Translations under genes and position numbers: made by a program
Notes under the pieces: generated by a model
What the model was told of the DNA's origin: nothing
The model's database searches: none
What the model saw: the letters and a program-made list of their open reading frames with translations, nothing else
Assembly: GCA_947168565.1 (NCBI GenBank)
Contig: CAMVMM010000009.1
Span: 22,292-86,291 of the forward strand
Reading direction: 5' to 3'
DNA: 64,000 nucleotides
Source: an uncultured Clostridia bacterium
GTDB lineage: Bacteria > Bacillota > Clostridia > Christensenellales > CAG-138
Part shown: in pieces, positions 1 through 64,000 of the stretch
Layout: every line of letters begins with the position of its first letter
How positions within the stretch are numbered: the stretch's first letter is position 1

Positions 1-208
1 GAAATGCCGTATCGAGAAGCGCCTGCATTGTAACGGTTTCAATATAGCGCGGATCGAGCGTTAGAGGATCGAAATCGATATTCTCGTTTTCGCTATTGCC
101 AAAATCGCCGCAATCTGCTATAATAACGGAAGTGTTAGAGGGTGACTGCTTTGCATCTGCGCCAACAGATGTGAGTTCGGCAGTCATCTTTTCTTTACCC
201 GCGCTCAT
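1..208 (-). CDS. Hypothetical protein, first 69 codons only (gene runs off the left edge)
   Basis: Open minus-strand frame from ATG 208-206 to position 1 (MSAGKEKMTAELTSVGADAKQ...). Its ATG overlaps the TGA of the upstream mobC-like gene (ATGA). No motif is recognisable in the visible part. It is absent from the ORF track because it is truncated. Confidence 0.35.
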   Translation of the reverse strand, partial: MSAGKEKMTAELTSVGADAKQSPSNTSVIIADCGDFGNSENENIDFDPLTLDPRYIETVTMQALLDTAF

Positions 209-531
209 GGGCATTCCTCCTTCATACCGCCGAGCGTTCGCGCGATAAGCTCGATATTCTCATGAAGCTCATCCCGTATCCCGCCTGCGGATTCGATGCG
301 CCTAAGTTCATCGAGAACGGCTGCAAGCTGATCCCGCAGGGCTTTATACACCCTCGGATTGCCATGAACTACGATCTCGCGGTCAAGGCATTTTCTGTAG
401 CAGTACTCCTGCTTGGGCAGACCCGACAGCGCAACGGCTATATTGATCTGCTCGTTTTCTTCGGGAGAAACGCGGAATCCGACCGTGATGTTTCTCCACC
501 TGTTGTGATTGTCTTTATTTTTAGCTGACAT
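205..531 (-). CDS. MobC-like relaxosome accessory / ribbon-helix-helix protein (108 aa)
   Basis: Start reset to ATG 531 (MSAKNKDNHNRWRN...; the track starts at TTG 558). The RHH-like segment ITVGFRVSPEENEQINIA plus helical tail resembles small MobC-type proteins of clostridial mobile elements. The classical NLNQ motif is absent, so the family call is tentative. Confidence 0.5.
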   Translation of the reverse strand: MSAKNKDNHNRWRNITVGFRVSPEENEQINIAVALSGLPKQEYCYRKCLDREIVVHGNPRVYKALRDQLAAVLDELRRIESAGGIRDELHENIELIARTLGGMKEECP

Positions 532-1606
532 TGAAGTTTTCCATCCTTTCTTTTTCAAGTTTTTCGATCATTTCCGTCTGTTTGGACGGAAACAGGTGCG
601 CATACCGCAGCGTGATCTCTATGCTCTCATGACCGAGCCTGTCCGCGATCGCAACGGGCGTAAAGCCCATATCGATCAAAAGAGAAACGTGGCTGTGCCT
701 TAAATCGTGAATTCGGATACGCTTTAATCCGGCAGCGCTCGATCCTCTGTCCATCTCATGATGCAGATAACTCTTTGAGATGGGGAAGATGCGATCCTTC
801 TTTTTTAACCCATACTGCATCTTTAGATAATCCTGCATCTCATCGCAGAGAAAAGGCGGCATCTTGATAGTGCGGTTGCTCTTTTTCGTTTTTGGTGTAG
901 TTATAACATCCTTACCCTTGAGCCGCTGATAGGATTTGCTGATCTTGACCGTACCGCTTTCAAAATCGAAATCTCCTGCTGTGAGCGCAAGCAATTCCCC
1001 CTCACGGATACCGCACCAGTAGAGCATCTCAAATGCATAATAGGATACGGGCTTGTCCATCATTTCATCTGCAAAGCGCAAGTATTCTTCCTTCGTCCAA
1101 AAGTTGATATTGCCGCCGTCGTTATCGCCCATGCTTCCAGCCTTCGCTGCGGGATTAGCGCGCAGGTCATAGTGCCGCACGGCATGGTTGAAAATGGCGC
1201 TGAGCTGATTGTGGACGGTTTTGAGATACGTCTGGGAATAGGGCTTCTTTCTTTCGTTTCGATATGCGAGCAGTTCGTTCTGCCATGCTATAATATCTTT
1301 GTTAGTGATCTCACTGATGATCATGTCGCCAAAGTAGGGGAGAATCTTTGTTCTGACGATATGTTCTTTTGAAAGCCATGTGTTTTCCTTTAACCTTGGG
1401 CGCACGTCCTTCTCATAAAGCCCGAAGAAGGCTTCAAAGGTCATATCCATATCGCCCGCGTTCTGCATTTGGAAGGTTCGCTCCCAGTCCTGCGCTTCTC
1501 GCTTGGTCGAGAATCCGCGCTTGCATTTCTGCTTTCGCTCACCCTTCCAGTTCGTGTACCAAGCCATAACATACCATTTTCCGTTGTTGCTCTTAAATAC
1601 CGGCAT
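521..1606 (-). CDS. int: Tyrosine recombinase / integrase (361 aa)
   Basis: ATG 1606 lies behind GGAGG. It has a Tn916-type N-terminal arm-binding region (MPVFKSNNGKWYVMAWYTNWKGERKQK) and a C-terminal catalytic signature (HDLRHSH ... LGHESIEITLRYAH). Confidence 0.9.
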   Translation of the reverse strand: MPVFKSNNGKWYVMAWYTNWKGERKQKCKRGFSTKREAQDWERTFQMQNAGDMDMTFEAFFGLYEKDVRPRLKENTWLSKEHIVRTKILPYFGDMIISEITNKDIIAWQNELLAYRNERKKPYSQTYLKTVHNQLSAIFNHAVRHYDLRANPAAKAGSMGDNDGGNINFWTKEEYLRFADEMMDKPVSYYAFEMLYWCGIREGELLALTAGDFDFESGTVKISKSYQRLKGKDVITTPKTKKSNRTIKMPPFLCDEMQDYLKMQYGLKKKDRIFPISKSYLHHEMDRGSSAAGLKRIRIHDLRHSHVSLLIDMGFTPVAIADRLGHESIEITLRYAHLFPSKQTEMIEKLEKERMENFNVS

Positions 1607-1793
1607 CTTCACATTCCTCCTTTCCGGTTCCATAGAACCTTTCGTTAAAATACTGCTTGCTGATTCTTCCCGAAATCGTGATATAGCCTTTTGCGGCAAG
1701 CTCCTTATTCATTTCTCGAATGAGCTTGTATGCATGGGATTTGGAAACTCCGAGGATCCTTGCGACTTCTTCTGCATTATAAAATGATAGCAT
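1593..1793 (-). CDS. xis: Excisionase-type helix-turn-helix protein (66 aa)
   Basis: ATG 1793 lies behind GGGAGG. MLSFYNAEEVARILGVSKSHAYKLIREMNKEL is a typical excisionase/MerR-like HTH. It overlaps the int start by 14 nt. Confidence 0.7.
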   Translation of the reverse strand: MLSFYNAEEVARILGVSKSHAYKLIREMNKELAAKGYITISGRISKQYFNERFYGTGKEECEDAGI

Positions 1794-1981
1794 GTTCTCA
1801 CCTCCCTTCATGCTGCAATGCAGTTGATATAGCACTCGGCCGTATCGATGCAGTCACTTCTAAGCATCAAGCACAGGTAGAATACGCCATAAATAAAAAT
1901 GTGCATATTTCTATTATATCTAACACTGTGCGTAATGTCAAGTGGTTTTCGACATAAAAATAAATATATTTGTTGATATGC

Positions 1982-2010
1982 TTGCAATACATAAACCAAT
2001 ATGCTAAACT
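1982..2010 (+). promoter_or_regulatory. Sigma-A type promoter of the XRE repressor gene
   Basis: TTGCAA, a 17-nt spacer, then TGcTAAACT, about 30 nt upstream of ATG 2041. It sits in the AT-rich divergent region shared with xis, and ATATGCT is repeated on both sides of the -35. Confidence 0.5.
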
Positions 2011-2040
2011 AACGACATCAACAGACTACGGAGGCACACA

Positions 2041-2571
2041 ATGGCTATCGGAGAAAGGATACGCTTTATCCGCAATCTGCGCGGAATGACGCAGAAATAC
2101 CTCGGCATTCAGGCAGGTCTTCCCGAAAACACCGCTGATATCCGAATGACACAGTATGAAACCGGAGCGCGGAACCCGAAGCAAGAGTTGACGAATGCTA
2201 TCGCTTCGGTGCTCGATGTCTCTCCGCTCACGCTCGATGTTCCCGATATCGACAGCTATCTCGGACTCATGCACACTCTGTTTGCGCTTGAGGATCGCTA
2301 CGGTCTCACAGTTGAAAATCGAGATGGCGATGTTGCACTCAGATTCGATCCCCGCAAAGGTAAGGATGCAGCCAGCATCTCGCAGATGGTGCTTGCTTGG
2401 GCTGCAAAGTCCGATAAGTACCATAGGGGAGAGATAAGCAAGGAAGAATACGACCGTTGGCGCTATAACTACCCCAAGTACGACACCACTCAAAACTGGG
2501 CAAGAGTTCCGTCCAAAGAATACAGCGATGCTCTCGCTGAAGCTTTCAAGGATAAACTTGAAACCGACTGA
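2041..2571 (+). CDS. XRE-family HTH regulator (ImmR/cI-like repressor candidate), 176 aa
   Basis: N-terminal HTH_3 pattern (IGERIRFIRNLRGMTQKYLGIQAGL...) with GGAGG SD. It is divergent from xis-int. Confidence 0.8.
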   Translation: MAIGERIRFIRNLRGMTQKYLGIQAGLPENTADIRMTQYETGARNPKQELTNAIASVLDVSPLTLDVPDIDSYLGLMHTLFALEDRYGLTVENRDGDVALRFDPRKGKDAASISQMVLAWAAKSDKYHRGEISKEEYDRWRYNYPKYDTTQNWARVPSKEYSDALAEAFKDKLETD

Positions 2572-2608
2572 TACATTTTCATTCAACAGAATATTTTTAA
2601 ACATAAAT

Positions 2609-2645
2609 AGCCCTCCGCTGCATATCCACAGCGAAGGGCTTTATA
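2609..2645 (+). terminator. Hairpin terminator after the XRE gene
   Basis: AGCCCTCCGCTG ... CAGCGAAGGGCT stem (one mismatch) followed by TTATAAT. Confidence 0.5.
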
Positions 2646-2731
2646 ATACGGATTTACTTCCAACAAACCTTTTTGTATCATTCCTTTACCCAGCAACCGG
2701 TCGGAATCGGAATGATTCATCATATAAGGTC

Positions 2732-2751
2732 TGTTATCAATTTGTTATCAA
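2732..2751. repeat. Tandem direct repeat TGTTATCAA x2 (11-bp register)
   Basis: cTGTTATCAAttTGTTATCAAag lies between the regulator terminator and the guaA terminator. It is a possible integrase arm-type site. Confidence 0.4.
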
Positions 2752-2809
2752 AGACGGATTCTGAGTTTGAAAAAGCCTTGTGTTTATTAGCTTTTTTAAG
2801 CTCGATACA

Positions 2810-3793
2810 TCATTCCCACTCAATCGTTCCGGTGGGCTTGGGCGTAAGGTCAAACAGCACTCTGTTCACGCCCTTGACCTCGCTTGTGATGCGCGCGGTG
2901 ATAAGGGAGAGCAGCTCGAAGGGAACGGGCTCGACCGTGGCGGTCATCGCGTCGCGGGTATTCACGGCGCGAAGGATGCAGGGCCACTCGTCGCAGCGCT
3001 TATCGTCCTTGATGCCGACCGATCTGAAATCGGGCACGATGGTGAAATACTGCCAAACCTTGCCCTCAAGACCCGCTTTTTGAAACTCCTCGCGCAGTAT
3101 CGCATCGCTTTCGCGCACGGCCTCAAGCCTGTCGCGGGTGATCGCGCCAAGGCAGCGCACGCCGAGACCGGGGCCGGGGAATGGCTGGCGGTAGACCATG
3201 CCGTGGGGGAGACCGAGCGCCTCGCCGACCACGCGCACCTCATCCTTAAAGAGGATGCGAACGGGCTCGACCAGCTCAAAATTGAGATCGTCCGGCAGAC
3301 CGCCCGCGTTGTGGTGCGCCTTGATGCCGTGCTCGCTCTCCAAAATATCGGGCCAGATGGTGCCCTGAGCAAGGAATTCGACGCCGTCCAGCTTGCGCGC
3401 TTCCTCAGCGAAAACCTCGATAAATTCGCCGCCGATTATCTTGCGCTTGGTTTCGGGATCGGCAACGCCCGCAAGCTTGTCAAGGAAACGATCCACCGCG
3501 TCTACGTAGATAAGGTTCGCGTCCATCTCATCCTTGAAAACGCGGATGACCTGCTCGGGCTCGCCCTTGCGCAGAAGACCGTGGTTGACGTGAACGCACA
3601 CAAGCTGCTTGCCGATCGCCTTAATAAGAAGCGCGGCAACTACCGAAGAATCGACGCCGCCGGAGAGGGCGAGAAGGACCTTTTTATCGCCGACCTGAGC
3701 GCGAACGTCCGCGATCTGCTCGGCTATGAACTTTTCCGCAAGCGCCTTTGTGGTGATGCGCTCCATGGTTTCTGGTCTTGTAAGAATTGGCAT
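2810..3793 (-). CDS. guaA: GMP synthase, ATP-pyrophosphatase (PP-loop) and dimerisation part only, 327 aa
   Basis: SGGVDSSV PP-loop, DPETKRKIIG, QGTIWPD, HHNAGGLP, PFPGPGLGVR and the C-terminal KPTGTIEWE are present. Start is ATG 3793 behind GGAGGA. There is no glutamine amidotransferase domain. Confidence 0.85.
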   Translation of the reverse strand: MPILTRPETMERITTKALAEKFIAEQIADVRAQVGDKKVLLALSGGVDSSVVAALLIKAIGKQLVCVHVNHGLLRKGEPEQVIRVFKDEMDANLIYVDAVDRFLDKLAGVADPETKRKIIGGEFIEVFAEEARKLDGVEFLAQGTIWPDILESEHGIKAHHNAGGLPDDLNFELVEPVRILFKDEVRVVGEALGLPHGMVYRQPFPGPGLGVRCLGAITRDRLEAVRESDAILREEFQKAGLEGKVWQYFTIVPDFRSVGIKDDKRCDEWPCILRAVNTRDAMTATVEPVPFELLSLITARITSEVKGVNRVLFDLTPKPTGTIEWE

Positions 3794-3887
3794 TTTTTTA
3801 TCCTCCAAGTAAAATTCGTGTTATTATAACATATCCGGAGCGCAATGAAAAGATTTTTTGCAAAAAAATATATGGAAAACGAAAGCT

Positions 3888-4364
3888 TTATTCATACTCG
3901 GTAATAATCTCCACGCTCTTTGGCAGCTCGCGGAGCCTTTTTCGCAAAAAAACGGGGTAGAAATACTCGTTTTCAATACCCGCAATATCCAGCCATTCGA
4001 ACTCGAGCGTATGGTGGCGTTCATTGATGATGAAGCTTTCACCACGCGAAACAAGGGCGGTATTCGCGCAATCAACAAGAATATAGAAGCATATTTCATG
4101 GAAGCGTTCGCCGCTGCCCTCCTCGGTAAAGAAGCTTTGCGCGATATAGAGCGGGCGAATCACGGAAGCCTCGATATTCAGCTCCTCGCGCAGCTCACGC
4201 AGCACGGCCTGCTCCGCCGTTTCCCCAAGGGCGATCTTGCCGCCGGGCAGGTAGAAATAGGGCGAGCGCTCGTCCGTCATGGCAAGCAGTTTTTCATTAT
4301 TGACGATCACTGCGGCGGCGCGAAGGTTGAAGCGCGCGCCATCCGTTTTAAAGGAAATATCCAT
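3888..4364 (-). CDS. NUDIX hydrolase (158 aa)
   Basis: Nudix box GGKIALGETAEQAVLRELREELNI. Start reset to ATG 4364, because the GTG of the track is itself the GGAGG SD. Confidence 0.85.
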   Translation of the reverse strand: MDISFKTDGARFNLRAAAVIVNNEKLLAMTDERSPYFYLPGGKIALGETAEQAVLRELREELNIEASVIRPLYIAQSFFTEEGSGERFHEICFYILVDCANTALVSRGESFIINERHHTLEFEWLDIAGIENEYFYPVFLRKRLRELPKSVEIITEYE

Positions 4365-4546
4365 TTCAGCCTCCACAGTTATAATGAAGGATTATACCAC
4401 AGCGGCGGCTGGATTGAAAGAAGTTGAAATATATACGATGCGATTCTTGATAAAACCTTGAAAACAGTGCAGCGCTCAGGCATAGAATCGGCTCCGAGCA
4501 ATATAATTTAGCGAACGAAAAGCGAAGCACGGAAGGAGAAACAACA

Positions 4547-5599
4547 ATGGTTTTAAGAAAAGCTTTTATCGGAGCGGCGGCGGGACTGCTTTTTGCGGGC
4601 GCCATGCTTATGACAGCCTGCGGCGGCGTGCCGGGCGGCATCACGGATGATGGGGTGATCGAACCGCAGAAAACGGAGCAGGCTCGAATCGGCGCATCCG
4701 CCGATCCGACCTATCCGCCGCTTTCACCCGCTCCGACAATGGATCTGACCCCTGAAAACGGAATACAGAACGGAATGGAGGCGGAAAAGGAAGCGGAAGC
4801 GGCAAAGGAAAAGGTGAACGTTACGCTTCATTATATAACGGACGAGGGCTACGTGCTGCCGGTTTTGCAAAAAATCGAAAAGCAGGACGGAATAGCAAGA
4901 GCCTGCCTGAATGAGCTGATTTGCTCCGATCAAAACGAGCTTACGCTCAAGCAGCAGGGGCTGAGGGCGCCTATACCGCGCGGAACGCAGATCGCACTGA
5001 ATATCTCGGATGGGGAGGCGAGGGTGAACCTTGTAGGCATGAGCGGGCTTGATGGGCCGGAAAGCGAAGCCGCGCTGTTTACGGCGATAGTGAACACTCT
5101 TACACAGTTCCCGTCGGTGCAGGTCGTTACCATAAGCGTGGACGGAGAAGGAGGGGAAACCGCGCACGGCTCGAAGCTGCCTAATAAGGCGGATACCTTC
5201 GCGCTGAACCCGGAGAAGGACGCGCTGGAAACGCAGTCCATCGGCAGCCTGAAGCCCATCACACTTTACTTCCCGAACGCCTCCGGCAGCAGATTTATTC
5301 CGATCACAAGGTACGTGAGCACGCAGCCGAGCCTGACCAATGCCGTGTCGCAGCTTGCAAAGGGAACGCAGATGAGCGGGCTTAGAAGCTTCTTCCCGGA
5401 AAACACGCTGATACTGGGCGCGGCGATAGAAAACGGCGTGCTCAGGGTGAACTGCTCCAAGGACCTTGAGCGCCTTGGCGACACGCCCGGAATGTACTCG
5501 CTTGCGGTGCATTCGGTGCTGCTTACCGCAATGAAATACGGCAGCATCGACGAGGTGCGCTTCCTTGTGAACGGCGCGGAGTTCGAGCCGAAGGAATGA
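4547..5599 (+). CDS. GerMN-domain (tandem) probable lipoprotein, sporulation/germination related
   Basis: Signal peptide ending LMTAC, then two GerMN-like modules (VTLHYITDEGYVLPV... and ITLYFPNASGSRFIPITRYV...). SD is GGAAGGAG. Confidence 0.7.
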   Translation: MVLRKAFIGAAAGLLFAGAMLMTACGGVPGGITDDGVIEPQKTEQARIGASADPTYPPLSPAPTMDLTPENGIQNGMEAEKEAEAAKEKVNVTLHYITDEGYVLPVLQKIEKQDGIARACLNELICSDQNELTLKQQGLRAPIPRGTQIALNISDGEARVNLVGMSGLDGPESEAALFTAIVNTLTQFPSVQVVTISVDGEGGETAHGSKLPNKADTFALNPEKDALETQSIGSLKPITLYFPNASGSRFIPITRYVSTQPSLTNAVSQLAKGTQMSGLRSFFPENTLILGAAIENGVLRVNCSKDLERLGDTPGMYSLAVHSVLLTAMKYGSIDEVRFLVNGAEFEPKE

Positions 5600-5921
5600 T
5601 GCACGGCATAATGCGGCGGGAGGGGAGAATCGTCCGCTCCCGCCAAAAATATATTAAAATTCAAGCCGAAAAAGGGGTGCAAAGGGCATTTTTCCCGATT
5701 TTTTCGGGAATTTTTTTAAACATTTCCTTTGAACTAATGAAGAAGCAAAATATGGCAAAAACAGTACATTTTTAAGGGAAAAAGATGTATGAATAAATGC
5801 CGCGAAAAGGGGCGGTTTGAGCGCGCAAATCGGTTTTTTCCAAAAAACTATGGATTTTTTGGAAGGCTTGGTGTATAATAATGTCGCATAATATTTATAT
5901 CGAAAGGTTGATATTTAATTC

Positions 5922-8147
5922 ATGCGAAAACACCATGCAGTAAAGCAACGAAAATTAAAGGCTTCCGTCGGCAGGACCTACGCCGCCGTGAAGAAGCTGA
6001 GATTGCCGGTACTTCTGCTTGCAGCTATCTTCTTAACTGTGTTTGTGATCGGAAGTGCCGCCGTCGTTCCGACCGTCGGCAGAACCGCACTATATGCCGG
6101 CGGCAGCGCCGCAAAGGGCTTGACGAAGGGCGATATGCGCTTTATGGACGAGCGTGACCATTCCGCGCCCACCCAGGTGCCCACCCTGAATGAGGGCGAG
6201 ATACTCACCGTTGGCGTCAGCGATTCAAGGATCCCCGAGATCCAGACAAAGCTTGCGTCCCTCGGCTATATCGAGTCGGACGAGCCTGCGGAAACCTTCA
6301 ACGAGCCGCTTGAAAACGCCGTAAAGCTTTTCCAGCGCGCAAACAACATGAACCAGACCGGCGAGGTGGACAGCCTTCTGCTGAATATCCTCTACTCCGA
6401 AACCCCCGCCGAATACGTTATCGAGCAGGGCAACAGCGGCGAGGACGTTAAAATGGTTCAGCAAAGGCTTTCGAGCCTCGGCTACTACAACGAAAAGATC
6501 AACGGCTACTACGGCTCCTCGACCCAAACCGCAATAGTTGATTTCCAGATCACAAACGGTCTTGAAACGAGCGGCATAGTCGATCCCGGCACCTTTGAAA
6601 CCCTGTTTTCCTACGATGCAATGAGCGCGCTCGTGCGCTCCGCCGACACCGAAACCGAAGCCTTCCCGGGGCTTGAGCCCGTTGAGCCGACCGGCGAACC
6701 GGAAGAAAATGCAAGACCCGCCATGCCCGCACCCATACGCACGGACGATGCGGGAGCCACTCCGCACGCAACCGAGCTGCCGAGGATCACCCCCGAGCCC
6801 GTGTACACCACCATGCCGCTTCCCGTGCCCGTTATCACGGCGCAGCCCACCTCGGCGCCCGCGCCCACTTACGAGCCCTTCGTGGATTTCAATGCCGAGG
6901 GCTATACGAACAGGGAATACGTCAACTTCCGCTCCTCGCCCAGCACCGAATCGAACGTTATCATGGTGCTTACCTACGGCACGAGCGTTCACATCATCGC
7001 AAGAACGAGCGAATGGTACCGCGTGATGTGCGCAGGCCATTTCGGCTATATCGCAGTTCCGTACGTTTCGCTCGGCCTGCTTGCAACGCCCACTCCGGCG
7101 CCCACCGCCGTTCCCACCGCGGCACCCACGGCCGTTCCCACTGCGGTTCCCACCGCCGTGCCGACTCCCACTGCGGCGCCCACAGCCGTGCCCACGCCCA
7201 CTCCGGAGCCCTTCGTGGATTTCTATTCGGACGGGTACATAAACAGGGCGTACGTTAATTTCCGCTCCCAGCCCAATACGGACTGCGAGATCCTCGGCGT
7301 GCTCACCTATGGCACCCAGGTCAGCATCATCGCAAGAACCAGCGATTGGTACCGCGTGAGATACAACGGCAGCACGGGCTACGTGGCTTCGCCGTATATC
7401 ACCCTCGGCGTGCTTGCAACGCCCACGCCGGCGCCTACGGCGGTTCCCACCGCCGCGCCGACACCGACGCCCACGCCGAAGCCCACGGCGGCGCCCACTC
7501 CCTCCGTGACTCAGGATCCGTTCACTCCCTACAACGCTCAGGGCTACGTGAACAGGGGATATGTCAATTTCCGCACCGGTCCCTCGACCGATTACAGCGT
7601 TATCGCGTCCCTGCCCTACGGCACGGTGCTTGAGGTGCTTGCCACGAACGGCAGCTGGTATCGCGCAAGGCACAGCGGCACCGTTGGCTATATCTTTGCC
7701 GACTACGTAACCATCGGCTCCGCGCCCACACCCACTCCCGCGCCCACTCAGCCCCCGGCAAACGGCAACGTGGAATCCTTCGTATCCGTGCTCCGTTCGC
7801 AGCTCGGCAAGCCCTACGTGGGCGGCACTCAGGGTCCGAACACCTTCGACTGCTCCGGCTACGTATACTACTGCCTCAAGCTCTGCGGCGTGAATATCGG
7901 CAGGCTTACCGCTGCCGGATACGCTGGCTACAACGGCTGGACGAAGGTCACGGGCTTTGGCAATCTGCGCAGGGGAGATCTGATGTTCTTCTACAGCAAC
8001 GATTACTCAAGGATCAACCATGCCGCCGTATACCTCGGAAACGGTCAGCTTATCCACTGCTCGTTCTCCGCAGGCCAGGTGGTGATCTCCAATGCCAACA
8101 GCAACTGGTATCAGAACCATTTCTGCTGGGGCAGGAGGGTATTCTGA
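5922..8147 (+). CDS. Modular cell-wall hydrolase: 2x PG_binding_1, 3x SH3b, C-terminal NlpC/P60
   Basis: N-terminal TM segment. PG-binding repeats (IQTKLASLGYI, VQQRLSSLGYY), three SH3b modules separated by Pro/Thr/Ala linkers, and an NlpC/P60 core (FDCSGYVYYCL ... NHAAVYLGNGQLIHC). Confidence 0.85.
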   Translation: MRKHHAVKQRKLKASVGRTYAAVKKLRLPVLLLAAIFLTVFVIGSAAVVPTVGRTALYAGGSAAKGLTKGDMRFMDERDHSAPTQVPTLNEGEILTVGVSDSRIPEIQTKLASLGYIESDEPAETFNEPLENAVKLFQRANNMNQTGEVDSLLLNILYSETPAEYVIEQGNSGEDVKMVQQRLSSLGYYNEKINGYYGSSTQTAIVDFQITNGLETSGIVDPGTFETLFSYDAMSALVRSADTETEAFPGLEPVEPTGEPEENARPAMPAPIRTDDAGATPHATELPRITPEPVYTTMPLPVPVITAQPTSAPAPTYEPFVDFNAEGYTNREYVNFRSSPSTESNVIMVLTYGTSVHIIARTSEWYRVMCAGHFGYIAVPYVSLGLLATPTPAPTAVPTAAPTAVPTAVPTAVPTPTAAPTAVPTPTPEPFVDFYSDGYINRAYVNFRSQPNTDCEILGVLTYGTQVSIIARTSDWYRVRYNGSTGYVASPYITLGVLATPTPAPTAVPTAAPTPTPTPKPTAAPTPSVTQDPFTPYNAQGYVNRGYVNFRTGPSTDYSVIASLPYGTVLEVLATNGSWYRARHSGTVGYIFADYVTIGSAPTPTPAPTQPPANGNVESFVSVLRSQLGKPYVGGTQGPNTFDCSGYVYYCLKLCGVNIGRLTAAGYAGYNGWTKVTGFGNLRRGDLMFFYSNDYSRINHAAVYLGNGQLIHCSFSAGQVVISNANSNWYQNHFCWGRRVF
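6873..7760 (+). repeat. Three tandem SH3b-plus-PT-linker coding modules (about 333, 309 and 245 bp)
   Basis: Modules start at 6873 (GAGCCCTTCGTGGATTTCAAT), 7206 (GAGCCCTTCGTGGATTTCTAT) and 7515. The ACGCCCACTCCGGCGCCCAC.. linker motifs recur. Confidence 0.85.
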
Positions 8148-8330
8148 CAGCCTGACGAATACTCTTTAACAACCGATATTTAACCCGATCGAAGCGTCGC
8201 TTCCTTCGGGAAATAATAATTGCGCTCCGTGTGGATCCGGTTCTTCCCGTTTTCAGTCGGAGCGCAAGCGTTATAGAGCAAAAGTTTATTCCCGCATTTG
8301 TCCGAAAAGTAAAAAATCTTGGAGGTAACG

Positions 8331-10355
8331 ATGAAACCGACATACACCGATCAGCAGCTTATTGAAAACCGGCTCTTTTTGAACCAGCTTGCCAAAACCT
8401 TCCCGACCGTTGAATACGCGATGACGGAGATAGTGAACCTCAGCTCCATCATGGCGCTTCCCAAGCCCACCGAGCACTTTATGAGCGATCTGCACGGGCA
8501 GGGCGACGCCTTTGAGCATATTCTGAACAACGCTTCCGGCGTTATCAGAAACGAGATAGAGAGGCTGCTCTCCGATACTCTCACCTATGAGGAAAGGGAG
8601 GTTCTTGCCACAATAGTTTATTATCCCCGCCAAAAGATCGCGCTGGAGCTTGAGCACGTTGAGGATAAGGACGCATGGTATAAAAAAACGCTCACGAACC
8701 TCATCCTTCTCGGCAGAAAGATCTGCTCCAAATACACAAGGTCCAAGGTGCGCAAATCGCTCGACCCCAGGTTCAGCTACATCATCGAGGAGCTGCTCAC
8801 CGCCAGGGTCAATTTCCACGATCTGGACGGCTATTACGATGAGATATTCGATTCCATCATCCGCCACGACTATGCCGACCGCGTGATAGTGGCGCTCACC
8901 GAGGCCATCAAAAAGCTTGCGGTGGATAAGCTGCATATCGTGGGCGATATTTACGACAGAGGCCCGGAGCCGCACCGCATTCTTGATCTGCTTTTGAAGC
9001 ACCCTTCGGTGGACGTTCAGTGGGGCAACCACGACATTCTCTGGATGGGCGCGGCGCTTGGCGAAAAGACCTGCATCGCGGGCGTGCTCACAAACAGCTT
9101 CCGCCACGGCAACCTCGACCTTATTGAAAACGTGTACGGCATCAACCTGCGCCATCTGCTGATGTTTGCGCAGGATACCTACAAGACCGCCGTGGTGTTC
9201 AGACCCAGAAAAACCTCCGAGGAAGCGTATTACACAAATTCGGAAATAAGCATCCGCGCAAAGCTGCATAAGGCCATCTTTGTGATAATGCACAAGCTTG
9301 AGGGGCAGCTCATCAAGCGCAATCCGAATTATAAGCTCGATCACAGGCTCTTCCTTGACACGCTCGACAGGGTGAACTCCACCATCACGATAGACGGCAT
9401 CACCTATCCCATAAAGGACGCCGATTTCCCCACCATCGATCCCGCCGATCCGTATATGCTCTCCGAGGAGGAGGAGGTCATCATAAACGAGCTTCAGGAG
9501 TCCTTCCTGAACAGCCCGAGGCTTCAGCGGCATATCAAGTTTTTCATAGATAAGGGCTCGCTCTATCGCATTGAAAACAACAATCTGCTCTATCATGCGC
9601 TCGTGCCGCTGAATGACGACGGCAGCTTCAAGCAGGTCGATTTCGGCGACGGCGTGCCGCGCGGCGGCAAGGCGATGTTTGACTATATCGACGCGGAGGT
9701 CAAGCGCATGTACTTTGCGGAGCCTTCCGAACGAAAGACCCATGAGCTGGATCTTATGTGGTATCTCTGGTGCGGGCCGGACTCCCCGCAGTTCGGAAAA
9801 AATAAGATGACCACCTTCGAGCGCGTTGAGATAGACGACAGCAAATCCCATAAGGAAAAGCGCAACGCCTATTATAAGTATCAGGACACCAAGGAGCTTG
9901 CTCTGCGCATCCTCAATGAGTTCGGCATCACGGATACCGACCGTGCTGTAATAGTAAACGGCCATATCCCCGTTGAAAAGATAAACGGTGAAAACCCGAT
10001 CAAGGCGGAGGGCAGGCTTATAGTTATAGACGGCGGCTTCTCCAAATACTATCAAAAGACCACCGGCATCGCGGGGTACACCCTTGTGTACGATTCACGC
10101 GGACTGTATATCGTGGCGCACGAGCCCTTCATCAGCCTTGAAATGGCAATAAAGGAAAATAAGGACATTCATTCCACCACCGAGGTTGAAAATATCCTTG
10201 CCACAAAGGGCCAGATGATGGTTTCCGATATCGACAAGGGCCTTGAGCTCAAAAAGGAAATAGAGCAGCTTGAAATGCTTGTGGAGGCGTTCGAGCGCGG
10301 CATTGTGAAGGAGAATCACCGCTACCGCATGGTAAAGGTGCCGATCGAAAACTAA
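8331..10355 (+). CDS. fbp: Fructose-1,6-bisphosphatase class 3 (674 aa)
   Basis: Firmicute class-III FBPase length and motifs (FMSDLHGQGDAF, HIVGDIYDRGP, WGNHD). ATG 8331 lies behind GGAGG (the track used TTG 8319). Confidence 0.9.
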   Translation: MKPTYTDQQLIENRLFLNQLAKTFPTVEYAMTEIVNLSSIMALPKPTEHFMSDLHGQGDAFEHILNNASGVIRNEIERLLSDTLTYEEREVLATIVYYPRQKIALELEHVEDKDAWYKKTLTNLILLGRKICSKYTRSKVRKSLDPRFSYIIEELLTARVNFHDLDGYYDEIFDSIIRHDYADRVIVALTEAIKKLAVDKLHIVGDIYDRGPEPHRILDLLLKHPSVDVQWGNHDILWMGAALGEKTCIAGVLTNSFRHGNLDLIENVYGINLRHLLMFAQDTYKTAVVFRPRKTSEEAYYTNSEISIRAKLHKAIFVIMHKLEGQLIKRNPNYKLDHRLFLDTLDRVNSTITIDGITYPIKDADFPTIDPADPYMLSEEEEVIINELQESFLNSPRLQRHIKFFIDKGSLYRIENNNLLYHALVPLNDDGSFKQVDFGDGVPRGGKAMFDYIDAEVKRMYFAEPSERKTHELDLMWYLWCGPDSPQFGKNKMTTFERVEIDDSKSHKEKRNAYYKYQDTKELALRILNEFGITDTDRAVIVNGHIPVEKINGENPIKAEGRLIVIDGGFSKYYQKTTGIAGYTLVYDSRGLYIVAHEPFISLEMAIKENKDIHSTTEVENILATKGQMMVSDIDKGLELKKEIEQLEMLVEAFERGIVKENHRYRMVKVPIEN

Positions 10356-10367
10356 ACCCCGGTTTCA

Positions 10368-10402
10368 GCGCGGAGGGAGATCATGCTCTCCGCGCATTTT
10401 GC
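10368..10402 (+). terminator. Rho-independent terminator after fbp
   Basis: GCGCGGAG / CTCCGCGC 8-bp stem with a 13-nt loop, followed by ATTTTGCTGTTT. Confidence 0.6.
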
Positions 10403-10480
10403 TGTTTATCGGCATTTTTTAATACTTATGTGCCTCGCCCATGGTTGAAACAGGCGCCGGATTATGAGCCGTGACCATGG

Positions 10481-10509
10481 TTGAAACAGGCGCCGCATTA
10501 TGGTATAAT
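10481..10509 (+). promoter_or_regulatory. Near-consensus sigma-A promoter (TTGAAA-17-TGgTATAAT), probably giving a leaderless mRNA
   Basis: The -35 lies in the second copy of a 28-nt direct repeat. The ATG of MKISNKK... begins 6-7 nt after the -10 with no SD. Coordinates are within 1 nt. Confidence 0.55.
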
Positions 10510-10515
10510 GTTAGT

Positions 10516-12015
10516 ATGAAAATATCCAATAAAAAACACGATGTAAATATTGCAGCGAAGGCCGTTTCGGCGCATGAGCCCGAGGCCCCGGAAGCGGCGG
10601 CAAACGAAGCCGCTGCCACGCAAGCCGCACCTGAAGGCGCGCACGAAGGCGCGGCGCAGCCTAAAGCAGAGACCGCTTCCGAAAAGCCCGCTTCAAGCGG
10701 CCGCCGCTCCCGTGAGGGCTTCCTTGTGAAGCTTTTCACCTATTGCTCGGCGGCGCTTTTTGCCGTCCTTTTCGCTGTGTACGCTTATTTTTCCAAATAT
10801 ACCGACTTGCTTTCGCTCCTTGCGCCCGCGGCCTCGCTTCTGTTCTTTGCCGCAGTCACCGTAAGGCTAATCCCAAGGCTTGTGTATCGGCGTGACGAAG
10901 CGCAGCTCAGGCCCTTTGGTGAGCGCAGCGCGAAAAGGCTTCACCCGATCGTTCGCATAGCGCTTTTTTCGCTGCTTATGCAAACAATTGTGGTTATAGG
11001 CGCTTATATCGCGCACAGCGCGGCAAACGGCGTTGATACCACCGTTTTCGGCGGCTACACAAAGCTTTTTGCGCAGCCTCGCGGCTCGGTTTTCGGAGAG
11101 AGCACCAGAACCGCCGTTTCAAGCTACGGTCTGCTTTCCTTTGTTATTCCGCAATTCGCGGAAAGATTGGCGTCCGATTCCTCGGTCTACATACCCGTGC
11201 TCGCGGTGAACGGCGCATCCATCGCCGCTTCGTCCGTGCTTTTGTACGAGCTCGCCGTGTGCGACAGCAGCAAGCGCCGCGCCAAATTCTCCGTGGTTTT
11301 ATTGCACCTGCTGCCAAGCGTGATCCTTGTTTTGCAGCCCTTCTCCGGCACGGCGCAGTTCTTCGCGCTCTGCCTGCTTTCGCTGCTGCTTGCACGGCGG
11401 GGCAAGCCGCTTTTTGCCGGAATCGCCGCGTTTCTCGCGTCGCTTTTCAGCGTTTTCTCCGTATTGCTGTTCGTGCCTGTCGGCATCGAATGCCTGATAT
11501 GTGCCCGCGCTTCCGCTTCTGAGGCCGATCCCGCTTCCTCCCGAAAGTGTGGGATCGCCCCCGCGTCCATCGTGATAGGGCTTTTGCTTACGTTGCTTCC
11601 GATCGCTCTTGCCTTTGCGCTTCGTGCAGCGGGCCTTCGGGGGCTGTTCGGCTTCGATTCGCAGTCTGTTTTCGGTATGGACGCCATCGGCGCGCTGATT
11701 CGAGAGTGGAACGGCGGCGCGGTTTCAAGAGCCGTGATCTGCGTTTCCCTGGCCGCGCTCATACTCAATGCGGCGCTCATCTTTTTCGGCGCTGGCTCCA
11801 CGCGCTCAAGCCACACCGCCTTCGCGCTTGCGTTTACCGCGGTTCCTGCTGTGCTTGGCGCGAATATGGCGCTTTACGGCGTGTTTGCGCTACCGATACT
11901 TGCATATCTTATCGGCAATAAATGCACCTTCCGCGCTGCAAGGGCAGTAACGGGCTTCACTGCGCTCGTGCTGCTTGCGCTGTTCATCGTGCTGCTGTAT
12001 ATCGTCAAGGGTTGA
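10516..12015 (+). CDS. Polytopic integral membrane protein with an Ala/Glu/Pro-rich N-terminal tail (GT-C-like glycosyltransferase suspected)
   Basis: About 10 or more hydrophobic segments follow a low-complexity cytoplasmic head (AHEPEAPEAAANEAAATQAAPEGAHEG). No diagnostic motif was recognised. Start chosen at the ATG after the promoter (the track uses GTG 10471). Confidence 0.5.
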   Translation: MKISNKKHDVNIAAKAVSAHEPEAPEAAANEAAATQAAPEGAHEGAAQPKAETASEKPASSGRRSREGFLVKLFTYCSAALFAVLFAVYAYFSKYTDLLSLLAPAASLLFFAAVTVRLIPRLVYRRDEAQLRPFGERSAKRLHPIVRIALFSLLMQTIVVIGAYIAHSAANGVDTTVFGGYTKLFAQPRGSVFGESTRTAVSSYGLLSFVIPQFAERLASDSSVYIPVLAVNGASIAASSVLLYELAVCDSSKRRAKFSVVLLHLLPSVILVLQPFSGTAQFFALCLLSLLLARRGKPLFAGIAAFLASLFSVFSVLLFVPVGIECLICARASASEADPASSRKCGIAPASIVIGLLLTLLPIALAFALRAAGLRGLFGFDSQSVFGMDAIGALIREWNGGAVSRAVICVSLAALILNAALIFFGAGSTRSSHTAFALAFTAVPAVLGANMALYGVFALPILAYLIGNKCTFRAARAVTGFTALVLLALFIVLLYIVKG

Positions 12016-12067
12016 TCGGGCGGCTGCCGACACGCGGCATCGTTCCAGGTAAAATGGAGAAAGCTAT

Positions 12068-13045
12068 ATGAAATGGAAAGAAATCACAATCTTCACAAGC
12101 GAGGAGGGCATAGAGCTCGTGCTTGCGCGGCTCGATATGCTCGGCATTTCGCAGGTGAATATAGTTCAGGGGCATGATGAGGTGGATGCGCTCCTGCACT
12201 CCGCCGAAAAATACTGGGATTATGCCGAGGAAGCGGTGCTGAACGCCAATCCCGCCGTGCAGGCGTATTTTTCCGATCTGCCGGAAAATGCCGAAGCCGA
12301 AAGCGCAATACGCGCCTCGATCGCAGAGCTTTCCGAAATGCGGGAGGAGCTTGGGCTCGACCTCGGCTCGCTTGAGATAAGCGTTCGCACCGTGGATGAG
12401 GAGGATTGGGCAAACAACTGGAAGGCGTTCTTTAAGCCGTTAAACGTCGGAGAGCGGCTGCTCGTGTGCCCCTCATGGGAGGAGGTGCCACGGGATAATA
12501 CCCGCGCCGTGCTGAAGATAGATCCCGGCATGGCGTTTGGCACGGGCACCCATCACACCACCAGAATGTGCCTTGAGCTGCTTGAGAAACACATTCGCCC
12601 GGGCGACCTTGTGGCCGATCTGGGCTGCGGCAGCGGCATTCTCTCCATAGCCGCCTGCCTGCTCGGCGCGCGCGAGGTGGACGGTATCGACATCGACCCC
12701 GTGGCTTCCCGCGTTGCTCTTGAAAATGCGGAGCTGAACGGCGTGGAGCCGGATAAATTCTTCGTGATGAACGGCGATATTCTTTCCGACCGCGAGTTTC
12801 GCCGCAGCGTTTCAAACGGCGAATACGACATAGTGCTTGCGAATATCGTGGCAAACGTGATAATCGACTTTGCATACCTGCTTCCCTCCATGATGAAAAC
12901 CGGCGGCCTGTTGATCGCCTCCGGCATAATTGAGGACAGGCTCGATGAGGTCACTCGCGAGCTTGAGGACTGCGGGCTTGAAATACTTGAGATCAAATGC
13001 GGCGAGGACTGGCGCGCCGTGCTTGCAAGAAAGCTTGATGACTGA
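12068..13045 (+). CDS. prmA: Ribosomal protein L11 methyltransferase
   Basis: MKWKEITIFTS... N-terminus, SAM motif DLGCGSGILSIAA, PrmA length. Confidence 0.9.
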   Translation: MKWKEITIFTSEEGIELVLARLDMLGISQVNIVQGHDEVDALLHSAEKYWDYAEEAVLNANPAVQAYFSDLPENAEAESAIRASIAELSEMREELGLDLGSLEISVRTVDEEDWANNWKAFFKPLNVGERLLVCPSWEEVPRDNTRAVLKIDPGMAFGTGTHHTTRMCLELLEKHIRPGDLVADLGCGSGILSIAACLLGAREVDGIDIDPVASRVALENAELNGVEPDKFFVMNGDILSDREFRRSVSNGEYDIVLANIVANVIIDFAYLLPSMMKTGGLLIASGIIEDRLDEVTRELEDCGLEILEIKCGEDWRAVLARKLDD

Positions 13046-13109
13046 CCGATTATTCAACGAATTGCAGGCTTGAGCAAAGCCGAGCTTTTGCACCATGTAA
13101 ACACAGTAA

Positions 13110-13850
13110 ATGCGTAGATTCTTCATTGACAAAAGCTTAAAAACAGGTGAAAGCGCGGCGCTTTGCGGCGATGAGGCAAGGCATATCGCTTCCGTGCTTC
13201 GCATGAGCGCGGGGGATGAGCTTATTCTGATAAACGGCTCGGGCGAGGAGCTGAATGCGCGGATAGACTCCGTTTCAAGGGGCGAGGTGCGCTTCACCGT
13301 TACGGGCGTTTCCCTCTGCGCCGCCGAGCCGAAAAACCGCGTTACGCTGTTTCAGGGAATGCCAAAATCGGATAAGCTTGAGCTGATAATCCAAAAATGC
13401 GTGGAAATCGGTGTTCACTCCGTTTGCGCCGTTCAGATGAAGCGCAGCGTTGTAAAGGGCGAGAGAAGCGCCGCCAAGCTGGAGCGGTACAACAGAATTT
13501 CCCATGAGGCTGCAAAGCAGTGCGGCAGAGCGTTCGCCCCGTGCGTTTTTACTGCGGCTTCCCTTGAGGAGGTCGAGCTCGATCGGTTCGATCTTGTGCT
13601 TATTGCTTACGAGGATGAAACAAAAAGCACGCTCAAATCCGTGCTTACCGCTGAAAAGAACGCGCTTCCGGTGGGCGCGGATATCGCGTTGATAATCGGG
13701 CCGGAGGGCGGACTCGACCCATCCGAAATAGAATACGTTCTTTCCGCAAACAAAAACGCGCATTCCGTTTCGCTCGGCTCAAGGATACTGCGCACGGAAA
13801 CCGCCGGTATGGCGATGCTTGCCATGCTTATGTACGAGCTGGAGGGCTGA
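13110..13850 (+). CDS. rsmE: 16S rRNA (uracil1498-N3)-methyltransferase
   Basis: MRRFFID...ARHIASVLRMSAGDEL PUA-like head and a SPOUT C-terminus (LIIGPEGG, LGSRILRTETA). Confidence 0.85.
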   Translation: MRRFFIDKSLKTGESAALCGDEARHIASVLRMSAGDELILINGSGEELNARIDSVSRGEVRFTVTGVSLCAAEPKNRVTLFQGMPKSDKLELIIQKCVEIGVHSVCAVQMKRSVVKGERSAAKLERYNRISHEAAKQCGRAFAPCVFTAASLEEVELDRFDLVLIAYEDETKSTLKSVLTAEKNALPVGADIALIIGPEGGLDPSEIEYVLSANKNAHSVSLGSRILRTETAGMAMLAMLMYELEG

Positions 13851-13853
13851 AAA

Positions 13854-15194
13854 ATGAATATTGCGCTTATAACCCTCGGCTGCCGTGTGAATCAATACGA
13901 GAGCGACGCAATGGCGGAGCTGCTCACAAACGCGGGGCATACTGTGGTGAACGATCCCGTGCTTGCGGATGTGTGCATAGTGAACACCTGCACCGTAACC
14001 AATATCGCGGATCAAAAATCGCGGCGTATGCTTTCAAGAGCGCACCGCATCAATGAAAACGCCAGGCTCATCGCCGCCGGCTGCTGGTCGCAGCGCAGCC
14101 CGGAGCAGGCTGCAAAAATCGAGGGAGTGGACGCCGTTTTGGGCAGCTCCGACCGCTCGCGGATAGTTGAAATAGTTGAAGGGCTTTTTCGTGATCATTC
14201 AAACGAACCCGAAAGAGAAGGCAAAGGTGAAAGCGGCAGGATCATGGTTTCGGACGTGATGCGGGAAACGGGCTTTGAGGAGCTCTCCGCCGTACACGAG
14301 GGCAGGACCCGCGCCTACCTTAAGATTCAGGACGGGTGCAATAAATTCTGCACTTACTGCGCGATCCCCTATGCGCGCGGCAGGCTGCGCTCAAGAAGCC
14401 TTGAATCCGTTCGCGCCGAGGCGGTAAAGCTTGATTCCGAGGGCTTTGTGGAGGTGGTGCTGACCGGCATCCACCTTATGAGCTACGGCGTTGATTTCAA
14501 GGACGGCACCGATATTGCGGACGCCGTGAAGTGCTTCGAGGGGCTTCAAAACATCAAGCGCATTCGCTTCGGCTCGCTTGAGCCGCATCTTATGACGGAA
14601 AGCCTTATCAATAAGCTTGCAGCGGAAAAGCGCATCTGCCGCCAGTTTCACCTTTCGCTCCAGAGCGGCTCGGATACCGTGCTTGAAAGGATGAACCGCG
14701 GCTATACCTCGGAGCAGTATCTGGAGGTTTGCAGAGCGCTCAGGCGAGCGTTTGGCGAGGAAACCGCCATCACGACCGATATTATCGCGGGCTTTCCGGG
14801 CGAAACCGAGCGCGAGCACGGCGAAACCATCGCCTTTATAAAAAGCATACCCCTTGCAAGGGCGCACGTGTTTCCCTATTCAAGGCGCAGCGGCACTAAG
14901 GCGGCAAGCATGCCGAATCAGCTTTCAAATGCCGAAAAGAGCCGCAGAGCGCAGGAGCTTATCGCCGTTTCAAGGGAGCTTGAGCATGATTTTCTTTCAA
15001 GCTATATTGGAAAAACCGTGGAGGTGCTGATCGAAAGATCGGATCGCGGCAGCTCCGCCGGCTGCACGGATACCTATGCAAGGGTAGTTATTGATTCTGA
15101 ACTCCCGCCGAACACACTCGCGCGGGTTCAAATAACCGAAGTAAAGGAGGAAAACGATGGAGAACTGTCTCTTTTGTCGCATTGTTTCGGGTGA
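13854..15194 (+). CDS. mtaB: tRNA methylthiotransferase, MtaB/MiaB-like radical SAM
   Basis: UPF0004 head (LGCRVNQYESD), radical SAM CNKFCTYCAIP, TRAM tail. It occupies the same prmA-rsmE-mtaB order as Bacillus yqeT-yqeU-yqeV. Confidence 0.85.
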   Translation: MNIALITLGCRVNQYESDAMAELLTNAGHTVVNDPVLADVCIVNTCTVTNIADQKSRRMLSRAHRINENARLIAAGCWSQRSPEQAAKIEGVDAVLGSSDRSRIVEIVEGLFRDHSNEPEREGKGESGRIMVSDVMRETGFEELSAVHEGRTRAYLKIQDGCNKFCTYCAIPYARGRLRSRSLESVRAEAVKLDSEGFVEVVLTGIHLMSYGVDFKDGTDIADAVKCFEGLQNIKRIRFGSLEPHLMTESLINKLAAEKRICRQFHLSLQSGSDTVLERMNRGYTSEQYLEVCRALRRAFGEETAITTDIIAGFPGETEREHGETIAFIKSIPLARAHVFPYSRRSGTKAASMPNQLSNAEKSRRAQELIAVSRELEHDFLSSYIGKTVEVLIERSDRGSSAGCTDTYARVVIDSELPPNTLARVQITEVKEENDGELSLLSHCFG

Positions 15195-15492
15195 AATACC
15201 TTCAAACAAGGTGTATGAGGACGACAAGGTGCTTGCCTTCCGCGATATTTCGCCCCAGGCGCCGGAGCATATACTTGTGATCCCCAAGCAGCATTTCGAC
15301 AGCATCCTTGATGCCGACCCGCAGACCGTTGGTTATATGCAGAGCATAGTGGTGAAGCTTGCCCGTGAGCTCGGACTCGATGAGAGCGGCTTCCGCCTTG
15401 TGGTAAACACCGGCTTCGACGGAATGCAAAGCGTAATGCACCTTCATATGCACGTGCTCGGCGGTCGACTCATGCTTTGGCCGCCCGGCTGA
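15157..15492 (+). CDS. HIT-family (histidine triad) nucleotide hydrolase
   Basis: CLFCRIVSGEIPS head and the HLHMHVLGG triad. The AAGGAGG SD and the start lie 38 nt inside the mtaB 3' end. Confidence 0.85.
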   Translation: MENCLFCRIVSGEIPSNKVYEDDKVLAFRDISPQAPEHILVIPKQHFDSILDADPQTVGYMQSIVVKLARELGLDESGFRLVVNTGFDGMQSVMHLHMHVLGGRLMLWPPG

Positions 15493-15513
15493 TCCCCAAA
15501 TTCCTTTCACACA

Positions 15514-15548
15514 AAAGCCCCGCTTTGAGCTTCTCAAGGCGGGGCTTT
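15514..15548. terminator. Hairpin between convergent HIT and permease genes
   Basis: AAAGCCCCGC ... GCGGGGCTTT, a 10-bp stem. Confidence 0.6.
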
Positions 15549-15603
15549 GCGAACACGCCCTAAACCGCTGAAGAAAAGCAGAAATGAAAATTATGCTTCG
15601 CAA

Positions 15604-16905
15604 TCAAAGGATCAGGCCCAGCGTCAGCATCGCCGCAAGCATGGTGGGTATGGAGATCGCAGCGCCGTATTTTATGAAGCTTGTGTAGCCGAATTCAACG
15701 CGCTGAAGCTTCAAAAGGCTCATCCACATTATGCCGGCGATCGCGCCGATCGGCGTCAAAAACGCGCCGATATTCGAGCCCGCGATGGAGGCATACAGCG
15801 CTTCCGTTTGCGCAGCGCCCTCTATTCCGCCGCATACGGATGAAAACAGCACGCTCATCGGAATATTGTTTATAAGGTTCGCGCTCAAAAATGAAGCCGT
15901 GCCAAAGGTGAATACCGCTCTGCCGCGCGATAAAAACTCCGTCAGCTTCGCCGTAATGCCCGATTTTTCAAACGCAAGCACTATGATAAACATGGAGATC
16001 ACGAAGGGTATCACGTCCCACGGGGCGCGGCGCAGCGAATTTATTGCGATAGTCGGCCTGCTCTTTGTGATCAGCGAATGAATAAGCGAGATGGTGAGCA
16101 GGCTGATGCAGGCTCCGAGCGAAATAAGCCACATTGGAATATCTATATAGAGCGAAACGCTCATCAGCAGTATGCAGATCACAAGGTGCGCAAGCGCGGT
16201 GTAAACATGGAATCTTTTGCCAAGCTTCGCCCTGCCGTCCGCCGGGGTGATCTTTTTGCTCAGCTTCCTCCTGAAAATAAGCCACATTATGCCAAGTGAA
16301 GTAAGCGCGCAGGCGACGGTGGGCAGGATCATCGTTTTAAGATACGCAAAGAATTCTATCCCCGCATTCGAGGCAAGATAGATATTGGTGGGGTTGCCTA
16401 TTATCAGCGCCATGCTCCACGTGTTTGCCGCCACGAATTCACACACGAGGAACGGCACGGGGTCGATCTTGGCGCTTCTTGAAAAATAGCAGATAAACGG
16501 CGTAAAGGTCAAAACTATTATGTCGTTTGAGGTGAAAAAGGTCAAAAAGGAAACTATTGCGTACAGCAGAAAGAAAAGCACCCTGCAGCTTTCCCCGGCA
16601 ACGCCGAGCATCCTTGCCGCCACGAAGCTGAAAAAGCCCGCGTTGTCAAGGTAGATCGAGATCACGGTCATGGAAATAAGCAGCACAAGTATCTTGATGG
16701 GGTTCATGCCGCTTGCGCGGGTAAGGCCGCTCACCGCGTCGGCAACGTTTAAATATCCGAGCAACAGAAGAAGGGCGGCGCCAAGAAGCGGCGCAAGCCA
16801 GTAGACGTTTATCGACCTGCCGCGAATTATCACGGAGGGTTTGAAGAATATGAGCGCGATCAGCCCAAGAAGGCTTGCGGCGGAAATAAGCAAAACGGGA
16901 AGCAT
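15604..16905 (-). CDS. ArsB/NhaD-superfamily anion permease (SLC13/citrate-transporter-like)
   Basis: 433-aa polytopic protein with two-fold repeat architecture and Gly/Pro-rich re-entrant segments typical of this superfamily. Substrate unknown. Confidence 0.55.
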   Translation of the reverse strand: MLPVLLISAASLLGLIALIFFKPSVIIRGRSINVYWLAPLLGAALLLLLGYLNVADAVSGLTRASGMNPIKILVLLISMTVISIYLDNAGFFSFVAARMLGVAGESCRVLFFLLYAIVSFLTFFTSNDIIVLTFTPFICYFSRSAKIDPVPFLVCEFVAANTWSMALIIGNPTNIYLASNAGIEFFAYLKTMILPTVACALTSLGIMWLIFRRKLSKKITPADGRAKLGKRFHVYTALAHLVICILLMSVSLYIDIPMWLISLGACISLLTISLIHSLITKSRPTIAINSLRRAPWDVIPFVISMFIIVLAFEKSGITAKLTEFLSRGRAVFTFGTASFLSANLINNIPMSVLFSSVCGGIEGAAQTEALYASIAGSNIGAFLTPIGAIAGIMWMSLLKLQRVEFGYTSFIKYGAAISIPTMLAAMLTLGLIL

Positions 16906-17264
16906 GGTCTCTCCAATTTCTTTTCTACCGCTGCATTATACCACAAAAGTCGGAAAATTCAATAAGAATAATTGCACCGGACAAAGCCGTGCCGAAATGT
17001 GATTTTGTCACGGAATTGATCCTCGCCTTCACCTATAATAATACCGTCCCGATTCTAAACCGTTGAGAGCGGGGGAGCGGCTTTTTTCGCCGGATATGAT
17101 CCGGAAAAACGCAGCTTGATCCTTGAACGCCTATAAAGCTTAAGCGAAGCGGCTGCGGCGGAAAATACGCCGTCCGAATCAAGGCTTTGGGCACGGGATG
17201 GCATGAGAGAATAATTATTATGTTTAATAATTTAAAAAGAAAACAAAAAACGGAGGAAAAAACA

Positions 17265-17570
17265 ATGGTTACGGTTATCACCAAGGAGAATTACGGCAGC
17301 GAGGTCATTTCAAGCGACAGGCCCGTTCTGATAGATTTCTGGGCAAGCTGGTGCGGCCCGTGCAGGATGCTTTCTCCGATCATCGACAGGATCGCCGAGG
17401 AGCGCGCCGATATCAAGGTGTGCAAGGTGAACGTGGACGAGCAGCCGGAGCTTGCGCAGCAGTTCGGCGTTATGAGCATACCCACCGTGGTCGCAATCAA
17501 GGGCGGCAAGGTGATCGGGCAGTCCGTGGGCGTTCGCCCCAAGGAGGCCATACTCTCGTTGATCGGCTGA
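17265..17570 (+). CDS. trxA: Thioredoxin (101 aa)
   Basis: WCGPC active site in a LIDFWASWCGPCRMLSP context. ATG 17265 lies behind GGAGG. Confidence 0.9.
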   Translation: MVTVITKENYGSEVISSDRPVLIDFWASWCGPCRMLSPIIDRIAEERADIKVCKVNVDEQPELAQQFGVMSIPTVVAIKGGKVIGQSVGVRPKEAILSLIG

Positions 17571-17584
17571 GAAAGGAAAGCGCT

Positions 17585-17905
17585 ATGGGTATTTTCGATA
17601 TGTTTCGCTCGCCGGACATCAATTCGGGCGTTCAGCAGTTCAACTCCACTCCGGGCGCGGTGCTGATAGACGTGCGCGAGGAGGATGAATACGCGCAGGG
17701 TCATATTCCGGGAAGCATAAACATCCCCCTCTCACGGCTGCGCGACGTTGAGGACGCGGTGGACGATCCGGACACGCCGCTGTTTGTGCATTGCCTGAGC
17801 GGCGGCAGAAGCGCAAGAGCCGTTGCCGCGCTCGTTGAGATGGGTTATACCGCCGTTACTAATATCGGCGGAATCAGCGCATACAAGGGAAAGGTGGAAA
17901 AATAA
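17585..17905 (+). CDS. Single-domain rhodanese sulfurtransferase (106 aa)
   Basis: LIDVREEDEYAQGHIPGSINIP and the active-site loop CLSGGRS. This is the C-terminal part of track ORF 17351..17905, and the start is reset to ATG 17585. Confidence 0.85.
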   Translation: MGIFDMFRSPDINSGVQQFNSTPGAVLIDVREEDEYAQGHIPGSINIPLSRLRDVEDAVDDPDTPLFVHCLSGGRSARAVAALVEMGYTAVTNIGGISAYKGKVEK

Positions 17906-19600
17906 ATGAAAAAGATAGTCATAGTTGGCGGCGTCGCCGGCGGCGCCACGGCCGCCGCACGCATCCGAAGGCTGGATGAAAGCGCTCGGATAATCGTGTT
18001 TGAGCGCTCGGGCTACGTTTCCTACGCAAACTGCGGTCTACCGTATTATATCGGCGGCACCATCGAGGAGGAATCTGCGCTCACCCTTCAAACCCCGGGC
18101 GGCTTTTTCAAAAGATTTTGCATTGACGTGCGCGTGCATCACGAGGTGAAGGCGATAAACAGGGAGAATAAAACCGTTTCCGTTGTAAACCTTGAAACGG
18201 GCGAAGAATTTGAGGAAAGCTACGATAAGCTCATCCTCTCCCCGGGCGCGAGGCCCGTTGTGCCTGCGCTTGAGGGCGTGAACGATCCGCTCGTTTTCAC
18301 GCTGCGCACGGTTGAGGACACGCTTAAAATACGCGGCTTTATTGAAAAAAACAAGCCCGAATCGGCGGTTGTGGTCGGCGGCGGCTTCATCGGGGTCGAG
18401 CTTGCGGAAAACCTGAAGGAGCTTGGGCTTGAGGTTTCCATAGTGGATATGCAGCCGCAGCTTATGAATCAGCTTGACGGCGATATGGCGGCATTTGTGC
18501 ACGCGAAAATGCGCTCCAAGGGAATAAACCTGCTGCTTGAGCGCGGTGTGAAGGCGTTCAGAGCGAAGGATGGAGCTATCGAAACCCTGCTTGGCGAGGG
18601 CGAGGTGCTTAAATCGGATATGGCGGTGCTATGCATCGGCGTTTCACCCGATACGAAGCTTGCTGCGGACGCCGGGCTTGAGCTTGGAATGCGCGGCAGC
18701 ATCCTTGTGAACGAGCGCATGGAAACCTCGGATAAGGATATCTATGCCGTGGGCGACGCGGTGCAGGTGAAGCATTTCGTAACGGGTGAACCCGCGCTCA
18801 TCTCGCTTGCAGGCCCCGCCAATAAGCAGGGCAGGATCGCGGCGGACAATATCTGCGGCCTTGAAAGCAGCTTCGACGGCTCGCAGGGCTCATCGGTCAT
18901 CAAGGTTTTCGATATGACGGCGGCTGCAACCGGCATAAACGAAAAAACCGCGAAGAGCCTTGGGCTCGATTACGAAAAGGTATTCCTTTCCCCGGCAAGC
19001 CATGCGGGCTATTACCCGGGCGGCAAGGTGATGACGATGAAGGTGCTGTTTGAGCGCGGCACAGACAGGCTGCTCGGCGCGCAGATCGTGGGTGCGGACG
19101 GCGTGGATAAGCGTATAGACGTTATCGCAACGGCGATCCGCGCGGGAATGAGGGCAAGCGAGCTTGCAAGGCTCGATCTTGCGTACGCGCCCCCGTATTC
19201 CTCCGCAAAGGATCCCGTGAACATGGCGGGCTTTATGATAGAGAATATCAATAATGGCCTTCTTACGCAGTTTCATTGGCACGACGCCGACTCCCTTCCG
19301 AGGGACGGCAGCGTAATACTGCTTGACGTGCGCACCGTGGGCGAATACGCCAAGGGTCATATCGAGGGCTTTATAAACATACCCGTGGATGAGCTTCGTG
19401 AGCGCATGGGCGAGCTTGAAAGGGGCAAAAAGGTCTATATCATGTGCCAGAGTGCGCTTCGCAGCTATATCGGCTATCGCATTCTTGCGCAGAACGGCTT
19501 TGAATGCGCGAACCTTTCCGGCGGGTACAGGCTTTATGAAACCGTGCTGAAGGATAAGCTTGCCGCAGAAAGCGCGGCATACTGCGGCAAGGAAAGCTGA
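17906..19600 (+). CDS. CoA-disulfide reductase-type flavoprotein fused to a C-terminal rhodanese domain (CoADR-RHD / persulfide reductase type)
   Basis: GGVAGGATAAAR FAD motif, redox Cys in SYANCGLPYY, second GGGFIGVE dinucleotide motif, and a C-terminal rhodanese with YIMCQSALRS. The start codon directly abuts the rhodanese TAA. Confidence 0.85.
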   Translation: MKKIVIVGGVAGGATAAARIRRLDESARIIVFERSGYVSYANCGLPYYIGGTIEEESALTLQTPGGFFKRFCIDVRVHHEVKAINRENKTVSVVNLETGEEFEESYDKLILSPGARPVVPALEGVNDPLVFTLRTVEDTLKIRGFIEKNKPESAVVVGGGFIGVELAENLKELGLEVSIVDMQPQLMNQLDGDMAAFVHAKMRSKGINLLLERGVKAFRAKDGAIETLLGEGEVLKSDMAVLCIGVSPDTKLAADAGLELGMRGSILVNERMETSDKDIYAVGDAVQVKHFVTGEPALISLAGPANKQGRIAADNICGLESSFDGSQGSSVIKVFDMTAAATGINEKTAKSLGLDYEKVFLSPASHAGYYPGGKVMTMKVLFERGTDRLLGAQIVGADGVDKRIDVIATAIRAGMRASELARLDLAYAPPYSSAKDPVNMAGFMIENINNGLLTQFHWHDADSLPRDGSVILLDVRTVGEYAKGHIEGFINIPVDELRERMGELERGKKVYIMCQSALRSYIGYRILAQNGFECANLSGGYRLYETVLKDKLAAESAAYCGKES

Positions 19601-19622
19601 GCTGAGGCGGAATGCGCTGTGA

Positions 19623-19654
19623 ATGCTCCGCTGAAAGCCCGGCGGAGCATTTTC
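19623..19654 (+). terminator. Stem-loop after the CoADR-RHD gene (weak terminator or attenuator)
   Basis: ATGCTCCGC / GCGGAGCAT 9-bp stem with only TTT downstream. Confidence 0.4.
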
Positions 19655-19692
19655 ACAGGATCATATAGGGATTTCTTGATAAGGAGGAGAGC

Positions 19693-19908
19693 ATGGCTTC
19701 AAAACGGTTTGCCAAGGCGGACAGAAGGCGCTGCGTTTCCTGCGGCGCCTGCGAAAACGAATGCCCAAGGGAGGCGATCAAGGTTTGGCGCGGCTGCTAT
19801 GCGGTGGTGGATGAAAACCGCTGCGTGGGCTGCGGCAAATGCGTGAAGGTCTGCCCTGCGGGCTGCATAGAGCTGAAGCAGAGGGACGCTGGGGAGGGCG
19901 CGAAATGA
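19693..19908 (+). CDS. 2x[4Fe-4S] ferredoxin (71 aa)
   Basis: CVSCGACENECP and CVGCGKCVKVCP motifs. Confidence 0.85.
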   Translation: MASKRFAKADRRRCVSCGACENECPREAIKVWRGCYAVVDENRCVGCGKCVKVCPAGCIELKQRDAGEGAK

Positions 19909-20525
19909 AGAAAAAGCACTGGTACGATTATCTTTGGATCTGGACGATAGTGTATTTTGCGCTGGGCTTTTTCAATATCCTTTTCGCGTGGCTCGGGCTT
20001 ATCGACTTTCTGCTGCCGCTCATATTTGCGATCTTCGGCGGAAATAAATTCTTCTGCAATCATCTCTGCGGCAGATCGCAGCTTCTCACGGTGCTTGGAA
20101 AGGGCTGTAAGCTTTCACTGTGCAGGCCCACACCCAAGTGGATGAGCTCCAAATGGTTCAGATACGGCTTTCTCGTATTCTTTTTAACTATGTTCGGCAG
20201 CATGGTTTACCAAACCTATCTCGTGTTCGGCGGCGCGGGCTCGCTTAAAGAGGTCGTGAAGCTGTTTTGGACTGTAAAGGTGCCGTGGGGCTGGGCATAC
20301 ACCGTTCACACAGCGCCGGATTGGGTCGCGCAGTTCGCGTTCGGCTTTTACAGCCTTATGCTGACCTCCGCGCTGATAGGGCTTATCGTGATGGTGCCCT
20401 TCAAGCCCAGAAGCTGGTGCGGCTTCTGCCCGATGGGCTCCATGACGCAGCTCATCTGCAAATTCAAGCAGAGGGGAAAGGCTGCTCCCGAAGCGTCGGA
20501 GTCCGATGAACCGAATGCGGCGTAA
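19905..20525 (+). CDS. Polytopic membrane protein with paired Cys motifs (annotated in databases as 4Fe-4S binding protein family)
   Basis: MKKKHWYDYLWIW..., motifs CNHLCG and WCGFCPMG, 4-5 TM segments. Its ATG overlaps the ferredoxin TGA (ATGA). Confidence 0.55.
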   Translation: MKKKHWYDYLWIWTIVYFALGFFNILFAWLGLIDFLLPLIFAIFGGNKFFCNHLCGRSQLLTVLGKGCKLSLCRPTPKWMSSKWFRYGFLVFFLTMFGSMVYQTYLVFGGAGSLKEVVKLFWTVKVPWGWAYTVHTAPDWVAQFAFGFYSLMLTSALIGLIVMVPFKPRSWCGFCPMGSMTQLICKFKQRGKAAPEASESDEPNAA

Positions 20526-20564
20526 GGCATAATTCAACAGTAAAAACCCACCCTATTGAATAAA

Positions 20565-20600
20565 ACACCCGTATGCGTGCCTGCATGCAGGTGTTTTTTG
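20565..20600 (+). terminator. Terminator between convergent membrane-protein and crp genes
   Basis: ACACC...TGCATGCA...GGTGT hairpin followed by TTTTTT. Confidence 0.55.
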
Positions 20601-20626
20601 AACCGAATAATGCAAATTGCATCCGT

Positions 20627-21289
20627 TTACTCGCCGGCGGCGCGCTCGAGCGCAGCCTTATCGAGTATAGTGACAGCGCCCCTTGAAAGCTTAACTGCGC
20701 CCTCGCTCTGGAAATACTTCAATAGCCTTGTGACCACCTCGCGGGCGGTGCCAAGATGATTTGCTATCGCCTCATGGGTGAGAAGAAGCGTGCTTGAACC
20801 GTCGAGCGCAGCCTCATCAAGCAGAAATTTCGCAATTCGCTGATCCATGCGCTTCCAAAGAAGCCGGTCGATAAGCCACATCACCTCGGTGAAGCGTGAA
20901 GCCATGATGCTGTTTGTGAAATTGGCGATCGGCGCGGACTGTTTCATCAAATCGCCGTAAATCTCCGGCGATATGAGCCAAAACTCCGTGTCGCGCTCGG
21001 CGGCGACCTGAAGGTCAAACTGAATGCTGTGCAGCATACAGGAGGCGGAAAACAGGCATATATCCCGCTCAAGCAGGCGGTAGAGCGTTACCTCGCGCCC
21101 GTCCTCCGAGGTCGTGTAAATGCGAAGCTGACCCGATGAAATGAGCAAAAGCCCCATGCAGTCCTCGCTGCCGTTGTGAAGGATCGTGCCCTCGTGCGCG
21201 CTCTTGCGAACGGCAGCGCTCTCAAGAGTGCCCCTCTGCGAAGCGGTCAGGCTCGGCCAAACGGGGAAAAAATCCGAAACGGGGATCAT
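20627..21289 (-). CDS. Crp/Fnr-family transcriptional regulator (220 aa)
   Basis: cNMP-binding beta-roll (LLLISSGQLRIYTTSEDGREVTLYRL) and a C-terminal HTH (THEAIANHLGTAREVVTRLLK). ATG 21289 lies behind GGAGG. No N-terminal Fnr-type Cys cluster. Confidence 0.8.
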   Translation of the reverse strand: MIPVSDFFPVWPSLTASQRGTLESAAVRKSAHEGTILHNGSEDCMGLLLISSGQLRIYTTSEDGREVTLYRLLERDICLFSASCMLHSIQFDLQVAAERDTEFWLISPEIYGDLMKQSAPIANFTNSIMASRFTEVMWLIDRLLWKRMDQRIAKFLLDEAALDGSSTLLLTHEAIANHLGTAREVVTRLLKYFQSEGAVKLSRGAVTILDKAALERAAGE

Positions 21290-21466
21290 ACCGCACCTCC
21301 TTTCAAATTGGCTGTGAAGCTTCGCTTTCGTTCGGATTATAGCATAACGGCGGGCGGGTTTCAACTTTGCCGGATGAATTTCGGTAAAATCAGGGAAAAA
21401 GCAATTCTTTTATAGTATAATACTCTGTGCAACTTGGGCATAAATGTGACATTTCAGCGTGATTCA

Positions 21467-21495
21467 TTGATTATTATTTCCAATGTGGGTATAAT
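21467..21495 (+). promoter_or_regulatory. Sigma-A type promoter of the ABC transporter gene
   Basis: TTGATT, a 17-nt spacer, then TATAAT, about 30 nt before ATG 21526. Confidence 0.5.
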
Positions 21496-21525
21496 AATGC
21501 AAAGGATTCCTTGGAGGACAGCTCT

Positions 21526-24500
21526 ATGCTTCAGCTTGTAAATATAACCAAACGCTATAAAACCGGCGAGCTCGTGCAAACCGCGCTGGACGGCGTGAGC
21601 CTTGCTTTTCGTGAAAGCGAGTTTGTGGCGGTGCTCGGCCCGAGCGGCTCGGGCAAAACCACGCTTTTGAATATCATCGGCGGCCTTGATCGCTACGACA
21701 GCGGCGATCTTATCATCAATTCCGTTTCCACAAAGGAATATTCCGACAGGGATTGGGACGCCTATCGAAACCATACCATCGGCTTCGTGTTTCAAAGCTA
21801 CAACCTCATCCCGCATCAGTCCGTGCTTGCGAACGTGGAGCTTGCGCTCACCATCTCCGGCGTCAGCCGCGCCGAGCGCAGAAGAAGGGCGAAGGAGGCG
21901 CTGAATAAGGTCGGCCTTGGCGATCAGCTCCATAAGCGCCCAAACCAGATGAGCGGCGGGCAGATGCAGCGCGTGGCGATTGCGCGCGCCCTTGTGAACG
22001 ATCCGGACGTGCTGCTTGCGGATGAGCCCACCGGCGCGCTCGATTCCGAAACGGGCGTTGCCGTGATGGAGCTTTTGAGGGAGGTTGCAAAAACGCGCCT
22101 CGTTATCATGGTAACGCATAACGGCGAGCTTGCGGAGCAGTACGCAACGCGCACCGTGCGCCTGAAGGACGGCAGAATAATCTCCGATACCGACCCCTTC
22201 GATCCTGCGGCGGAAGGAGCGGCGCGGGCGGAAAAGGATTTGGAAGTTACGGAAGGCAAAAAGCAAAAGACCCGGAAAAAAAGGGTCTCCATGAGCTTTT
22301 GGACGGCGCTCTCCCTCAGCCTGAACAATCTTCGCACCAAGAAGGGCAGAACGCTTCTCACGGCGTTTGCGGGCTCAATCGGCATAATCGGAATTGCGAT
22401 GATACTTTCGCTTTCAACCGGAATACACAACTACGTGTCCGATATTCAGCGGGAAACGCTCTCATCCTATCCGATAGTGCTTGAGCGCGAGCCGAACGAT
22501 ATGCTTAAATCCTTCCTTACCGCGCGGCAGGGGGACAGGGAGGAGCGCGAAAGCAGGAGCAAGGATAAAGTGTATTCCAATCCGCGCATCTACCGCATGT
22601 TTAACGCGGCGTTCACCGGCGGAAGCGAAACAAACAACGTGTCCGCGTTTAAAGCCTTCTTCGATTCAAAACTTGCGGACGGCGCATCCGACCTTTCGCG
22701 CCTCGTTTCGGCGGTGCAGTACGGCTATGAGCCATCGCTGAACGTTTATTTTATGAACGGCGAGGGCGTGTATAAGAATACCGATGTGTCCCGCTCCCTT
22801 TTCGGCGGCGAAAACGGCGAGGACTCCGTGGGCATGAGCATGTTCAGCATGGTTTCATCCCGAATGAGCAGCATGAACCTGTTTTCGGAGCTGCTCTGCG
22901 GCAGAAACGGCGAGCTGCTTGCCCCGATGGTCACGGAGCAATACGATCTGCTTGCGGGAAGCTGGCCCGAAAAGGCGGAGGAGATACTGCTTGTGCTCGA
23001 TCAGCGCGGCGAAATAAGCGACAACGCCTTTTATGCCCTGGGCTATATCGAGGAGGAGGAGCTTCGCTCAATCCTGAATTCCGTTTTCAAGGGCGAGGAA
23101 ATTGAGGAAAAAACGCGCAGCGCCGAGTTTTCGGAGATCATCGGCAAGCAGTTCAAGCTTGTGCTGAATTTTGAGCAGTACAGAAAGTCGGAAAGCGACG
23201 CCGCGCTCTGGGAGTTTATAGGCGACGACGAAAAGTCGATGGAGCTGATAATCAAAAACGGCATCGATCTGAAGATAGTGGGCATCATCAAGCCCAATTC
23301 CTCCAGCGCAATGCAGATAACCGGCGCATTCGGCTACACGAGGCTGCTTACGGACGCCATAATCGAAAAAACCGCCGCTTCGGAGCTGATAAAAGAGCAG
23401 AGCAGGAGCGAAAACGAAAACCTCGATATTATCAGCGGGCTGCCCTTCGTTATAGCGGATTCGGAGGAGCCCTCGGCCGATGAAAAGGCGGAGCTTGCGC
23501 GGGAGTATTTTTCACAGATAAACGATGCGCAGAAGGTGGATATCTACACCAAAATTCTTGCCCTTCCGGATGAAACGGAGCTTGCCGCGCTGGTGGAGGG
23601 GTATCTTGCGCAGTATCCCGACCGCGAGGCGCAGATAGAGCTTGCCTCCGCCACCTTCGGCTTCTCCAAGGATGAGATGCGCGAATACCTTGCGGATTAT
23701 ACCGACGAGGAGCTTAAAAACCTGATGGTGGAGCAGATAAGGGGCATAGTTTCCGCGCAGCAGGAGGAGGCGGCGAAGCTGCAGATCGCGCAGCTTGTGC
23801 GCGAATTATCCGAGCCGGGCGATCTTTTCGGCGTAACAGGCTACCGCGCCGTTGCCGCTATGTTTGACGCGCAGATGGCGGGGGAGAGCACCGAAAAGCT
23901 TGCTCTGTATCACGATAAATTCATGCCGGCCAAGGTTTCCGGCTCCACCCTTGCGGACAGGCTGAAGGAGTTTGGCAAAATAGACGCAAACGAGCCCGCC
24001 ACCATCAGCATCTACACCTCCTCTTTTGACGATAAGGAGGCGGTGACGGACGCGATAAAGGCGTATAACGAAGGCGTGCAGAACCCCGAGGATGCGATAG
24101 AATATACCGATTACGTTGCGCTCCTTATGAGCGGCGTTACCACCATGATAGACGCGGTGTCCTACGGCCTTATCGCGTTCGTGGCGATCTCGCTGGTGGT
24201 TTCATCCATCATGATTGGCATCATCACATATATCTCCGTGCTTGAGCGCACCAAGGAGATCGGCATCCTGCGCTCCATCGGCGCGTCCAAGCGCAACGTG
24301 CGCTCCGTTTTCAACGCGGAAACGCTCATCGTCGGCTTCTTTGCGGGGCTTATAGGTATAGGTGTTACAGTGCTGCTGTGCATACCGCTGAATATCATAC
24401 TGCGCAGGCTCACGGGCATCGAAACGCTCAGGGCGGTGCTTCCGCTCAATGCGGCCGTGGTGCTGGTGCTTATAAGCATGCTGCTGACGCTTATTTCCGG

Positions 24501-24561
24501 CCTTATCCCTGCGGGAGTTGCCGCAAGGAAGGATCCTGTAACCGCGCTTAGAACGGAATAA
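21526..24561 (+). CDS. Fused ABC transporter: MacB/LolD-type ATPase plus FtsX-type permease with a very large extracytoplasmic domain (1011 aa)
   Basis: Walker A GPSGSGKTT, signature MSGGQMQRVAIARAL and Walker B LLADEPTGALD. TM1 lies near residue 280, followed by an acidic/coiled region of about 590 aa, then a C-terminal FtsX 3-TM bundle (EIGILRSIGASKRNV). Confidence 0.85.
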   Translation: MLQLVNITKRYKTGELVQTALDGVSLAFRESEFVAVLGPSGSGKTTLLNIIGGLDRYDSGDLIINSVSTKEYSDRDWDAYRNHTIGFVFQSYNLIPHQSVLANVELALTISGVSRAERRRRAKEALNKVGLGDQLHKRPNQMSGGQMQRVAIARALVNDPDVLLADEPTGALDSETGVAVMELLREVAKTRLVIMVTHNGELAEQYATRTVRLKDGRIISDTDPFDPAAEGAARAEKDLEVTEGKKQKTRKKRVSMSFWTALSLSLNNLRTKKGRTLLTAFAGSIGIIGIAMILSLSTGIHNYVSDIQRETLSSYPIVLEREPNDMLKSFLTARQGDREERESRSKDKVYSNPRIYRMFNAAFTGGSETNNVSAFKAFFDSKLADGASDLSRLVSAVQYGYEPSLNVYFMNGEGVYKNTDVSRSLFGGENGEDSVGMSMFSMVSSRMSSMNLFSELLCGRNGELLAPMVTEQYDLLAGSWPEKAEEILLVLDQRGEISDNAFYALGYIEEEELRSILNSVFKGEEIEEKTRSAEFSEIIGKQFKLVLNFEQYRKSESDAALWEFIGDDEKSMELIIKNGIDLKIVGIIKPNSSSAMQITGAFGYTRLLTDAIIEKTAASELIKEQSRSENENLDIISGLPFVIADSEEPSADEKAELAREYFSQINDAQKVDIYTKILALPDETELAALVEGYLAQYPDREAQIELASATFGFSKDEMREYLADYTDEELKNLMVEQIRGIVSAQQEEAAKLQIAQLVRELSEPGDLFGVTGYRAVAAMFDAQMAGESTEKLALYHDKFMPAKVSGSTLADRLKEFGKIDANEPATISIYTSSFDDKEAVTDAIKAYNEGVQNPEDAIEYTDYVALLMSGVTTMIDAVSYGLIAFVAISLVVSSIMIGIITYISVLERTKEIGILRSIGASKRNVRSVFNAETLIVGFFAGLIGIGVTVLLCIPLNIILRRLTGIETLRAVLPLNAAVVLVLISMLLTLISGLIPAGVAARKDPVTALRTE

Positions 24562-24623
24562 GCGCTTTTGCAGACGAGCTGCACCCTTCGCTGCAACTAA
24601 TCAAAGCAACAGGTAAAACAAAT

Positions 24624-24657
24624 GCAAGCCCCGGTTTTTCGGGGCTTGCGCGTTTTG
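24624..24657. terminator. Bidirectional rho-independent terminator (ABC gene / rubredoxin gene)
   Basis: GCAAGCCCCG gttttt CGGGGCTTGC, a 10-bp stem with T/A runs on both sides. Confidence 0.75.
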
Positions 24658-24682
24658 TGCTGAAATATCAAATAATACAGGC

Positions 24683-24817
24683 TTATTCGGCGGGGCTGAA
24701 ATCCTCCTTGCCGACGCCGCAGAGCTCACATACGAAATCCTCGGGAAGATCCTCCCACTTGGTTCCGGCTTCGTCCTCATCGTAAACCCAGCCGCACACG
24801 TTGCAAACATACTTCAT
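24683..24817 (-). CDS. Rubredoxin, short form (44 aa), absent from the ORF track
   Basis: Own translation: [44 protein letters not shown]. It has two CxxCG knuckles and conserved aromatic residues. The GGAG SD lies 8 nt upstream, and the bidirectional terminator is downstream. Confidence 0.85.
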
Positions 24818-24931
24818 AATAAAAATCTCCTTTTAGATTCTATAATTACAAACCTACCCGATTTGCTTGATTTGATTATACACGTATTGAAGCAAAATTT
24901 CAAGGCGGAAATGTGATAAAGTCACACATTA

Positions 24932-25135
24932 TCAACCGTTGCCGAGAATAGTGATAAGCGTTATCCCAAGGCTTATCAGGGTGAGTACTCCGAAAAATGC
25001 GATCCATCTATGAATGCTCGTCAGCTCTTCAAGCGAGCGCTTCTGAACCTCAAGAAGCTGCTCAAGGCTGAATGGGGCTTGATCTCCGTTTCCCTGAATG
25101 CTCTCGTTTTCAAAGCCGAAGCCGTCGTTTTCCAT
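24932..25135 (-). CDS. Small tail-anchored membrane protein, unknown function (67 aa)
   Basis: ATG 25135 lies behind AAGGAG. Acidic head (MENDGFGFENES) and one C-terminal TM (WIAFFGVLTLISLGITLITIL). Confidence 0.4.
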   Translation of the reverse strand: MENDGFGFENESIQGNGDQAPFSLEQLLEVQKRSLEELTSIHRWIAFFGVLTLISLGITLITILGNG

Positions 25136-25269
25136 AAAAATCTCCTTCCGCATAAGTAATGCTTTATGCTGAAGAAAGTATACCAAAAAGAAGCTGCTTT
25201 TTCAAGTTTTAATTATCGGAACCTAAACAATATAGTATAAATTGAACGGGCAAGCCGATCCGGCAAGCC

Positions 25270-26136
25270 TTACGGCATGGTGTACGCGACATAATCAGCT
25301 ATTTTGATAAACGGCAGCTCGCGCAGCACGGCGATCTCCTCCTCCGGCTCAGCGAAATAAACCACATGCTTCGCGCCGTCCGCCTTCGCCTGATTGAGCG
25401 ATCTGATAAGCAGCTTTTTCATCACGTCGCGGCGGAAAATTCCGTCCTTATGGTCGAAGCCGAATATCTCCATCATACCGCCGACGGTGGTAAAATACAC
25501 GCAGCCGAGCGCCTCGCCGCGCTCGCATAAAAGATAGAGCCGCCAGGGGTTTTGGGTGTTTCCGCGAACCGCTTCAAGCAGACGGTCGCTGTTCCAATAC
25601 ATATCGTCATGATCCCTGTCGTGCAGCGCACGGAAGGCGGAATAGTTTTGCTCCGTCACCTCCTCGATGCCCGCAGCCTCATCAAGCGGCGAATAGTCGC
25701 AAAAATGAAGCGCAAAGCAGGTGCTTTGATCGAGCCTTCGCAGGCCGAGCGCGGAGAGATGCGAAAGCGCCTCGGTGTTTTCCAGCGGGAAACCGAAGTC
25801 AATGCGGAAGCCCGAAAAGCGGGCTTTTGCGTACTCCAAAAATTCGTCGATCGCCTGGGCCGCGCCGCGCTTCACATTAAAAACGACAAAGGATAGATAC
25901 TTTTCTTCCTCGATCCAATAGTAATGGATAAGCCCCAGAACCTCTCCGCGATCGCAATAGAGCAGCAGCTCCTCGTCGTCCCTTTCAAGACCCGCATAGA
26001 CCCTGCTGAAAAAATCCTCCTTTGTTTTGATGCCGTCCGTATAGGTCGGAAACGAGGAATGCGCGAGGTCCTGCGAGAGCGCGTAAAACATTTCTATATT
26101 GGCGTCTATATCCGCCCTGTTCGCTTTTGTGAGCAT
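25270..26136 (-). CDS. Putative tandem GNAT-like acyltransferase (288 aa)
   Basis: Two halves each have a GNAT-like beta-bulge region (LGLIHYYWIEEE.., LGCVYFTTVGGMMEIFGF). No strong Q/RxxGxG/A motif, so the family assignment is weak. Confidence 0.35.
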   Translation of the reverse strand: MLTKANRADIDANIEMFYALSQDLAHSSFPTYTDGIKTKEDFFSRVYAGLERDDEELLLYCDRGEVLGLIHYYWIEEEKYLSFVVFNVKRGAAQAIDEFLEYAKARFSGFRIDFGFPLENTEALSHLSALGLRRLDQSTCFALHFCDYSPLDEAAGIEEVTEQNYSAFRALHDRDHDDMYWNSDRLLEAVRGNTQNPWRLYLLCERGEALGCVYFTTVGGMMEIFGFDHKDGIFRRDVMKKLLIRSLNQAKADGAKHVVYFAEPEEEIAVLRELPFIKIADYVAYTMP

Positions 26137-26300
26137 AGCCGTGCCGCCTTTTAAATTTTTAAGCTTATTATACACCTTCCAGTGCAAAGAAGCAACGCAT
26201 TCGTGGGATATTCACGCGAAATGACGATGAATAATAGCAATAATCAAAAAGGAGCGCTGCCGGTTAAGATAGCGCCCTTTCAATGCCTGAGATCAAGCGA

Positions 26301-26390
26301 TTATTTGTCGAAATACCTCTTGAGCAGACCCTCGAACGCCTTGCCATGCCTTGCCTCGTCGCGCGCCATCTCATGGACGATGTGCGTCGC
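26301..26390 (-). pseudogene. Rubrerythrin 3' remnant (last ~29 codons only)
   Basis: The minus-strand translation [29 protein letters not shown] parallels the C-terminus of the intact gene ([26 protein letters not shown]). A 19-bp identical core CCTCGTCGCGCGCCATCTC occurs at 26354-26372 and 26952-26970. No upstream coding part remains. Confidence 0.7.
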
Positions 26391-26537
26391 TTCGCGCCGC
26401 CGAACACTGCTGCGGCCTCCTAATGAGATACAGCCTTTCTTTGTAGTATGGCTGTATTCTAAGCCAAAAGGCGCAGTTTTTCAAGGCTTTCGAAAATACT
26501 ACTGCAAGAAAGATGTTCAAAAATGTATGAAGACACC

Positions 26538-26573
26538 CAATAAAGAAGGAGCAAGGCTCATCCTTGCTCCTTC
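26538..26573 (-). terminator. Rho-independent terminator after the 100-aa orphan gene
   Basis: GAAGGAGCAAGG / CCTTGCTCCTTC, a 12-bp perfect stem followed on the minus strand by TTTATTG. Confidence 0.7.
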
Positions 26574-26583
26574 AAAAATGGTA

Positions 26584-26886
26584 TTAATGTGAAAACTTTT
26601 CCAATGAGTAGAGCGAAAAGTTCAACCTTTCTACGTCCTGATGATTGCCAAGCGGCAGTTCATTATACATTCCACCGAAAGCCAGGGAAAGAAATGGCAG
26701 CAATGCCAGTTTCCTGCGTGAAAAGCTGATGAAGCAAAAATAATTCCCATCAAAGCTCTTGGATGGGCCTTCCGTAAAGAACGACCAATCGACATGATAG
26801 TAATCCGCTAGCTTTCTCATCTCTTCCTCTGAGAGTCTGAGCAAGGCATCATAATCACCGACACCGTTCCACTTGTAAGCGGTCAT
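26584..26886 (-). CDS. Hypothetical protein, 100 aa, low-G+C orphan
   Basis: The ATG lies 15 nt after the rubrerythrin stop with an AAAGGA SD. Composition is clearly more AT-rich than the neighbours. No recognisable motif (MTAYKWNGVGDYDALLRLSEEEMRKLADYYHVDW...). Confidence 0.5.
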   Translation of the reverse strand: MTAYKWNGVGDYDALLRLSEEEMRKLADYYHVDWSFFTEGPSKSFDGNYFCFISFSRRKLALLPFLSLAFGGMYNELPLGNHQDVERLNFSLYSLEKFSH

Positions 26887-26901
26887 GGGATAATCCTTTG
26901 C

Positions 26902-27444
26902 TTACTTGAAATATCTCTCCAGAAGACCTTTGAAGGCTTTTCCGTGGCGGGCCTCGTCGCGCGCCATCTCGTGAACGGTGTCGTGGATGGCGTCAAGATT
27001 CAGCGCCTTTGCACGCTTTGCAAGGTCGGTCTTGCCTGCGGTGGCGCCGTTCTCGGCCTCAACGCGCATCTCAAGGTTCTTCTTGGTGCTGGGGGTAACC
27101 ACCTCGCCCAGAAGCTCAGCGAACTTCGCCGCATGCTCGGCCTCCTCCCATGCCGCCTTTTCCCAGTAAAGGCCGATCTCGGGATAGCCCTCGCGGTGAG
27201 CAACGCGCGCCATGGCAAGATACATTCCGACCTCGGAGCATTCGCCCTGGAAATTCATGCGCAGATCGGCAATGATATCCTCGGGAGCGCCCTCGGCAAC
27301 GCCGACCACGTGCTCGGCAGCCCAGCTCATTTCACCGCTCTGCTCGGTGAATTTGGAAGCGGGGGCGTGGCACTGGGGGCATTCGGCGGGAGCCTCGTTG
27401 CCCTCGAAAACATAGCCGCAAACGGAACATACAAACTTTTTCAT
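26902..27444 (-). CDS. rbr: Reverse rubrerythrin (N-terminal rubredoxin-like domain plus C-terminal diiron four-helix bundle), 180 aa
   Basis: N-terminal CSVCGY...CPQCHAP, then diiron ligand motifs ([26 protein letters not shown]). ATG 27444 lies behind GGAGG. Confidence 0.9.
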
Positions 27445-27630
27445 ATTAACCTCCAATAATTGTGAATTACGGCAGCCGCAGCACAAGATGTTGTGGCAAG
27501 CCGCGCTTTTGGGTACAAGACTATTTTATCATATATTAACAAAAAGTCAATAATTTATTTTAAAATTCGGCAATATATTGCGCGCAATCAGATCTGACCG
27601 CGCTTAAAATCGCAAGCTTCTGAAATTTGA

Positions 27631-27659
27631 TTGATTTTAAACGCAAAAAATGGTAAAAT
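27631..27659 (+). promoter_or_regulatory. Sigma-A type promoter upstream of the phosphatase gene
   Basis: TTGATT, a 17-nt spacer, then TGgTAAAAT. Confidence 0.5.
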
Positions 27660-27726
27660 GGTATAGAGTGCGGGAGTATGCGCACTCAGTTTCGGCGCGG
27701 CGCGGGCCGCCTGATCGGAGGAAAAA

Positions 27727-28533
27727 ATGATAGATATTCATAATCATATCGTTTGGGGAATAGACGACGGCTCATCAAACGAGGATATTTCGCTTGAAAT
27801 GGGTCTTATTGCCGTTTCCTCCGGCATTTCGGATATCATCGCCACTCCGCACTGCATACCCGGCTCCTTTGAAAACTACTGCGGGCAGGAATTTGACGAG
27901 GCTTTTTTCAGGCTCCGCGAAAAGCTGAAGCAGGAGAGATCCACCTCAAGGCTGAATATTCACCGGGGCATGGAGGTTTTTGCCTGCGAAACCACTCCGC
28001 AGGATCTTGAAAGCGGCAGAATATGCTGCCTTGCCGAATCAAACTATATGCTCATTGAATGCGAATTCGGCGAGGATCCGTGGTTTTTCAGGGACGTGCT
28101 CGGCGCACTTTTGCAGCGCGGAGTGCGCCCCATCATCGCGCATCCCGAGCGCTATTATTTCGTTCAGGACGACACAAGATTCATCTTCGACCTTTTGAAC
28201 ATGGGCTGCGCCCTCCAGCTCGACAGCGCAAGCATCACCGGCGATTTCGGCAGGGAGTGCCGCTCCGTGGCGCTTGAGCTCTTATCAAGCAGCGCGGTGC
28301 AGCTTGTGGGAAGCGATGCACACGACACCGCCACGCGCACGCCCGATATGCGCGAGGCTGCGGATATTGTGGCAAGGAATTTTTCCGTAAACTATGCGAA
28401 CCTGCTATTCTATGAAAATCCCAAGCGCATCCTCTCAAACCGCACGCTGCTGTTTCGCGGTCAATCCCCGTCGGGCGGCAGATCGCGGCCCAGCTCCCGC
28501 TATATGTCCGACGAGGAATACTGGGGAGTATAG
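27727..28533 (+). CDS. PHP-family protein-tyrosine phosphatase (CpsB/YwqE type)
   Basis: MIDIHNHIVWGIDDG ... IIATPH ... IIAHPERY ... GSDAHD, the metal-binding pattern of CpsB/YwqE. No adjacent CpsC/CpsD kinase genes. Confidence 0.8.
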   Translation: MIDIHNHIVWGIDDGSSNEDISLEMGLIAVSSGISDIIATPHCIPGSFENYCGQEFDEAFFRLREKLKQERSTSRLNIHRGMEVFACETTPQDLESGRICCLAESNYMLIECEFGEDPWFFRDVLGALLQRGVRPIIAHPERYYFVQDDTRFIFDLLNMGCALQLDSASITGDFGRECRSVALELLSSSAVQLVGSDAHDTATRTPDMREAADIVARNFSVNYANLLFYENPKRILSNRTLLFRGQSPSGGRSRPSSRYMSDEEYWGV

Positions 28534-28593
28534 CGCCGAAGGATATTCAGCTTGCGGCTCTGCGGGAGAGCGCGGATCAAAGCCGAGCCAACG

Positions 28594-29286
28594 CTAAAGC
28601 CTTTCCGAAAGATAGGCGTTCAGCTTTGTGAGCGCGCGCTTCTCTATCCTTGAAACATATGATCTGGAGATGCCGAGCAGCTTTGCAACCTCCCTTTGCG
28701 CAAGCGGAACGCCGTCCTTCAGCCCGTAGCGCAGTATCACCACGATGCGCTCCTGCTCCGAAAGCAGCCTGCCGACTGCGGCTCGAAGCGTTTTCGCGTT
28801 CGAAGCTTCTATCACGCTGTCCGTAAGCGGAGCATCGCCGCTTGCAAGCACGTCCGAAAGGGTGATCTCGTTTCCGTCGCGGTCGCTGCCGATTGGCTCC
28901 TCAAGTGAAATATCGCCCCTGTACTTCTTTTCTCCTCTTATGGACATCAGTATTTCGTTTTCGATGCAGCGCGAGGCATAGCCCGCCACGCTTTTGCATT
29001 TTTCGCCGTTGAAGGTGTCCACCGCCTTTATCAGGCCAACGGTTCCTATTGATATTAGATCGTCCGCGCTTCTTGAAGGCGAAGCGTATTTCTTTGCAAT
29101 ATGAGCCACAAGCCGAAGGTTGTGCTCGATAAGCTTGTTTCTTGCCTCCGCGTCGCCGCTTTCAAGTTTTTTCGTAAGCTCCGCTTCTTCCTTTTGCGAA
29201 AGCGGCGGGGGAAAGCTGCCTTTAGGCGTTATCGCGCCCACAAGCACGAATATGCTTTTTATCAGCTCTATCAATGCACCTATCAT
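28594..29286 (-). CDS. sigK: Sporulation sigma factor SigK (pro-form, uninterrupted)
   Basis: GSFPPPLSQKEE...ARNKLIEHNLRLVAHIAKKY, CIENEILM and GISRSYVSRIEKRAL closely parallel B. subtilis SigK. A ~20-aa hydrophobic pro-sequence is present. No intervening element. Confidence 0.85.
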   Translation of the reverse strand: MIGALIELIKSIFVLVGAITPKGSFPPPLSQKEEAELTKKLESGDAEARNKLIEHNLRLVAHIAKKYASPSRSADDLISIGTVGLIKAVDTFNGEKCKSVAGYASRCIENEILMSIRGEKKYRGDISLEEPIGSDRDGNEITLSDVLASGDAPLTDSVIEASNAKTLRAAVGRLLSEQERIVVILRYGLKDGVPLAQREVAKLLGISRSYVSRIEKRALTKLNAYLSERL

Positions 29287-29311
29287 AAAAGCCTCCTTGA
29301 TCTCGCTGATG

Positions 29312-29341
29312 ATATATATGCGCCCGCTTGTGATTTTATGT
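29312..29341 (-). promoter_or_regulatory. Candidate mother-cell (sigma-E/K type) promoter of sigK
   Basis: The minus strand reads ACATAAA, a 14-nt spacer, then CATATATAT, about 25 nt upstream of the SD. This resembles the kmATAww / CATACAmT patterns. Motif match only. Confidence 0.3.
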
Positions 29342-29434
29342 CGGTATTTGTTTTTCTTTGTGTCGATTTGACATTTTTTGTTTGAAAATGTGCTTTTTTA
29401 ATCGCAATTCCATGGTCTTGTATAAAAATTTTTG

Positions 29435-29463
29435 TTGATAAATCGGAAAATATAAAGTAAAAT
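29435..29463 (+). promoter_or_regulatory. Sigma-A type promoter of the Spo0A-like gene
   Basis: TTGATA, a 17-nt spacer, then TAAAAT, about 30 nt before GTG 29496 (SD GGAGGGAG). Confidence 0.5.
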
Positions 29464-29495
29464 CTTATCAGCAAAACAGATAGGAGGGAGAGCAG

Positions 29496-30398
29496 GTGAA
29501 CAGCTTTGATTTGGGAACGGGCGCTTTCAAGCAAAAGCCGCTTGCGATGCTGCTTTTTGATGCTGATGAAGCGGGCGATGATTCGGAGGAGCGCAAAGGC
29601 TCGGAGAGGCTAAGCCGTGCCGCAGAGCAGTCCTATCCAAGCAGGCTGAGGACTGCGCTGGAGAAGCATTTTCGCGTTGTGTCCATAGTCGGAAACTGCA
29701 GCGAGCTTTGGACGGAGCTTTTCAACGAGATACCGAACGTGCTTATCGTGAGCAGCGCCCTGCGCGAGTTTGACGCGGTCGGGCTTATCCGCAGCCTGAA
29801 ATCAAGCCGAAACAGCTATGATATCCGCTTCTTTCTGAGCTGCAGGCGCGTGAACGCCTCCATAATGAGCGTTTGCCGCGCGGAGGGCATAGACGGCTGC
29901 ATACCGCTTGATGAGGACGTGGATATGTCCGCAGCCCGCGTGTTTGAGCAGTACAGCTCGCTTGAAAAGTCCGCAGATGAGCGAAGGCTTGAGCTTATCA
30001 AGAAAATGATTGAAAGCGATATGTATTTCAGGGACGTTGCGGTGCGTTTTGAGGAGGATTCAAGGCTCCGCGAAGCGCTGCTGCTCCCGCTCGGCTTCAA
30101 TCCGGAGCATAAGGGCACAAAATACCTTGAGCTGATGATAGGACTGCGAGTGCTCGGCTGTGAAAGCAATATGGCGCTGCTGTATGCTCTGGCGGGCAAT
30201 TGCTTCGGCGTGTCCAAGGCGTCGGTTGAAAAAGCGGTGCGCTATTCCATAGAGCGCGCCTGGAGCGGCTCGACCCCCTATATGCAGTATCGGTTATTCG
30301 GAAACACGGTCGATTCCGAAAAGGGCAAGCCGACCAATGCGGAATTTGTTGAAACCCTGGTGCGGCACACTATCGATTATTACAAGCCCGGCTTTTGA
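29496..30398 (+). CDS. Spo0A-like protein: degenerate (pseudo-)receiver domain plus conserved Spo0A C-terminal DNA-binding domain
   Basis: The C-terminus (HKGTKYLELMIG...VSKASVEKAVRYSIERAWS...GKPTNAEFVETLV) aligns with Spo0A-C (HIKGYLYLREAI...ASRVERAIRHAIEVAWS...AKPTNSEFIAMVA). In the N-terminal REC-like fold the phospho-acceptor position reads IVSSAL instead of LVLDIIMP, and the conserved Lys is missing. Confidence 0.8.
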   Translation: MNSFDLGTGAFKQKPLAMLLFDADEAGDDSEERKGSERLSRAAEQSYPSRLRTALEKHFRVVSIVGNCSELWTELFNEIPNVLIVSSALREFDAVGLIRSLKSSRNSYDIRFFLSCRRVNASIMSVCRAEGIDGCIPLDEDVDMSAARVFEQYSSLEKSADERRLELIKKMIESDMYFRDVAVRFEEDSRLREALLLPLGFNPEHKGTKYLELMIGLRVLGCESNMALLYALAGNCFGVSKASVEKAVRYSIERAWSGSTPYMQYRLFGNTVDSEKGKPTNAEFVETLVRHTIDYYKPGF

Positions 30399-31696
30399 TG
30401 CGGGCAAGCTTGGCATTAACTATGGTTATTATCGGAAACGGAAGGCTTATCCGCTTCACCTCGGGCGAGTTTTGCATCGAGGGCGGCGCGGTATGCGTTG
30501 AGGGCAAAAGCGTTAAGGATTTTGGCGCGGATGCGGAGCTTCGGCAAAAGTACCCGGAGGCTGATTATATTGACGCGCGCGGGGGCTTGATAATGCCGGG
30601 CCTTATAGACGCGCATTCCCGCGCCCGCTACTGCATGCTGCACCACCGTGAAATTCCATCCTTCAAGCCGGAGGAGAGCAGCCGCCTTGCAGATGGGCTT
30701 CTGCGGAGGATGGACGAAAAAACGAATCACGATGAGCTCATCTCAACTGCCCTGCATCATGCGCGGCGCTGCATTAAAAGCGGAATCACGACCGTGTTCG
30801 AGCATCACGTTTCCCCGTCGGATCCGTGCGGAAGCCTGATCACCCTTGCGGGCGTTTACCGTGAGTGCGGAATAAGAGCGTGCCTTGATTATGAGGTGAG
30901 CAGCAGATTCGGCACGCGGCACGCGATGGCGGCGGTAAAGGAAAGCGTGGAGTTTATAGAATACTGCGAGGAGCTGAATATTGATACCGTGAAGCCCATG
31001 ATAGGGCTCGGCAATTCACTTTACCTCAGCAACGAGCAGCTTGAGGACTGCATAAGATCGGCAAACGGCAGGGCGGGGTTTCATATCCAAGCGGGCGGAT
31101 CGGTTGAGGAGGTTTCCTTTTCCATAAGAAAATTCGGGGCGCGTCCGCTTCAAAGGCTTGACAGGCTTGGGATCATAGGCTCTCGGAGCATCGTTTCGGG
31201 CTGTGTGTACGCAGATTCCGACGAATGGGAGCTTCTGCTTTCGCGCGGGGGCTTTGCAGCGCTCACGCCGAATCTCGCAATGCTTATGGGCGGCGCGTAT
31301 AAAAGCGCGGCGCTTGGGGCGGTGATGAGCGAACGGGCCTGCATCTGAAGCGCTCCGCTTTCAGGCGAACTGATAAGCGCTGCGCACGCCCTCTGCGGAA
31401 TGCTTGCTCTGGACGGGGCGGCGCAGGAGGATTACAGAACTCCGGGCGCGAAAATGCTGTTTCACGCAAACCCGCTGCTTGCTTCCGGGGTGTTCGGCGC
31501 CGGCCTTGGCAGAATCGAGATAGGCGCGCCCGCAGATCTGATCGTTATGGAAACAAACGAACCGGCTTCTCCCGAAACCGAGGAGGAGTGCTTTTCGCTT
31601 CTTACGGATTTCGGAACCCGCTGCACCCATACTTTTGTCGCGGGCAGGCTTTTGATGCGGGACGGAGAGCTGCTGAACGACGATATGACGCTCTGA
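30398..31696 (+). pseudogene. Amidohydrolase-superfamily (chlorohydrolase/SsnA/MtaD-like) gene interrupted by one in-frame TGA (31346-31348), with degenerate metal ligands
   Basis: Track ORFs 30395..31348 and 31400..31696 are in the same frame with a single TGA between them. The fold is recognisable (PGLIDAHSR.., ..GAPADLIVME...FVAGRLLMRDGELL), but HxH reads HSR and later His/Asp ligand positions are substituted. The ATG overlaps the upstream TGA (TGATG). Confidence 0.65.
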
Positions 31697-31751
31697 TACA
31701 GGCCGAACCCGTTTTTTTAAACACGATCCATTCAACACGATCCATCCGACC

Positions 31752-33200
31752 ATGAGTGAGCTGCGTAAAAAAGAGAACAATTTGCGCGTGGATGCTCCTC
31801 CCGCTCCCGAAGCTTCACAGCGGGCGGGCGGAGCGTGCGCATTTTCCTATTTTGTGTGCGAAAGCAGGCGGGAGGCGGAGGAGCTCAAAGCAAAGCTTGG
31901 CGATTTCGCGTCCGGAAAGGGTATGCGGATAAACGGCTTTTTCTACGATATAGCCGGGAGGCAGCCCTACGTGCTGCTGAACCTGATAGATATCTGCTCG
32001 AAAAGGAAAAACGCAAAGCTGCTTGCGCCTTCTCCCGCGCATATCGGCGGCGGAGGTCTTGCCGAGATGGCGCTGAACGCTCACGCCGCGCGGAAAGGAT
32101 TACGCATTATTTACGCCGAGCCCAAGCGCGAACGCCTTGAGATAGGCGGAACGGAGCTCGGCGCATTTCCCGTGCGCGTATTTTTTCTTCAAAATATAGC
32201 GAATTATTTCGGCTTCGGGCAGGACAGATCAAACAGCGCGAGCCCCGGAAGCAGGGGCGGAAAGTGCATTCAGGGCAGGCTCCCCCTGGGCTTTGTGTCC
32301 GCTCACGGCAGAATATGCGTGGATGAGCGGGGCGCGGAAGCGGTGAGGGAGATATTTGCCCGCTTTGCGAGGCTTGAAACCCCAACGGGCATAATTGACG
32401 CTGTTAAAAAGCGCTATCCGGATATAAATTGCCCAACAAGAAATAATATCTATTCGCTGATCTGCAATCCAAGATATATCGGCAGGGGAGAGAGCGCGTT
32501 TCCGCCGATAATTGAAAACAGGCTGTATCTTGATGCCTGCGCGGCCCTGGAAAAAAGAGGTATCTGCGAGCGTGAGCATCTGTTTCTGCTCGACAGCTTG
32601 AGCTGCGCGGGAGGAATAAAGCTTTTGCCGATCGAGTACAGCTCGCGGCTGCACACGAGCGCCTACGCTTCAAAGGGCGCAAAACCGAAGCTCTCCGTGC
32701 GTGCGGACGAAGCGGAAGCCGCCGTTCTCAGCTGCGTTTGCGAATCTCTTTCGGGCGAGATACCGGAGCTGCGCAGGCTCTGCACGGGATCCGCTTCCTT
32801 TGCGGGGCTTTTTCATACCGAAGCCCTGGCGCTTGAAAGCGAGCTTGATGAGGCGGTGGACGAGCTTCTTTCCTCATCCAAAGGCAGCTCCGCTTATGCA
32901 AGAAAATTCTCCGTGCGCTCATTCGACGAGCTCTCCGCACGATGCAGGCTGCTTAAAATCAGAATAGCCCATCTTGAATACCTTCACGGTCTTTTCAGCG
33001 TAACGGAGGAGATGGTGAACGAGTATCTGGGCAGGCTTTCAAGCCTTGAAACGGCATCGAGGCGCGAGAAAAGGTTTTTTCTTGACCATATCGTGAAAAA
33101 CGTTTCGATCGATGAAAACGAGCTTATCGTGTCGGTCTATTGCCCAAGGGGCATAAAGCGCATACGCTCCGCTCTTTGCGCACGGCTTGTGGCGGAATAA
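31752..33200 (+). CDS. Large-serine-recombinase-like protein with a degenerate catalytic domain (482 aa)
   Basis: The recombinase domain is well kept (GRLPLGFVSAHGRICVDERGAEAVREIFARFARLETPTGIIDAVKK...ICNPRYIGRG), as are the coiled-coil and C-terminal tail. The N-terminal resolvase motifs are eroded: YxRxS reads YFVCES, the DRLSR region is absent, and no Zn-ribbon Cys pairs are present. Confidence 0.6.
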   Translation: MSELRKKENNLRVDAPPAPEASQRAGGACAFSYFVCESRREAEELKAKLGDFASGKGMRINGFFYDIAGRQPYVLLNLIDICSKRKNAKLLAPSPAHIGGGGLAEMALNAHAARKGLRIIYAEPKRERLEIGGTELGAFPVRVFFLQNIANYFGFGQDRSNSASPGSRGGKCIQGRLPLGFVSAHGRICVDERGAEAVREIFARFARLETPTGIIDAVKKRYPDINCPTRNNIYSLICNPRYIGRGESAFPPIIENRLYLDACAALEKRGICEREHLFLLDSLSCAGGIKLLPIEYSSRLHTSAYASKGAKPKLSVRADEAEAAVLSCVCESLSGEIPELRRLCTGSASFAGLFHTEALALESELDEAVDELLSSSKGSSAYARKFSVRSFDELSARCRLLKIRIAHLEYLHGLFSVTEEMVNEYLGRLSSLETASRREKRFFLDHIVKNVSIDENELIVSVYCPRGIKRIRSALCARLVAE

Positions 33201-33270
33201 TTTACCTCGGGCTATGGACATATCCCCGCAAATGTGCTATATTTGATATATCAAAACACGGAGGCAGCTT

Positions 33271-33762
33271 ATGGCAAACGCTAAAAAGGTTGGCACACTG
33301 ATAAAAAAAGCCCGCACGGACGCGGGGCTGACGCAGGAGCAGCTTGCGCGCAAGGTAAAGGGCGCGAGCGCGAGCGACATCGGAAGGGCGGAGCGCGGTG
33401 AGAAGGAGCTGACGCAGGAGCAGCTGAAGCAGGTTGCAAAGGCAACGGGCGTTACTCAAAAATCGCTGCTTGACGCGGCAAAGGGCTCGGGCGGCAAGAC
33501 CTCCGGCACGGGAAAGACTTCGGCTGCCACTTCCACAATAAAAGTGACCGCCACCGAAAAGCGCCTTGTGGAGCTTTACAGGAAGGCGGATTCTCAAACG
33601 AGGCAAAACGCGCTCAAGCTTCTCAGGGGCAGCGGCGCGGGCGAGATCGCCGCCGGGGATATTCTTTCCGGCGTGCTGAACGCCATCACCGGAAAGCGCT
33701 CCATGCCCGACGAGGTGCAGCGCAATTCGGAGGAGAGCGCTTCTCAAACCACCGAGGAGTGA
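33271..33762 (+). CDS. XRE-family HTH protein with a Gly/Ser/Thr-rich linker (163 aa)
   Basis: VGTLIKKARTDAGLTQEQLARKV...DIGRAERGEKELTQEQL is an HTH_3 pattern. Confidence 0.75.
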   Translation: MANAKKVGTLIKKARTDAGLTQEQLARKVKGASASDIGRAERGEKELTQEQLKQVAKATGVTQKSLLDAAKGSGGKTSGTGKTSAATSTIKVTATEKRLVELYRKADSQTRQNALKLLRGSGAGEIAAGDILSGVLNAITGKRSMPDEVQRNSEESASQTTEE

Positions 33763-33769
33763 TCAAAGA

Positions 33770-34501
33770 TCAGCTTTTTGAATAGTCAAACGAGGCGATA
33801 AGGCGGAAGGTGAAATTGAATTCCGCCTTTTCGTCATCCTCGGTCTCACAGTAAAAGCGGGCGCTCCCCGCTTTTTTATCGTAGGTTTTGCGGGAATAAT
33901 ACGCGCTTTCAATGGAATCGAGCAGCTTTTTGCCGTCTATGGTCGATATTTTGCAGTCCTCGGAAAGCAGCTCGCAGATGCTCTCAAGATAGGCGCGGAT
34001 GAGTGCGCAGTCGCCCTTTTCGCGCTTCCTGTACTCCGCCCTTATCGCATCGGCGACAGGCTCAGAATAGCTTTCATCAGGCTCGCCAGCGTAGATATAC
34101 GCAAGCTCCAGGGCCGATTCGATCACCCTGCCCAGAGAGTCCGTTTTAAGCTCAAGCAGCGCCTCGCCGCGCCCGTCGGGTAGCCGGAGCGGATAGGCAA
34201 AGGCATTGTCGCCGAGTATACGCACCTCGCCTATCTCGCAGCTCATCCCGCCGCCGCGAAGCGCGTCGATAAAGCGCTTCATGGTTACGCCCTTGGGAAC
34301 TGCGGTGGGAGCGGGCAGGGGAGTGGGGGCTGCGACTGCGGACGACGGAAGCGCGCGGTCGGGCCGCCCGAATATGAGAAAGAGCGCAACGCAAGCACAG
34401 GCAAGCAGGATGCAAACGATCAGCTTTACCCTTTCGCCGCCGGGCTTCATGCCCTTCTTTTTTTGCGCGCCCTTTGCCATAGCTTGAAAAAGGAGCCGCA
34501 C
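33770..34501 (-). CDS. Hypothetical membrane-anchored protein
   Basis: N-terminal TM (LIVCILLACACVALFLIF), a PT-rich linker and a ~170-aa extracytoplasmic domain without recognisable motifs. The start is uncertain (several Met in the first 18 codons). Confidence 0.45.
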   Translation of the reverse strand: MRLLFQAMAKGAQKKKGMKPGGERVKLIVCILLACACVALFLIFGRPDRALPSSAVAAPTPLPAPTAVPKGVTMKRFIDALRGGGMSCEIGEVRILGDNAFAYPLRLPDGRGEALLELKTDSLGRVIESALELAYIYAGEPDESYSEPVADAIRAEYRKREKGDCALIRAYLESICELLSEDCKISTIDGKKLLDSIESAYYSRKTYDKKAGSARFYCETEDDEKAEFNFTFRLIASFDYSKS

Positions 34502-34528
34502 GGCTTCCCGTGCGGCCCGAATACGGTG

Positions 34529-35758
34529 CTAAAATGCGAAATTTCCGTTTCTGAAAACGGGCACGATCTCGCCGTTTTCCTTTATGCCGTCGATGGAAAG
34601 ATCGGCGGTGCCAACCATGAAATCCTCATGCGTGATGCTGGAGTTCAGCCCATGCGCCTTGAGCTGCTCCTTATCCATTTCGGTGCCGCCCTGAATGCAG
34701 GTGGGGTATGCCTCGCCGAAGGCGAAGTGGCAGGAGGCGTTTTCGTCAAAAAGCGTGTTGTAGAAAAGCACGCCGCTGTTGGAAATAGGGGAGTCGAACG
34801 GCACGAGCGCAACCTCGCCAAAGCGGGACGCGCCCTCGTCAAGCGCCAGCTCGTGCTTGAGAAATTCCTCGCCCACCTTCGCATGGGCCTCCACGATCTT
34901 GCCGTCCTTGAGCACGAAATGAAAACCGTCCACGATGTTTCCGCCAAGAACGAGCGGCTTTGAGGCGTACACAACGCCGTTCACGCCGTCCAGCTTCGGC
35001 GCGGTGAACACCTCCTCGGTGGGGATGTTTGCCACAAATTCGATGCCCGACTTGCTGAATTCGGAGCCCGCCTCCCAGATATGGCCAACGGGCAGCTCCA
35101 CCATCAGATCGGTGCCGAGCGAATTCTTATAGTGCAGATACTTGAAGGCGTATTCGTTCAGCTTATGCGCCCTTGCAGAAAGCGTATCGCAATGCTTGCG
35201 CCAGCGCTCCACCGCGCCGCCGTTATCGTCTATGCGGATGGCCTTATAGATCTCATCCCAAAGCTTTTCCATAGCCTCCTCGGTGGAAAGGCCGGGGAAA
35301 ACCTTCTTTGCCCAGGAGGGAACGGGCACGCTTGCCACGCACCACGGGATCTCGCTTGCCATCATCATTGCCTGATACTCCCTGTTTGCCTCGCCCTGCG
35401 CCTTGCCGGCCCTTGCAAGTCGGCTCGGGTCAACGCCCTTGAGGTTTTCGGGGTCGGTGGCGGAGATGGAAAGCCTTGCGCAGCCGCGCTTTGCAAGCTC
35501 CAGATTCTTCTGCACGTCCCAGGGGAAAACCTCGTCGAAGCATTCGTCGGCGGCGTGCAGCCAGTATTCGCGGGCGATAACGTCGTCGCGCCAATTCATA
35601 ATGACCTGCTTCGCGCCAACCTCGTAGGCGGCTTTAACGCACAGGCGCGCAAATTCGGCGCACTCAACGGGCGAATTTATCACCACATACTGCCCTTTTT
35701 GAACGTTCAGCCCTATCTCGATAACGAGATGAGCGTATTCTTCAAGACGATTTATCAT
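34529..35758 (-). CDS. Aminopeptidase, M29 family (AmpS/PepS type), 409 aa
   Basis: MINRLEEYAHLVIEIGLNVQKGQ.. head and M29 conserved blocks (FTAP..GVVY, TLFDENASCHFAFG, HEDFM). ATG 35758 lies behind GGAGG. Confidence 0.85.
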   Translation of the reverse strand: MINRLEEYAHLVIEIGLNVQKGQYVVINSPVECAEFARLCVKAAYEVGAKQVIMNWRDDVIAREYWLHAADECFDEVFPWDVQKNLELAKRGCARLSISATDPENLKGVDPSRLARAGKAQGEANREYQAMMMASEIPWCVASVPVPSWAKKVFPGLSTEEAMEKLWDEIYKAIRIDDNGGAVERWRKHCDTLSARAHKLNEYAFKYLHYKNSLGTDLMVELPVGHIWEAGSEFSKSGIEFVANIPTEEVFTAPKLDGVNGVVYASKPLVLGGNIVDGFHFVLKDGKIVEAHAKVGEEFLKHELALDEGASRFGEVALVPFDSPISNSGVLFYNTLFDENASCHFAFGEAYPTCIQGGTEMDKEQLKAHGLNSSITHEDFMVGTADLSIDGIKENGEIVPVFRNGNFAF

Positions 35759-36012
35759 ATTTCCTCCAAGCTTCAATATTGATTTTTTCTATATTCATTA
35801 TAATACAAGTGCCGTTTTCAGTCAATCCCTTTAAAGCTTTGTGGATGATCGGCACCCCTTTTCGTTTAAAGAATCCATATGTATCAATATATACTTTTGG
35901 CGCGGATCCGCTTTTCCGTTCGGGGCTTGCGCACTTCGTTTATTGATGATATAATACGCTGTAATTCGGGCGGATAATTGTGTTATTCGCCTAAAAAACA
36001 GGACGATTTTCC

Positions 36013-36879
36013 ATGGATACTGTTTTCTATGATAATCCGGAGCTTCCAATCTATATAAAAACGGAGAGCGTTCGGGAGCGCAGCACTCACAGCGAGATCT
36101 CTCATTATCACGACAGCATCGAGCTGATTTTGATAAACAACGGCAGGGTGCTCTGCCAAACGGATGCGGACGCGTTTGAGCTGCATTCCGGGGACGTTTG
36201 CTTCATCAACCGCAAGCACATGCATTCGCTGCGCCCGCTTGGGGGGCATGAATGCTGCCACAAGGTGCTTATAGTGGGCATGAGCCTGCTTTCTGCGAAT
36301 GCGCCGCTTTATGAGCGCTTCGTGCGCCCGATGCTCGATGACGGCAGGTTCTCCCACGTGCGCTTTGCAGGCAGCGCTTCTCCTTCTGCGGAGATAGCTC
36401 TGGCAATTCAGAATATGGAGCAGCTTCTTTCAAGCAGGGAGGACGGTTACGAGCTCGAGCTGATGGCCCAGCTTCTGCGGCTCATTCGCCAGCTCTATCT
36501 TGCGTACACGGGGGCCGCCGCGCTTCCCACTGCGGACGGAAACGCAGCCGTTCAGCAGCGCATGGCGGAATTCATCTATAAGAATTATCCGGAGCAGATA
36601 ACGCTTGATGATATTGCCGCCGCCGGCAGCGTGAGCAGAAGCCAATGCACCAAGCTTTTCAACACCTACACGCGGCTTTCGCCGGTTGCGTTTTTGAACC
36701 ATCACAGGCTTGAGGTGAGCCTTGAGCTGCTGCGGCGCACAAGAGCGAGCGTGGCTCAGATCGCCCAAAGCTGCGGCTTTTCGGATCAAAGCTATTTCAG
36801 CAGGCTGTTTCAGCGGCGCTACGGCTGCACGCCGCTTTCATACAGAAAGAGCGGGCTGAAGGGCGCGGTTACGGAATAA
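36013..36879 (+). CDS. AraC-family transcriptional regulator with an N-terminal cupin sensor
   Basis: Cupin-like head (HYHDSIELILINNG) and a C-terminal double HTH (ITLDDIAAAGSVSRSQCTKLF...IAQSCGFSDQSYFSRLFQRRYGCTP). Confidence 0.85.
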   Translation: MDTVFYDNPELPIYIKTESVRERSTHSEISHYHDSIELILINNGRVLCQTDADAFELHSGDVCFINRKHMHSLRPLGGHECCHKVLIVGMSLLSANAPLYERFVRPMLDDGRFSHVRFAGSASPSAEIALAIQNMEQLLSSREDGYELELMAQLLRLIRQLYLAYTGAAALPTADGNAAVQQRMAEFIYKNYPEQITLDDIAAAGSVSRSQCTKLFNTYTRLSPVAFLNHHRLEVSLELLRRTRASVAQIAQSCGFSDQSYFSRLFQRRYGCTPLSYRKSGLKGAVTE

Positions 36880-36984
36880 TGCAAAATAGATTTTGCTAAA
36901 GCATTCAAAAAGTATTCACAAACCGAAAATAAAGTTGTATAATAGCGGTAACGAACAAAATGCTTGCTAAAGGAGACCTATATA

Positions 36985-37488
36985 ATGAAATACACTTCAG
37001 CGGAAGCCGCAAAGCTTCTCAGAGCGCTCAACGAGCAGCACGATATGCTTCTGAGCAGGGAATCGCAGAGCAGCACCTTCGTGGCGGCGCTTTCCGAGGA
37101 TATTGAATCCGTGCGCCCCGAATACGACTACGAAAAAACCAAGGCTCAGCTTGCGGATATCGAGCGCAGGATCCGCATGGTGAAGCACGCGATAAACGTA
37201 TTCAACACCACGCACACCGTTCCCGGCTTCGATATGACGATCGACGAGGCGCTCGTCTATATGCCGCAGCTCTCCGCAAGGAAGAGCAGGCTTGCCGATA
37301 TGGCGTCCGAGCTTCCGAAGAAGCGCGAGCGCGGGGGAGCGCAGTCCAATATCATCGACTATCGGTACACGAACTACGAGCCCTCCGCGGCGGAAGCCGA
37401 TATGCTGGAGCTGGGCGACCGCCTTGCGAAGCTCCAAAACGCGCTTGATAAGGTAAACACCACCGAGAAGATGGATATCGACGTCTGA
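36985..37488 (+). CDS. Hypothetical coiled-coil protein (167 aa)
   Basis: ATG 36985 lies behind AAAGGAG. Predicted helical, with no motif recognised. Confidence 0.5.
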   Translation: MKYTSAEAAKLLRALNEQHDMLLSRESQSSTFVAALSEDIESVRPEYDYEKTKAQLADIERRIRMVKHAINVFNTTHTVPGFDMTIDEALVYMPQLSARKSRLADMASELPKKRERGGAQSNIIDYRYTNYEPSAAEADMLELGDRLAKLQNALDKVNTTEKMDIDV

Positions 37489-37772
37489 CGCGCTCTGCGT
37501 TTGCGGGCCGAATTCAAATGCGTCCGGCAAAAGGACGCACCCTGATTGGAAAAACACGGCGCAGCCGTTTTCCGTCACGCCCTCTTTCCGATCTCCGGAT
37601 CGGAAAACTCTGCATGATCTTTTTCGTTAATTGTTTAATGTTTACGTTGTCCCTTATTCCTTTTTGTTATTGCTTATTCAACAAGGTTCAAGGTCAGGAT
37701 CAGCATGCCATTCGGCACTTTTTTCGGGCGTTGTAAAAGCTTTGCATGCGGAAGCTCGGTTTCAAGCATGCG

Positions 37773-37806
37773 ATCGGCAGGGCCATTCGGCCCTGCCGAT
37801 TTTTTA
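37773..37806 (+). terminator. Strong plus-strand rho-independent terminator with no obvious gene in front of it
   Basis: ATCGGCAGGGCC attc GGCCCTGCCGAT, a 12-bp perfect stem followed by TTTTT. Confidence 0.7.
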
Positions 37807-37859
37807 TACGGCTCAGCTTGTTTTTAAGCCGCAGTGCGCCGCCCATACAGGCCTGCTGC

Positions 37860-39305
37860 TTACTCGTCCTCTCCGGAATCGAGCGCGAATGTGCCAACGG
37901 GGTCGATGCCCAGTATCTCATGGCGCTCGGAGCTTTCGTCCGGCAGCTCCTCCACCTTGTTCAGCGCGCGAAGTATCTGCTTGGTGCGAATGCCCACAAG
38001 CTTATCAAGATCGCTGTTTGCCTTATCAAGCGCCTTTCTGGTGGCGGCAAGCACGTCGTCGAAGGCTTTAAACTCCTTTTTGATGCGCGCAAGAATATCC
38101 CAAACCTCGCTTGAGCGCTTTTGAATCGCAAGCGTGCGGAAGCCCATCTGAAGGCTGTTCAAAAGCGCCGCCATGGTGGAGGGGCCGGCAAGGTTTATCC
38201 TATACTTGCCCTGAAGCTGCTCTATCATGCCAAGGCGCACCGCTTCCGCGTACAGCCCCTCGGTTGGAAGAAACATCACGGCGAAATTGGTGGTGCGCGG
38301 CGGGTTGACGTATTTATCATGTATATCCCTGCCGAATTTCAATATGGAATCGCGCAGCGCCTTCTTCGCCTCGTCCACAAGCGCAGCGTCCCCTGAATCA
38401 TAGGAATCGCACAGCCTTATATACATATCTGCGGGAAACTTGCTGTCAATGGGCAGATACACGGGCTCGTTTCCGTCGTTCGGCAGCTTCACGGCGAATT
38501 CAACGCGCTCGTTTCCGCCCTTGCCCGCGTCGAAATTCAGAATATACTGCTCCGGCGTAAGTATCTCCTCAAGTATCGCCTTCAGCTGTATCTCGCCCAG
38601 AGTGCCGCGCGTTTTAACGTTTGAAAGCACCTTTTTCAGATCGCCAACGCCGCTTGCGATGGTCTGCATCTCGCCAAGCCCCCTGTAAACCTCCGCAAGC
38701 CGCTCCTCGACCCGCTTGAAGCTCTCGCCAAGGCGCTCGTTCAGCGTTTGCTGCAGCTTTTCGTTCACAACGCCGCGTATCGCGTCGAGCTGCGCCGCGT
38801 TTGTTTCGCGCATTGTTTTGATCGTTGCATCCATGGTGCGAAGCTGCTCCAGCATGCTGCTCTCAAAGCTCTTGAAGCGCTGCTCCGAGCGCGTGCCTTC
38901 GCTCTGCAGGGCTTTGCTCATGCCGTCCATTCCTTCGCCAACGGTCCTTTGCAGGCTGTTTTGCCGTTCGGCAAGCTGCTTTTCCATGGATTCCTGCTTA
39001 TAGGTCAGCCCGTCGTTCAGCGCGTCCGAGCTTTGCTCCATCAGCTTCAGCACCGAGTCCATCCGCACCGAAATGCTTTCGCCAAGAGAGGAGCGAAGCT
39101 GCTCGATATCCCTTGCGCTTTCGCCGGTGGCGGCCTCAAGCTTGATGGAAAGCCGCCGCTCCGATTCGGAGAGGGCGCTTTTTATTGCGTCGTCGCTCAC
39201 GCCGCCGCTCCCGCGCTTCAAAAGCAGATAGATGAGCATCGAAACGGAGCATAAAAGCGATATTGACGCGAGCACGGTCAGAATAATGAATTGATACCTT
39301 TCCAT
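37860..39305 (-). CDS. rmuC: DNA recombination protein RmuC (481 aa)
   Basis: N-terminal TM, long coiled-coil and an RmuC nuclease-like core (VEFAVKLPN...LPIDSKFP...FAVMFLPTEGLYAE). ATG 39305 lies behind GGAGG. Confidence 0.85.
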   Translation of the reverse strand: MERYQFIILTVLASISLLCSVSMLIYLLLKRGSGGVSDDAIKSALSESERRLSIKLEAATGESARDIEQLRSSLGESISVRMDSVLKLMEQSSDALNDGLTYKQESMEKQLAERQNSLQRTVGEGMDGMSKALQSEGTRSEQRFKSFESSMLEQLRTMDATIKTMRETNAAQLDAIRGVVNEKLQQTLNERLGESFKRVEERLAEVYRGLGEMQTIASGVGDLKKVLSNVKTRGTLGEIQLKAILEEILTPEQYILNFDAGKGGNERVEFAVKLPNDGNEPVYLPIDSKFPADMYIRLCDSYDSGDAALVDEAKKALRDSILKFGRDIHDKYVNPPRTTNFAVMFLPTEGLYAEAVRLGMIEQLQGKYRINLAGPSTMAALLNSLQMGFRTLAIQKRSSEVWDILARIKKEFKAFDDVLAATRKALDKANSDLDKLVGIRTKQILRALNKVEELPDESSERHEILGIDPVGTFALDSGEDE

Positions 39306-39347
39306 ATATGTCACCTCCAAATCAGGCTATACGGTATTGCATGGTGC

Positions 39348-39374
39348 AAAAAAGCCGCACGAAGCGGCAATTTT
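39348..39374 (-). terminator. Terminator after the surface-protein gene
   Basis: GCCGC / GCGGC stem flanked by an A6 run and a T4 run (minus strand: hairpin then TTTTTT). Confidence 0.5.
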
Positions 39375-39422
39375 GACAGGATTTAATGATAACGATCTAC
39401 ATTGCTGAGCATTCTCGTTTGA

Positions 39423-41261
39423 TCAGCTTTGCTTATTCTGCTCAAGCTGCGCCTTTTTCCTGCGGTAGAGATAGTATTCCACGGCGGCAAGGATGAGTAT
39501 TATCACAAGCATGATTATGAATATTATGCGAAGCACCTTCCAAAGCTCGGAAAGCTCCCGGCCCCGTTCGCTGATCTGCTTGTCAAGGTCGAGATCCACG
39601 ATGGTGGTGCCGCTTTCACCTCCGGATGAGGGGGTCACGTTAGGGATTGCGGGATCCACGTCGATGTTTTCCGCATTGATATGGGCATCGAAGGTATGCA
39701 CGTTTCCGGAGGGATCGAGCGCGGTGAGCAGGAACACAAGCTCCCTCGGCTCGTCTATCTTCAGATCCACGTTAAATGAAACCGGTTCGCCCGATACGGG
39801 AAGCTCGCTGATCTCGTGAATGGTGTACCCAAGCTGCTCCTCGCTCAGGGCCACGCTCGTGTAGGGGAGCCTGCCCGTGTTTTCAACGGTGAAGGTGAGC
39901 CCGATATTATTCTGCGAATCGAGCTGCCTGCGCACCTCCGCGCGGAACTTGAGCCCAAGCAGCGCGGGGTTTATGTACGGGCGGATGGTGTAGCTCTCGG
40001 TGTTGTCGGTAAATTCCTTGCCCTCGTCGTACGTGCCCGTGATATAGAACACAACGTTTCGCACCGTTTCGGGGTTGGGCACGTAATGCTCGATGATCCG
40101 GCTTTCACCGATAGCAAGGCTGAAGCCGGAGGCGAGCAGACTGCCAAGGTCGTCCTTCACGGAAAGATTGCTCAGGTTCTGGCTGCCGTTATTCGTCATA
40201 AACAGGGTGAAGGTCACGCCCTCGGGGGTTTGGGAACCTATATTCACGCTCTTTGTGACCTGCGCGTTGATAAGGCCGATGGTCATTTTGGATACCGTGA
40301 CGGAAAGCTGATTGGAGCTGCCCTCGGGAATAAAGGTGACCACTGGCTTGGACACGACGCTTGCGCCCTTCATGGTGTAGGTGTATTCGATTTCGCGCCT
40401 TTCGCCCGAGCCGAGCGAGAAGGGCTCCGCGATCAGGGTGGTGCCGGCGATCTTATCGTCCACAAGGCGGATATCGTTCAGCCTTCTTGCGCCGGTGTTC
40501 ACAAGGGAATAGGTGAACACGACCTCATCGCCCATAGCGGCGCCGGTAACACTCGCAGTTCTTGAAAGGCGCAGATACGCGGTATCGGAGCGCTGGATAA
40601 CGAGCGAAAGATTCTGGCTGAAGGTCATGTCCGCAGCGGTATCGTACCACGAGATGACGAAGGTGAGCGTTTGCCCGATCATGGAATCATATACCATCAT
40701 GGAGGCGCGGAACACACCTACGCTTCCGGGCGCCACCTCGCTCGTTTGAAACGCCGCGCCATAGGAATTGGATACCGAAACATGGGTATACCTGCCGTAC
40801 TGAGGCTGAGGCGGGGCGGTGACCACGGGGGGAGCGGTGTTGATCGGAGTTTGGGTGGGTTCGGCGGTAATGATAGGCTCGATAGTGGGCGCTTCGGTTA
40901 TTACAGGCTCCGGAGTAAACATCGGCGGAAGGGTGCTGATGGGGGGGAGCAGCATGGGCGAAGCGGAAAGCGGGCGAACCGTGCCGCCGATTCCCGCGCC
41001 TGTTCGGGCGGTTGGGCTGTTCGTGTTGCGAAGCTTTATGGTAACGGTAACGTAGGCGGGAGCGGACAGCCTGGAGGGATCGGATTCAATGGTGGCAACG
41101 CCGCTTTGAGCCGAGGCGAGGGTCATGCTCTGCGCCGATGCCGAAATCGCAGCATCATCGGGCGCGCCAAAAGCGCCCGCGGCGTTAGCAAAAGCCGGAA
41201 CTGCCGAAATGATGATCATAAGTAAAGCGATGATCGCGGAAAACGCATGCTTTTTTCTCAA
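39423..41261 (-). CDS. Cell-envelope protein with DUF11/CARDB-like repeat domains, a signal peptide and a C-terminal TM anchor (612 aa)
   Basis: Probable TTG start at 41261 behind AAGGAG, giving the signal peptide LRKKHAFSAIIALLMIIISAVPAFANA. Recurrent beta-sandwich signatures (TYSLVNTGARRLNDIRLVDD, TLFMTNNGSQNLSNLSVKDD, TFTVENTGRLPYTSVALSEE). C-terminal TM IIFIIMLVIILILAAV, and no LPXTG. Confidence 0.6.
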   Translation of the reverse strand: MRKKHAFSAIIALLMIIISAVPAFANAAGAFGAPDDAAISASAQSMTLASAQSGVATIESDPSRLSAPAYVTVTIKLRNTNSPTARTGAGIGGTVRPLSASPMLLPPISTLPPMFTPEPVITEAPTIEPIITAEPTQTPINTAPPVVTAPPQPQYGRYTHVSVSNSYGAAFQTSEVAPGSVGVFRASMMVYDSMIGQTLTFVISWYDTAADMTFSQNLSLVIQRSDTAYLRLSRTASVTGAAMGDEVVFTYSLVNTGARRLNDIRLVDDKIAGTTLIAEPFSLGSGERREIEYTYTMKGASVVSKPVVTFIPEGSSNQLSVTVSKMTIGLINAQVTKSVNIGSQTPEGVTFTLFMTNNGSQNLSNLSVKDDLGSLLASGFSLAIGESRIIEHYVPNPETVRNVVFYITGTYDEGKEFTDNTESYTIRPYINPALLGLKFRAEVRRQLDSQNNIGLTFTVENTGRLPYTSVALSEEQLGYTIHEISELPVSGEPVSFNVDLKIDEPRELVFLLTALDPSGNVHTFDAHINAENIDVDPAIPNVTPSSGGESGTTIVDLDLDKQISERGRELSELWKVLRIIFIIMLVIILILAAVEYYLYRRKKAQLEQNKQS

Positions 41262-41510
41262 TTTAATACTCCTTTTCGCTTCAAGCTCGATAAACTGCGG
41301 TAAACGCTTCACGCGGATGCGAGAAAGCCTGCCGCATGATCGCAATAATATCCACGATGAATTATACACCATTATTTGCGCTTTATCAAGTGCTTTATGT
41401 TTATATAGTTGCCATATTCGCTCCGGGCCCTGCGTTTTGCAATGCTGCGGGATGCGGCTCTCCGGGCATTTTATATTTTGTTTTTCCGCCCCGTTTTCAT
41501 TAAACCCGTA

Positions 41511-41539
41511 TTGAAAGCGCAGTTGTTTTGTTTTATAAT
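41511..41539 (+). promoter_or_regulatory. Consensus-like sigma-A promoter of glyA
   Basis: TTGAAA, a 17-nt spacer, then TATAAT, 35 nt before ATG 41575. Confidence 0.6.
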
Positions 41540-41574
41540 TGCTCTATACCAATTTTAACTATGGAGGAATCCAA

Positions 41575-42819
41575 ATGATCCAGTTTGATCTCATCCGTAA
41601 GAACGATCCCGAGCTTTGCGGCTATATGGAGGAGGAGCTTGCCCGTCAGCGCAGCCACCTTGAGCTCATCGCTTCGGAAAACTTCGTCAGCGAAACCGTT
41701 ATGGCGGCCATGGGCAGCCATCTTACCAATAAGTACGCCGAGGGTTATCCCGCAAAGCGCTACTACGGCGGCTGCGAATGCGTGGATAAGGTCGAGAACC
41801 TTGCCCGCGATCGCGCAAAGCAGCTTTTCGGCGCGGATCATGCAAACGTTCAGCCCCACTCCGGTGCGCAGGCAAACCTTGCCGTTTACTTCGCGCTGCT
41901 TGAGCCCGGCGACACCATTCTTGGCATGAACCTCTCCCACGGCGGCCATCTCACCCACGGCAGCCCCGTGAACATGAGCGGCAAATATTTCAACGTGGTT
42001 CCCTACGGCGTGAGTGACGAGGACGAGCAGATCGATTACGACGAGCTTCGCAGGATCGCGCTTGAATGCAAGCCCAAGCTCATCGTTGCGGGCGCAAGCG
42101 CATATCCCCGCGCCATCCGCTTCGACCTCATCAGCGAGATCGCAAAGGAAGTTGGCGCCATCTTCATGGTGGATATGGCTCATATCGCAGGTCTTGTGGC
42201 GGCGGGCCTTCACATGAACCCCGTGCCCTATGCGGACGTAGTTACCTCCACCACCCATAAGACCCTTCGCGGCCCCCGCGGCGGTCTGATCCTCTGCAAG
42301 GAGGAATACGCCAAGGCTATCGATAAGGGCATTTTCCCCGGCACTCAGGGCGGCCCCCTCATGCACACCATCGCGGCAAAGGCTGCCTGCTTCTATGAGG
42401 CGCTTCAGCCCGAATTCAAGGAGTATCAGCAGCAGGTCGTGAAGAACGCCGCAGTGCTTGCGGAGGAGCTTCAGAAGGCCGGTCTGCGCATCGTTTCCGG
42501 CGGCACCGACAACCATCTCATGCTCGTTGACCTGAACGCCAGCGGCAAGAGCGGCAAGGAGGTTGAGCAGCTGCTCGACGCCGCGAATATCACCGTAAAC
42601 AAAAACACCATCCCCAAGGAGACCCGCAGCCCCTTCGTTACCAGCGGTATCCGTATCGGCACGCCCGCTCTCACGAGCCGCGGCTTCAAGGAGGAGGATA
42701 TGGTCGTTATCGCCGGCCTCATCGCCAAGATCGTTTTCGAGGGTGAGGCCGCTATAGAATACGTAAAGGGCGAGGTAGCCAAGCTTACCGAAAAGTACCC
42801 GCTCTATCCCGGCAACTGA
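41575..42819 (+). CDS. glyA: Serine hydroxymethyltransferase (414 aa)
   Basis: [21 protein letters not shown] and the PLP site [18 protein letters not shown] 41575 lies behind GGAGG. Confidence 0.95.
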
Positions 42820-42843
42820 TCCAATACGGCATTTCGTCAATTC

Positions 42844-42875
42844 GGGCGGCACCGCACGCGGTGCCGCCCCTTTTA
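42844..42875 (+). terminator. Rho-independent terminator after glyA
   Basis: GGGCGGCAC cgcacgcg GTGCCGCCC followed by CTTTTAT. Confidence 0.8.
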
Positions 42876-42998
42876 TATTCCGCTGCGTTCCGTCTTGATA
42901 TGCGTCGTACCAAAACAAAAAAACGGCTTCCGCACAGCGAAAACCGTTTAAGAGCAAAGCTTCGTAAGAGCAAAGCTGCGCAAGAGCAGAGCTTCGGA

Positions 42999-44969
42999 TC
43001 ACGGGGTGACGGACAAGGATCTGATCCGATCAAACGGATTCATCAGCTTGCCGTATACCGGAGCGGTGATCTTCGAGGAGTGGATAAAAGCGTACCTGCC
43101 GGCGAAGCGAACGTGATACCAGCTTCCCACGGCGTGCCAAACCTCAACGGATACGCCGGGATACAGCACGAATATCGGAGCGCTGTATTCGGAGGGGCCG
43201 AACCTGAGCTGTGCATCCAGCACGCCGGGGCGCACGGTGGAGTAGCCGATCGCGTGCTCCGCGCCCAAGGGAGCGGGGAAGAGATCCACGCGCACAAGAT
43301 CGCCGCGGATATAGCCCAGCTTATTGTTTGCTATGCACACGAGCCAGCCGTTCGTTTCCGTTATCACGTCCACGTGAGTGCCGATGGGAAGCGTGTCGAT
43401 GATGGAATGATCCGTTCCGGGGCCGGACCTCATGCGGGCGGAGGAGGCGGAAACCGTGCCGAAGGCAACAGGCTGCTTGGAATAGGAGTTCGGCAGCTCC
43501 GGGTCGCGCTCGCGTACCTCGCGCAGATCCATGCCGGGATAGTAGAATTTCAGTATTTGACTGTAATTGAAGCCGTCCTTGGCTCTGCCGTCCGCGCCGT
43601 GCTGAGAAAGCCCCAGGCCGTGACCGTAGCGGCATCTGTAAACGGTGTAGCCTCCGGAGGTGGCCCTGCCCCAATAGATGCGAAGGTTGCGCCCGGGCTT
43701 GTACAGCACGGAGTAGGTGCCGAGGAGCGATACGTCAAACTCAAGCGAAACGGTGCTTATCGTTCCGTTGTCGTTCACCCTTGCGGAAACGCTCATCCGC
43801 GTCAGATCCAGGGTGGTATCGGGGTGTTTCCTTGTGTGAACGCTCGCGCTTGTAACTGTAATAAGCTCCGCGCTGTGCCCAAGCTGCTGCGCGATTCGGT
43901 CATTCAGAAGGCTTCTGAAATTCGCGTTCGTTACCGGCTCGCCATACACGATGTTCAGCTCGCTGATGTAATCATCGGGTGTGTTTGGCATATCATAGGG
44001 GTCGAGGCGAACGGAATACGCGCCGTCAAAGCCGGATGAACCGAACGCATACGAGGGAAGGGTTGTTTCGCCGCCGTTGGTCGCGCCGAAATTCGTGGGA
44101 GCAAGGATATTGCCGTAGAAAAGGATCTTGCCGCACATCTCGCGGCAGGGCTCCCACGCAAAGCTGCTGCCCACGCTGTCGGAATAGCCGCGATAGCCAA
44201 GATGAGCCATCGAGGATGTGATATCATAATTCTCGTTGCCTGAGGAATACGCAAAGGCATAGGTCTTTGCGGCTATTGCCTGCGCATATACCGCCTCCCT
44301 GTGCCACGAGCCGTTGATCTCATAAGGCACTATGCCGTAGAGGTAATGCGCGGTAGGCACCACGTTTATAATATCAAGCTCGCTGCCGCTTGCCATGATG
44401 CGGAAGCTGCCCAAATAATCCTTATCGTTGGTGCTGCTGCTCGGCACGGTCTGCACGTTTGCATACCCGCCGGAGCGGGAGAGCAAAACGCGGTTAAGGT
44501 CGATCACGCTGCCCGAATAAACCAAAGCTGCATTGTAATAAGCATAAGCTATTCCGTTTGAAGCGGTGAAGCGAACGATGGCGGGCTGATTCTGCGTGCC
44601 AACGATAGGGGTCAGCGTTTGATCAATATAATACGCACCGTATAGCGCAAGCCTTATTTCCCGAACGGCAATATCGGGTTCGTGCGTCAAAAGCACGCGA
44701 ACGGTGGAGTAATCGTCCGCCTCCGTGCGCTCCGAGATTCTTTGCGCAAGGGGCGTGCCGTCCTCATAATAAGGAAGCTGCATCGAGTTTGGGTATTCGT
44801 TTTCATTTACGGCAGCCGGCGGGCAGCTTTCTATATTTGAAACCAAATGGTCATCCGATGCCGAAGGGCTGCTCGAAGGGGGCTTGGCCGAAGCGGGCAG
44901 GGCAACCGTGCCGAAAATAATAATCAGCGCGGTGAGGAATGCAAGCAGTTTTGTGCTGTTGCGCTTCAT
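42999..44969 (-). CDS. SpoIID/LytB-domain protein with two C-terminal SH3b domains (secreted)
   Basis: Signal peptide ending ALPASA. SpoIID/LytB core (VYAQAIAAKTYAF ... FGATNGGETT ... LSQHGA). Two C-terminal SH3b modules (SARMRSGPGTDHSIIDTLPIGTHV.., LDAQLRFGPSEYSAPIFVLYPG..). Confidence 0.8.
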   Translation of the reverse strand: MKRNSTKLLAFLTALIIIFGTVALPASAKPPSSSPSASDDHLVSNIESCPPAAVNENEYPNSMQLPYYEDGTPLAQRISERTEADDYSTVRVLLTHEPDIAVREIRLALYGAYYIDQTLTPIVGTQNQPAIVRFTASNGIAYAYYNAALVYSGSVIDLNRVLLSRSGGYANVQTVPSSSTNDKDYLGSFRIMASGSELDIINVVPTAHYLYGIVPYEINGSWHREAVYAQAIAAKTYAFAYSSGNENYDITSSMAHLGYRGYSDSVGSSFAWEPCREMCGKILFYGNILAPTNFGATNGGETTLPSYAFGSSGFDGAYSVRLDPYDMPNTPDDYISELNIVYGEPVTNANFRSLLNDRIAQQLGHSAELITVTSASVHTRKHPDTTLDLTRMSVSARVNDNGTISTVSLEFDVSLLGTYSVLYKPGRNLRIYWGRATSGGYTVYRCRYGHGLGLSQHGADGRAKDGFNYSQILKFYYPGMDLREVRERDPELPNSYSKQPVAFGTVSASSARMRSGPGTDHSIIDTLPIGTHVDVITETNGWLVCIANNKLGYIRGDLVRVDLFPAPLGAEHAIGYSTVRPGVLDAQLRFGPSEYSAPIFVLYPGVSVEVWHAVGSWYHVRFAGRYAFIHSSKITAPVYGKLMNPFDRIRSLSVTP

Positions 44970-45335
44970 TGAAAGAATCTCCTTTCCGAAGGTATGTGTT
45001 TTTTATTCAAGCCGCACGCGCTTCAAAGCGGATCGAAGTGCGGAGCAGCTCCCCCTCCGATTTCAATTATAGCATTAAAACACAAGTTTATCAAATGCAA
45101 AGCCGGTATACATTCAGTAAGTTAAGTTTAACAAATAATATATAAACAAACATAAGCCTGCCTGACGGCATGAGCTTGAACGTAATGCTAAAGCATATTC
45201 CGTGCAAAACAAGCGGAACTGCCAAAAACAGACTTTATTAGCTCTCATAACCTGAATAATTTAAAAAGGGAATAGCCATTACTAATTGCATAGACTAAAA
45301 AACAGCTTGCCGTGAATCGGCGCTATGGAGGAAGT

Positions 45336-46109
45336 ATGGCGTTCAATAAGGTTGAGATCTGCGGGGTCGATACGGGCTCGCTGCCGAAGATAGGTTATAA
45401 GCGAAGCTTGGAGCTGCTTGAGCGGATAAAAACGGGCGATGAGGCGGCGCGGGAGGAATTCCTTGTCGGAAATCTCAGGCTGGTGCTCAGCGTTATCCAG
45501 CGCTTTTCCGGCAGATCCGAGCAGCCGGACGATCTGTTTCAGGTCGGCTGCGTTGGCCTTATCAAGGCGCTCGATAATTTCGACACCTCGCATAACGTTC
45601 GCTTTTCAACCTATGCCGTGCCTATGATAATAGGGGAGATAAGAAGGTTTTTAAGAGACAACAGCTCGGTGCGCGTTTCAAGGTCTATGCGCGATACGGC
45701 ATACAGAGCCCTGCAGATAAGAAATAAGCTTCAGGACGCAAACGGTTCGGAGCCCAGAATATCGCAGATAGCGCAGGAGCTTGGCATTCCGGAAGCGGAC
45801 GTGGTGTTTGCGCTGGATGCGATCTCGGATCCGATCTCGCTAAATGAGCCGATCTATATGGACGATGGCGACGCGGTATACGTTGAGGATCATATCAGGG
45901 ACGAAACGGCGGACGACAGCCTGTGGCTGAACAGCATAGCGATCTCAAACGGCATGAGCAGGCTGAACGAGCGCGAGCAAAATATTATAAAATTAAGATT
46001 TTTCAAAGGAAAAACGCAGACGGAGGTTGCAGATCAGGTGGGCGTGAGTCAGGCTCAGGTATCAAGGCTTGAAAAGGCGGCGCTGATGAAGATGAAGAAA
46101 TACCTGTGA
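45336..46109 (+). CDS. sigG: Forespore sigma factor SigG (257 aa)
   Basis: Near-colinear with B. subtilis SigG: NKVEICGVDT, GNLRLVLSVIQRF, DLFQVGC.GL.K..DNFD.SHNV.FSTYAVPMIIGEIRR.LRDN, GVSQAQVSRLEKAA. ATG 45336 lies behind GGAGG. Confidence 0.85.
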   Translation: MAFNKVEICGVDTGSLPKIGYKRSLELLERIKTGDEAAREEFLVGNLRLVLSVIQRFSGRSEQPDDLFQVGCVGLIKALDNFDTSHNVRFSTYAVPMIIGEIRRFLRDNSSVRVSRSMRDTAYRALQIRNKLQDANGSEPRISQIAQELGIPEADVVFALDAISDPISLNEPIYMDDGDAVYVEDHIRDETADDSLWLNSIAISNGMSRLNEREQNIIKLRFFKGKTQTEVADQVGVSQAQVSRLEKAALMKMKKYL

Positions 46110-46244
46110 AGGATGGTGTTAAATTTTTGTGTCAATAAAGTGTACGCAATATGTTTTTATTGTGTCAAAAATATGTCAACAGCGTAAATTTGGCATGTCG
46201 AAACACGGAAAAGCGCGAATATGAAAAAATTTTTTGTATATATA

Positions 46245-46273
46245 TTGCATTTTTTTGGATGTTACGGTATAAT
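46245..46273 (+). promoter_or_regulatory. Sigma-A type promoter of the BlaI-family gene
   Basis: TTGCAT, a 17-nt spacer, then TATAAT, 40 nt before ATG 46313. Confidence 0.55.
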
Positions 46274-46312
46274 GAATGCGATACATTAAAAGCATAGGAG
46301 TTGGACTATACT

Positions 46313-46687
46313 ATGATTCTTAAAGATGTTTCATCGGCCGAGCTTGAGATAATGAAAATTATCTGGACGGCAGGAAAGCCCGTCATTATCACGGATATAT
46401 GGCGTGCAATCGAAGGGCACGACTGGACCTACCAGACTGTGCAGACCTTTGTTAACCGCTTGAATGCAAAGGGCTATATAAAAATAGTCGGCAAACAGGT
46501 GCGCAGCTACCTCTACCTTCCCACTGTAACCCGCGCTGAATACATCGTTCAGTCCCGCGGAGACCTCATCGACGGCGGTGACGGCGCCAGCCTCTCCGAT
46601 GTTGTTTCCCTCATGTTCAAACAGGGCATCTGCGGCAAGGAGGAGCTTCAAAAGCTTTCCGAAACTGTTTCGACGCTTCTTAAATGA
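46313..46687 (+). CDS. BlaI/MecI/CopY-family winged-helix repressor (124 aa)
   Basis: SSAELEIMKIIW..., WTYQTVQTFVNRLNAKGYI is the penicillinase-repressor fold pattern. No BlaR1/MecR1-type sensor gene follows. Confidence 0.8.
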   Translation: MILKDVSSAELEIMKIIWTAGKPVIITDIWRAIEGHDWTYQTVQTFVNRLNAKGYIKIVGKQVRSYLYLPTVTRAEYIVQSRGDLIDGGDGASLSDVVSLMFKQGICGKEELQKLSETVSTLLK

Positions 46688-46801
46688 GCATAGCGTGGCT
46701 TCGCTCATTTGTTTGAATATTCAAAAGTTTGACCGCGATCCTCGGATCGCGGTTTGCTTTTTATGCGCCGCACGAATTATTCCGTTTTTTCTTTAAATTC
46801 A

Positions 46802-47623
46802 TTATTCCCCGGTTCCCGGCGGTGAAAAGACTTTGCGGAGCAGGCTTTTCAGCCCGTCGCACCTGCCGAAGCTCAGATCTATCACCGTAACCGTGCTTGG
46901 AGCAAGCCCTTGAATAAGGCTCAGCACGCCCTCCTCCTCATTGGGCGCGCATTCGATGGTGAACGCATCCGGCCCTTCATCCGCGCCGACAGAGCCCGGC
47001 GAATCGGTATTTGTGACGGTGCAGCCGCCGGAGGGCTGAAGGATGACTGTAACGCTGTCCGCCCGCTTCGAGTCCGTCTGCTTCAGCAGCCCGAAAAGCC
47101 CGAAAAGCTCGCTCAATATCTCCGCCTCCGCCTCGTCTGCATATACGGAGTCCACCGCCGCGCTCCATTTTTCCACCTCGCCGCGCAGCCTGAAGCGAAG
47201 GTAGCCCTCAAGGTTAAGCCTGCGGTTTTCCGCTAAAAAGGCTGTGAGCTCGGCTATTGAATCGCGGTCACACGTGGTTTCGCCTGTTCTTATTATGGCG
47301 TTTTTTACCACGCGCTGCTTGCATTCAAGAGAGCAGGGCAGCCTGTGCGCCATATCGGATATTTCAAAATAGCGCAGATCCTTCAGCATCATTTCCAGCA
47401 GCGCACCGCTCATTTCTTCAAGCGCTTCTTCGCTTCCGATATACACGCAAAAGCTTTGAGGAATACGTATGCCGCCTTTGATCGGGCGCTCATCCGCTTT
47501 TGCTTGGCTCGGCTCAGGCCTGAAAACCGCTGCACCCTCCGGCGCACGCATAAAGAGGCGGCGCTTGAAAAGCTCGCCTATATCTATTTCGTATTCGTTG
47601 GTTTCAATATAAAACTCCTGCAT
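46802..47623 (-). CDS. Putative sporulation protein YtxC-like (273 aa)
   Basis: ATG 47623 lies behind GAAGG. The central LEGYLRFRLRGEVEKW segment recalls the YtxC family signature. The assignment rests on memory of the family pattern only. Confidence 0.35.
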   Translation of the reverse strand: MQEFYIETNEYEIDIGELFKRRLFMRAPEGAAVFRPEPSQAKADERPIKGGIRIPQSFCVYIGSEEALEEMSGALLEMMLKDLRYFEISDMAHRLPCSLECKQRVVKNAIIRTGETTCDRDSIAELTAFLAENRRLNLEGYLRFRLRGEVEKWSAAVDSVYADEAEAEILSELFGLFGLLKQTDSKRADSVTVILQPSGGCTVTNTDSPGSVGADEGPDAFTIECAPNEEEGVLSLIQGLAPSTVTVIDLSFGRCDGLKSLLRKVFSPPGTGE

Positions 47624-47746
47624 ACCTTCGCCCCTTCTATCCGCTGCGATCGAATGATTTTTGTACGCCATGCTTTATTATGTGCAGCGGGGAGCAAAAG
47701 GTGACAGTAAAAATTTGCTAATGAACCGGTATTGCGGATGAAAGGC

Positions 47747-48733
47747 TTATTCAAAATACCCGCTGAAATCCGGAGTAAAATCGGAGCTTGCGGAGGAAAG
47801 CTCCTGCGCGTAGATATTTGTGAACCCAAGTGAAAGCGCGTGCTCGAGCGCTCTTTTGTATTCACGGCGAAGCAAACGCCTGTTCAGCGGGGGCGGGGGA
47901 TCGCAAAACGGCGTGTACTGGCTCATCAGCGAAATATGGGTCTCGATCGGCAGATTTTCGCTCAGCCAATCCAAAACTCCCCGCGCCTGATCCACGGAGC
48001 CGGGCAAAACGAGATGGCGAACGATCAGCCCGCGCCTTGCAATGCCGTTTTCGTCCGTTTCAAGCACGCCGCACTGGCGCTGCATCTCAAGCACCGCCCT
48101 TGAAGCGATCTCAAAATAATCGGCCCTGCCGCTGTATTTTGCGGCGGGTATTTCGGAGCGGTATTTCAGATCGGGCAGATAGATATCCACCAGACCCTCA
48201 AGGAGCTTTAGCGTTTCAACCTTTTCGTATGCGTTTGTGTTGTAAACTATTGGTATTTGCAGTCCGCACAGGCGGGCTTTTTTGATGGCTTTGATTATCA
48301 AAAGCGTGTGCGGCGAGGGCGTAACGAGGTTTACGTTGTGCGCCCCAAGCTCCTGAAGTCGCAGCATCGCCTCGCATAATTCGTCCGGCCCAAGCAGCCT
48401 GCCCTTCTCGCTTTGGCTTATGTCGTGATTCTGACAGAAAACGCAGGTCATGTTGCAGCCGGAGAAAAACACCGCGCCGCTGCCGCGTGTGCCGGAGATG
48501 GGAGGCTCCTCGTAATAATGCCTTGCACAGCGGGCAACGCGGGCGCAGAGAAGCGCGTTTCTGCCGCCGAGCTCGCCCGATTGAAAGCCGCCGACGCCGC
48601 ATTTTCCGCGCTCAAGCCTTCTGTTTGCGCCGCACTCAAGCGGGCAGAGCCTGCAGCCGGCATTCGGCAAGGAAGCGCCGCTTTTATGAAAAGCGGAGCC
48701 CGTATTAAGCTTTGTGTCATCAAAAAAACTCAT
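47747..48733 (-). CDS. Radical SAM protein, PflX-like (pyruvate formate-lyase activase-related)
   Basis: HYYEEPPISGTRGSGAVFFSGCNMTCVFCQNHDIS is the typical COG1313 cluster-binding block. Confidence 0.8.
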   Translation of the reverse strand: MSFFDDTKLNTGSAFHKSGASLPNAGCRLCPLECGANRRLERGKCGVGGFQSGELGGRNALLCARVARCARHYYEEPPISGTRGSGAVFFSGCNMTCVFCQNHDISQSEKGRLLGPDELCEAMLRLQELGAHNVNLVTPSPHTLLIIKAIKKARLCGLQIPIVYNTNAYEKVETLKLLEGLVDIYLPDLKYRSEIPAAKYSGRADYFEIASRAVLEMQRQCGVLETDENGIARRGLIVRHLVLPGSVDQARGVLDWLSENLPIETHISLMSQYTPFCDPPPPLNRRLLRREYKRALEHALSLGFTNIYAQELSSASSDFTPDFSGYFE

Positions 48734-48763
48734 TCTGTTTCGGAAAAGCCGGGTTTATCAGCG

Positions 48764-50569
48764 CTACTGCTGGCGTGCCTGCGAATCCGCGGCGGGCAAA
48801 AGCTCAGGATGCTCGGCGTCGCCCGGGTCGCGCTCCACGGTGAAGGTGAAGCGAATCATTCCATCCGTATATGAAACGTTTATCTTTTCATTCAGCAAAT
48901 TGAGCACCTCGGAAACGATGGCAAGCCCAAGCCCGGTGCCTTCTCCGGAATGGGAGTGATCCGCCTTGTAGAAGCGCTCGAAAATATGCTCCAGGTCGGC
49001 CGCCTCTATCACGGCGGGGTTGCTGACGCTGAACTCGTAGCGGCTTGCGTCCGCATTGAGCGCAAGGCCGATATGCACCGCGCACCCCTCGTTTCCGTGC
49101 TTAACGGCGTTGTCCGTAAGCGCAATAAGCACCTGCTCGATCCTTGCCGCGTTCGTGCTTGCAAGATAGACGCCCTCTTTAACCTCAAGCTTAACGGATT
49201 TTCCGCGCTGATGCGCAAGGTCGTTCATCCTGTCCGCAACGTCGTAGGCGATTTCAAACAGATCGACCCTTGCCTTGGTGAAGGCAACGCCGCCGCTTTG
49301 CAGCCTTGAAAGCTCAAGCAGATCGTCTATAAGCTGCGAAAGGCGGATGGATTCGCGCTGGATATAGCCGTAGTAGCGCATCTGATCCTTGGGGTCGGTG
49401 ATTATGCCGTCGCAAAGCGCGTCCGAAAGGCTGCGGATGGAGGCAAGCGGCGTGCGTAGCTCGTGGCTGACGTTTGCAACGTAGTCGCGCCTTGTTTGCT
49501 CAAGCCTTTCGCTCTCGGTCACGTCGCTAATAAGGGTAACCGCGCCGCCAAGCGCGCCGTTTGATTCGTGGATCGGAGTGGCGGAAAGGCGAAGCAGACG
49601 GTCGGCAACGCTTGCCCTTCCTTTCGCCCGAGCATCGTTTTCAAGGGAGCGCATTATCGCCTCGCGCACCGGCTCATAGGAGGGAAGCTCGGAGGGATCA
49701 TCCTCCTCTCCGCCGCCAAGAAGCTTGAGCGCTGCGGAGTTGTAATGCGTGATGGTGCCGTGCCGATCAACGGCTATAATGCCCTCGCCGATGCCGTCCA
49801 AAACGGTGTTCAGGCGGTTTCTTTCCATCACAAGGTGGTCTATATTGCTTCTGAGCGCGTCGGCAAGCGTGTTGAAGGATTCGGCAAGATGCTGTGATTC
49901 GAAGCTCCCTCGCGGCACCGCGCGCGCGTCCAGATCGCCGTTTGCCATTTTGAGCGCCGTTTCCGAAACCGCTCTGATGGGCTTTGTGACGAAGCGAAAC
50001 ACCAGCACGGAGGGAATGAGCGCGATCAAAAGTATCACAAGCATCAGCGCGCCGAACTGGAGCGCAAGCTTATTCATGCGATCCTGTATCGCCGAGCCGC
50101 GGTGAATCAGGATCACGGCGCCGATTATCCTCTCCGAGCCATCCAGTATAGGCACGCCGACAACTATGCCGATGGTGGCGTTCGGCATGGAAACCTCGTT
50201 TCCCTTCATAACGGAATCAAAGCACAGGGAAACCGTTTCCCTGGCTTCGTTCCTGTTGGAGCCGTCGTCGTTTGTGATGATATTGCCGTTTGCTTCGATA
50301 ACGTACGTGGAGGTTTCTGAGATGGCGTAATCCTCGGAGTAAACCATCCTTGAGATGGTGTGCCTGTCCGCATTTTCAAGATACAGCTTTGTGACCTGGT
50401 GCGAAATCGCCTTTGCCTTGGGCATAAGGTCGTCCGTTTTATAATTCACGTAGATGTCGCGGCCGAATATGGAAAACATCACCGCGATAATGGCAACCAC
50501 AAACGTCACCGTTATGCTCACGATGAAAAGTATTATTTTAAACAGGCTTGTTCGCTGTACGGTGGACAT
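48764..50569 (-). CDS. Sensor histidine kinase (2 TM, extracytoplasmic domain, HAMP, PAS, HisKA, HATPase)
   Basis: H-box SHELRTPLASIRS, N-box LTDNAVKHG, G-boxes GTGLGLAIV. Confidence 0.85.
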   Translation of the reverse strand: MSTVQRTSLFKIILFIVSITVTFVVAIIAVMFSIFGRDIYVNYKTDDLMPKAKAISHQVTKLYLENADRHTISRMVYSEDYAISETSTYVIEANGNIITNDDGSNRNEARETVSLCFDSVMKGNEVSMPNATIGIVVGVPILDGSERIIGAVILIHRGSAIQDRMNKLALQFGALMLVILLIALIPSVLVFRFVTKPIRAVSETALKMANGDLDARAVPRGSFESQHLAESFNTLADALRSNIDHLVMERNRLNTVLDGIGEGIIAVDRHGTITHYNSAALKLLGGGEEDDPSELPSYEPVREAIMRSLENDARAKGRASVADRLLRLSATPIHESNGALGGAVTLISDVTESERLEQTRRDYVANVSHELRTPLASIRSLSDALCDGIITDPKDQMRYYGYIQRESIRLSQLIDDLLELSRLQSGGVAFTKARVDLFEIAYDVADRMNDLAHQRGKSVKLEVKEGVYLASTNAARIEQVLIALTDNAVKHGNEGCAVHIGLALNADASRYEFSVSNPAVIEAADLEHIFERFYKADHSHSGEGTGLGLAIVSEVLNLLNEKINVSYTDGMIRFTFTVERDPGDAEHPELLPAADSQARQQ

Positions 50570-50681
50570 CTATGATGCAGTGCCTTTCTGTTTTGCTCGT
50601 TTGAATATTATGTTTACGATGGTTGCGCCAAAAAACAGGCGGAACATTTATCCGTGTTCCGCCGAAGCGACAAAGCCGGGG

Positions 50682-51443
50682 TCACTCGCGCAGCTCGTCG
50701 GCGTATTCGTCCTCAAGCGCGATCTCCTCCCTGGGGGGCTGAGCGCCGTCCGCATACACCTCGAAGCGGTAGCCGACGCCGTAAACGGTGCGCAGCGCCC
50801 ATCCGCGCTCGGTATGCTGGGCGATCTTTTGGCGGATGCGCTTTATCTGCGTGTCAACGGCGCGGGTGTCGCCGTAGTAGTCGTAGCCCCAAACGATGGA
50901 GAGTATCTTTTCCCTTGAAAACACCTTTCCGGGGTGGGAGGCAAGAAGCTGGAAGATCTCCACCTCCTTGGGCGTGAGCTGGATGCGCTCGCCGTCTATG
51001 CGAACGTCGTAATTATTGATATTTATCTCAAGGTTGCCATAGCGAAGAAGCTGCGCCGGCTCGGTCTCCTGCATATTGAATCTGCGGAGCACAGCCTTTA
51101 TGCGCGCCACGACCTCGCGCGCGCTGAAGGGCTTAACGATATAATCGTCCGCCCCGAATTCAAGCCCGAGCACGCGGTCGATCTCCTCGGATTTGGCGGT
51201 GAGCATGATGATGGGAACGTTGCTTGTTTGCCGAATCACCTTGCACACGTCCATGCCGCTCTTTTTCGGCATCATAAGATCAAGCACTATCAGGCAGGGC
51301 TTGTGCTTATTGAATTCCTCGATAGCCTGCTCGCCGTCGAAGGCGGAGATATAGTCGAAGCCCTCGTTTTTAAGGTAGGCACCAAGCGTTTCGTGGATGA
51401 TATGCTGATCATCGCAAATCAAGATCTGCTGCTTTGCTGTCAT
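50682..51443 (-). CDS. OmpR-family response regulator
   Basis: REC with DD...LDLMMP...KP and a winged-helix output (LTPKEVEIFQLLA...RTVYGVGYRF). It has an unusual acidic ~25-aa C-terminal tail. Confidence 0.9.
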   Translation of the reverse strand: MTAKQQILICDDQHIIHETLGAYLKNEGFDYISAFDGEQAIEEFNKHKPCLIVLDLMMPKKSGMDVCKVIRQTSNVPIIMLTAKSEEIDRVLGLEFGADDYIVKPFSAREVVARIKAVLRRFNMQETEPAQLLRYGNLEININNYDVRIDGERIQLTPKEVEIFQLLASHPGKVFSREKILSIVWGYDYYGDTRAVDTQIKRIRQKIAQHTERGWALRTVYGVGYRFEVYADGAQPPREEIALEDEYADELRE

Positions 51444-51768
51444 GGCTGATCCCTCCGATCAAATATTGAGCAGCATCAGAATGCCGCTATTTTATTATAA
51501 TTCATTTTCGTTTCAGTTTCAAGCGCTCCGGAAAGCGGAATAGGATAATTTATTTTGGGATCGGCGCACTCAAAAGGGATTTTGACATTTTTTGTACACA
51601 TTTGGTCAAACAAAAGCCATGCTTTAATACCTTTGATTGCCATATTTTCTTGATACAATGCTATTGGTATAAGTATGTGCTTTTTGCTGTTTATTGCAAT
51701 CTGTGTATGCGCCCCTGTATCGTGCTTTACGGGGCAAAGCAAAATACTGCGGCAAGGAGAATAAAATA

Positions 51769-53040
51769 ATGGCATTCAACGGCACTCCGGATCCTATGGC
51801 TCGGAATAATGAAATGCTTCAAAATCAGAATACGGTCAAAGCCTCGGAGGGCGGCGGCCAAAGCAGGCCCGGCGCAAGGCGCGTGGATATGTCCATGGGC
51901 GCTTTCATCGCCTGCCTTGTGGCCGTGCTGCTTGTGACGATCCTTATGATCGGCGCCATAAATATTATCCGAACGACGAACAGCAGGCGGGTGAACATCA
52001 TCACCACGCCCTCTCCCTTTGAAAACTATGCTCAGCAGTCCGGCGGGGATGATTCGAACAGGAATCACAACGAGCCCGAAAGCAGCGGCTTGCCCTTCTT
52101 TTCGGACGATACTCAGTCCGAATCCGCCTTTTCGCTTATCGGCAGGGCAATGTCCAGCGTTGTATGTATCGACGTGATGGCTCAGAGCGGGCATTCAAGC
52201 ATGAATAAGAGCTCCGGCTCCGGCGTGATCGTTTCGGAGGACGGCTACATAGTGACCTGCGCTCACGTGATAGACGGGGCGGACAAGATCTACGTGTATA
52301 TGGACGATGGGCTGAGCTGTGAGGCCGCCGTTGTCGGACGCGACAGCCTGGGCGACATTGCCGTATTAAAGGTGGATGAAACCGAGCTGCCGTACGCCTC
52401 GTTTGGCGATTCCTCGGCGCTTCGGGTGGGTGAAAACGTGTTCGCTGTCGGAAACGCGCTCGGGCAGCTTTCAAACACCTACACGCGCGGCGTTGTGAGC
52501 GGCCTTGAAAGAACCGTTAAGCTTAAGAGCAAGGAAGCAAGGCTCATCCATACGGACGCCGCTGTGAATAACGGCAATTCGGGCGGCGGGCTTTTCAGGG
52601 CTTCCGACGGCGCCCTGATGGGCATTGTGGACAGCGTTTCGATCGGCGGCGAGTATGACTGCCTCGGCTTTGCCATCCCGTCCACCATCGTTTCCGACAT
52701 CGTCAAGGATCTGATAAACTTCGGTTACGTGCTCGGCAGACCCTATCTTGGCGTTGAAACCGAAAGCGTCACCCTCTCCGGCTTCGGCTTTTTCACAAAC
52801 TATCACACGTATCCCAAGATAACCGCTCTGAAGGAGGACGGCCCCGCAGAAAAAGCAGGGCTTGAGGTCGGGGACGTGATCCTCTCCGTCGGTGGCACCT
52901 CCGTTTCGGATGCCGATGCGCTTGACGCCCGGATAGGCGCCTTTGCGGCGGGCGACACGGTCGTGCTCTCTGTGATGAGAGCGGATGAAACCCTCGATAT
53001 CGAGGTAAAGCTTGAGGAGAGAACGCAGCCGGATGAATAA
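51769..53040 (+). CDS. htrA: HtrA/DegP-family serine protease with TM anchor and PDZ domain (423 aa)
   Basis: Catalytic triad blocks TCAHVI, D..GDIAVLKV and GNSGGGLF. C-terminal PDZ (GLEVGDVILSVGG). ATG 51769 lies behind AAGGAG. Confidence 0.9.
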   Translation: MAFNGTPDPMARNNEMLQNQNTVKASEGGGQSRPGARRVDMSMGAFIACLVAVLLVTILMIGAINIIRTTNSRRVNIITTPSPFENYAQQSGGDDSNRNHNEPESSGLPFFSDDTQSESAFSLIGRAMSSVVCIDVMAQSGHSSMNKSSGSGVIVSEDGYIVTCAHVIDGADKIYVYMDDGLSCEAAVVGRDSLGDIAVLKVDETELPYASFGDSSALRVGENVFAVGNALGQLSNTYTRGVVSGLERTVKLKSKEARLIHTDAAVNNGNSGGGLFRASDGALMGIVDSVSIGGEYDCLGFAIPSTIVSDIVKDLINFGYVLGRPYLGVETESVTLSGFGFFTNYHTYPKITALKEDGPAEKAGLEVGDVILSVGGTSVSDADALDARIGAFAAGDTVVLSVMRADETLDIEVKLEERTQPDE

Positions 53041-53205
53041 CGGCTCCCTCCGGCTTTCATATTTTCTCAAAATAATCAGCTTATTGCACCGGTTTTATTC
53101 ATGCGGCTTCCGAATGGGGCCGCATTTCATATTGAAAAACGGTTCGCAATTTGGTATACTTATGCCGATCGGAATAGATCCCTATCGGAAAAAGGAGGTG
53201 CCGAG

Positions 53206-53982
53206 ATGCTTGTTAAGCGTATGCTCTGTGTTTTGATGACGCTGATCGCGGCGTTTGCCGTTCCGTTTTTTTCGCTGGCCTCCCAAGGCTCCGCCGCCGT
53301 TTATTCCGACGGGGATTCGGGCGAGGCGGTTTTGAGGATTCAAATCAGGCTTCGTGAGCTTGGCTATCTCAGCTACCGCCCCACGGGCGCATACCGCGCT
53401 ATGACCGTTGAGGCCGTGAAGAATTTTCAAACAAGGTGCGGCAATCTGGGCAGGCAGATAGCGATAGACGGCCGAATGGGGCCGGAAACCATGGCGCTTT
53501 TATTCGACCCGAACGCCCCCAGGGTGCGCATACCGGATTCCGTGCGTATGCCGCGCGGGCCGATAGCGGACAGGCTTGCCGTGAAGGGAGCGCTTTTAAG
53601 CTGGAGCGAGGTAAAACCCGCTCTCACCGCCGGCACCGCGTACACCGTTACGGACTGCAACACGGGCGAGCGCTTCAGGCTTGTGTTCACGGGCGGCAAA
53701 AATCATGCCGAAATGGAGCTTTTTTCAGAGGAGGATAAGCCTGCCTTCGATACCGTATGCGGCGGTGAATACAATTTCTTAAAGCGTCCCGTGGTTGTGA
53801 ATATCGCGGGGGCGGATATCGCGGCCTCCATGCAGTGCGCGCCGCACGGCTCGGGCGAGGCTTCAAACGGCGCACTCCCCGGCCACGTTTGCGTGTTCTT
53901 TTCCGGCAGCCTTTCGCACGTTGGAAGCGTTGCCGATATAGAGCATGAGGCCGTTGTGAAGCAGGCGGCCAAGCAGCCCTGA
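53206..53982 (+). CDS. Secreted peptidoglycan-binding (PG_binding_1) protein with an uncharacterised C-terminal domain
   Basis: Signal peptide, GEAVLRIQIRLRELGYL...AVKNFQ repeat. ATG 53206 lies behind AAAGGAGG. Confidence 0.55.
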   Translation: MLVKRMLCVLMTLIAAFAVPFFSLASQGSAAVYSDGDSGEAVLRIQIRLRELGYLSYRPTGAYRAMTVEAVKNFQTRCGNLGRQIAIDGRMGPETMALLFDPNAPRVRIPDSVRMPRGPIADRLAVKGALLSWSEVKPALTAGTAYTVTDCNTGERFRLVFTGGKNHAEMELFSEEDKPAFDTVCGGEYNFLKRPVVVNIAGADIAASMQCAPHGSGEASNGALPGHVCVFFSGSLSHVGSVADIEHEAVVKQAAKQP

Positions 53983-54075
53983 GCCGCGCATTCAACTGAG
54001 CTTTTATTGAAAAGCCTGCCGCCGTATCGGTGCGTATGACCCGCAATTTTCCATAGTTAGTTTAGGAGCGTTTGC

Positions 54076-54615
54076 ATGAAGCACATACCGAATATTCTTT
54101 CTTCGTTCAGATTGGCGCTTGTGGGCGTGTTTGTGTTTCTTTTTGCTAAGGGGCATTACGGCTGGAGCTTCGCGGTCTATCTCACCGCCTGCGCCACGGA
54201 CGTATTGGACGGTTACCTTGCAAGAAAGCATAATTGGATCACGAACACGGGCAAGGTGCTCGATCCGCTTGCGGATAAGCTCATGCTTTTTGCCGTGCTT
54301 TGCTGCTTTTATTCCATTGGCAAGATACCGCTCTACGTGGTGGTGATCACCTTTGTGAAGGATTTCGTGATGATCGTTGTGGGCTCCGTTCTCTACACGA
54401 AAAAGGTGGTGGTCTATGCCGACTGGTTCGGCAAGATCGCAACCGGCTGCTTCATGCTTGCAATAATCCTCACCTTTATCAATATCATATTCAAGGTGGA
54501 TTGCCGTCACCTGTATTTTTACTGGATAGCGATCGCCATGGGGCTTGTGTCCTTCTTCCATTACGGCATAAAAACGCTTATCAAAAAGCAGGGCAACGGA
54601 AGAATAGACGAATAG
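54076..54615 (+). CDS. pgsA: CDP-alcohol phosphatidyltransferase (phosphatidylglycerophosphate synthase type)
   Basis: DVLDGYLARKHNWITNTGKVLDPLADK matches D-G-x2-A-R-x8-G-x3-D-x3-D. 4-5 TM segments. Confidence 0.8.
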   Translation: MKHIPNILSSFRLALVGVFVFLFAKGHYGWSFAVYLTACATDVLDGYLARKHNWITNTGKVLDPLADKLMLFAVLCCFYSIGKIPLYVVVITFVKDFVMIVVGSVLYTKKVVVYADWFGKIATGCFMLAIILTFINIIFKVDCRHLYFYWIAIAMGLVSFFHYGIKTLIKKQGNGRIDE

Positions 54616-54681
54616 CACCGCGCACACTTTTCCGAAAATCGAATACTATTGGAGCAAGGAATATTTTGGAGGTCAATTTCG

Positions 54682-55692
54682 ATGAAAAAATATCTTGCTC
54701 TTTTTATTGCGCTTGTTTTGTGCGCCTCGGCGCTTGCCGGCTGCGCCGAAAACGGAGGCGGCCCGCGCAGGGTAGTGCTGAACGAGGTCACCCGTTCGGT
54801 TTTCTACGCTCCGCTTTACTGCGCGGCGGGTCTCGGCTACTTTGCCGATGAGGGCATAGAGCTTGAAATAGTTACCGGCGGCGGGAGCGACAAGAGCATG
54901 ACTGCGCTGATCGCGGGGGATGCGCAGTTTGCCCTGATGGGGCCTGAAACGGGCGTATACGTGGTTAATGAAGGAAACAAAAATCACCCGATAGTGATAG
55001 GGCAGCTCACCAAGCGTGACGGCTCGTACCTCGTGGGCAGAAGCGCGGATCCCGATTTTTCGTGGGAGAAGCTGCGCGGCAAATCCGTTATCGGCGGCAG
55101 ACCCGGCGGCATGCCGTTTATGACGCTCAACTACGTGCTGAAAAATCACGGACTCATTCCGGGAGAGGACGTGGAGGTCATAAGCAACGTGCAGTTCAAC
55201 CTGATGGGCGGCGCATTTGAGGGCGGCACGGGCGATTACGTTACCCTTTTTGAACCCACCGCAACGCTTTTTGAGCGAAACGGCAGCGGCTATATTGTTG
55301 CAAACGTGGGGCTTGAATCGGGCGAGGTGCCGTACACCGCGTTTATGACCATGCCGGAAACGATCAAAAAGGAGCCGGAGCTTGTGAAGAGCTTTCTTCG
55401 CGCCATAAGCCGCGCACAGGCCTTCGTTCAATCGGCAAGCGATACGGAGGTGGCGCGGGCGATGAAGGCATTTTTCCCCGATGCGGATGAAGCCACGCTT
55501 GAGATAGTTGCAAAAAGCTACCGCGATACCGATTCGTGGATGAAAACGCCGGTTATGACGGAGGATGCGTTCAAAAGGCTTCAGGACATCATGGAAACGA
55601 ACGGCGAGCTCAAGGCGAGGGTGGCCTTCGGGGAGCTGATAGATAATTCCTTTGCGGAAAAGGTCGTGAAGGAGCTTGCGGCGGGTAAATGA
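54682..55692 (+). CDS. ABC-transporter solute-binding lipoprotein, NMT1/SsuA/TauA-like (336 aa)
   Basis: Lipobox LAGC, with an NMT1-like fold pattern (VFYAPLYCAAGLGYFADEGIELE). No permease or ATPase genes are adjacent. Confidence 0.7.
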   Translation: MKKYLALFIALVLCASALAGCAENGGGPRRVVLNEVTRSVFYAPLYCAAGLGYFADEGIELEIVTGGGSDKSMTALIAGDAQFALMGPETGVYVVNEGNKNHPIVIGQLTKRDGSYLVGRSADPDFSWEKLRGKSVIGGRPGGMPFMTLNYVLKNHGLIPGEDVEVISNVQFNLMGGAFEGGTGDYVTLFEPTATLFERNGSGYIVANVGLESGEVPYTAFMTMPETIKKEPELVKSFLRAISRAQAFVQSASDTEVARAMKAFFPDADEATLEIVAKSYRDTDSWMKTPVMTEDAFKRLQDIMETNGELKARVAFGELIDNSFAEKVVKELAAGK

Positions 55693-55794
55693 GCCGAATG
55701 AAGCGGTTTGAGCCTGCGGCGGGTAAATGAGCCGAATGATGCGGTTTGAGCCTGCGGCGGGCAAATGAGCCGAATGAAGCGGTTTGAGCCTGCA
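55677..55794 (+). repeat. 38-bp tandem repeat, 3 copies, starting inside the last codons of the solute-binding protein gene
   Basis: The unit is GCGGGTAAATGAGCCGAATGAAGCGGTTTGAGCCTGCG at 55681, 55719 and 55757, with two single-base differences. Each unit carries TAAATGA. Confidence 0.9.
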
Positions 55795-55920
55795 TCTGCC
55801 GGCGGATAATGGGCAGATTTGAAAAAAGCGGGGCATTCTCCGCTTTTTCGCTTGCAAATCCATTCATCATGGTTCATAATAGTATCCGAACCATAAACGA
55901 GGAAGGAATACTGCGATAGT

Positions 55921-56415
55921 ATGATCAGCTTTCAATTCATGGATAAAGCGAAGGCGGATGAGTATCTGCCGACCCTTTTCAAGCTGCTTTATAAAAATAT
56001 GAACGAGATCTCGCCGAGCGGACTTTCCGAGAGCGAGCAGCTTCCGCTTTGGCTTGAAGCGGTTGCTCCCGCCGTGCAAAAGGACGCAAGGCAGATCGTG
56101 CTGATAATGGATGCGGACAGGCTGATAGGCTACTTTCAGTATTATATAAACGAAGCGGTGTTTATGATGGAGGAGATCCAGCTTGAGAGGGAGTATTGGG
56201 GCAGCGGCGTTTTCAATATGCTGTATAGATTTTTGCATGATTCAATAAAGAGCTTTCCGGAAAATGCCGAAGCCTACGCGCTGAAGGAAAACACAAGATC
56301 GCAGGCGATCCTTGAGCACCTCGGGCTTTCACGCATCGGCGAGAATAAAAACGGAAGCTGCTTTCATTACCGGGGGAGCTGTGAAAGGCTTTGGAGCATT
56401 GTGCTGAAGGGGTAG
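55921..56415 (+). CDS. GNAT-family N-acetyltransferase
   Basis: 164 aa. Motif A-like region EIQLEREYWGSGVFNMLYRFL, followed by a typical GNAT C-terminal beta strand. Confidence 0.55.
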   Translation: MISFQFMDKAKADEYLPTLFKLLYKNMNEISPSGLSESEQLPLWLEAVAPAVQKDARQIVLIMDADRLIGYFQYYINEAVFMMEEIQLEREYWGSGVFNMLYRFLHDSIKSFPENAEAYALKENTRSQAILEHLGLSRIGENKNGSCFHYRGSCERLWSIVLKG

Positions 56416-56418
56416 AAG

Positions 56419-57138
56419 ATGCGCGTACTTGATATCGATCTTGATTTTTTCCTCGCGGATTGCTGCGAGCTTGCGAAAATGGGGGAGCGCCCTCCGCTTT
56501 CGGGTCACGAGCCGTGGAGCGCAACCGAGGTGCGCCGCTTTTTGGAGCAAAACTGCGGACTTAACAGGAATGAACCCATTCCGGGCAGAACTTTTGAAAC
56601 GCACGACGGCGCGCTGCTTTTCTGGAATGAGCTTATAGAAACAGGAAGGCTGAAAGTGCCGTTTGAGGTGACGCATATCGACGCGCACAGCGATCTTGGC
56701 ATAGGCAGGCCGGGGCCGGGCTTTGTGCTGAACTCGGTGATAACGCTTGAGAAGCAAAGCCGCGCCGATATAGACCGCTATTATAAAATGAAACAGCTCG
56801 ATGAGGCGAACTACCTGCTTTTCGCGCTCGCTTTCCGCTGGATAAACGGGCTTGAGAATGTGCGCAACCCGAAATCAAGGCCGGATATTCCCGATTTCGC
56901 GTATAAAAACGATTCGGGCAAATACACGCATATTAAGCTTTCGTCCTTCGCTTCAAAGCTTTTTGAAGCGAAAAACGGCGCGGAGCCGAGCGTTCCTTTC
57001 ACCGTTTTTGATGATCATTCGCTTTTCACAGCCAAGGGGAAATACGATTTTATCTCCGCCGCAAGATCGCCGCGCTACGCTCCACGGGAGGCGGACGCGC
57101 TGATGAACGTGATAGGGGAATACATTAAGCCGATTTGA
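56419..57138 (+). CDS. UPF0489-family protein (arginase/deacetylase-like fold suspected)
   Basis: The MRVLDIDLDFF head and the HIDAHSDLG motif recall UPF0489. It starts 1 nt after the GNAT stop. Confidence 0.4.
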   Translation: MRVLDIDLDFFLADCCELAKMGERPPLSGHEPWSATEVRRFLEQNCGLNRNEPIPGRTFETHDGALLFWNELIETGRLKVPFEVTHIDAHSDLGIGRPGPGFVLNSVITLEKQSRADIDRYYKMKQLDEANYLLFALAFRWINGLENVRNPKSRPDIPDFAYKNDSGKYTHIKLSSFASKLFEAKNGAEPSVPFTVFDDHSLFTAKGKYDFISAARSPRYAPREADALMNVIGEYIKPI

Positions 57139-57244
57139 GGCGAACGAACGCACGAAAAGCCTGTCCGCAGCGCTTCTGCCTGCAGCTTGCATTTTCATAT
57201 TCATCCGCTTTGCGATTGCAGAAGCTCATTTTACGTACAGAAGC

Positions 57245-57940
57245 TTATCCAACGCCCCGAAGCCTTGCCTCGGGGATTCTTTTCTGCACTATTCGCAGGT
57301 ATTCGCGCATGGTTTCATCATCGGCGGGGGAATGCCCGTCCTTGATGAGCGCGCCGGAATCCACAAATTTTTGCAGAAAATAATGCGGTTCGCCCGCAAG
57401 CCATTCGCCTATAAGCTCAAAATCGCGCGGGGTGTGCATATCGCCCACCACGGTGGTGCGGAATTCATGCTCAATGCCCGAGGTGCGGATAAGCTCAACG
57501 CTTTGCAGTATGGGCGAAGCGTCAAAATCCTTTATGCCTATAAGCCTTCCGTAGTTTTCAGGCGCGGCCTTTATGTCCATGGCTATATAGTCGATAAGCC
57601 TGTTTTCAAGGATGGGGCGAAGCTTATCAAATAGAAAGCCGTTTGTGTCAAGCTTCACAAGCAGGCCGAGCGAGCGGCATTTATCAATAAATTCGGTTAG
57701 ATCGCCCTGCAAAAGCGGCTCGCCTCCGGAGATGCAAATTCCGTCCAGCATTCCGCGCCGCCTTTCAAGCACGGAAAGCACCTCCGATTCTTCTATTGAA
57801 GGATTCAGCCTCGGCGAGATCACAAGGTCGGAATTCTGGCAGAAAGGGCAGCGGAAATTGCAGCCGCCCGTAAACACGGTGCAGGCCACCTTGCCCGGGT
57901 AGTCAAGCAGCGTTAGCTTTTGAAAGCCTTTTATATCCAT
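57245..57940 (-). CDS. nrdG: Anaerobic ribonucleotide reductase activating protein (radical SAM)
   Basis: FQKLTLLDYPGKVACTVFTGGCNFRCPFCQN is a typical NrdG block. nrdD is not adjacent. Confidence 0.8.
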   Translation of the reverse strand: MDIKGFQKLTLLDYPGKVACTVFTGGCNFRCPFCQNSDLVISPRLNPSIEESEVLSVLERRRGMLDGICISGGEPLLQGDLTEFIDKCRSLGLLVKLDTNGFLFDKLRPILENRLIDYIAMDIKAAPENYGRLIGIKDFDASPILQSVELIRTSGIEHEFRTTVVGDMHTPRDFELIGEWLAGEPHYFLQKFVDSGALIKDGHSPADDETMREYLRIVQKRIPEARLRGVG

Positions 57941-58053
57941 AAGCCGTTCTCCAAAGCATTATAAGCATGGTTTTATCAAATAAGATTATAGCCCAAAAGC
58001 TTGGGTGTTTACCGCCTTGTTTAAAATATATTATTTTTGCGGCTCGATAGCTA

Positions 58054-58082
58054 TTGACAGTATGCTCCAAAAGAGTTATCAT
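58054..58082 (+). promoter_or_regulatory. Sigma-A promoter of the hrcA operon
   Basis: TTGACA, a 17-nt spacer, then TATCAT, immediately upstream of CIRCE. Confidence 0.6.
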
Positions 58083-58085
58083 GTA

Positions 58086-58112
58086 TTAGCACTCAAGAGA
58101 AGTGAGTGCTAA
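58086..58112 (+). promoter_or_regulatory. CIRCE operator (HrcA binding site)
   Basis: Perfect TTAGCACTC-N9-GAGTGCTAA inverted repeat. Confidence 0.95.
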
Positions 58113-58197
58113 CAGCAAGGCGGCGTTCACCGACTAAAAACCCCGAATCGGTCCGCGCCCTGCAGCAAACAATAATGCCGTGAAAGGAGGATAAAAA

Positions 58198-59256
58198 ATG
58201 ACACAGCTTTTAGACGTTCGCAAGATGAACATTCTTCGCGCAATAGTTGACGACTATATCCTCACAGCGGCGCCCGTTGGCTCAAGGACCCTATCCAAGC
58301 GCGAGGATATAGAGCTTTCCCCGGCAACGATACGAAACGAGATGAGCGATCTTACCGAGCTCGGTTTTCTTGAGCAGCCGCATACGAGCGCGGGAAGGAT
58401 ACCGAGCGAAAAAGCATACCGGCTTTACGTCACCAATATTATGGACAGAGCGAAGCTTACGGACGACGAGGCCGAGTACATAAGGCAGCATCTTCAAAAA
58501 AGGGTCAGCGAGGTTGGGGACGTTATAAAGGAAACGGCGCGTATGCTCTCCGGCATCACCAAGTATACCTCCATCGTTCAGAAGCCCCATCTGAAAAATG
58601 CGCGGCTCAAGCATATAAGCCTTATCCCCGTGACGCAGGGAAGCGCGCTTGCGGTGCTTGTGACCAATTCCGGAGCCACGAACAGCACCATGCTGAGCGT
58701 GCCAACGGGGATCACCGCGGGCCATCTTGAAAAGCTAAGCTCCCTCATGAATGCGCGGCTTGCAGGCTACAGACTGGTGGACGTTCAAAAAACGCTGCTG
58801 CCGCTTTTGCGCGAGGAGGTTGGCGAGCAGGCGGATTCGATAGCCGGAATGCTGGAAAGCCTTTCGGAGGATATCGACAGGCAGGATTACGAGGTCGTCG
58901 GCGCCGCAAATATGCTTGACTACCCGGAGTATTCCGATGTTTCAAAGGCCCGCTCCTTCCTTTCGGAGTTGGAGCGCGGCGAGATCTTCAAGGAGGTGCT
59001 TTCGGACGGCAGCGGCGTGGAGATGACCGTGCGCATCGGCAAGGAAAACGACAACCCCGAGCTTCAGGACTGCTCCGTTATCACGATAAGCTACCGCGTG
59101 GGCGGCGAGCAGGTCGGCTCGATGGCGGTCATCGGCCCCACGAGGATGGACTACGAAAAGGTTGTAGCCGTGCTGAAATGTATGAGCGAAAGCCTCTCAA
59201 GCGTTTTGAGCGGAATGCTGCTCAACCCCTCCGAAAGCGGATCGGATGAGAGCTGA
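58198..59256 (+). CDS. hrcA: Heat-inducible transcription repressor HrcA
   Basis: ILRAIVDDYILTAAPVGSRTL head, HrcA length, and position downstream of CIRCE. Confidence 0.95.
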   Translation: MTQLLDVRKMNILRAIVDDYILTAAPVGSRTLSKREDIELSPATIRNEMSDLTELGFLEQPHTSAGRIPSEKAYRLYVTNIMDRAKLTDDEAEYIRQHLQKRVSEVGDVIKETARMLSGITKYTSIVQKPHLKNARLKHISLIPVTQGSALAVLVTNSGATNSTMLSVPTGITAGHLEKLSSLMNARLAGYRLVDVQKTLLPLLREEVGEQADSIAGMLESLSEDIDRQDYEVVGAANMLDYPEYSDVSKARSFLSELERGEIFKEVLSDGSGVEMTVRIGKENDNPELQDCSVITISYRVGGEQVGSMAVIGPTRMDYEKVVAVLKCMSESLSSVLSGMLLNPSESGSDES

Positions 59257-59339
59257 CGCGGCTATCGGGCAAGGATGCTCACAGTTAAGAAAAATACCAA
59301 ATAATACCGAAGAAACGATATTCGGAGGAGGTACGTTTT

Positions 59340-59975
59340 ATGGCAAAGGACAGGGAAAAGAAAAACGCAAAGGCGCCCAAGGCGGCGGAAACAGCAGCCG
59401 AGGAAACGGTTGAAGCCGTGGAGGAGGCCGCAAGCGAAACCGAGGCACAGCCCTCGGAGCAGGCCGGCGCGCAGGCGGACGGAAGCGTGACCTTTACCCG
59501 CGAGGAATTCGAGCAGGCGAAGGCGGAGATAGAAAGGCTGCGCGAGCAGGCGGAGGCGTCCAAAAAGGCGGCGGATGAAGCCGTGCTGGATGCGCAGAGG
59601 CTTCAGGCGGAGTTTGCGAATTTCAGAAAGCGCAACGCGAGCATCCGTGCGGACAGCATGGATGACGGCATTCGGGACACGATAAAGGCGCTGCTTCCGG
59701 TGCTGGATAATTTTGAACGAGCTTTCATGAATTCCGATGATTCCCCCTTCGCAAAGGGCATGGAGCAGATCCAAAAGCAGCTCATAGCCGCCCTTGAAAA
59801 ATGCGGAATGGAGGAGCTTGAAGCTGAGGGGCAGTTCGATCCCACGCTGCACGAGGTCGTGATGCAGGATACCGAGTCCGACGCGGAAGCCGGCACCATC
59901 ACCGCTGTGCTTCAAAAGGGCTACCGCGTCAAGGGCAGGGTGATCCGTCACACCATGGTCAAGGTGAAGGCGTGA
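59340..59975 (+). CDS. grpE: Nucleotide exchange factor GrpE
   Basis: LRLQAEFANFRKR and FDPTLHEVV motifs with an acidic N-terminal tail. Confidence 0.95.
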   Translation: MAKDREKKNAKAPKAAETAAEETVEAVEEAASETEAQPSEQAGAQADGSVTFTREEFEQAKAEIERLREQAEASKKAADEAVLDAQRLQAEFANFRKRNASIRADSMDDGIRDTIKALLPVLDNFERAFMNSDDSPFAKGMEQIQKQLIAALEKCGMEELEAEGQFDPTLHEVVMQDTESDAEAGTITAVLQKGYRVKGRVIRHTMVKVKA

Positions 59976-60142
59976 TCCGGGCCGATCGAGCGATCGAATA
60001 ACGGCATACCTGAAGCCACGCGGAAAACCACTCGGAAAACCGCACCGAGAATCACACGGAAAACTATCCCGAAAGGGTAAATATAGCCGGATCCGGCAAA
60101 ACTATATCAAGCAAAATCATCTCATTTAGGAGGAAAACCATT

Positions 60143-62005
60143 ATGTCTAAAATCATTGGTATCGATCTTGGAACCACCAATTCCTGCGTTGCAGTGCTTG
60201 AGGGCGGCGAACCCGTCGTCATCACCAATCCCGAAGGCTCCCGCACCACCCCCTCCGTCGTCGCTATCAAGGACGGCGAGCGCAGGGTGGGCCAGGTTGC
60301 CAAAAACCAGGCGGTTGCGAACCCCGACAACACCATCAGCTCCATCAAGCGCGAGATGGGCACCGACTACCGCCGCACCATCGACGGCAAGAGCTACACC
60401 CCGCAGGAGATCTCCGCAATGATCCTTGCAAAGCTCAAGCAGGATGCTGAAGCTTATCTTGGCGAACCGGTTACCGACGCGGTCATCACCGTGCCCGCAT
60501 ATTTTTCCGACAGCCAGCGCCAGGCAACCAAGGACGCGGGCAAGATCGCGGGTCTGAACGTGCTTCGTATAATCAACGAACCCACCGCTGCCGCGCTTGC
60601 ATACGGTATGGATAAGGAAAAGAATCAGAAGGTTCTGATCTACGATCTTGGCGGCGGCACCTTCGACGTTTCGATCCTTGAGATCGGCGACGGCGTGTTT
60701 GAAGTGCTTGCGACTGCGGGCAACAACCGCCTTGGCGGCGACGACTTCGACGACAGGCTCATCAACTATATTGCGGACGAATTCAAAAAGTCCCACGGCA
60801 TCGACCTGAGGAACGACCGCCTTGCAAAGCAGCGCCTCAAGGAGGCTGCCGAAAAAGCAAAGATCGAGCTCTCCGGCGTTATGACCGCGAACGTGAACCT
60901 GCCCTTCATCTCTATGGATGCGAACGGCCCCGTTCATCTCGATATGACCATCACCCGCGCGAAGTTCAACGAGCTGATCGGCGATCTGCTCGATAAGACC
61001 AAGGTCTGCGTGCAGCAGGCTATGCGCGATGCGAACCTCACCAACGATAAGCTCGACAAGGTCATCCTCGTCGGCGGCTCCACCCGCGTTCCCGCCGTGC
61101 AGGAGCTTGTTAAAAACATCACCGGCAAGGAGCCCTTCAAGGGCATCAACCCCGATGAGTGCGTGGCGCTTGGCGCAGCGATCCAGGGCGGCGTTCTCGG
61201 CGGCGAGGTGAAGGACCTGCTGCTGCTGGACGTTACCCCCCTCAGCCTCGGCATCGAGACCCTGGGCGGCGTGTTCACCAAGCTCATCGAGCGCAACACC
61301 ACCATCCCCGCCAAGAAGAGCCAGATCTTCTCCACCGCTGCGGACGGACAGACCAGCGTTGAGATCCACGTGCTCCAGGGCGAGCGCGAGATGGCGCAGT
61401 ACAATAAATCCCTCGGCAAGTTCCAGCTCACCGGCATAGCTCCCGCACCGCGCGGGATCCCCCAGATCGAGGTCAGCTTCGATATCGACGCGAACGGCAT
61501 CGTTCACGTATCCGCGAAGGATCTCGGCACCGGCCACGAGCAGAACATCACCATCACCGCTTCGAGCAACCTTTCCGATGCGGATATCGACCGCGCGGTT
61601 CGTGAAGCCGAGCAGTATGCAAACGAGGACAGGCAGCGCAAGGAGGAGGTCGAGACCCGCAACCATGCCGATCAGCTCGTTTACACCACCGAAAAGTCAA
61701 TGAAGGAGCTTGGCGACAAGATCTCCGAGGACGATAAGGCGAAGATCAACGCTGAGATCGAGAACGTTAAGAACATGCTCTCCGGCACCGATACCGCCGC
61801 GATCAAGAGCGCAAGCGAGAAGCTGACCGAGGTATCCTACGAGGTGTTCGGCAGGGCGTATCAGAACGCGAATCCGAATGGCGGCGAGGGCGGCTTCGAC
61901 CCGAACGGCGGTGCGGGCTTTGACCCGAACGGCGGCGCAGGCGGCAATAACGGCGGCGGCGACGACGGCGTTGTGGATGCCGATTACGAGGTAGTGGATA
62001 AGTAA
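60143..62005 (+). CDS. dnaK: Chaperone DnaK (Hsp70)
   Basis: [18 protein letters not shown] and VILVGGSTR motifs, with a Gly-rich C-terminus. Confidence 0.98.
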
Positions 62006-62032
62006 GCCTTACAAGGCTTCATGCAAAGCGTA

Positions 62033-62060
62033 CGCGGGGCGCGGCAGTTCGCGCCCCGCG
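62033..62060 (+). other. GC-rich stem-loop between dnaK and dnaJ (possible partial terminator or processing site)
   Basis: CGCGGGGCGCG gcagtt CGCGCCCCGCG, an 11-bp stem with only TT downstream. Confidence 0.45.
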
Positions 62061-62174
62061 TTGAAAAAAAGCTTCGCGTCCTGCATGGCGGCGCGAAAGC
62101 GCAAATCTGATATGCCCTGCCGAGTTTGCCGCGCGAGAACGGCAGAAAATCCATAATGGGAGGGTGAAGCGATA

Positions 62175-63353
62175 ATGGCTGATAAGAGAGATTACTATGA
62201 GGTGCTCGGCGTTAATAAAACAGCGAGCGACGATGAAATAAAAAGCGCGTACAGAAAGCTCGCAAAGAAGTACCATCCGGATCTCAATCCGGGCGACAAG
62301 GCTGCCGAGGCAAGCTTTAAGGAGATAAACGAGGCTTACGAGGTGCTTTCCGATAAGGACAAGCGCGCGAAATACGATCAGTTCGGGCATGCCGCGTTCG
62401 ATCCGTCCGCAGCGGGCGGCTATGGCGCGGGCGGCTTCGGAGGCTTCTCCGGCTTTTCGGGCGGAGGCGGCTTTGCGGGAGCCTTCGACGGCTTCGGCGA
62501 TATTCTGAACTCCATGTTCGGCGGCGGCTTTGGCGGCGGCACGCGCTCCGCAAATCCGAACGCACCGATGAGGGGTGACGACCTTCGCTACAACCTGACC
62601 ATCGCCTTTGATGAAGCGGCCTTCGGCGTTAAAAAGGAGATCCAGTTCCGCAGGGAGGAGAATTGTTCCGCCTGCTCCGGCACCGGCGCAAAGCCCGGCA
62701 GCAAAACCTCCACCTGCACCAAGTGCAAGGGCACGGGTCAGATCAGGGTGCAGCAGAACACGATGTTCGGCTCCATGATGAGCACGCGCCCCTGCGACGC
62801 CTGCGGCGGCTCGGGCAAGATAATCGAGCAGCCCTGCGAGAGCTGCAAGGGCAGCGGCAGAACCAGCAAGGTAGTCAAGCTGAACGTTACCATACCCGCC
62901 GGTATCGACGACGGGCAGACCATTGTGGTCGGCGGTCAGGGCGGCTCCGGCTACAACGGCGGGCCGAGCGGCGATCTGCTTGTGACCATCCGCGTGAAGG
63001 ACCATAAGCAGTTCATCCGCGAGGGCTTCAATCTTTACACAAACCTTTCCATTCCCGTTACCACCGCCGTGCTCGGCGGGGAGGTGAAGGTGCCGACGCT
63101 TTCCGGCGACGTGAAATACACCATACCGGCAGGCACGCAGAGCGGCACCACCTTCAGATTGAAGGAGCTTGGCATTCAGAGGCTCAAGCAGCAGGGAAAG
63201 GGGGATCTGTACGTGAACGTAACCGTGGATATACCGAAGCACCTCACCGAGCAGCAGCGCGAGCTGTTTGAAAAGCTTGCGGAAACCTTCGGCACGGAGC
63301 ACCCGGAGGGCTTGGGCTCCATATTTAAAAGAAAGAAAACAAAGAAAAAATAA
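62175..63353 (+). CDS. dnaJ: Co-chaperone DnaJ
   Basis: J domain with HPD (KKYHPDLNP), a G/F region, and four CxxCxGxG zinc motifs. Confidence 0.97.
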
Positions 63354-63371
63354 GCGCACAGCCAATCGTTG

Positions 63372-63408
63372 AGCGGACGGAAAAGCAGGCATTCTTCGTC
63401 CGCTTTTC
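63372..63408 (+). terminator. Rho-independent terminator after dnaJ
   Basis: AGCGGACG ... CGTCCGCT stem followed by TTTT. Confidence 0.7.
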
Positions 63409-63460
63409 CCGATAGGGGATAACCGTGGCCTCCGCCTGGGACGGGGTGAAAGGAGAAATC

Positions 63461-64000
63461 ATGCAGAAGTACGCAAAAATAGGAATGATCGTTGCCATTG
63501 AGATAAACGCGGTGCTTTCCAAATATGGCAGCAGACTTGAAAAAATAGAGGCAAAGGGCTTTGACGCGATGCGCCTTGCCCTTGAAGGCTATGAAATAAT
63601 AATCGTAAAGAGCGGGGCGGGGGAGATCGCCGCAGCTGCCGCCGCGCAGTACCTTATTTCGGTGCATAACGTTGAAATGATACTGAACTTCGGCGTTGTG
63701 GGCGGGCTTACCGAGGAAATGTCCGTGGCAAAGCTTGCCGTGATAAGATCCGTGGTCCACTATGATTACGACGCTTCTCAATGGATACCCTCCCTTGAGC
63801 CTGCGCGCTACGCGGAATATCCAACGGTATATATTCCGGCGGATGAAGCGCTGCTTTCCGCCGCTCTTTCCGCCGAGCCCACTCTCAAGCAGGTCGTATG
63901 CGCCTCCGCCGATAAATTCATCGGAACGCCGGAGAAAAAGCGCGAGCTTCACGAAGCCTACGGCGCGGATATCTGCGAAATGGAGGCGGCGGGCATCGTG
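63461..64000 (+). CDS. PNP_UDP_1-family nucleosidase (MTA/SAH nucleosidase-like), truncated by the right edge
   Basis: Own translation from ATG 63461 behind AAAGGAG: MQKYAKIGMIVAIEINAV...GAGEIAAAAAA...ADICEMEAAGIV. The EMEAAG block is typical of the family. The frame is open to the window end. Confidence 0.6.
   Translation, partial: MQKYAKIGMIVAIEINAVLSKYGSRLEKIEAKGFDAMRLALEGYEIIIVKSGAGEIAAAAAAQYLISVHNVEMILNFGVVGGLTEEMSVAKLAVIRSVVHYDYDASQWIPSLEPARYAEYPTVYIPADEALLSAALSAEPTLKQVVCASADKFIGTPEKKRELHEAYGADICEMEAAGIV

Follow-up and report, generated by a model that had tools for sequence, protein, structure and literature searches.

In a stretch of 64,000 nucleotides from an uncultured Clostridia bacterium (hereafter the window), four co-directional genes, g1 to g4, lie beside sigK. 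A first-pass annotation had read every enzyme or regulator fold in this block as having lost its chemistry, which raised the question of whether the block is a domesticated or a decaying element.

Organization of the locus

The features of the locus are as follows.

28594-29286, minus strand: sigK (pro-sigma-K), divergent neighbour of g1, a context gene outside the operon
29435-29463, plus strand: promoter-like site of the sigma-A type, TTGATA-17-TAAAAT, preceding g1 (10 of the 12 consensus positions matched in the promoter scan)
29496-30398, plus strand: g1, open reading frame for a Spo0A paralogue-like protein of 300 aa
30398-31696 (TTG start at 30395), plus strand: g2, SsnA-like amidohydrolase homologue of 432 codons, interrupted by one in-frame TGA
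31346-31348, plus strand: in-frame TGA of g2, placed by translation at the codon that corresponds to the Gly in the orthologues' strand-8 'GTD' motif
31752-33200, plus strand: g3, homologue of large serine recombinases (LSRs), predicted to be catalytically dead, 482 aa
33215-33243, plus strand: second promoter-like site TGGACA-17-TATATT with extended TG, just 5' of g4 (promoter scan, 10 of 12)
33271-33762, plus strand: g4, XRE-family HTH protein
33770-34501, minus strand: convergent open reading frame, from the ORF list

The reading of g2 extends from 30395 or 30398 to 31348, and the same frame resumes from 31400 to 31696. The open reading frames and the intergenic gaps of -1 (-4 with the TTG start), 55 and 70 nt were as previously described, as was the in-frame TGA when g2 was translated, and the G+C content of the block (0.55-0.58) was indeed host-like when compared to that of the flanks (0.47-0.60). 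The sigma-A-type site upstream of g1, which had been regarded as the single good promoter of the block, was present, and its -10 element and part of its -35 element aligned with the relatives L006, L003 and L007; it was not the single one, as the second site was detected in front of g4. The neighbouring sigK was identified with NF004471 (SigK, 289 bits against a cut-off of 252) and was intact without interruption.

Conservation of g1-g2-g3 in related genomes

The order g1-g2-g3 and its tight spacing were found in at least eight independent contigs of relatives, originating from metagenomes of rumen, goat abomasum and other sources. The three genes were complete in L003, L004, L005, L006, L007, L011 and L012, with gaps of 3-34 nt, while the contig end cut inside g1 in L010 and L014. 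The identity of g1 was 38-54% where this gene was complete, full-length open reading frames persisted in all relatives at 25-54% identity, and the order and short gaps held down to approximately 25% identity of g3 (L005 and L014). The unit was usually located between sigK (or htrA) and miaB-mutS-mutL; in full, its two flanks were yqfD-phoH-ybeY-era-recO-cpsB-sigK and miaB-mutS-mutL. The proximity to sigK, from which a connection to sporulation had been proposed, was confirmed for the window and for L003, L004, L006, L007 and L011, but L005 had htrA upstream of the unit in place of sigK, and distant members of the g3 family adjoined recX. As this proximity is not universal, the Spo0A_C domain of g1 is left as the sole basis of a putative link to sporulation.

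The product of g4 matched Pfam HTH_3 (35 bits, E=1.5e-8), and its gene was preceded by a ribosome-binding site, GGAGG, 7 nt before the ATG. No match to g4 was obtained by tblastn in any of the relatives' loci, where miaB-mutS-mutL followed g3 and where g4 and everything downstream of it were absent. In the window, g4 sits just past the synteny break with its own promoter-like site. It is a lineage-specific, unrelated neighbour acquired at this break and lies outside the conserved operon, so that co-inheritance, supposed for all four genes, applies to g1-g2-g3 but not to the XRE gene. The loss of chemistry was likewise real in three products (g1, g2 and g3), but the XRE protein has none to lose.

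g1, a Spo0A-like protein with a pseudo-receiver

The g1 protein consists of a pseudo-receiver (residues ~55-165) and a Spo0A_C DNA-binding domain (residues 195-291; Pfam Spo0A_C, 67 bits, E=1.7e-18). The DNA-binding domain matched the structures 1fc3 and 1lq1 (E ~1e-19), and the N-terminal part aligned with receiver domains (E=2e-4). In the receiver, the first acidic Asp was replaced by Phe, the phospho-acceptor Asp by Ser and the conserved Lys by Leu. Full-length homologues numbered 14. Across the family, the acceptor position was occupied by Ser in most members, by Asp in two and by Glu in two, and the Lys was lost in all. Judging from these residues, g1 appears to be a Spo0A-type DNA-binding protein whose receiver would not be phosphorylatable in the usual way.

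A Spo0A_C domain counts as diagnostic of Spo0A (PMC6136694), and g1 could accordingly be imagined as the sole Spo0A of these organisms, initiating sporulation without aspartyl phosphorylation and with g2 and g3 as new inputs. The presence of sporulation genes both in the window (sigK, spoIID) and in relatives (yqfD, spoVT) is in line with this reading, as is the fact that a canonical spo0A was not found within the 64 kb window; the window is, however, a small part of the genome. In addition, g1 reached 49 bits against the Spo0A equivalog model TIGR02875 with its cut-off of 200, and its Spo0A_C domain was only 38% identical to that of B. subtilis Spo0A. True Spo0A orthologues are usually far less divergent. 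The search for g1 homologues also retrieved canonical Spo0A proteins on unlinked contigs (P0015-P0019), and we thus consider a role of g1 as the only Spo0A very unlikely.

g2, an amidohydrolase homologue with an in-frame TGA

The closest NCBIfam family of g2 was SsnA (200 + 29 bits, E=5.9e-59), although the score was below the cut-off of 444; the runner-up family gave 58 bits versus 200 for SsnA. Mapping of residues with the structure 4dyk and the alignment of orthologues indicated that the HxH motif was changed to H-S-R, the strand-5 His to Gln, the Glu to Gly, the strand-6 His to Gly and the strand-8 Asp to Ala. The g2 of the window is thus predicted to be a (beta/alpha)8 amidohydrolase of the SsnA type in which the metal site is missing. 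None of the orthologues kept all five active-site residues, and those in the window, L005 and L014 had lost most of them. The clade of L003, L007 and L010 retains HxH, His, Glu and Asp; in these members g2 may still be an enzyme, and the family may not be uniformly composed of pseudoenzymes. The orthologues were uninterrupted (435-452 aa) with Gly, Cys or Ser at the position of the TGA. Only this lineage has the TGA, which may have arisen very recently as a nonsense mutation or may be an error of sequencing; it may also mean that g2 is being lost here.

g3, a homologue of large serine recombinases

For g3, a resolvase-like domain (residues 28-152), a recombinase domain (~176-270), a beta-ribbon without cysteines (283-317), a long coiled coil (318-430) and a C-terminal beta domain (448-481) were predicted. 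A profile search with the g3 family retrieved genuine LSRs at E ~1e-10. The AlphaFold2 model of g3 (pLDDT 85.3) was matched by Foldseek to 4kis (E=2.4e-7) as well as to 4bqq and 6dnw with a probability of 1.0 and, with the same probability, to full-length phage integrases (E=1e-14). In the window protein, Glu stood in place of the Ser nucleophile, and neither the three catalytic arginines nor the Zn cysteines were present, while the recombinase domain kept the GY and NxRYxG motifs. Among 23 aligned family members, the nucleophile column was hypervariable with Ser in eight, the R68-like Arg was found in none, all 23 had the 'RP' Arg deleted, and Zn cysteines were essentially absent. The sequence and the model together suggest that g3 has the full LSR architecture without the nucleophile/arginine constellation or the zinc cysteines.

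The proteins might still be enzymes with unorthodox chemistry, using another nucleophile in g3 and a different metal site in g2, with the TGA decoded as selenocysteine or by read-through. The Ser in eight of the 23 g3-family members, the Cys of L006 at the TGA position and the annotation of SsnA as a 'putative selenium metabolism protein' would fit such chemistry. On the other hand, the TGA position is unconserved (Gly, Gly, Gly, Cys and Ser) and belongs to a site whose Asp is also gone, RNA folding detected no stable or unusual hairpin 3' of the TGA (z=-0.63), and TGA serves as an ordinary stop elsewhere in the window, terminating g1, g4, spoIID and others. Both catalytic arginines named above are missing throughout the g3 family, and its nucleophile column is hypervariable. 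We regard retained catalysis of this kind as extremely improbable.

Selection on the operon

The dN/dS values between L003 and L007 were 0.195 for g1, 0.166 for g2 and 0.143 for g3, when compared to 0.055-0.067 for the flanking sigK, cpsB and miaB. The approximately 3-fold higher values indicated that constraint on g1-g3 is relaxed relative to the flanking housekeeping genes, and the cassette evolves faster than its flanks; values of 0.14-0.20 nevertheless reflect purifying selection and not decay. The N-terminal 204 codons of g2 agreed with this, as 10 synonymous and two non-synonymous changes were counted against L009, a 97% relative. The proposal that selection maintains the long open reading frames was thus upheld, and so was the expectation that the DNA-binding parts are kept best: mean pairwise identity was 0.60 in Spo0A_C versus 0.40 in the pseudo-receiver, and 0.30 in the recombinase domain versus 0.23 in the dead catalytic domain. 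Of the two alternatives in the initial question, domestication was therefore sustained, but decay was not.

A block of this kind could also be what is left of a decaying prophage, skin-like element or integrative element, its genes being pseudogenes on the way out. The ancestry of g3 in an integrase type typical of phages and skin elements, the in-frame TGA in g2, the XRE gene following g3 and the faster evolution of the cassette are all compatible with this origin, and a recombinase with an XRE regulator had been taken as a prophage or element core. This interpretation was contradicted by the absence of relatives among 2.9 M viral contigs; phage records gave only remote matches, with 23-28% identity across the larger part of the alignment. 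No plasmid relatives, flanking repeats or tRNA were found at the block, nor did it match known defence systems. We thus rejected the block as a mobile element, as its chromosomal position among core housekeeping genes is conserved. Together with the host-like G+C, the purifying selection, the full-length open reading frames in all relatives and an XRE gene that is not co-inherited, these results largely refuted decay for g1 and g3, and make a decaying remnant highly improbable for the block.

The three genes might instead be neighbours by conserved synteny only, each with an unrelated non-canonical role and forming no functional module. In L008, whose g1 homologue is the most divergent, neither g2 nor g3 accompanies it, and distant members of the g3 family lie beside a gene for a DUF885 lipoprotein and recX, likewise with neither of the other two genes. 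Coupling of the genes is therefore not obligatory; the module itself is inferred, with a putative protein interaction. Against mere adjacency, the order and the 3-34 nt gaps are retained at approximately 25% g3 identity despite the upstream swap of sigK to htrA, and dN/dS is similar in g1, g2 and g3. We consider it rather unlikely that the genes are only neighbours.

Taking the explanation as a whole, it is reasonably probable that g1-g2-g3 (29496-33200) is a chromosomal operon that is old and has been inherited vertically. All occurrences found to date come from gut metagenomes, ruminant and other, and belong to one small clade of uncultured Clostridia.

Proposed function

We favour, with moderate confidence, a domesticated operon of three dead-enzyme homologues, which probably functions as a non-catalytic DNA-binding or regulatory module, as suggested by the domains retained. 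The three genes would be co-transcribed from the sigma-A-type promoter. The g1 protein may be a transcription factor that binds Spo0A-box-like sites independently of phosphorylation, and g3 may be a site-specific DNA binder or bridging factor that uses its recombinase domain and coiled coil but leaves the DNA uncut. As a ligand- or protein-binding pseudoenzyme, g2 could supply an input in place of phosphorylation; in view of its SsnA ancestry, the ligand might be purine-derived. The g1, g2 and g3 proteins might interact with each other.

Comparison with known systems

SsnA is the aminohydrolase that opens the dihydro-yanthine ring in anaerobic urate degradation (PMC12990295). The g2 protein shares its Amidohydro_1 barrel and composite domain, but in the window the five metal and catalytic positions are replaced and the TGA is added. 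No urate or purine-pathway genes were found near g2 in the window or in the relatives' loci.

In length class and in domain order (resolvase-like, recombinase, beta-ribbon, coiled coil and C-terminal beta), g3 corresponds to LSRs such as phiC31 Int, the Listeria A118-type integrase (PDB 4KIS), TP901-1 Int and SpoIVCA. Unlike these enzymes, the g3 family has no conserved Ser nucleophile (Glu in the window), its catalytic arginines are absent or deleted throughout, and its zinc ribbon is without the four cysteines; the gene occupies a fixed chromosomal position, off any mobile element and without att-like repeats. SpoIVCA is the LSR of the skin element in B. subtilis sigK, whereas the sigK of this locus is uninterrupted.

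Like Spo0A (TIGR02875; PDB 1FC3 and 1LQ1), g1 has a receiver-like N-terminal half and a clear Spo0A_C domain, including the recognition-helix motif VEKAxRYSIExAW and the segment FGxTV..KGKPTNxEF. It differs from Spo0A in three receiver residues (no first acidic Asp, Ser in the window instead of the phospho-acceptor Asp, and no conserved Lys), in a variable acidic insertion after beta1, and in Arg-to-Ser, Arg-to-Lys and His-to-Tyr changes in the recognition helix. The linkage is also different: spo0A normally follows spoIVB, whereas g1 is linked to the amidohydrolase-like and recombinase-like genes. With its receiver fold devoid of phosphotransfer residues and joined to a DNA-binding output, g1 resembles the atypical response regulators with pseudo-receivers (PMC12632262), and its control is presumably also exerted by means other than Asp phosphorylation. 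Its output domain, by contrast, is Spo0A_C; Spo0A is not mentioned in that review, and literature searches did not find the combination of a pseudo-receiver with Spo0A_C.

For g3, WhiA-type regulators offer a conceptual precedent, although their fold (LAGLIDADG) and family are unrelated to g3 and no homology is claimed. In WhiA, a homing-endonuclease fold that is catalytically dead now serves as a transcription factor of sporulation or cell division; there, as proposed for g3, the DNA-cutting enzyme of a selfish element has become, under selection, a non-cutting chromosomal DNA-binding protein.

Organization of the locus

The ORF listing and translation agreed with the first-pass annotation that four plus-strand ORFs lie beside sigK with gaps of -1, 55 and 70 nt. 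The features of the locus are listed below (positions in the window).

29435-29463, plus strand, promoter-like site before g1, TTGATA-17-TAAAAT, the best of the region in the promoter scan
29496-30398, plus strand, g1, Spo0A-like protein with a pseudo-receiver, 300 aa, GTG start, upstream ribosome-binding site AGGAGGG (ORF listing, translation)
30395 (TTG) or 30398 (ATG)-31696, plus strand, g2, SsnA-like amidohydrolase homologue, single reading frame with one in-frame TGA
31346-31348, plus strand, in-frame TGA of g2 (translation)
31752-33200, plus strand, g3, dead homologue of large serine recombinases (LSRs), 482 aa
33215-33243, plus strand, promoter-like site before g4, TGGACA-17-TATATT, extended TG (promoter scan)
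33271-33762, plus strand, g4, XRE protein, 163 aa, ribosome-binding site GGAGG
33770-34501, minus strand, convergent ORF, 243 aa, membrane-anchored

The divergent gene upstream of g1 was identified as sigK (289 bits; cut-off 252). The block had been described as standing behind a single good sigma-A promoter; the site before g1 was indeed the best in the region, and its -10 element was conserved in relatives, but a second promoter-like site was found directly before g4. The G+C content of the block resembled that of its surroundings, so the earlier description of it as host-like held. The stop codons of g4 and the convergent ORF are 7 nt apart (33762-33770), and a scan for a terminator-like hairpin between the two found none. 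Neither tRNA genes nor matches to Rfam families were detected in the window, and exact look-up of the g1 and g3 products returned no record.

Conservation of a three-gene cassette

On contigs of g1 homologues, g1, g2 and g3 were arranged in the same order, 3-34 nt apart. This cassette was detected in the loci L003, L004, L011 (goat abomasum MAG RGIG1529), L007, L006, L005 and L012 (JGI metagenome), and also in L010 (rumen MAG RUG13931) and L014, in which g1 was cut by the contig end. In all the relatives' cassettes, g2 was an uninterrupted ORF of 435-452 aa. The usual context was yqfD-phoH-ybeY-era-recO-cpsB-sigK (minus strand), the cassette, and then miaB-mutS-mutL. The window kept the cpsB-sigK side and L014 the miaB-mutS-mutL side, and in L005 htrA was located upstream of the cassette. 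A cluster of response-regulator, histidine-kinase and HtrA-like protease genes at 48830-53028 of the window resembled the genes directly upstream of the cassette in L005 (31-41% identity); the resemblance may reflect paralogy or a move of the neighbourhood.

Past g3, all the relatives have miaB-mutS-mutL, and the window has no orthologue of miaB or mutS there. A single miaB-like gene occurs in the window (13854-15194); with 34% identity, it is probably a paralogue. The region from g3 to approximately 39320 contained g4, the 243-aa ORF, an M29 aminopeptidase gene, araC, a 174-aa ORF and rmuC. As g4, the 243-aa ORF, the peptidase gene, araC and rmuC had no match in the locus of any relative, a synteny break was placed directly after g3 (33201-33270). 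The comparison of loci thus supported the co-inheritance of g1, g2 and g3, but not the proposed four-gene unit, because g4 lies beyond the break and is absent from the relatives' loci. We conclude that g4 is not a member of the cassette but a lineage-specific neighbour, with a promoter-like site of its own. Its product has an HTH_3 domain (PF01381, 35 bits; cut-off 23), followed by a low-complexity C-terminal region of 90 residues with no domain match. Within g4, a 21-nt direct repeat (33324-33344 and 33405-33425, 95% identical, 81 nt apart) encodes LTQEQL twice.

The combination of a recombinase and an XRE regulator had been taken as a possible prophage or element core. The block did match PHROG families, and these were only integrase and generic repressor families. 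The remaining tests for a mobile element were negative or gave remote matches: no relative of g3 was found in viral contigs, phage records matched g3 remotely (23-28% identity across most of the alignment), flanking repeats were not above chance, and PADLOC returned nothing except generic HTH models for g4. A prophage, skin-like or integrative element was rejected on the basis of the conserved synteny, the host-like G+C and the lack of relatives in viral contigs.

The Spo0A-like protein g1

The C-terminal domain of g1 was identified as Spo0A_C (PF08769, 67 bits against a Pfam cut-off of 25, E=1.7e-18) and matched the structures PDB 1fc3 (E=2.7e-19) and 1lq1 with E values of about 1e-19. This domain has been treated as diagnostic of, or unique to, Spo0A, the master regulator of sporulation (PMC6136694). 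The N-terminal half aligned to receiver domains (E=2e-4), and the Pfam Response_reg model did not match g1. The receiver residues were read from a family alignment with CheY, Spo0A of B. subtilis and a normal response regulator of the window; the B. subtilis reference sequence behaved as expected in BLAST. In the window g1, the Asp-Asp pair was changed to Phe-Asp, the acceptor Asp to Ser, the Thr to Ser and the Lys to Leu. Among 14 full-length homologues (33-97% identity), each having Spo0A_C as its only domain, the acceptor position was mostly Ser, two homologues having Asp and two Glu, and the Lys was missing from all 14. The score against the Spo0A equivalog model TIGR02875 was 49.2 bits, with a cut-off of 200. 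Pseudo-receivers regulated otherwise than by phosphorylation are common and poorly understood (PMC12632262).

The most divergent homologue, of 410 aa (L008, 2949-4181), had an extra N-terminal extension of approximately 110 aa and no adjoining g2 or g3. Among its neighbours, an ABC-FtsX gene (61% identity) and a rubrerythrin gene (88%) were homologues of genes located upstream of sigK in the window, both within 21511-27486. A GNAT-family gene was present in both neighbourhoods, and tblastn gave no match between the two.

Lineage-specific erosion of g2

The g2 product was assigned to the amidohydrolase barrel (Amidohydro_1, 42 bits; cut-off 25). Its best family was SsnA (200 bits, E=5.9e-59), with the next family at 58 bits; the N-terminal fragment gave 200 and the C-terminal fragment 29 bits, where the cut-offs are 444 and 455. 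Active-site residues were mapped via PDB 4dyk and the orthologues. In the window, H-S-R stands in place of HxH, and the strand-5 His is replaced by Gln, the Glu by Gly, the strand-6 His by Gly and the strand-8 Asp by Ala. The strand-6 His was kept in no orthologue; the other positions are compared below.

Active-site positions of g2 in the window and in relatives
Locus; HxH; strand-5 His; Glu; strand-8 Asp
L003, L007, L010; kept (HAH); kept; kept; kept
L006; kept; kept; lost; kept
L014; lost (HAN); lost; lost; kept
L005; lost (HSR); lost; lost; lost
Window; lost (HSR); lost; lost; lost

The erosion of g2 is lineage-specific and forms an enzyme-to-pseudoenzyme series across the family, in which g2 of the L003 clade may have remained an active enzyme. 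Lineages at different stages of active-site erosion are useful for studying the origin of pseudoenzymes.

The TGA of the window g2 replaced the Gly of a 'GTD' motif, and the 116 codons past it contain no further stop and can still be aligned with the orthologues. No other sequence from a close relative spanning this site was present in the databases. The orthologues have Cys (L006), or Gly or Ser (others), at this position, and the downstream RNA folded no better than shuffled sequences (z=-0.63). Selenocysteine insertion or read-through was judged unlikely as the position is not conserved and no unusual fold follows it. An alternative genetic code was also judged unlikely as TGA is a normal stop elsewhere in the genome, ending g1, g4, spoIID and other genes. 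The TGA is most likely a nonsense mutation of very recent date or an error in the assembly or consensus.

The dead recombinase homologue g3

The known LSRs are phage and mobile-element enzymes, and they serve as tools for genome engineering. Sequence models detected g3 weakly: the Recombinase model PF07508 gave E=0.034, below the gathering score, and phrog_95 (integrase) gave E=2.9e-7, while the Pfam Resolvase model did not match the window g3. PF07508 matched all five g3 orthologues, with a best E value of 7.3e-5. A search with a four-sequence g3 alignment reached only two GTDB species representatives and one JGI contig, and a five-sequence alignment was too divergent for finding loci. The exhaustive profile search collected 38 proteins at E <=1e-10, and the family alignment was made from 23 of them; farther out, the search reached genuine LSRs with Resolvase, Recombinase and Zn_ribbon_recom domains.

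The AlphaFold model obtained with two sequences was unusable (pLDDT 42.6) and was replaced by one from a 26-sequence alignment (pLDDT 85.3, pTM 0.82), in which residues 190-240 of the recombinase domain exceeded a pLDDT of 90. Foldseek matched this model to the LSR-DNA complex 4kis (E=2.4e-7) to phiC31 integrase (4bqq) and to 6dnw, with a probability of 1.0 for 4kis and 4bqq. Catalytic domains of TP901-1, gamma-delta and Sin were also returned, as were full-length phage integrases (E 1e-14 to 1e-11) in alignments of >500 columns. The recombinase domain following the catalytic domain was therefore clear by profile and fold, and weak by sequence. A beta-ribbon was still predicted at residues 283-317, and was followed by a coiled coil of confidently modelled long helices (318-377 and 388-415). 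The catalytic and zinc positions are compared below.

Catalytic and zinc-binding positions of g3 in the 23 aligned family members (R8, R68 and R71 in gamma-delta numbering)
Position; family; window
Ser nucleophile; kept in 8 of 23; Glu
R8-like Arg; kept in 6 of 23; Val
'RP' Arg; kept in 0 of 23, deleted in 23 of 23; deleted
R68-like Arg; kept in 0 of 23; His
R71-like Arg; kept in 3 of 23; Gly
Zinc cysteines; essentially none in 23 (columns are gaps, Gly, Lys or similar); absent

A second g3 subfamily was observed at 3288-4745 of L013 and at 6001-7494 of L016 and L017, in a conserved order of a DUF885 lipoprotein gene, the g3-like gene, recX, birA and yjeF, and g1 and g2 were absent there. The distant family members P0053 and P0060 (E 1e-34 to 1e-21) occupied this housekeeping context, which differs from that of the cassette. 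In both contexts the family adjoins DNA-repair genes, mutS-mutL or recX. Because distant members lie beside recX without g1 and g2, the dead-integrase family is older than the three-gene cassette and extends beyond it. The gene context also bears on whether g3 could be the remnant of a skin element in sigK. Such an origin was not favoured, because adjacency to sigK is limited to a subclade, miaB-mutS-mutL is the more persistent neighbour, and the distant members lie beside recX. We rather consider the g3 family a candidate for the domestication of an integrase into a DNA-binding protein, on account of its core chromosomal positions, the selection acting on it, and its loss of the catalytic arginines and the zinc site. 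No description of a dead LSR family of this kind was found in the literature searched.

Selection on the cassette

The dN/dS values between L003 and L007 were 0.195 for g1, 0.166 for g2 and 0.143 for g3, and 0.067, 0.059 and 0.055 for the neighbouring sigK, cpsB and miaB. These ratios indicate that the cassette is under purifying selection, relaxed roughly threefold relative to its neighbours. A 1.7 kb contig of a 97% relative (L009) also carries the H-S-R motif in g2, and its comparison with the window over the first 204 codons of g2 gave 10 synonymous and 2 non-synonymous changes; g2 was therefore constrained in this lineage until very recently. Mean pairwise identity in g1 was 0.60 for Spo0A_C and 0.40 for the pseudo-receiver, and in g3 it was 0.30 for the recombinase domain, 0.23 for the N-terminal domain and 0.17 for the coiled coil. 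Purifying selection was strongest on the DNA-binding domains, in accordance with the earlier proposal that these are what selection keeps. Between the two fates considered there, domestication or decay, the dN/dS values and the intact ORFs of the relatives argue for the former.

Relation to sporulation

The putative link to sporulation rests on the Spo0A_C domain of g1, and the adjacency of sigK supports it only in a subclade. A 656-aa protein with SpoIID and SH3_3 domains is encoded at 42999-44969 (minus strand) and, together with sigK, indicates that the organism carries sporulation genes. No canonical spo0A was detected within the 64-kb window. Spo0A boxes (TGTCGAA) were not enriched in the window and none was found in the sigK-g1 spacer, which has a box with one mismatch at 29361-29367, approximately 60 nt upstream of the promoter-like site of g1. 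Together with the TTGACA that comes next, TGTCGAT makes up an inverted repeat (TGTC-N5-GACA) at 29361-29373. This box and repeat occurred with one change in L009, and were not conserved in L006, L003 and L007.

Possible role of the cassette

The cassette has an operon-like arrangement and a conserved -10 promoter element, and its products have retained their folds and lost their chemistry. The first-pass annotation was right in this observation and in considering domestication, but not in the decay, the prophage core and the four-gene unit. The cassette would probably act as a non-catalytic DNA-binding and regulatory module, in which g1 would be a phosphorylation-independent Spo0A-type transcription factor, g3 a site-specific DNA binder or bridge without cutting, and g2 a sensing or partner subunit. 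A purine-like ligand is a reasonable guess for g2, because the reaction of SsnA in anaerobic urate degradation is the opening of a reduced purine ring (PMC12990295). A literature search for a connection of SsnA with sporulation gave this degradation role and nothing else.

A rather improbable elaboration of this module is that the three proteins form one DNA-binding switch. In it, the dead integrase would use its recombinase domain and coiled coil to bind particular sites on the chromosome or to bridge them, and the ligand-sensing pseudo-amidohydrolase would give the phosphorylation-independent Spo0A paralogue the input that phosphorylation gives Spo0A. The targets would be sporulation genes (for instance the adjacent sigK) or DNA-repair genes (the adjacent miaB-mutS-mutL, or recX) in a clade of uncultured gut Clostridia. 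In a stronger version, g1 may be the sole Spo0A of these organisms.

The cassette clade is small and its organisms are uncultured. The cassette provides three independent examples of the change from enzyme to pseudoenzyme within one putative transcription unit, and a conserved protein with Spo0A_C and a pseudo-receiver implies a second Spo0A-type regulon or an unusual start of sporulation.

Comparison with known systems

The unusual arrangement of a dead LSR family, a pseudo-receiver Spo0A paralogue and an eroding SsnA homologue is apparently undescribed. SsnA and other subtype-III amidohydrolases have metal ligands, a catalytic Glu and an uninterrupted frame, whereas the window g2 has none of these. 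Spo0A is characterized by a functional receiver and by its equivalog score; g1 shares Spo0A_C without either, and its recognition helix is similar, but not identical, to that of Spo0A. LSRs sit at the edge of mobile elements with att sites, which g3 does not. While the catalytic site of LSRs (the Ser, the Args and the SG...RP motif) and their four-Cys zinc ribbon are both missing from g3, the recombinase domain and the coiled coil after the ribbon are both present.

Follow-up and report, generated by a model that had tools for sequence, protein, structure and literature searches.

A divergent Spo0A-family protein with an aspartate-less receiver fold in uncultured gut and rumen Clostridia: a putative transcription factor working without aspartate phosphorylation

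The window, i.e. the whole stretch of 64 kb of DNA that was analysed, contains a gene, designated X in the following, which encodes a Spo0A-like protein of 300 residues. The open reading frame of X is intact, comprises 300 codons and uses GTG as start codon. It is preceded by a ribosome-binding site and a predicted promoter, is oriented divergently from sigK, which encodes a sporulation sigma factor, and is followed by a gene for an amidohydrolase:

29496..30398, + strand: gene X, 300-aa Spo0A-like protein consisting of pseudo-receiver, linker and Spo0A_C domain, stop codon included (ORF listing, Pfam and NCBIfam scans, 14 full-length homologs)
29481..29486, + strand: ribosome-binding site AGGAGG, 9 nt 5' of the GTG of X (sequence reading)
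29435..29463, + strand: predicted sigma-A-type promoter TTGATA-17-TAAAAT of X (consensus scan, 10/12)
28594..29286, - strand: sigK, divergent neighbour of X, given as context (NF004471, 289 bits against a cutoff of 252)
30398..31696, + strand: SsnA-like amidohydrolase (sequence, homolog alignment), with an in-frame TGA at 31346..31348

A vegetative-type promoter in front of X had already been proposed by a sequence-only reading of this DNA, and the motif is present as described. In the closely related locus L167, an identical TTGATA-17-TAAAAT motif lies 32 nt 5' of the X start codon, and a promoter-type site of the form TTGAAA-17-TA[AG]AAT is located 34-36 nt 5' of the start codon in the loci L084, L218 and L219. 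Altogether, the position of the promoter is kept across five loci of the same gene arrangement (type A, see below) from three lineages. Since it is retained even at loci whose X proteins share only 43-46% identity with that of the window (L084, L218, L219), the comparison supports a genuine promoter of the vegetative type. At the other end of X, its stop codon overlaps the ATG of the amidohydrolase gene in the sequence TGATG, so that both genes are probably co-transcribed. The amidohydrolase scores below the cutoffs of the NCBIfam SsnA models. Incorporation of selenocysteine at its in-frame TGA was considered and rejected, because homologs feature Gly or Tyr at this position and not Cys.

The C-terminal part of the protein comprises the DNA-binding domain:

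30078..30368, + strand: Spo0A_C DNA-binding (effector) domain, residues 195-291 (PF08769, E=1.7e-18)
30219..30263, + strand: equivalent of the recognition helix, ASVEKAVRYSIERAW, residues 242-256 (aligned to 1lq1 and canonical Spo0As)

Spo0A_C is the single Pfam domain found in X, with a PF08769 score of 67 bits against a cutoff of 25, and the effector domains of the PDB entries 1lq1 (E=1.2e-7) and 1fc3 (E ~1e-7) match residues 205-287. In combination with the presence of ASVEKAVRYSIERAWS (residues 242-257) and KGKPTNAEF (residues 276-284), these matches bear out the Spo0A-type effector domain that had originally been recognized from the sequence alone. The helix-turn-helix of Spo0A_C is intact and represents the best-conserved part of the protein: most of the invariant columns of the X family are located in the C-domain, which also harbors the conserved family motifs PYMQY and FGNTVD. 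Within the recognition helix, V, E, R, E, A and W are common to X and canonical Spo0A. On the other hand, the canonical helix, SRVERAIRHAIEVAW, is nearly invariant, whereas the X family shows A[AS]VE[KR]A[IV]RY[SA]IE.AW instead; SRVERAIRH of canonical Spo0A is thus replaced by A[AS]VE[KR]A[IV]RY throughout the family, with changes of R to A/S, R to K/R and H to Y being family-specific. In addition, the C-domain of the family is marked by a deletion of 3 residues in the aB-aC region. The median identity of this domain amounts to 51% in the X family and 65% among Asp-bearing Spo0As sampled Firmicutes-wide, while it is 36% between the two groups, and the C-domain of the window's X is 32-34% identical to canonical Spo0As.

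The N-terminal part corresponds to a receiver domain in its predicted fold, while the residues that constitute receiver chemistry are largely replaced:

29541..29966, + strand: predicted (beta-alpha)5 pseudo-receiver, i.e. an aspartate-less receiver domain, residues 16-157 (AlphaFold2, Foldseek, hhalign)
29559..29561, + strand: codon of Asp22, the sole acidic residue left after strand 1 (column D or E in 22 of 27 X-family members)
29571..29624, + strand: acidic and disordered stretch (residues 26-43) inserted after strand 1 and before helix 1 (pLDDT <50; length variable in the X family)
29751..29753, + strand: codon of Ser86 at the phospho-acceptor position, Asp56 in B. subtilis (hhalign, joint MAFFT alignment, end of strand 3 in the AlphaFold2 model)
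29841..29843, + strand: codon of Cys116 at the conserved Thr/Ser position (hhalign, joint MAFFT alignment)
29907..29909, + strand: codon of Leu138 at the conserved Lys position, K108 in B. subtilis (hhalign, joint MAFFT alignment)

The Pfam scan yielded no match of X to Response_reg (PF00072). An AlphaFold2 model, which was built on 15 family sequences and reached a mean pLDDT of 74.5, displays the element order b1-a1-b2-a2-b3-a3-b4-a4-b5-a5, with strand 1 occupying residues 16-20, strand 3 residues 82-86, strand 4 residues 111-116 and strand 5 residues 134-137; in the N-terminal domain, the mean pLDDT of 10-residue blocks is ~68-93 outside the loop that follows strand 1. Foldseek comparison of X with the PDB returned the receiver domains of PhoP (2pkx), VicR (8fk2), KdpE and Spo0A (5wq0), with target TM scores of 0.76-0.83 and an rmsd of 2.2-2.9 A. 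Moreover, a profile-profile comparison of the X family and 18 Spo0A homologs by hhalign produced an alignment that begins at helix 1, extends through the C-terminal end and spans 248 columns (probability 100%, E=5.5e-41). The placement of Ser86, Cys116 and Leu138 is identical in the hhalign and the joint MAFFT alignment, and both are in accord with the strand positions of the model. In the column of the phospho-acceptor, 20 of the 27 family members carry Ser, 4 Glu and 3 Asp; the column of the pocket Lys contains Lys in none of them (joint MAFFT), and that of Cys116 is occupied by C, S or A. Of the two acidic residues associated with strand 1, one is lost in X, and the subsequent loop is variable in length within the family and missing from canonical Spo0A. 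Taken together, the modelled N-terminal domain of X is a receiver fold minus the acceptor Asp, the Thr/Ser and the Lys.

These results uphold most of what had been read from the sequence of this domain, namely a receiver-like N-terminal half with an insertion in its acidic pocket, here resolved as the low-confidence loop of variable length, as well as the replacement of acceptor Asp and conserved Lys. The proposal that the Thr/Ser position is kept has to be corrected by one residue, since the aligned residue is Cys116 and Ser115 is merely adjacent to it. A structurally placed Asp at the acceptor site had been named as one observation that would overturn the reading; the alignment puts Ser86 there, and the nearby Asp93 is aligned with the Asp of the 'DG' motif at the start of helix 3 and not with the acceptor. 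Phosphorylation in the normal way, which had been denied to X on account of its altered receiver features, is not to be expected of a pseudo-receiver with Ser86 in place of the usual acceptor Asp.

X belongs to Pfam Spo0A_C but stands outside the Spo0A equivalog family: TIGR02875, the NCBIfam equivalog model, scores X at 49.2 bits with a cutoff of 200. A search of 5.8 billion proteins revealed 14 full-length homologs with 33-97% identity and lengths of 279-410 aa, all of which possess Spo0A_C only. When 1.84 billion cluster representatives were searched with a profile, 24 of them were retrieved at E<=1e-30, about 18 of which are full-length members of the X family with at least 189 bits; most canonical Spo0As attained ~95-120 bits in the same search. 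In neighbor-joining trees of 27 X-family sequences and 17 other Spo0A homologs, the family forms a clade in 200 of 200 bootstrap replicates based on all columns, in 189 of 200 based on the C-domain and in 181 of 200 based on the N-domain. The recovery of the clade from each domain separately implies that N- and C-domain diverged together. Altogether, the clade comprises about 25 sequence clusters and is well separated. All of its members originate from metagenomes or metagenome-assembled genomes (MAGs) of rumen, animal gut and human gut, and none from an isolate. One of them is named stage 0 sporulation protein A in IMG. Full-text searching of the literature did not reveal any account of a pseudo-receiver in a regulator of the Spo0A family. 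X is a member of a small, conserved and so far undescribed family of uncultured gut and rumen Clostridia. Beyond this family, the sampled set comprised 99 other cluster representatives of Spo0A length, and about 22 of these are devoid of the acceptor Asp, which indicates that Asp-less relatives of Spo0A recur.

The clade appears to be under purifying selection. An alignment of 15 family sequences contains 27 invariant columns, and comparison of X with its homolog in L167 (97-97.8% identical) revealed 10 synonymous and 8 non-synonymous codon differences, equivalent to a pN/pS of ~0.24, a value which is weak alone given only 18 differing codons. Five of the 8 amino-acid differences fall within residues 24-52, in or beside the disordered loop. 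Between the lineages of L084 and L002, MutS shares 79% and MiaB ~80% identity, while the N-domain of X shares 32% and its C-domain 57%; the fast evolution of the N-domain is compatible with relaxed constraint.

The genomic surroundings of X fall into four synteny types. In type A (window, L084, L218, L219), the 5' part consists of yqfD-phoH-yqfF-ybeY-era-recO, a gene for a CpsB-like phosphatase and the divergent sigK, and is followed by X, the amidohydrolase gene, a gene for a protein of ~470 aa and then miaB-mutS-mutL-miaA; in the window itself, the miaB-mutS part is missing downstream of X. Type B (L002, L220) is composed of mutS2, an OmpR-type regulator, a kinase (in L002), HtrA, X and the amidohydrolase. 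In type C (L081), X and the subsequent amidohydrolase gene are preceded by ABC transporters. Type D, which is found on human-gut contigs of up to 246 kb, encodes an X protein whose N-terminus is considerably extended, and the next gene specifies a MacB-like ABC protein. The amidohydrolase gene is hence located directly 3' of X in types A, B and C. Regarding sigK, the divergent arrangement that had been pointed out for the window exists and recurs in L084, L218 and L219, but it is confined to one of the four types; in L081, L002, L220 and L187, sigK does not adjoin X. The window also encodes sigG, a GerM-like and a SpoIID-like protein as well as a weak YtxC-like match (E ~1e-5, below cutoff). 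Further features of the window are a degenerate recombinase-like gene two genes downstream of X and an integrase at 521..1699, 28 kb from X.

Neither a canonical spo0A nor a spoIVB gene was found in the 64 kb of the window or in the 10-kb flanks of the X homologs. In the window, tblastn was performed with B. subtilis Spo0A and P0015 as queries, and the only Spo0A-like match other than X, at 50682..51443, was rejected since it represents an OmpR-family regulator accompanied by a kinase and not a Spo0A. Conversely, a comparison with 77 canonical spo0A loci of GTDB genomes did not reveal the neighbours of X at any of them; in L053, mutS is located close by, but the Spo0A encoded there is of the ordinary, Asp-bearing kind.

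Two heptamers between sigK and X had been put forward as near-0A boxes. Both exist, TGTCGGT at 29339 with 2 mismatches and TGTCGAT at 29362 with 1 mismatch from TGTCGAA, but they do not exceed the level of chance: for the 209-nt spacer between sigK and X, chance alone predicts about 0.5 sites with one mismatch, the window shows no enrichment of exact 0A boxes (5 observed versus 7.5 expected), and the upstream regions of five X loci share no conserved 0A-like site. The accompanying idea that X competes with Spo0A at 0A boxes is rendered doubtful by the alteration of the recognition helix throughout the X family.

Judging from sequence comparison and structural modelling, X is probably a divergent, lineage-specific DNA-binding transcription factor of the Spo0A family, which works without aspartate phosphorylation. 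It resembles an aspartate-less-receiver regulator with a Spo0A output domain, and the class of such receivers is already known. The combination of a Spo0A effector domain with a receiver devoid of the usual Asp makes phosphorylation-independent DNA binding the natural reading. Under this assumption, a histidine kinase or phosphorelay would be unable to switch X on, and the retained receiver fold may serve as a dimerisation or regulatory module, as is the case in other aspartate-less receiver regulators. The activity of X might then be set by the amount of protein produced from the vegetative promoter; alternatively, X could respond to a non-canonical input, for instance to a ligand, to a partner protein or to modification of a Ser or Cys residue of the former pocket. 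With its altered recognition helix, X would probably read a site that is related but not identical to the 0A box. Moreover, X is most likely an accessory regulator that controls a gene set of its own in an organism which also possesses a canonical Spo0A. An accessory paralog of this kind is favoured by the changes in an otherwise near-invariant helix, fast evolution, the lack of spoIVB linkage, the documented occurrence of extra spo0A copies and the recurrence of Asp-less relatives, and on this analysis it seems more likely than a phosphorylation-independent master regulator. The seven family members with an acidic residue in the acceptor column (3 Asp, 4 Glu) could mean that some relatives of X behave differently.

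The opposite view, according to which X is the sole Spo0A and master regulator of its lineage, so that phosphorylation of Spo0A is no longer needed for sporulation to begin, is considered rather unlikely. In its favour, X is homologous to Spo0A over its full length and has the same architecture, the canonical gene is missing from all sequence covered, one family member bears the Spo0A name in IMG, and the window and related contigs contain a set of sporulation genes, i.e. sigK with its pro-sequence, sigG, a gerM-like gene, a SpoIID-like gene, yqfD, yabP and spoVAC. However, the sequence covered corresponds to a few percent of a genome, so that absence of a canonical copy from it says little. 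The linkage of spoIVB and spo0A is usual in spore-formers, but it is missing at the X locus. A C-domain that is so much less similar to the canonical domains than these are to each other, together with its changed recognition helix, would require co-evolution of the entire regulon, the housekeeping genes that flank X evolve much more slowly than X itself, and Clostridia with a distant paralog in addition to the canonical copy have been documented. It is likewise unlikely, by a similar reckoning, that a still-sporulating clade of gut and rumen Clostridia relies on X as its sole Spo0A and takes the decision by means of a dead receiver and a retuned helix, without any input from phosphorelay or kinases. 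That X is still controlled by phosphorylation, either by a Ser/Thr kinase that acts on Ser86 or elsewhere in the protein or via a different Asp, appears quite improbable. Phosphorylation of receiver domains on Ser or Thr is known in other regulators, and Ser86 as the target of a Ser/Thr kinase could in principle leave X under such control; furthermore, the dominance of Ser in the acceptor column (20/27) does not resemble random substitution, and the remaining 7/27 carry Asp or Glu. This is opposed by the conserved neighbourhood of X, which does not include a kinase gene, by the sole nearby Asp being that of the helix-3 'DG' motif, and by the fact that Ser is a common substitute in aspartate-less receivers anyway, being found in 15% of them according to Maule et al. 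2015 (PMC4395418).

Decay and mobility are two further explanations. A functionless remnant of spo0A, decaying in a lineage that loses sporulation, would account for the lost catalytic residues of the receiver, the fast evolution, the NCBIfam score far below cutoff and possibly the in-frame stop in the next gene of the window, and degraded spo0A genes have been reported in non-spore-formers. Such a fate is nevertheless very improbable, as the reading frame is intact and of full length in about 27 diverged sequences, which retain invariant columns, the motifs PYMQY and FGNTVD and the position of the promoter; the pN/pS ratio points in the same direction, and sigK and sigG are intact with good scores. 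A Spo0A mimic of a phage or mobile element, which hijacks or blocks sporulation of the host, is scarcely credible. Phages do carry genes for the Spo0A effector domain (PMC10294663), 194 such loci were found in viral contigs, and both the recombinase-like gene downstream of X and the integrase might be taken as traces of an element. However, none of the 194 viral loci contains a full-length member of the X family, their matches being restricted to the last 40-100 residues with 32-47% identity; the integrase is remote from X, both domains of X follow one phylogeny, and X is embedded between conserved housekeeping genes in several lineages (recO, sigK, miaB, mutS and mutL flanks). Grouping with copies borne by phages or elements, which had been suggested as a check, is thus not borne out, and X is located in the core chromosome. 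Compared with these alternatives, an accessory, phosphorylation-independent regulator of the Spo0A family remains the preferred explanation.

In general, phosphorylation of Spo0A is treated as the universal entry to endospore formation, and sporulation is widely predicted for genomes and MAGs on the basis of a spo0A gene. Domain- or KO-based calls can mistake members of the X family with their dead receivers for Spo0A, as exemplified by the IMG annotation. Furthermore, X probably constitutes a natural Spo0A effector domain that is uncoupled from the phosphorelay in a bacterial chromosome. If X acts beside a canonical Spo0A, it would add a phosphorylation-independent layer to the control of development in Clostridia that are abundant in gut and rumen; if it were the only copy, the assumed universality of Spo0A~P would be overturned. 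Given that about one fifth of the other sampled Spo0A-length representatives are without the Asp, the phenomenon may extend beyond the X clade.

With respect to known systems, a close counterpart of X is canonical Spo0A (TIGR02875; B. subtilis, C. difficile; 1lq1, 1fc3, 5wq0), with which it shares the architecture of receiver fold, linker and Spo0A_C, homology over the full length, the KGKPTN[AS]EF motif and the V-E-x-x-x-R-x-x-I-E-x-A-W core. Unlike canonical Spo0A, X is devoid of the acceptor Asp, the pocket Lys and the Thr/Ser, has a ~20-aa extra loop after strand 1, the 3-residue aB-aC deletion and a changed recognition helix, and is not accompanied by spoIVB. Additional spo0A copies have been reported for cultured Clostridia, where two copies occur in 10 of 118 genomes and three in Anaerostipes hadrus (Galperin et al. 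2022 preprint), and C. thermocellum possesses Cthe_3087, a 'distantly related spo0A homologue', beside canonical Cthe_0812. These paralogs are divergent Spo0A homologs like X and reside in genomes together with the canonical gene, as is presumed for X. Truncated spo0A genes that encode the effector domain only are carried by phages (Schwartz et al. 2023, PMC10294663); the effector domain is uncoupled from the phosphorelay there and probably also in X, yet in the phage proteins the N-terminal domain is wholly absent and the genomes are viral, whereas X retains a conserved pseudo-receiver of 157 residues and belongs to the core chromosome. Finally, aspartate-less receivers (ALRs) form a recognised class, and the text of Maule et al. 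(PMC4395418) mentions Spo0A only as an example of D-to-E mutation and in the reference belonging to it. With the ALR regulators covered there (HP1043, ChxR, RitR, FrzS), X has in common that the receiver fold is kept and the phospho-Asp replaced, frequently by Ser, and that the first acidic residue is retained while the second is lost. Judging from the text of this survey, X differs from them in its Spo0A_C output domain, the unusual loop after strand 1 and the loss of the pocket Lys, a position that is basic in ~70% of ALRs.

Downstream of X, the gene for the Spo0A-like pseudo-receiver protein, the window carries an SsnA-like amidohydrolase gene and, next after it, a gene for a recombinase-like protein. 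These and the other window features considered here are as follows, together with counterparts on related contigs that carry X homologs (L numbers).

521..1699, tyrosine integrase
21511..24561, MacB-like fusion protein (ABC/FtsX), 1016 aa; counterpart L187 6958..10011
30398..31696, SsnA-like amidohydrolase; in-frame TGA at 31346..31348
31752..33200, recombinase-like protein of ~470-510 aa with a marginal Recombinase (PF07508) match; also L084 12275..13684 and L002 11986..13527
42999..44969, SpoIID/LytB-domain protein with SH3 domains
45312..46106, sigG, above the NF006071 cutoff
48764..53040, cluster of OmpR-family regulator, histidine kinase and HtrA-like protease; also L002 6337..9946 and L220 7750..9890

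The amidohydrolase is broken by this one in-frame TGA, past which the frame is still conserved. Selenocysteine at this codon is not indicated, since homologs carry Gly or Tyr at the position. Of the HxH metal motif, a single His is left in the window copy and in that of L002. The recombinase-like protein, which comes after the amidohydrolase in five lineages, evolves fast (identity 20-32%); the marginal PF07508 match is its sole one, and a resolvase domain was not found in it. This protein, encoded close to sigK, is possibly a large serine recombinase that has degenerated or been domesticated.

The OmpR-regulator/kinase/HtrA cluster, with its histidine kinase annotated in the window and L002 copies, lies 18 kb away from X in the window and immediately upstream of X in the type-B loci (L002 and L220). 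In human-gut contigs, the gene following X (that of L187) is 61% identical to the window's MacB-like fusion. Elsewhere in the window, sigG and the SpoIID/LytB-domain gene form a divergent pair; spoIIGA-sigE is absent upstream of sigG, which stands alone. At the left end, several ORFs without family match (2026..4427) come after the tyrosine integrase, and together they may constitute an integrated element.

P0184, a member of the X family, bears the IMG name 'two-component system response regulator (stage 0 sporulation protein A)', and surveys of spo0A presence that use KO or domain calls may score the family as Spo0A. Tandem Spo0A_C domains, two to four in number and without a receiver domain, make up the whole of P0033 and P0035-P0038.

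Among the Spo0A-length cluster representatives outside the family, the acceptor column (B. subtilis Asp56) is occupied by N, E, S or G in about 22 of 99, including P0041, P0043, P0049, P0056, P0081, P0087 and others, and the recognition helix is fully canonical in several of these Asp-less proteins. Spo0A homologs devoid of the acceptor Asp seem to have originated repeatedly.
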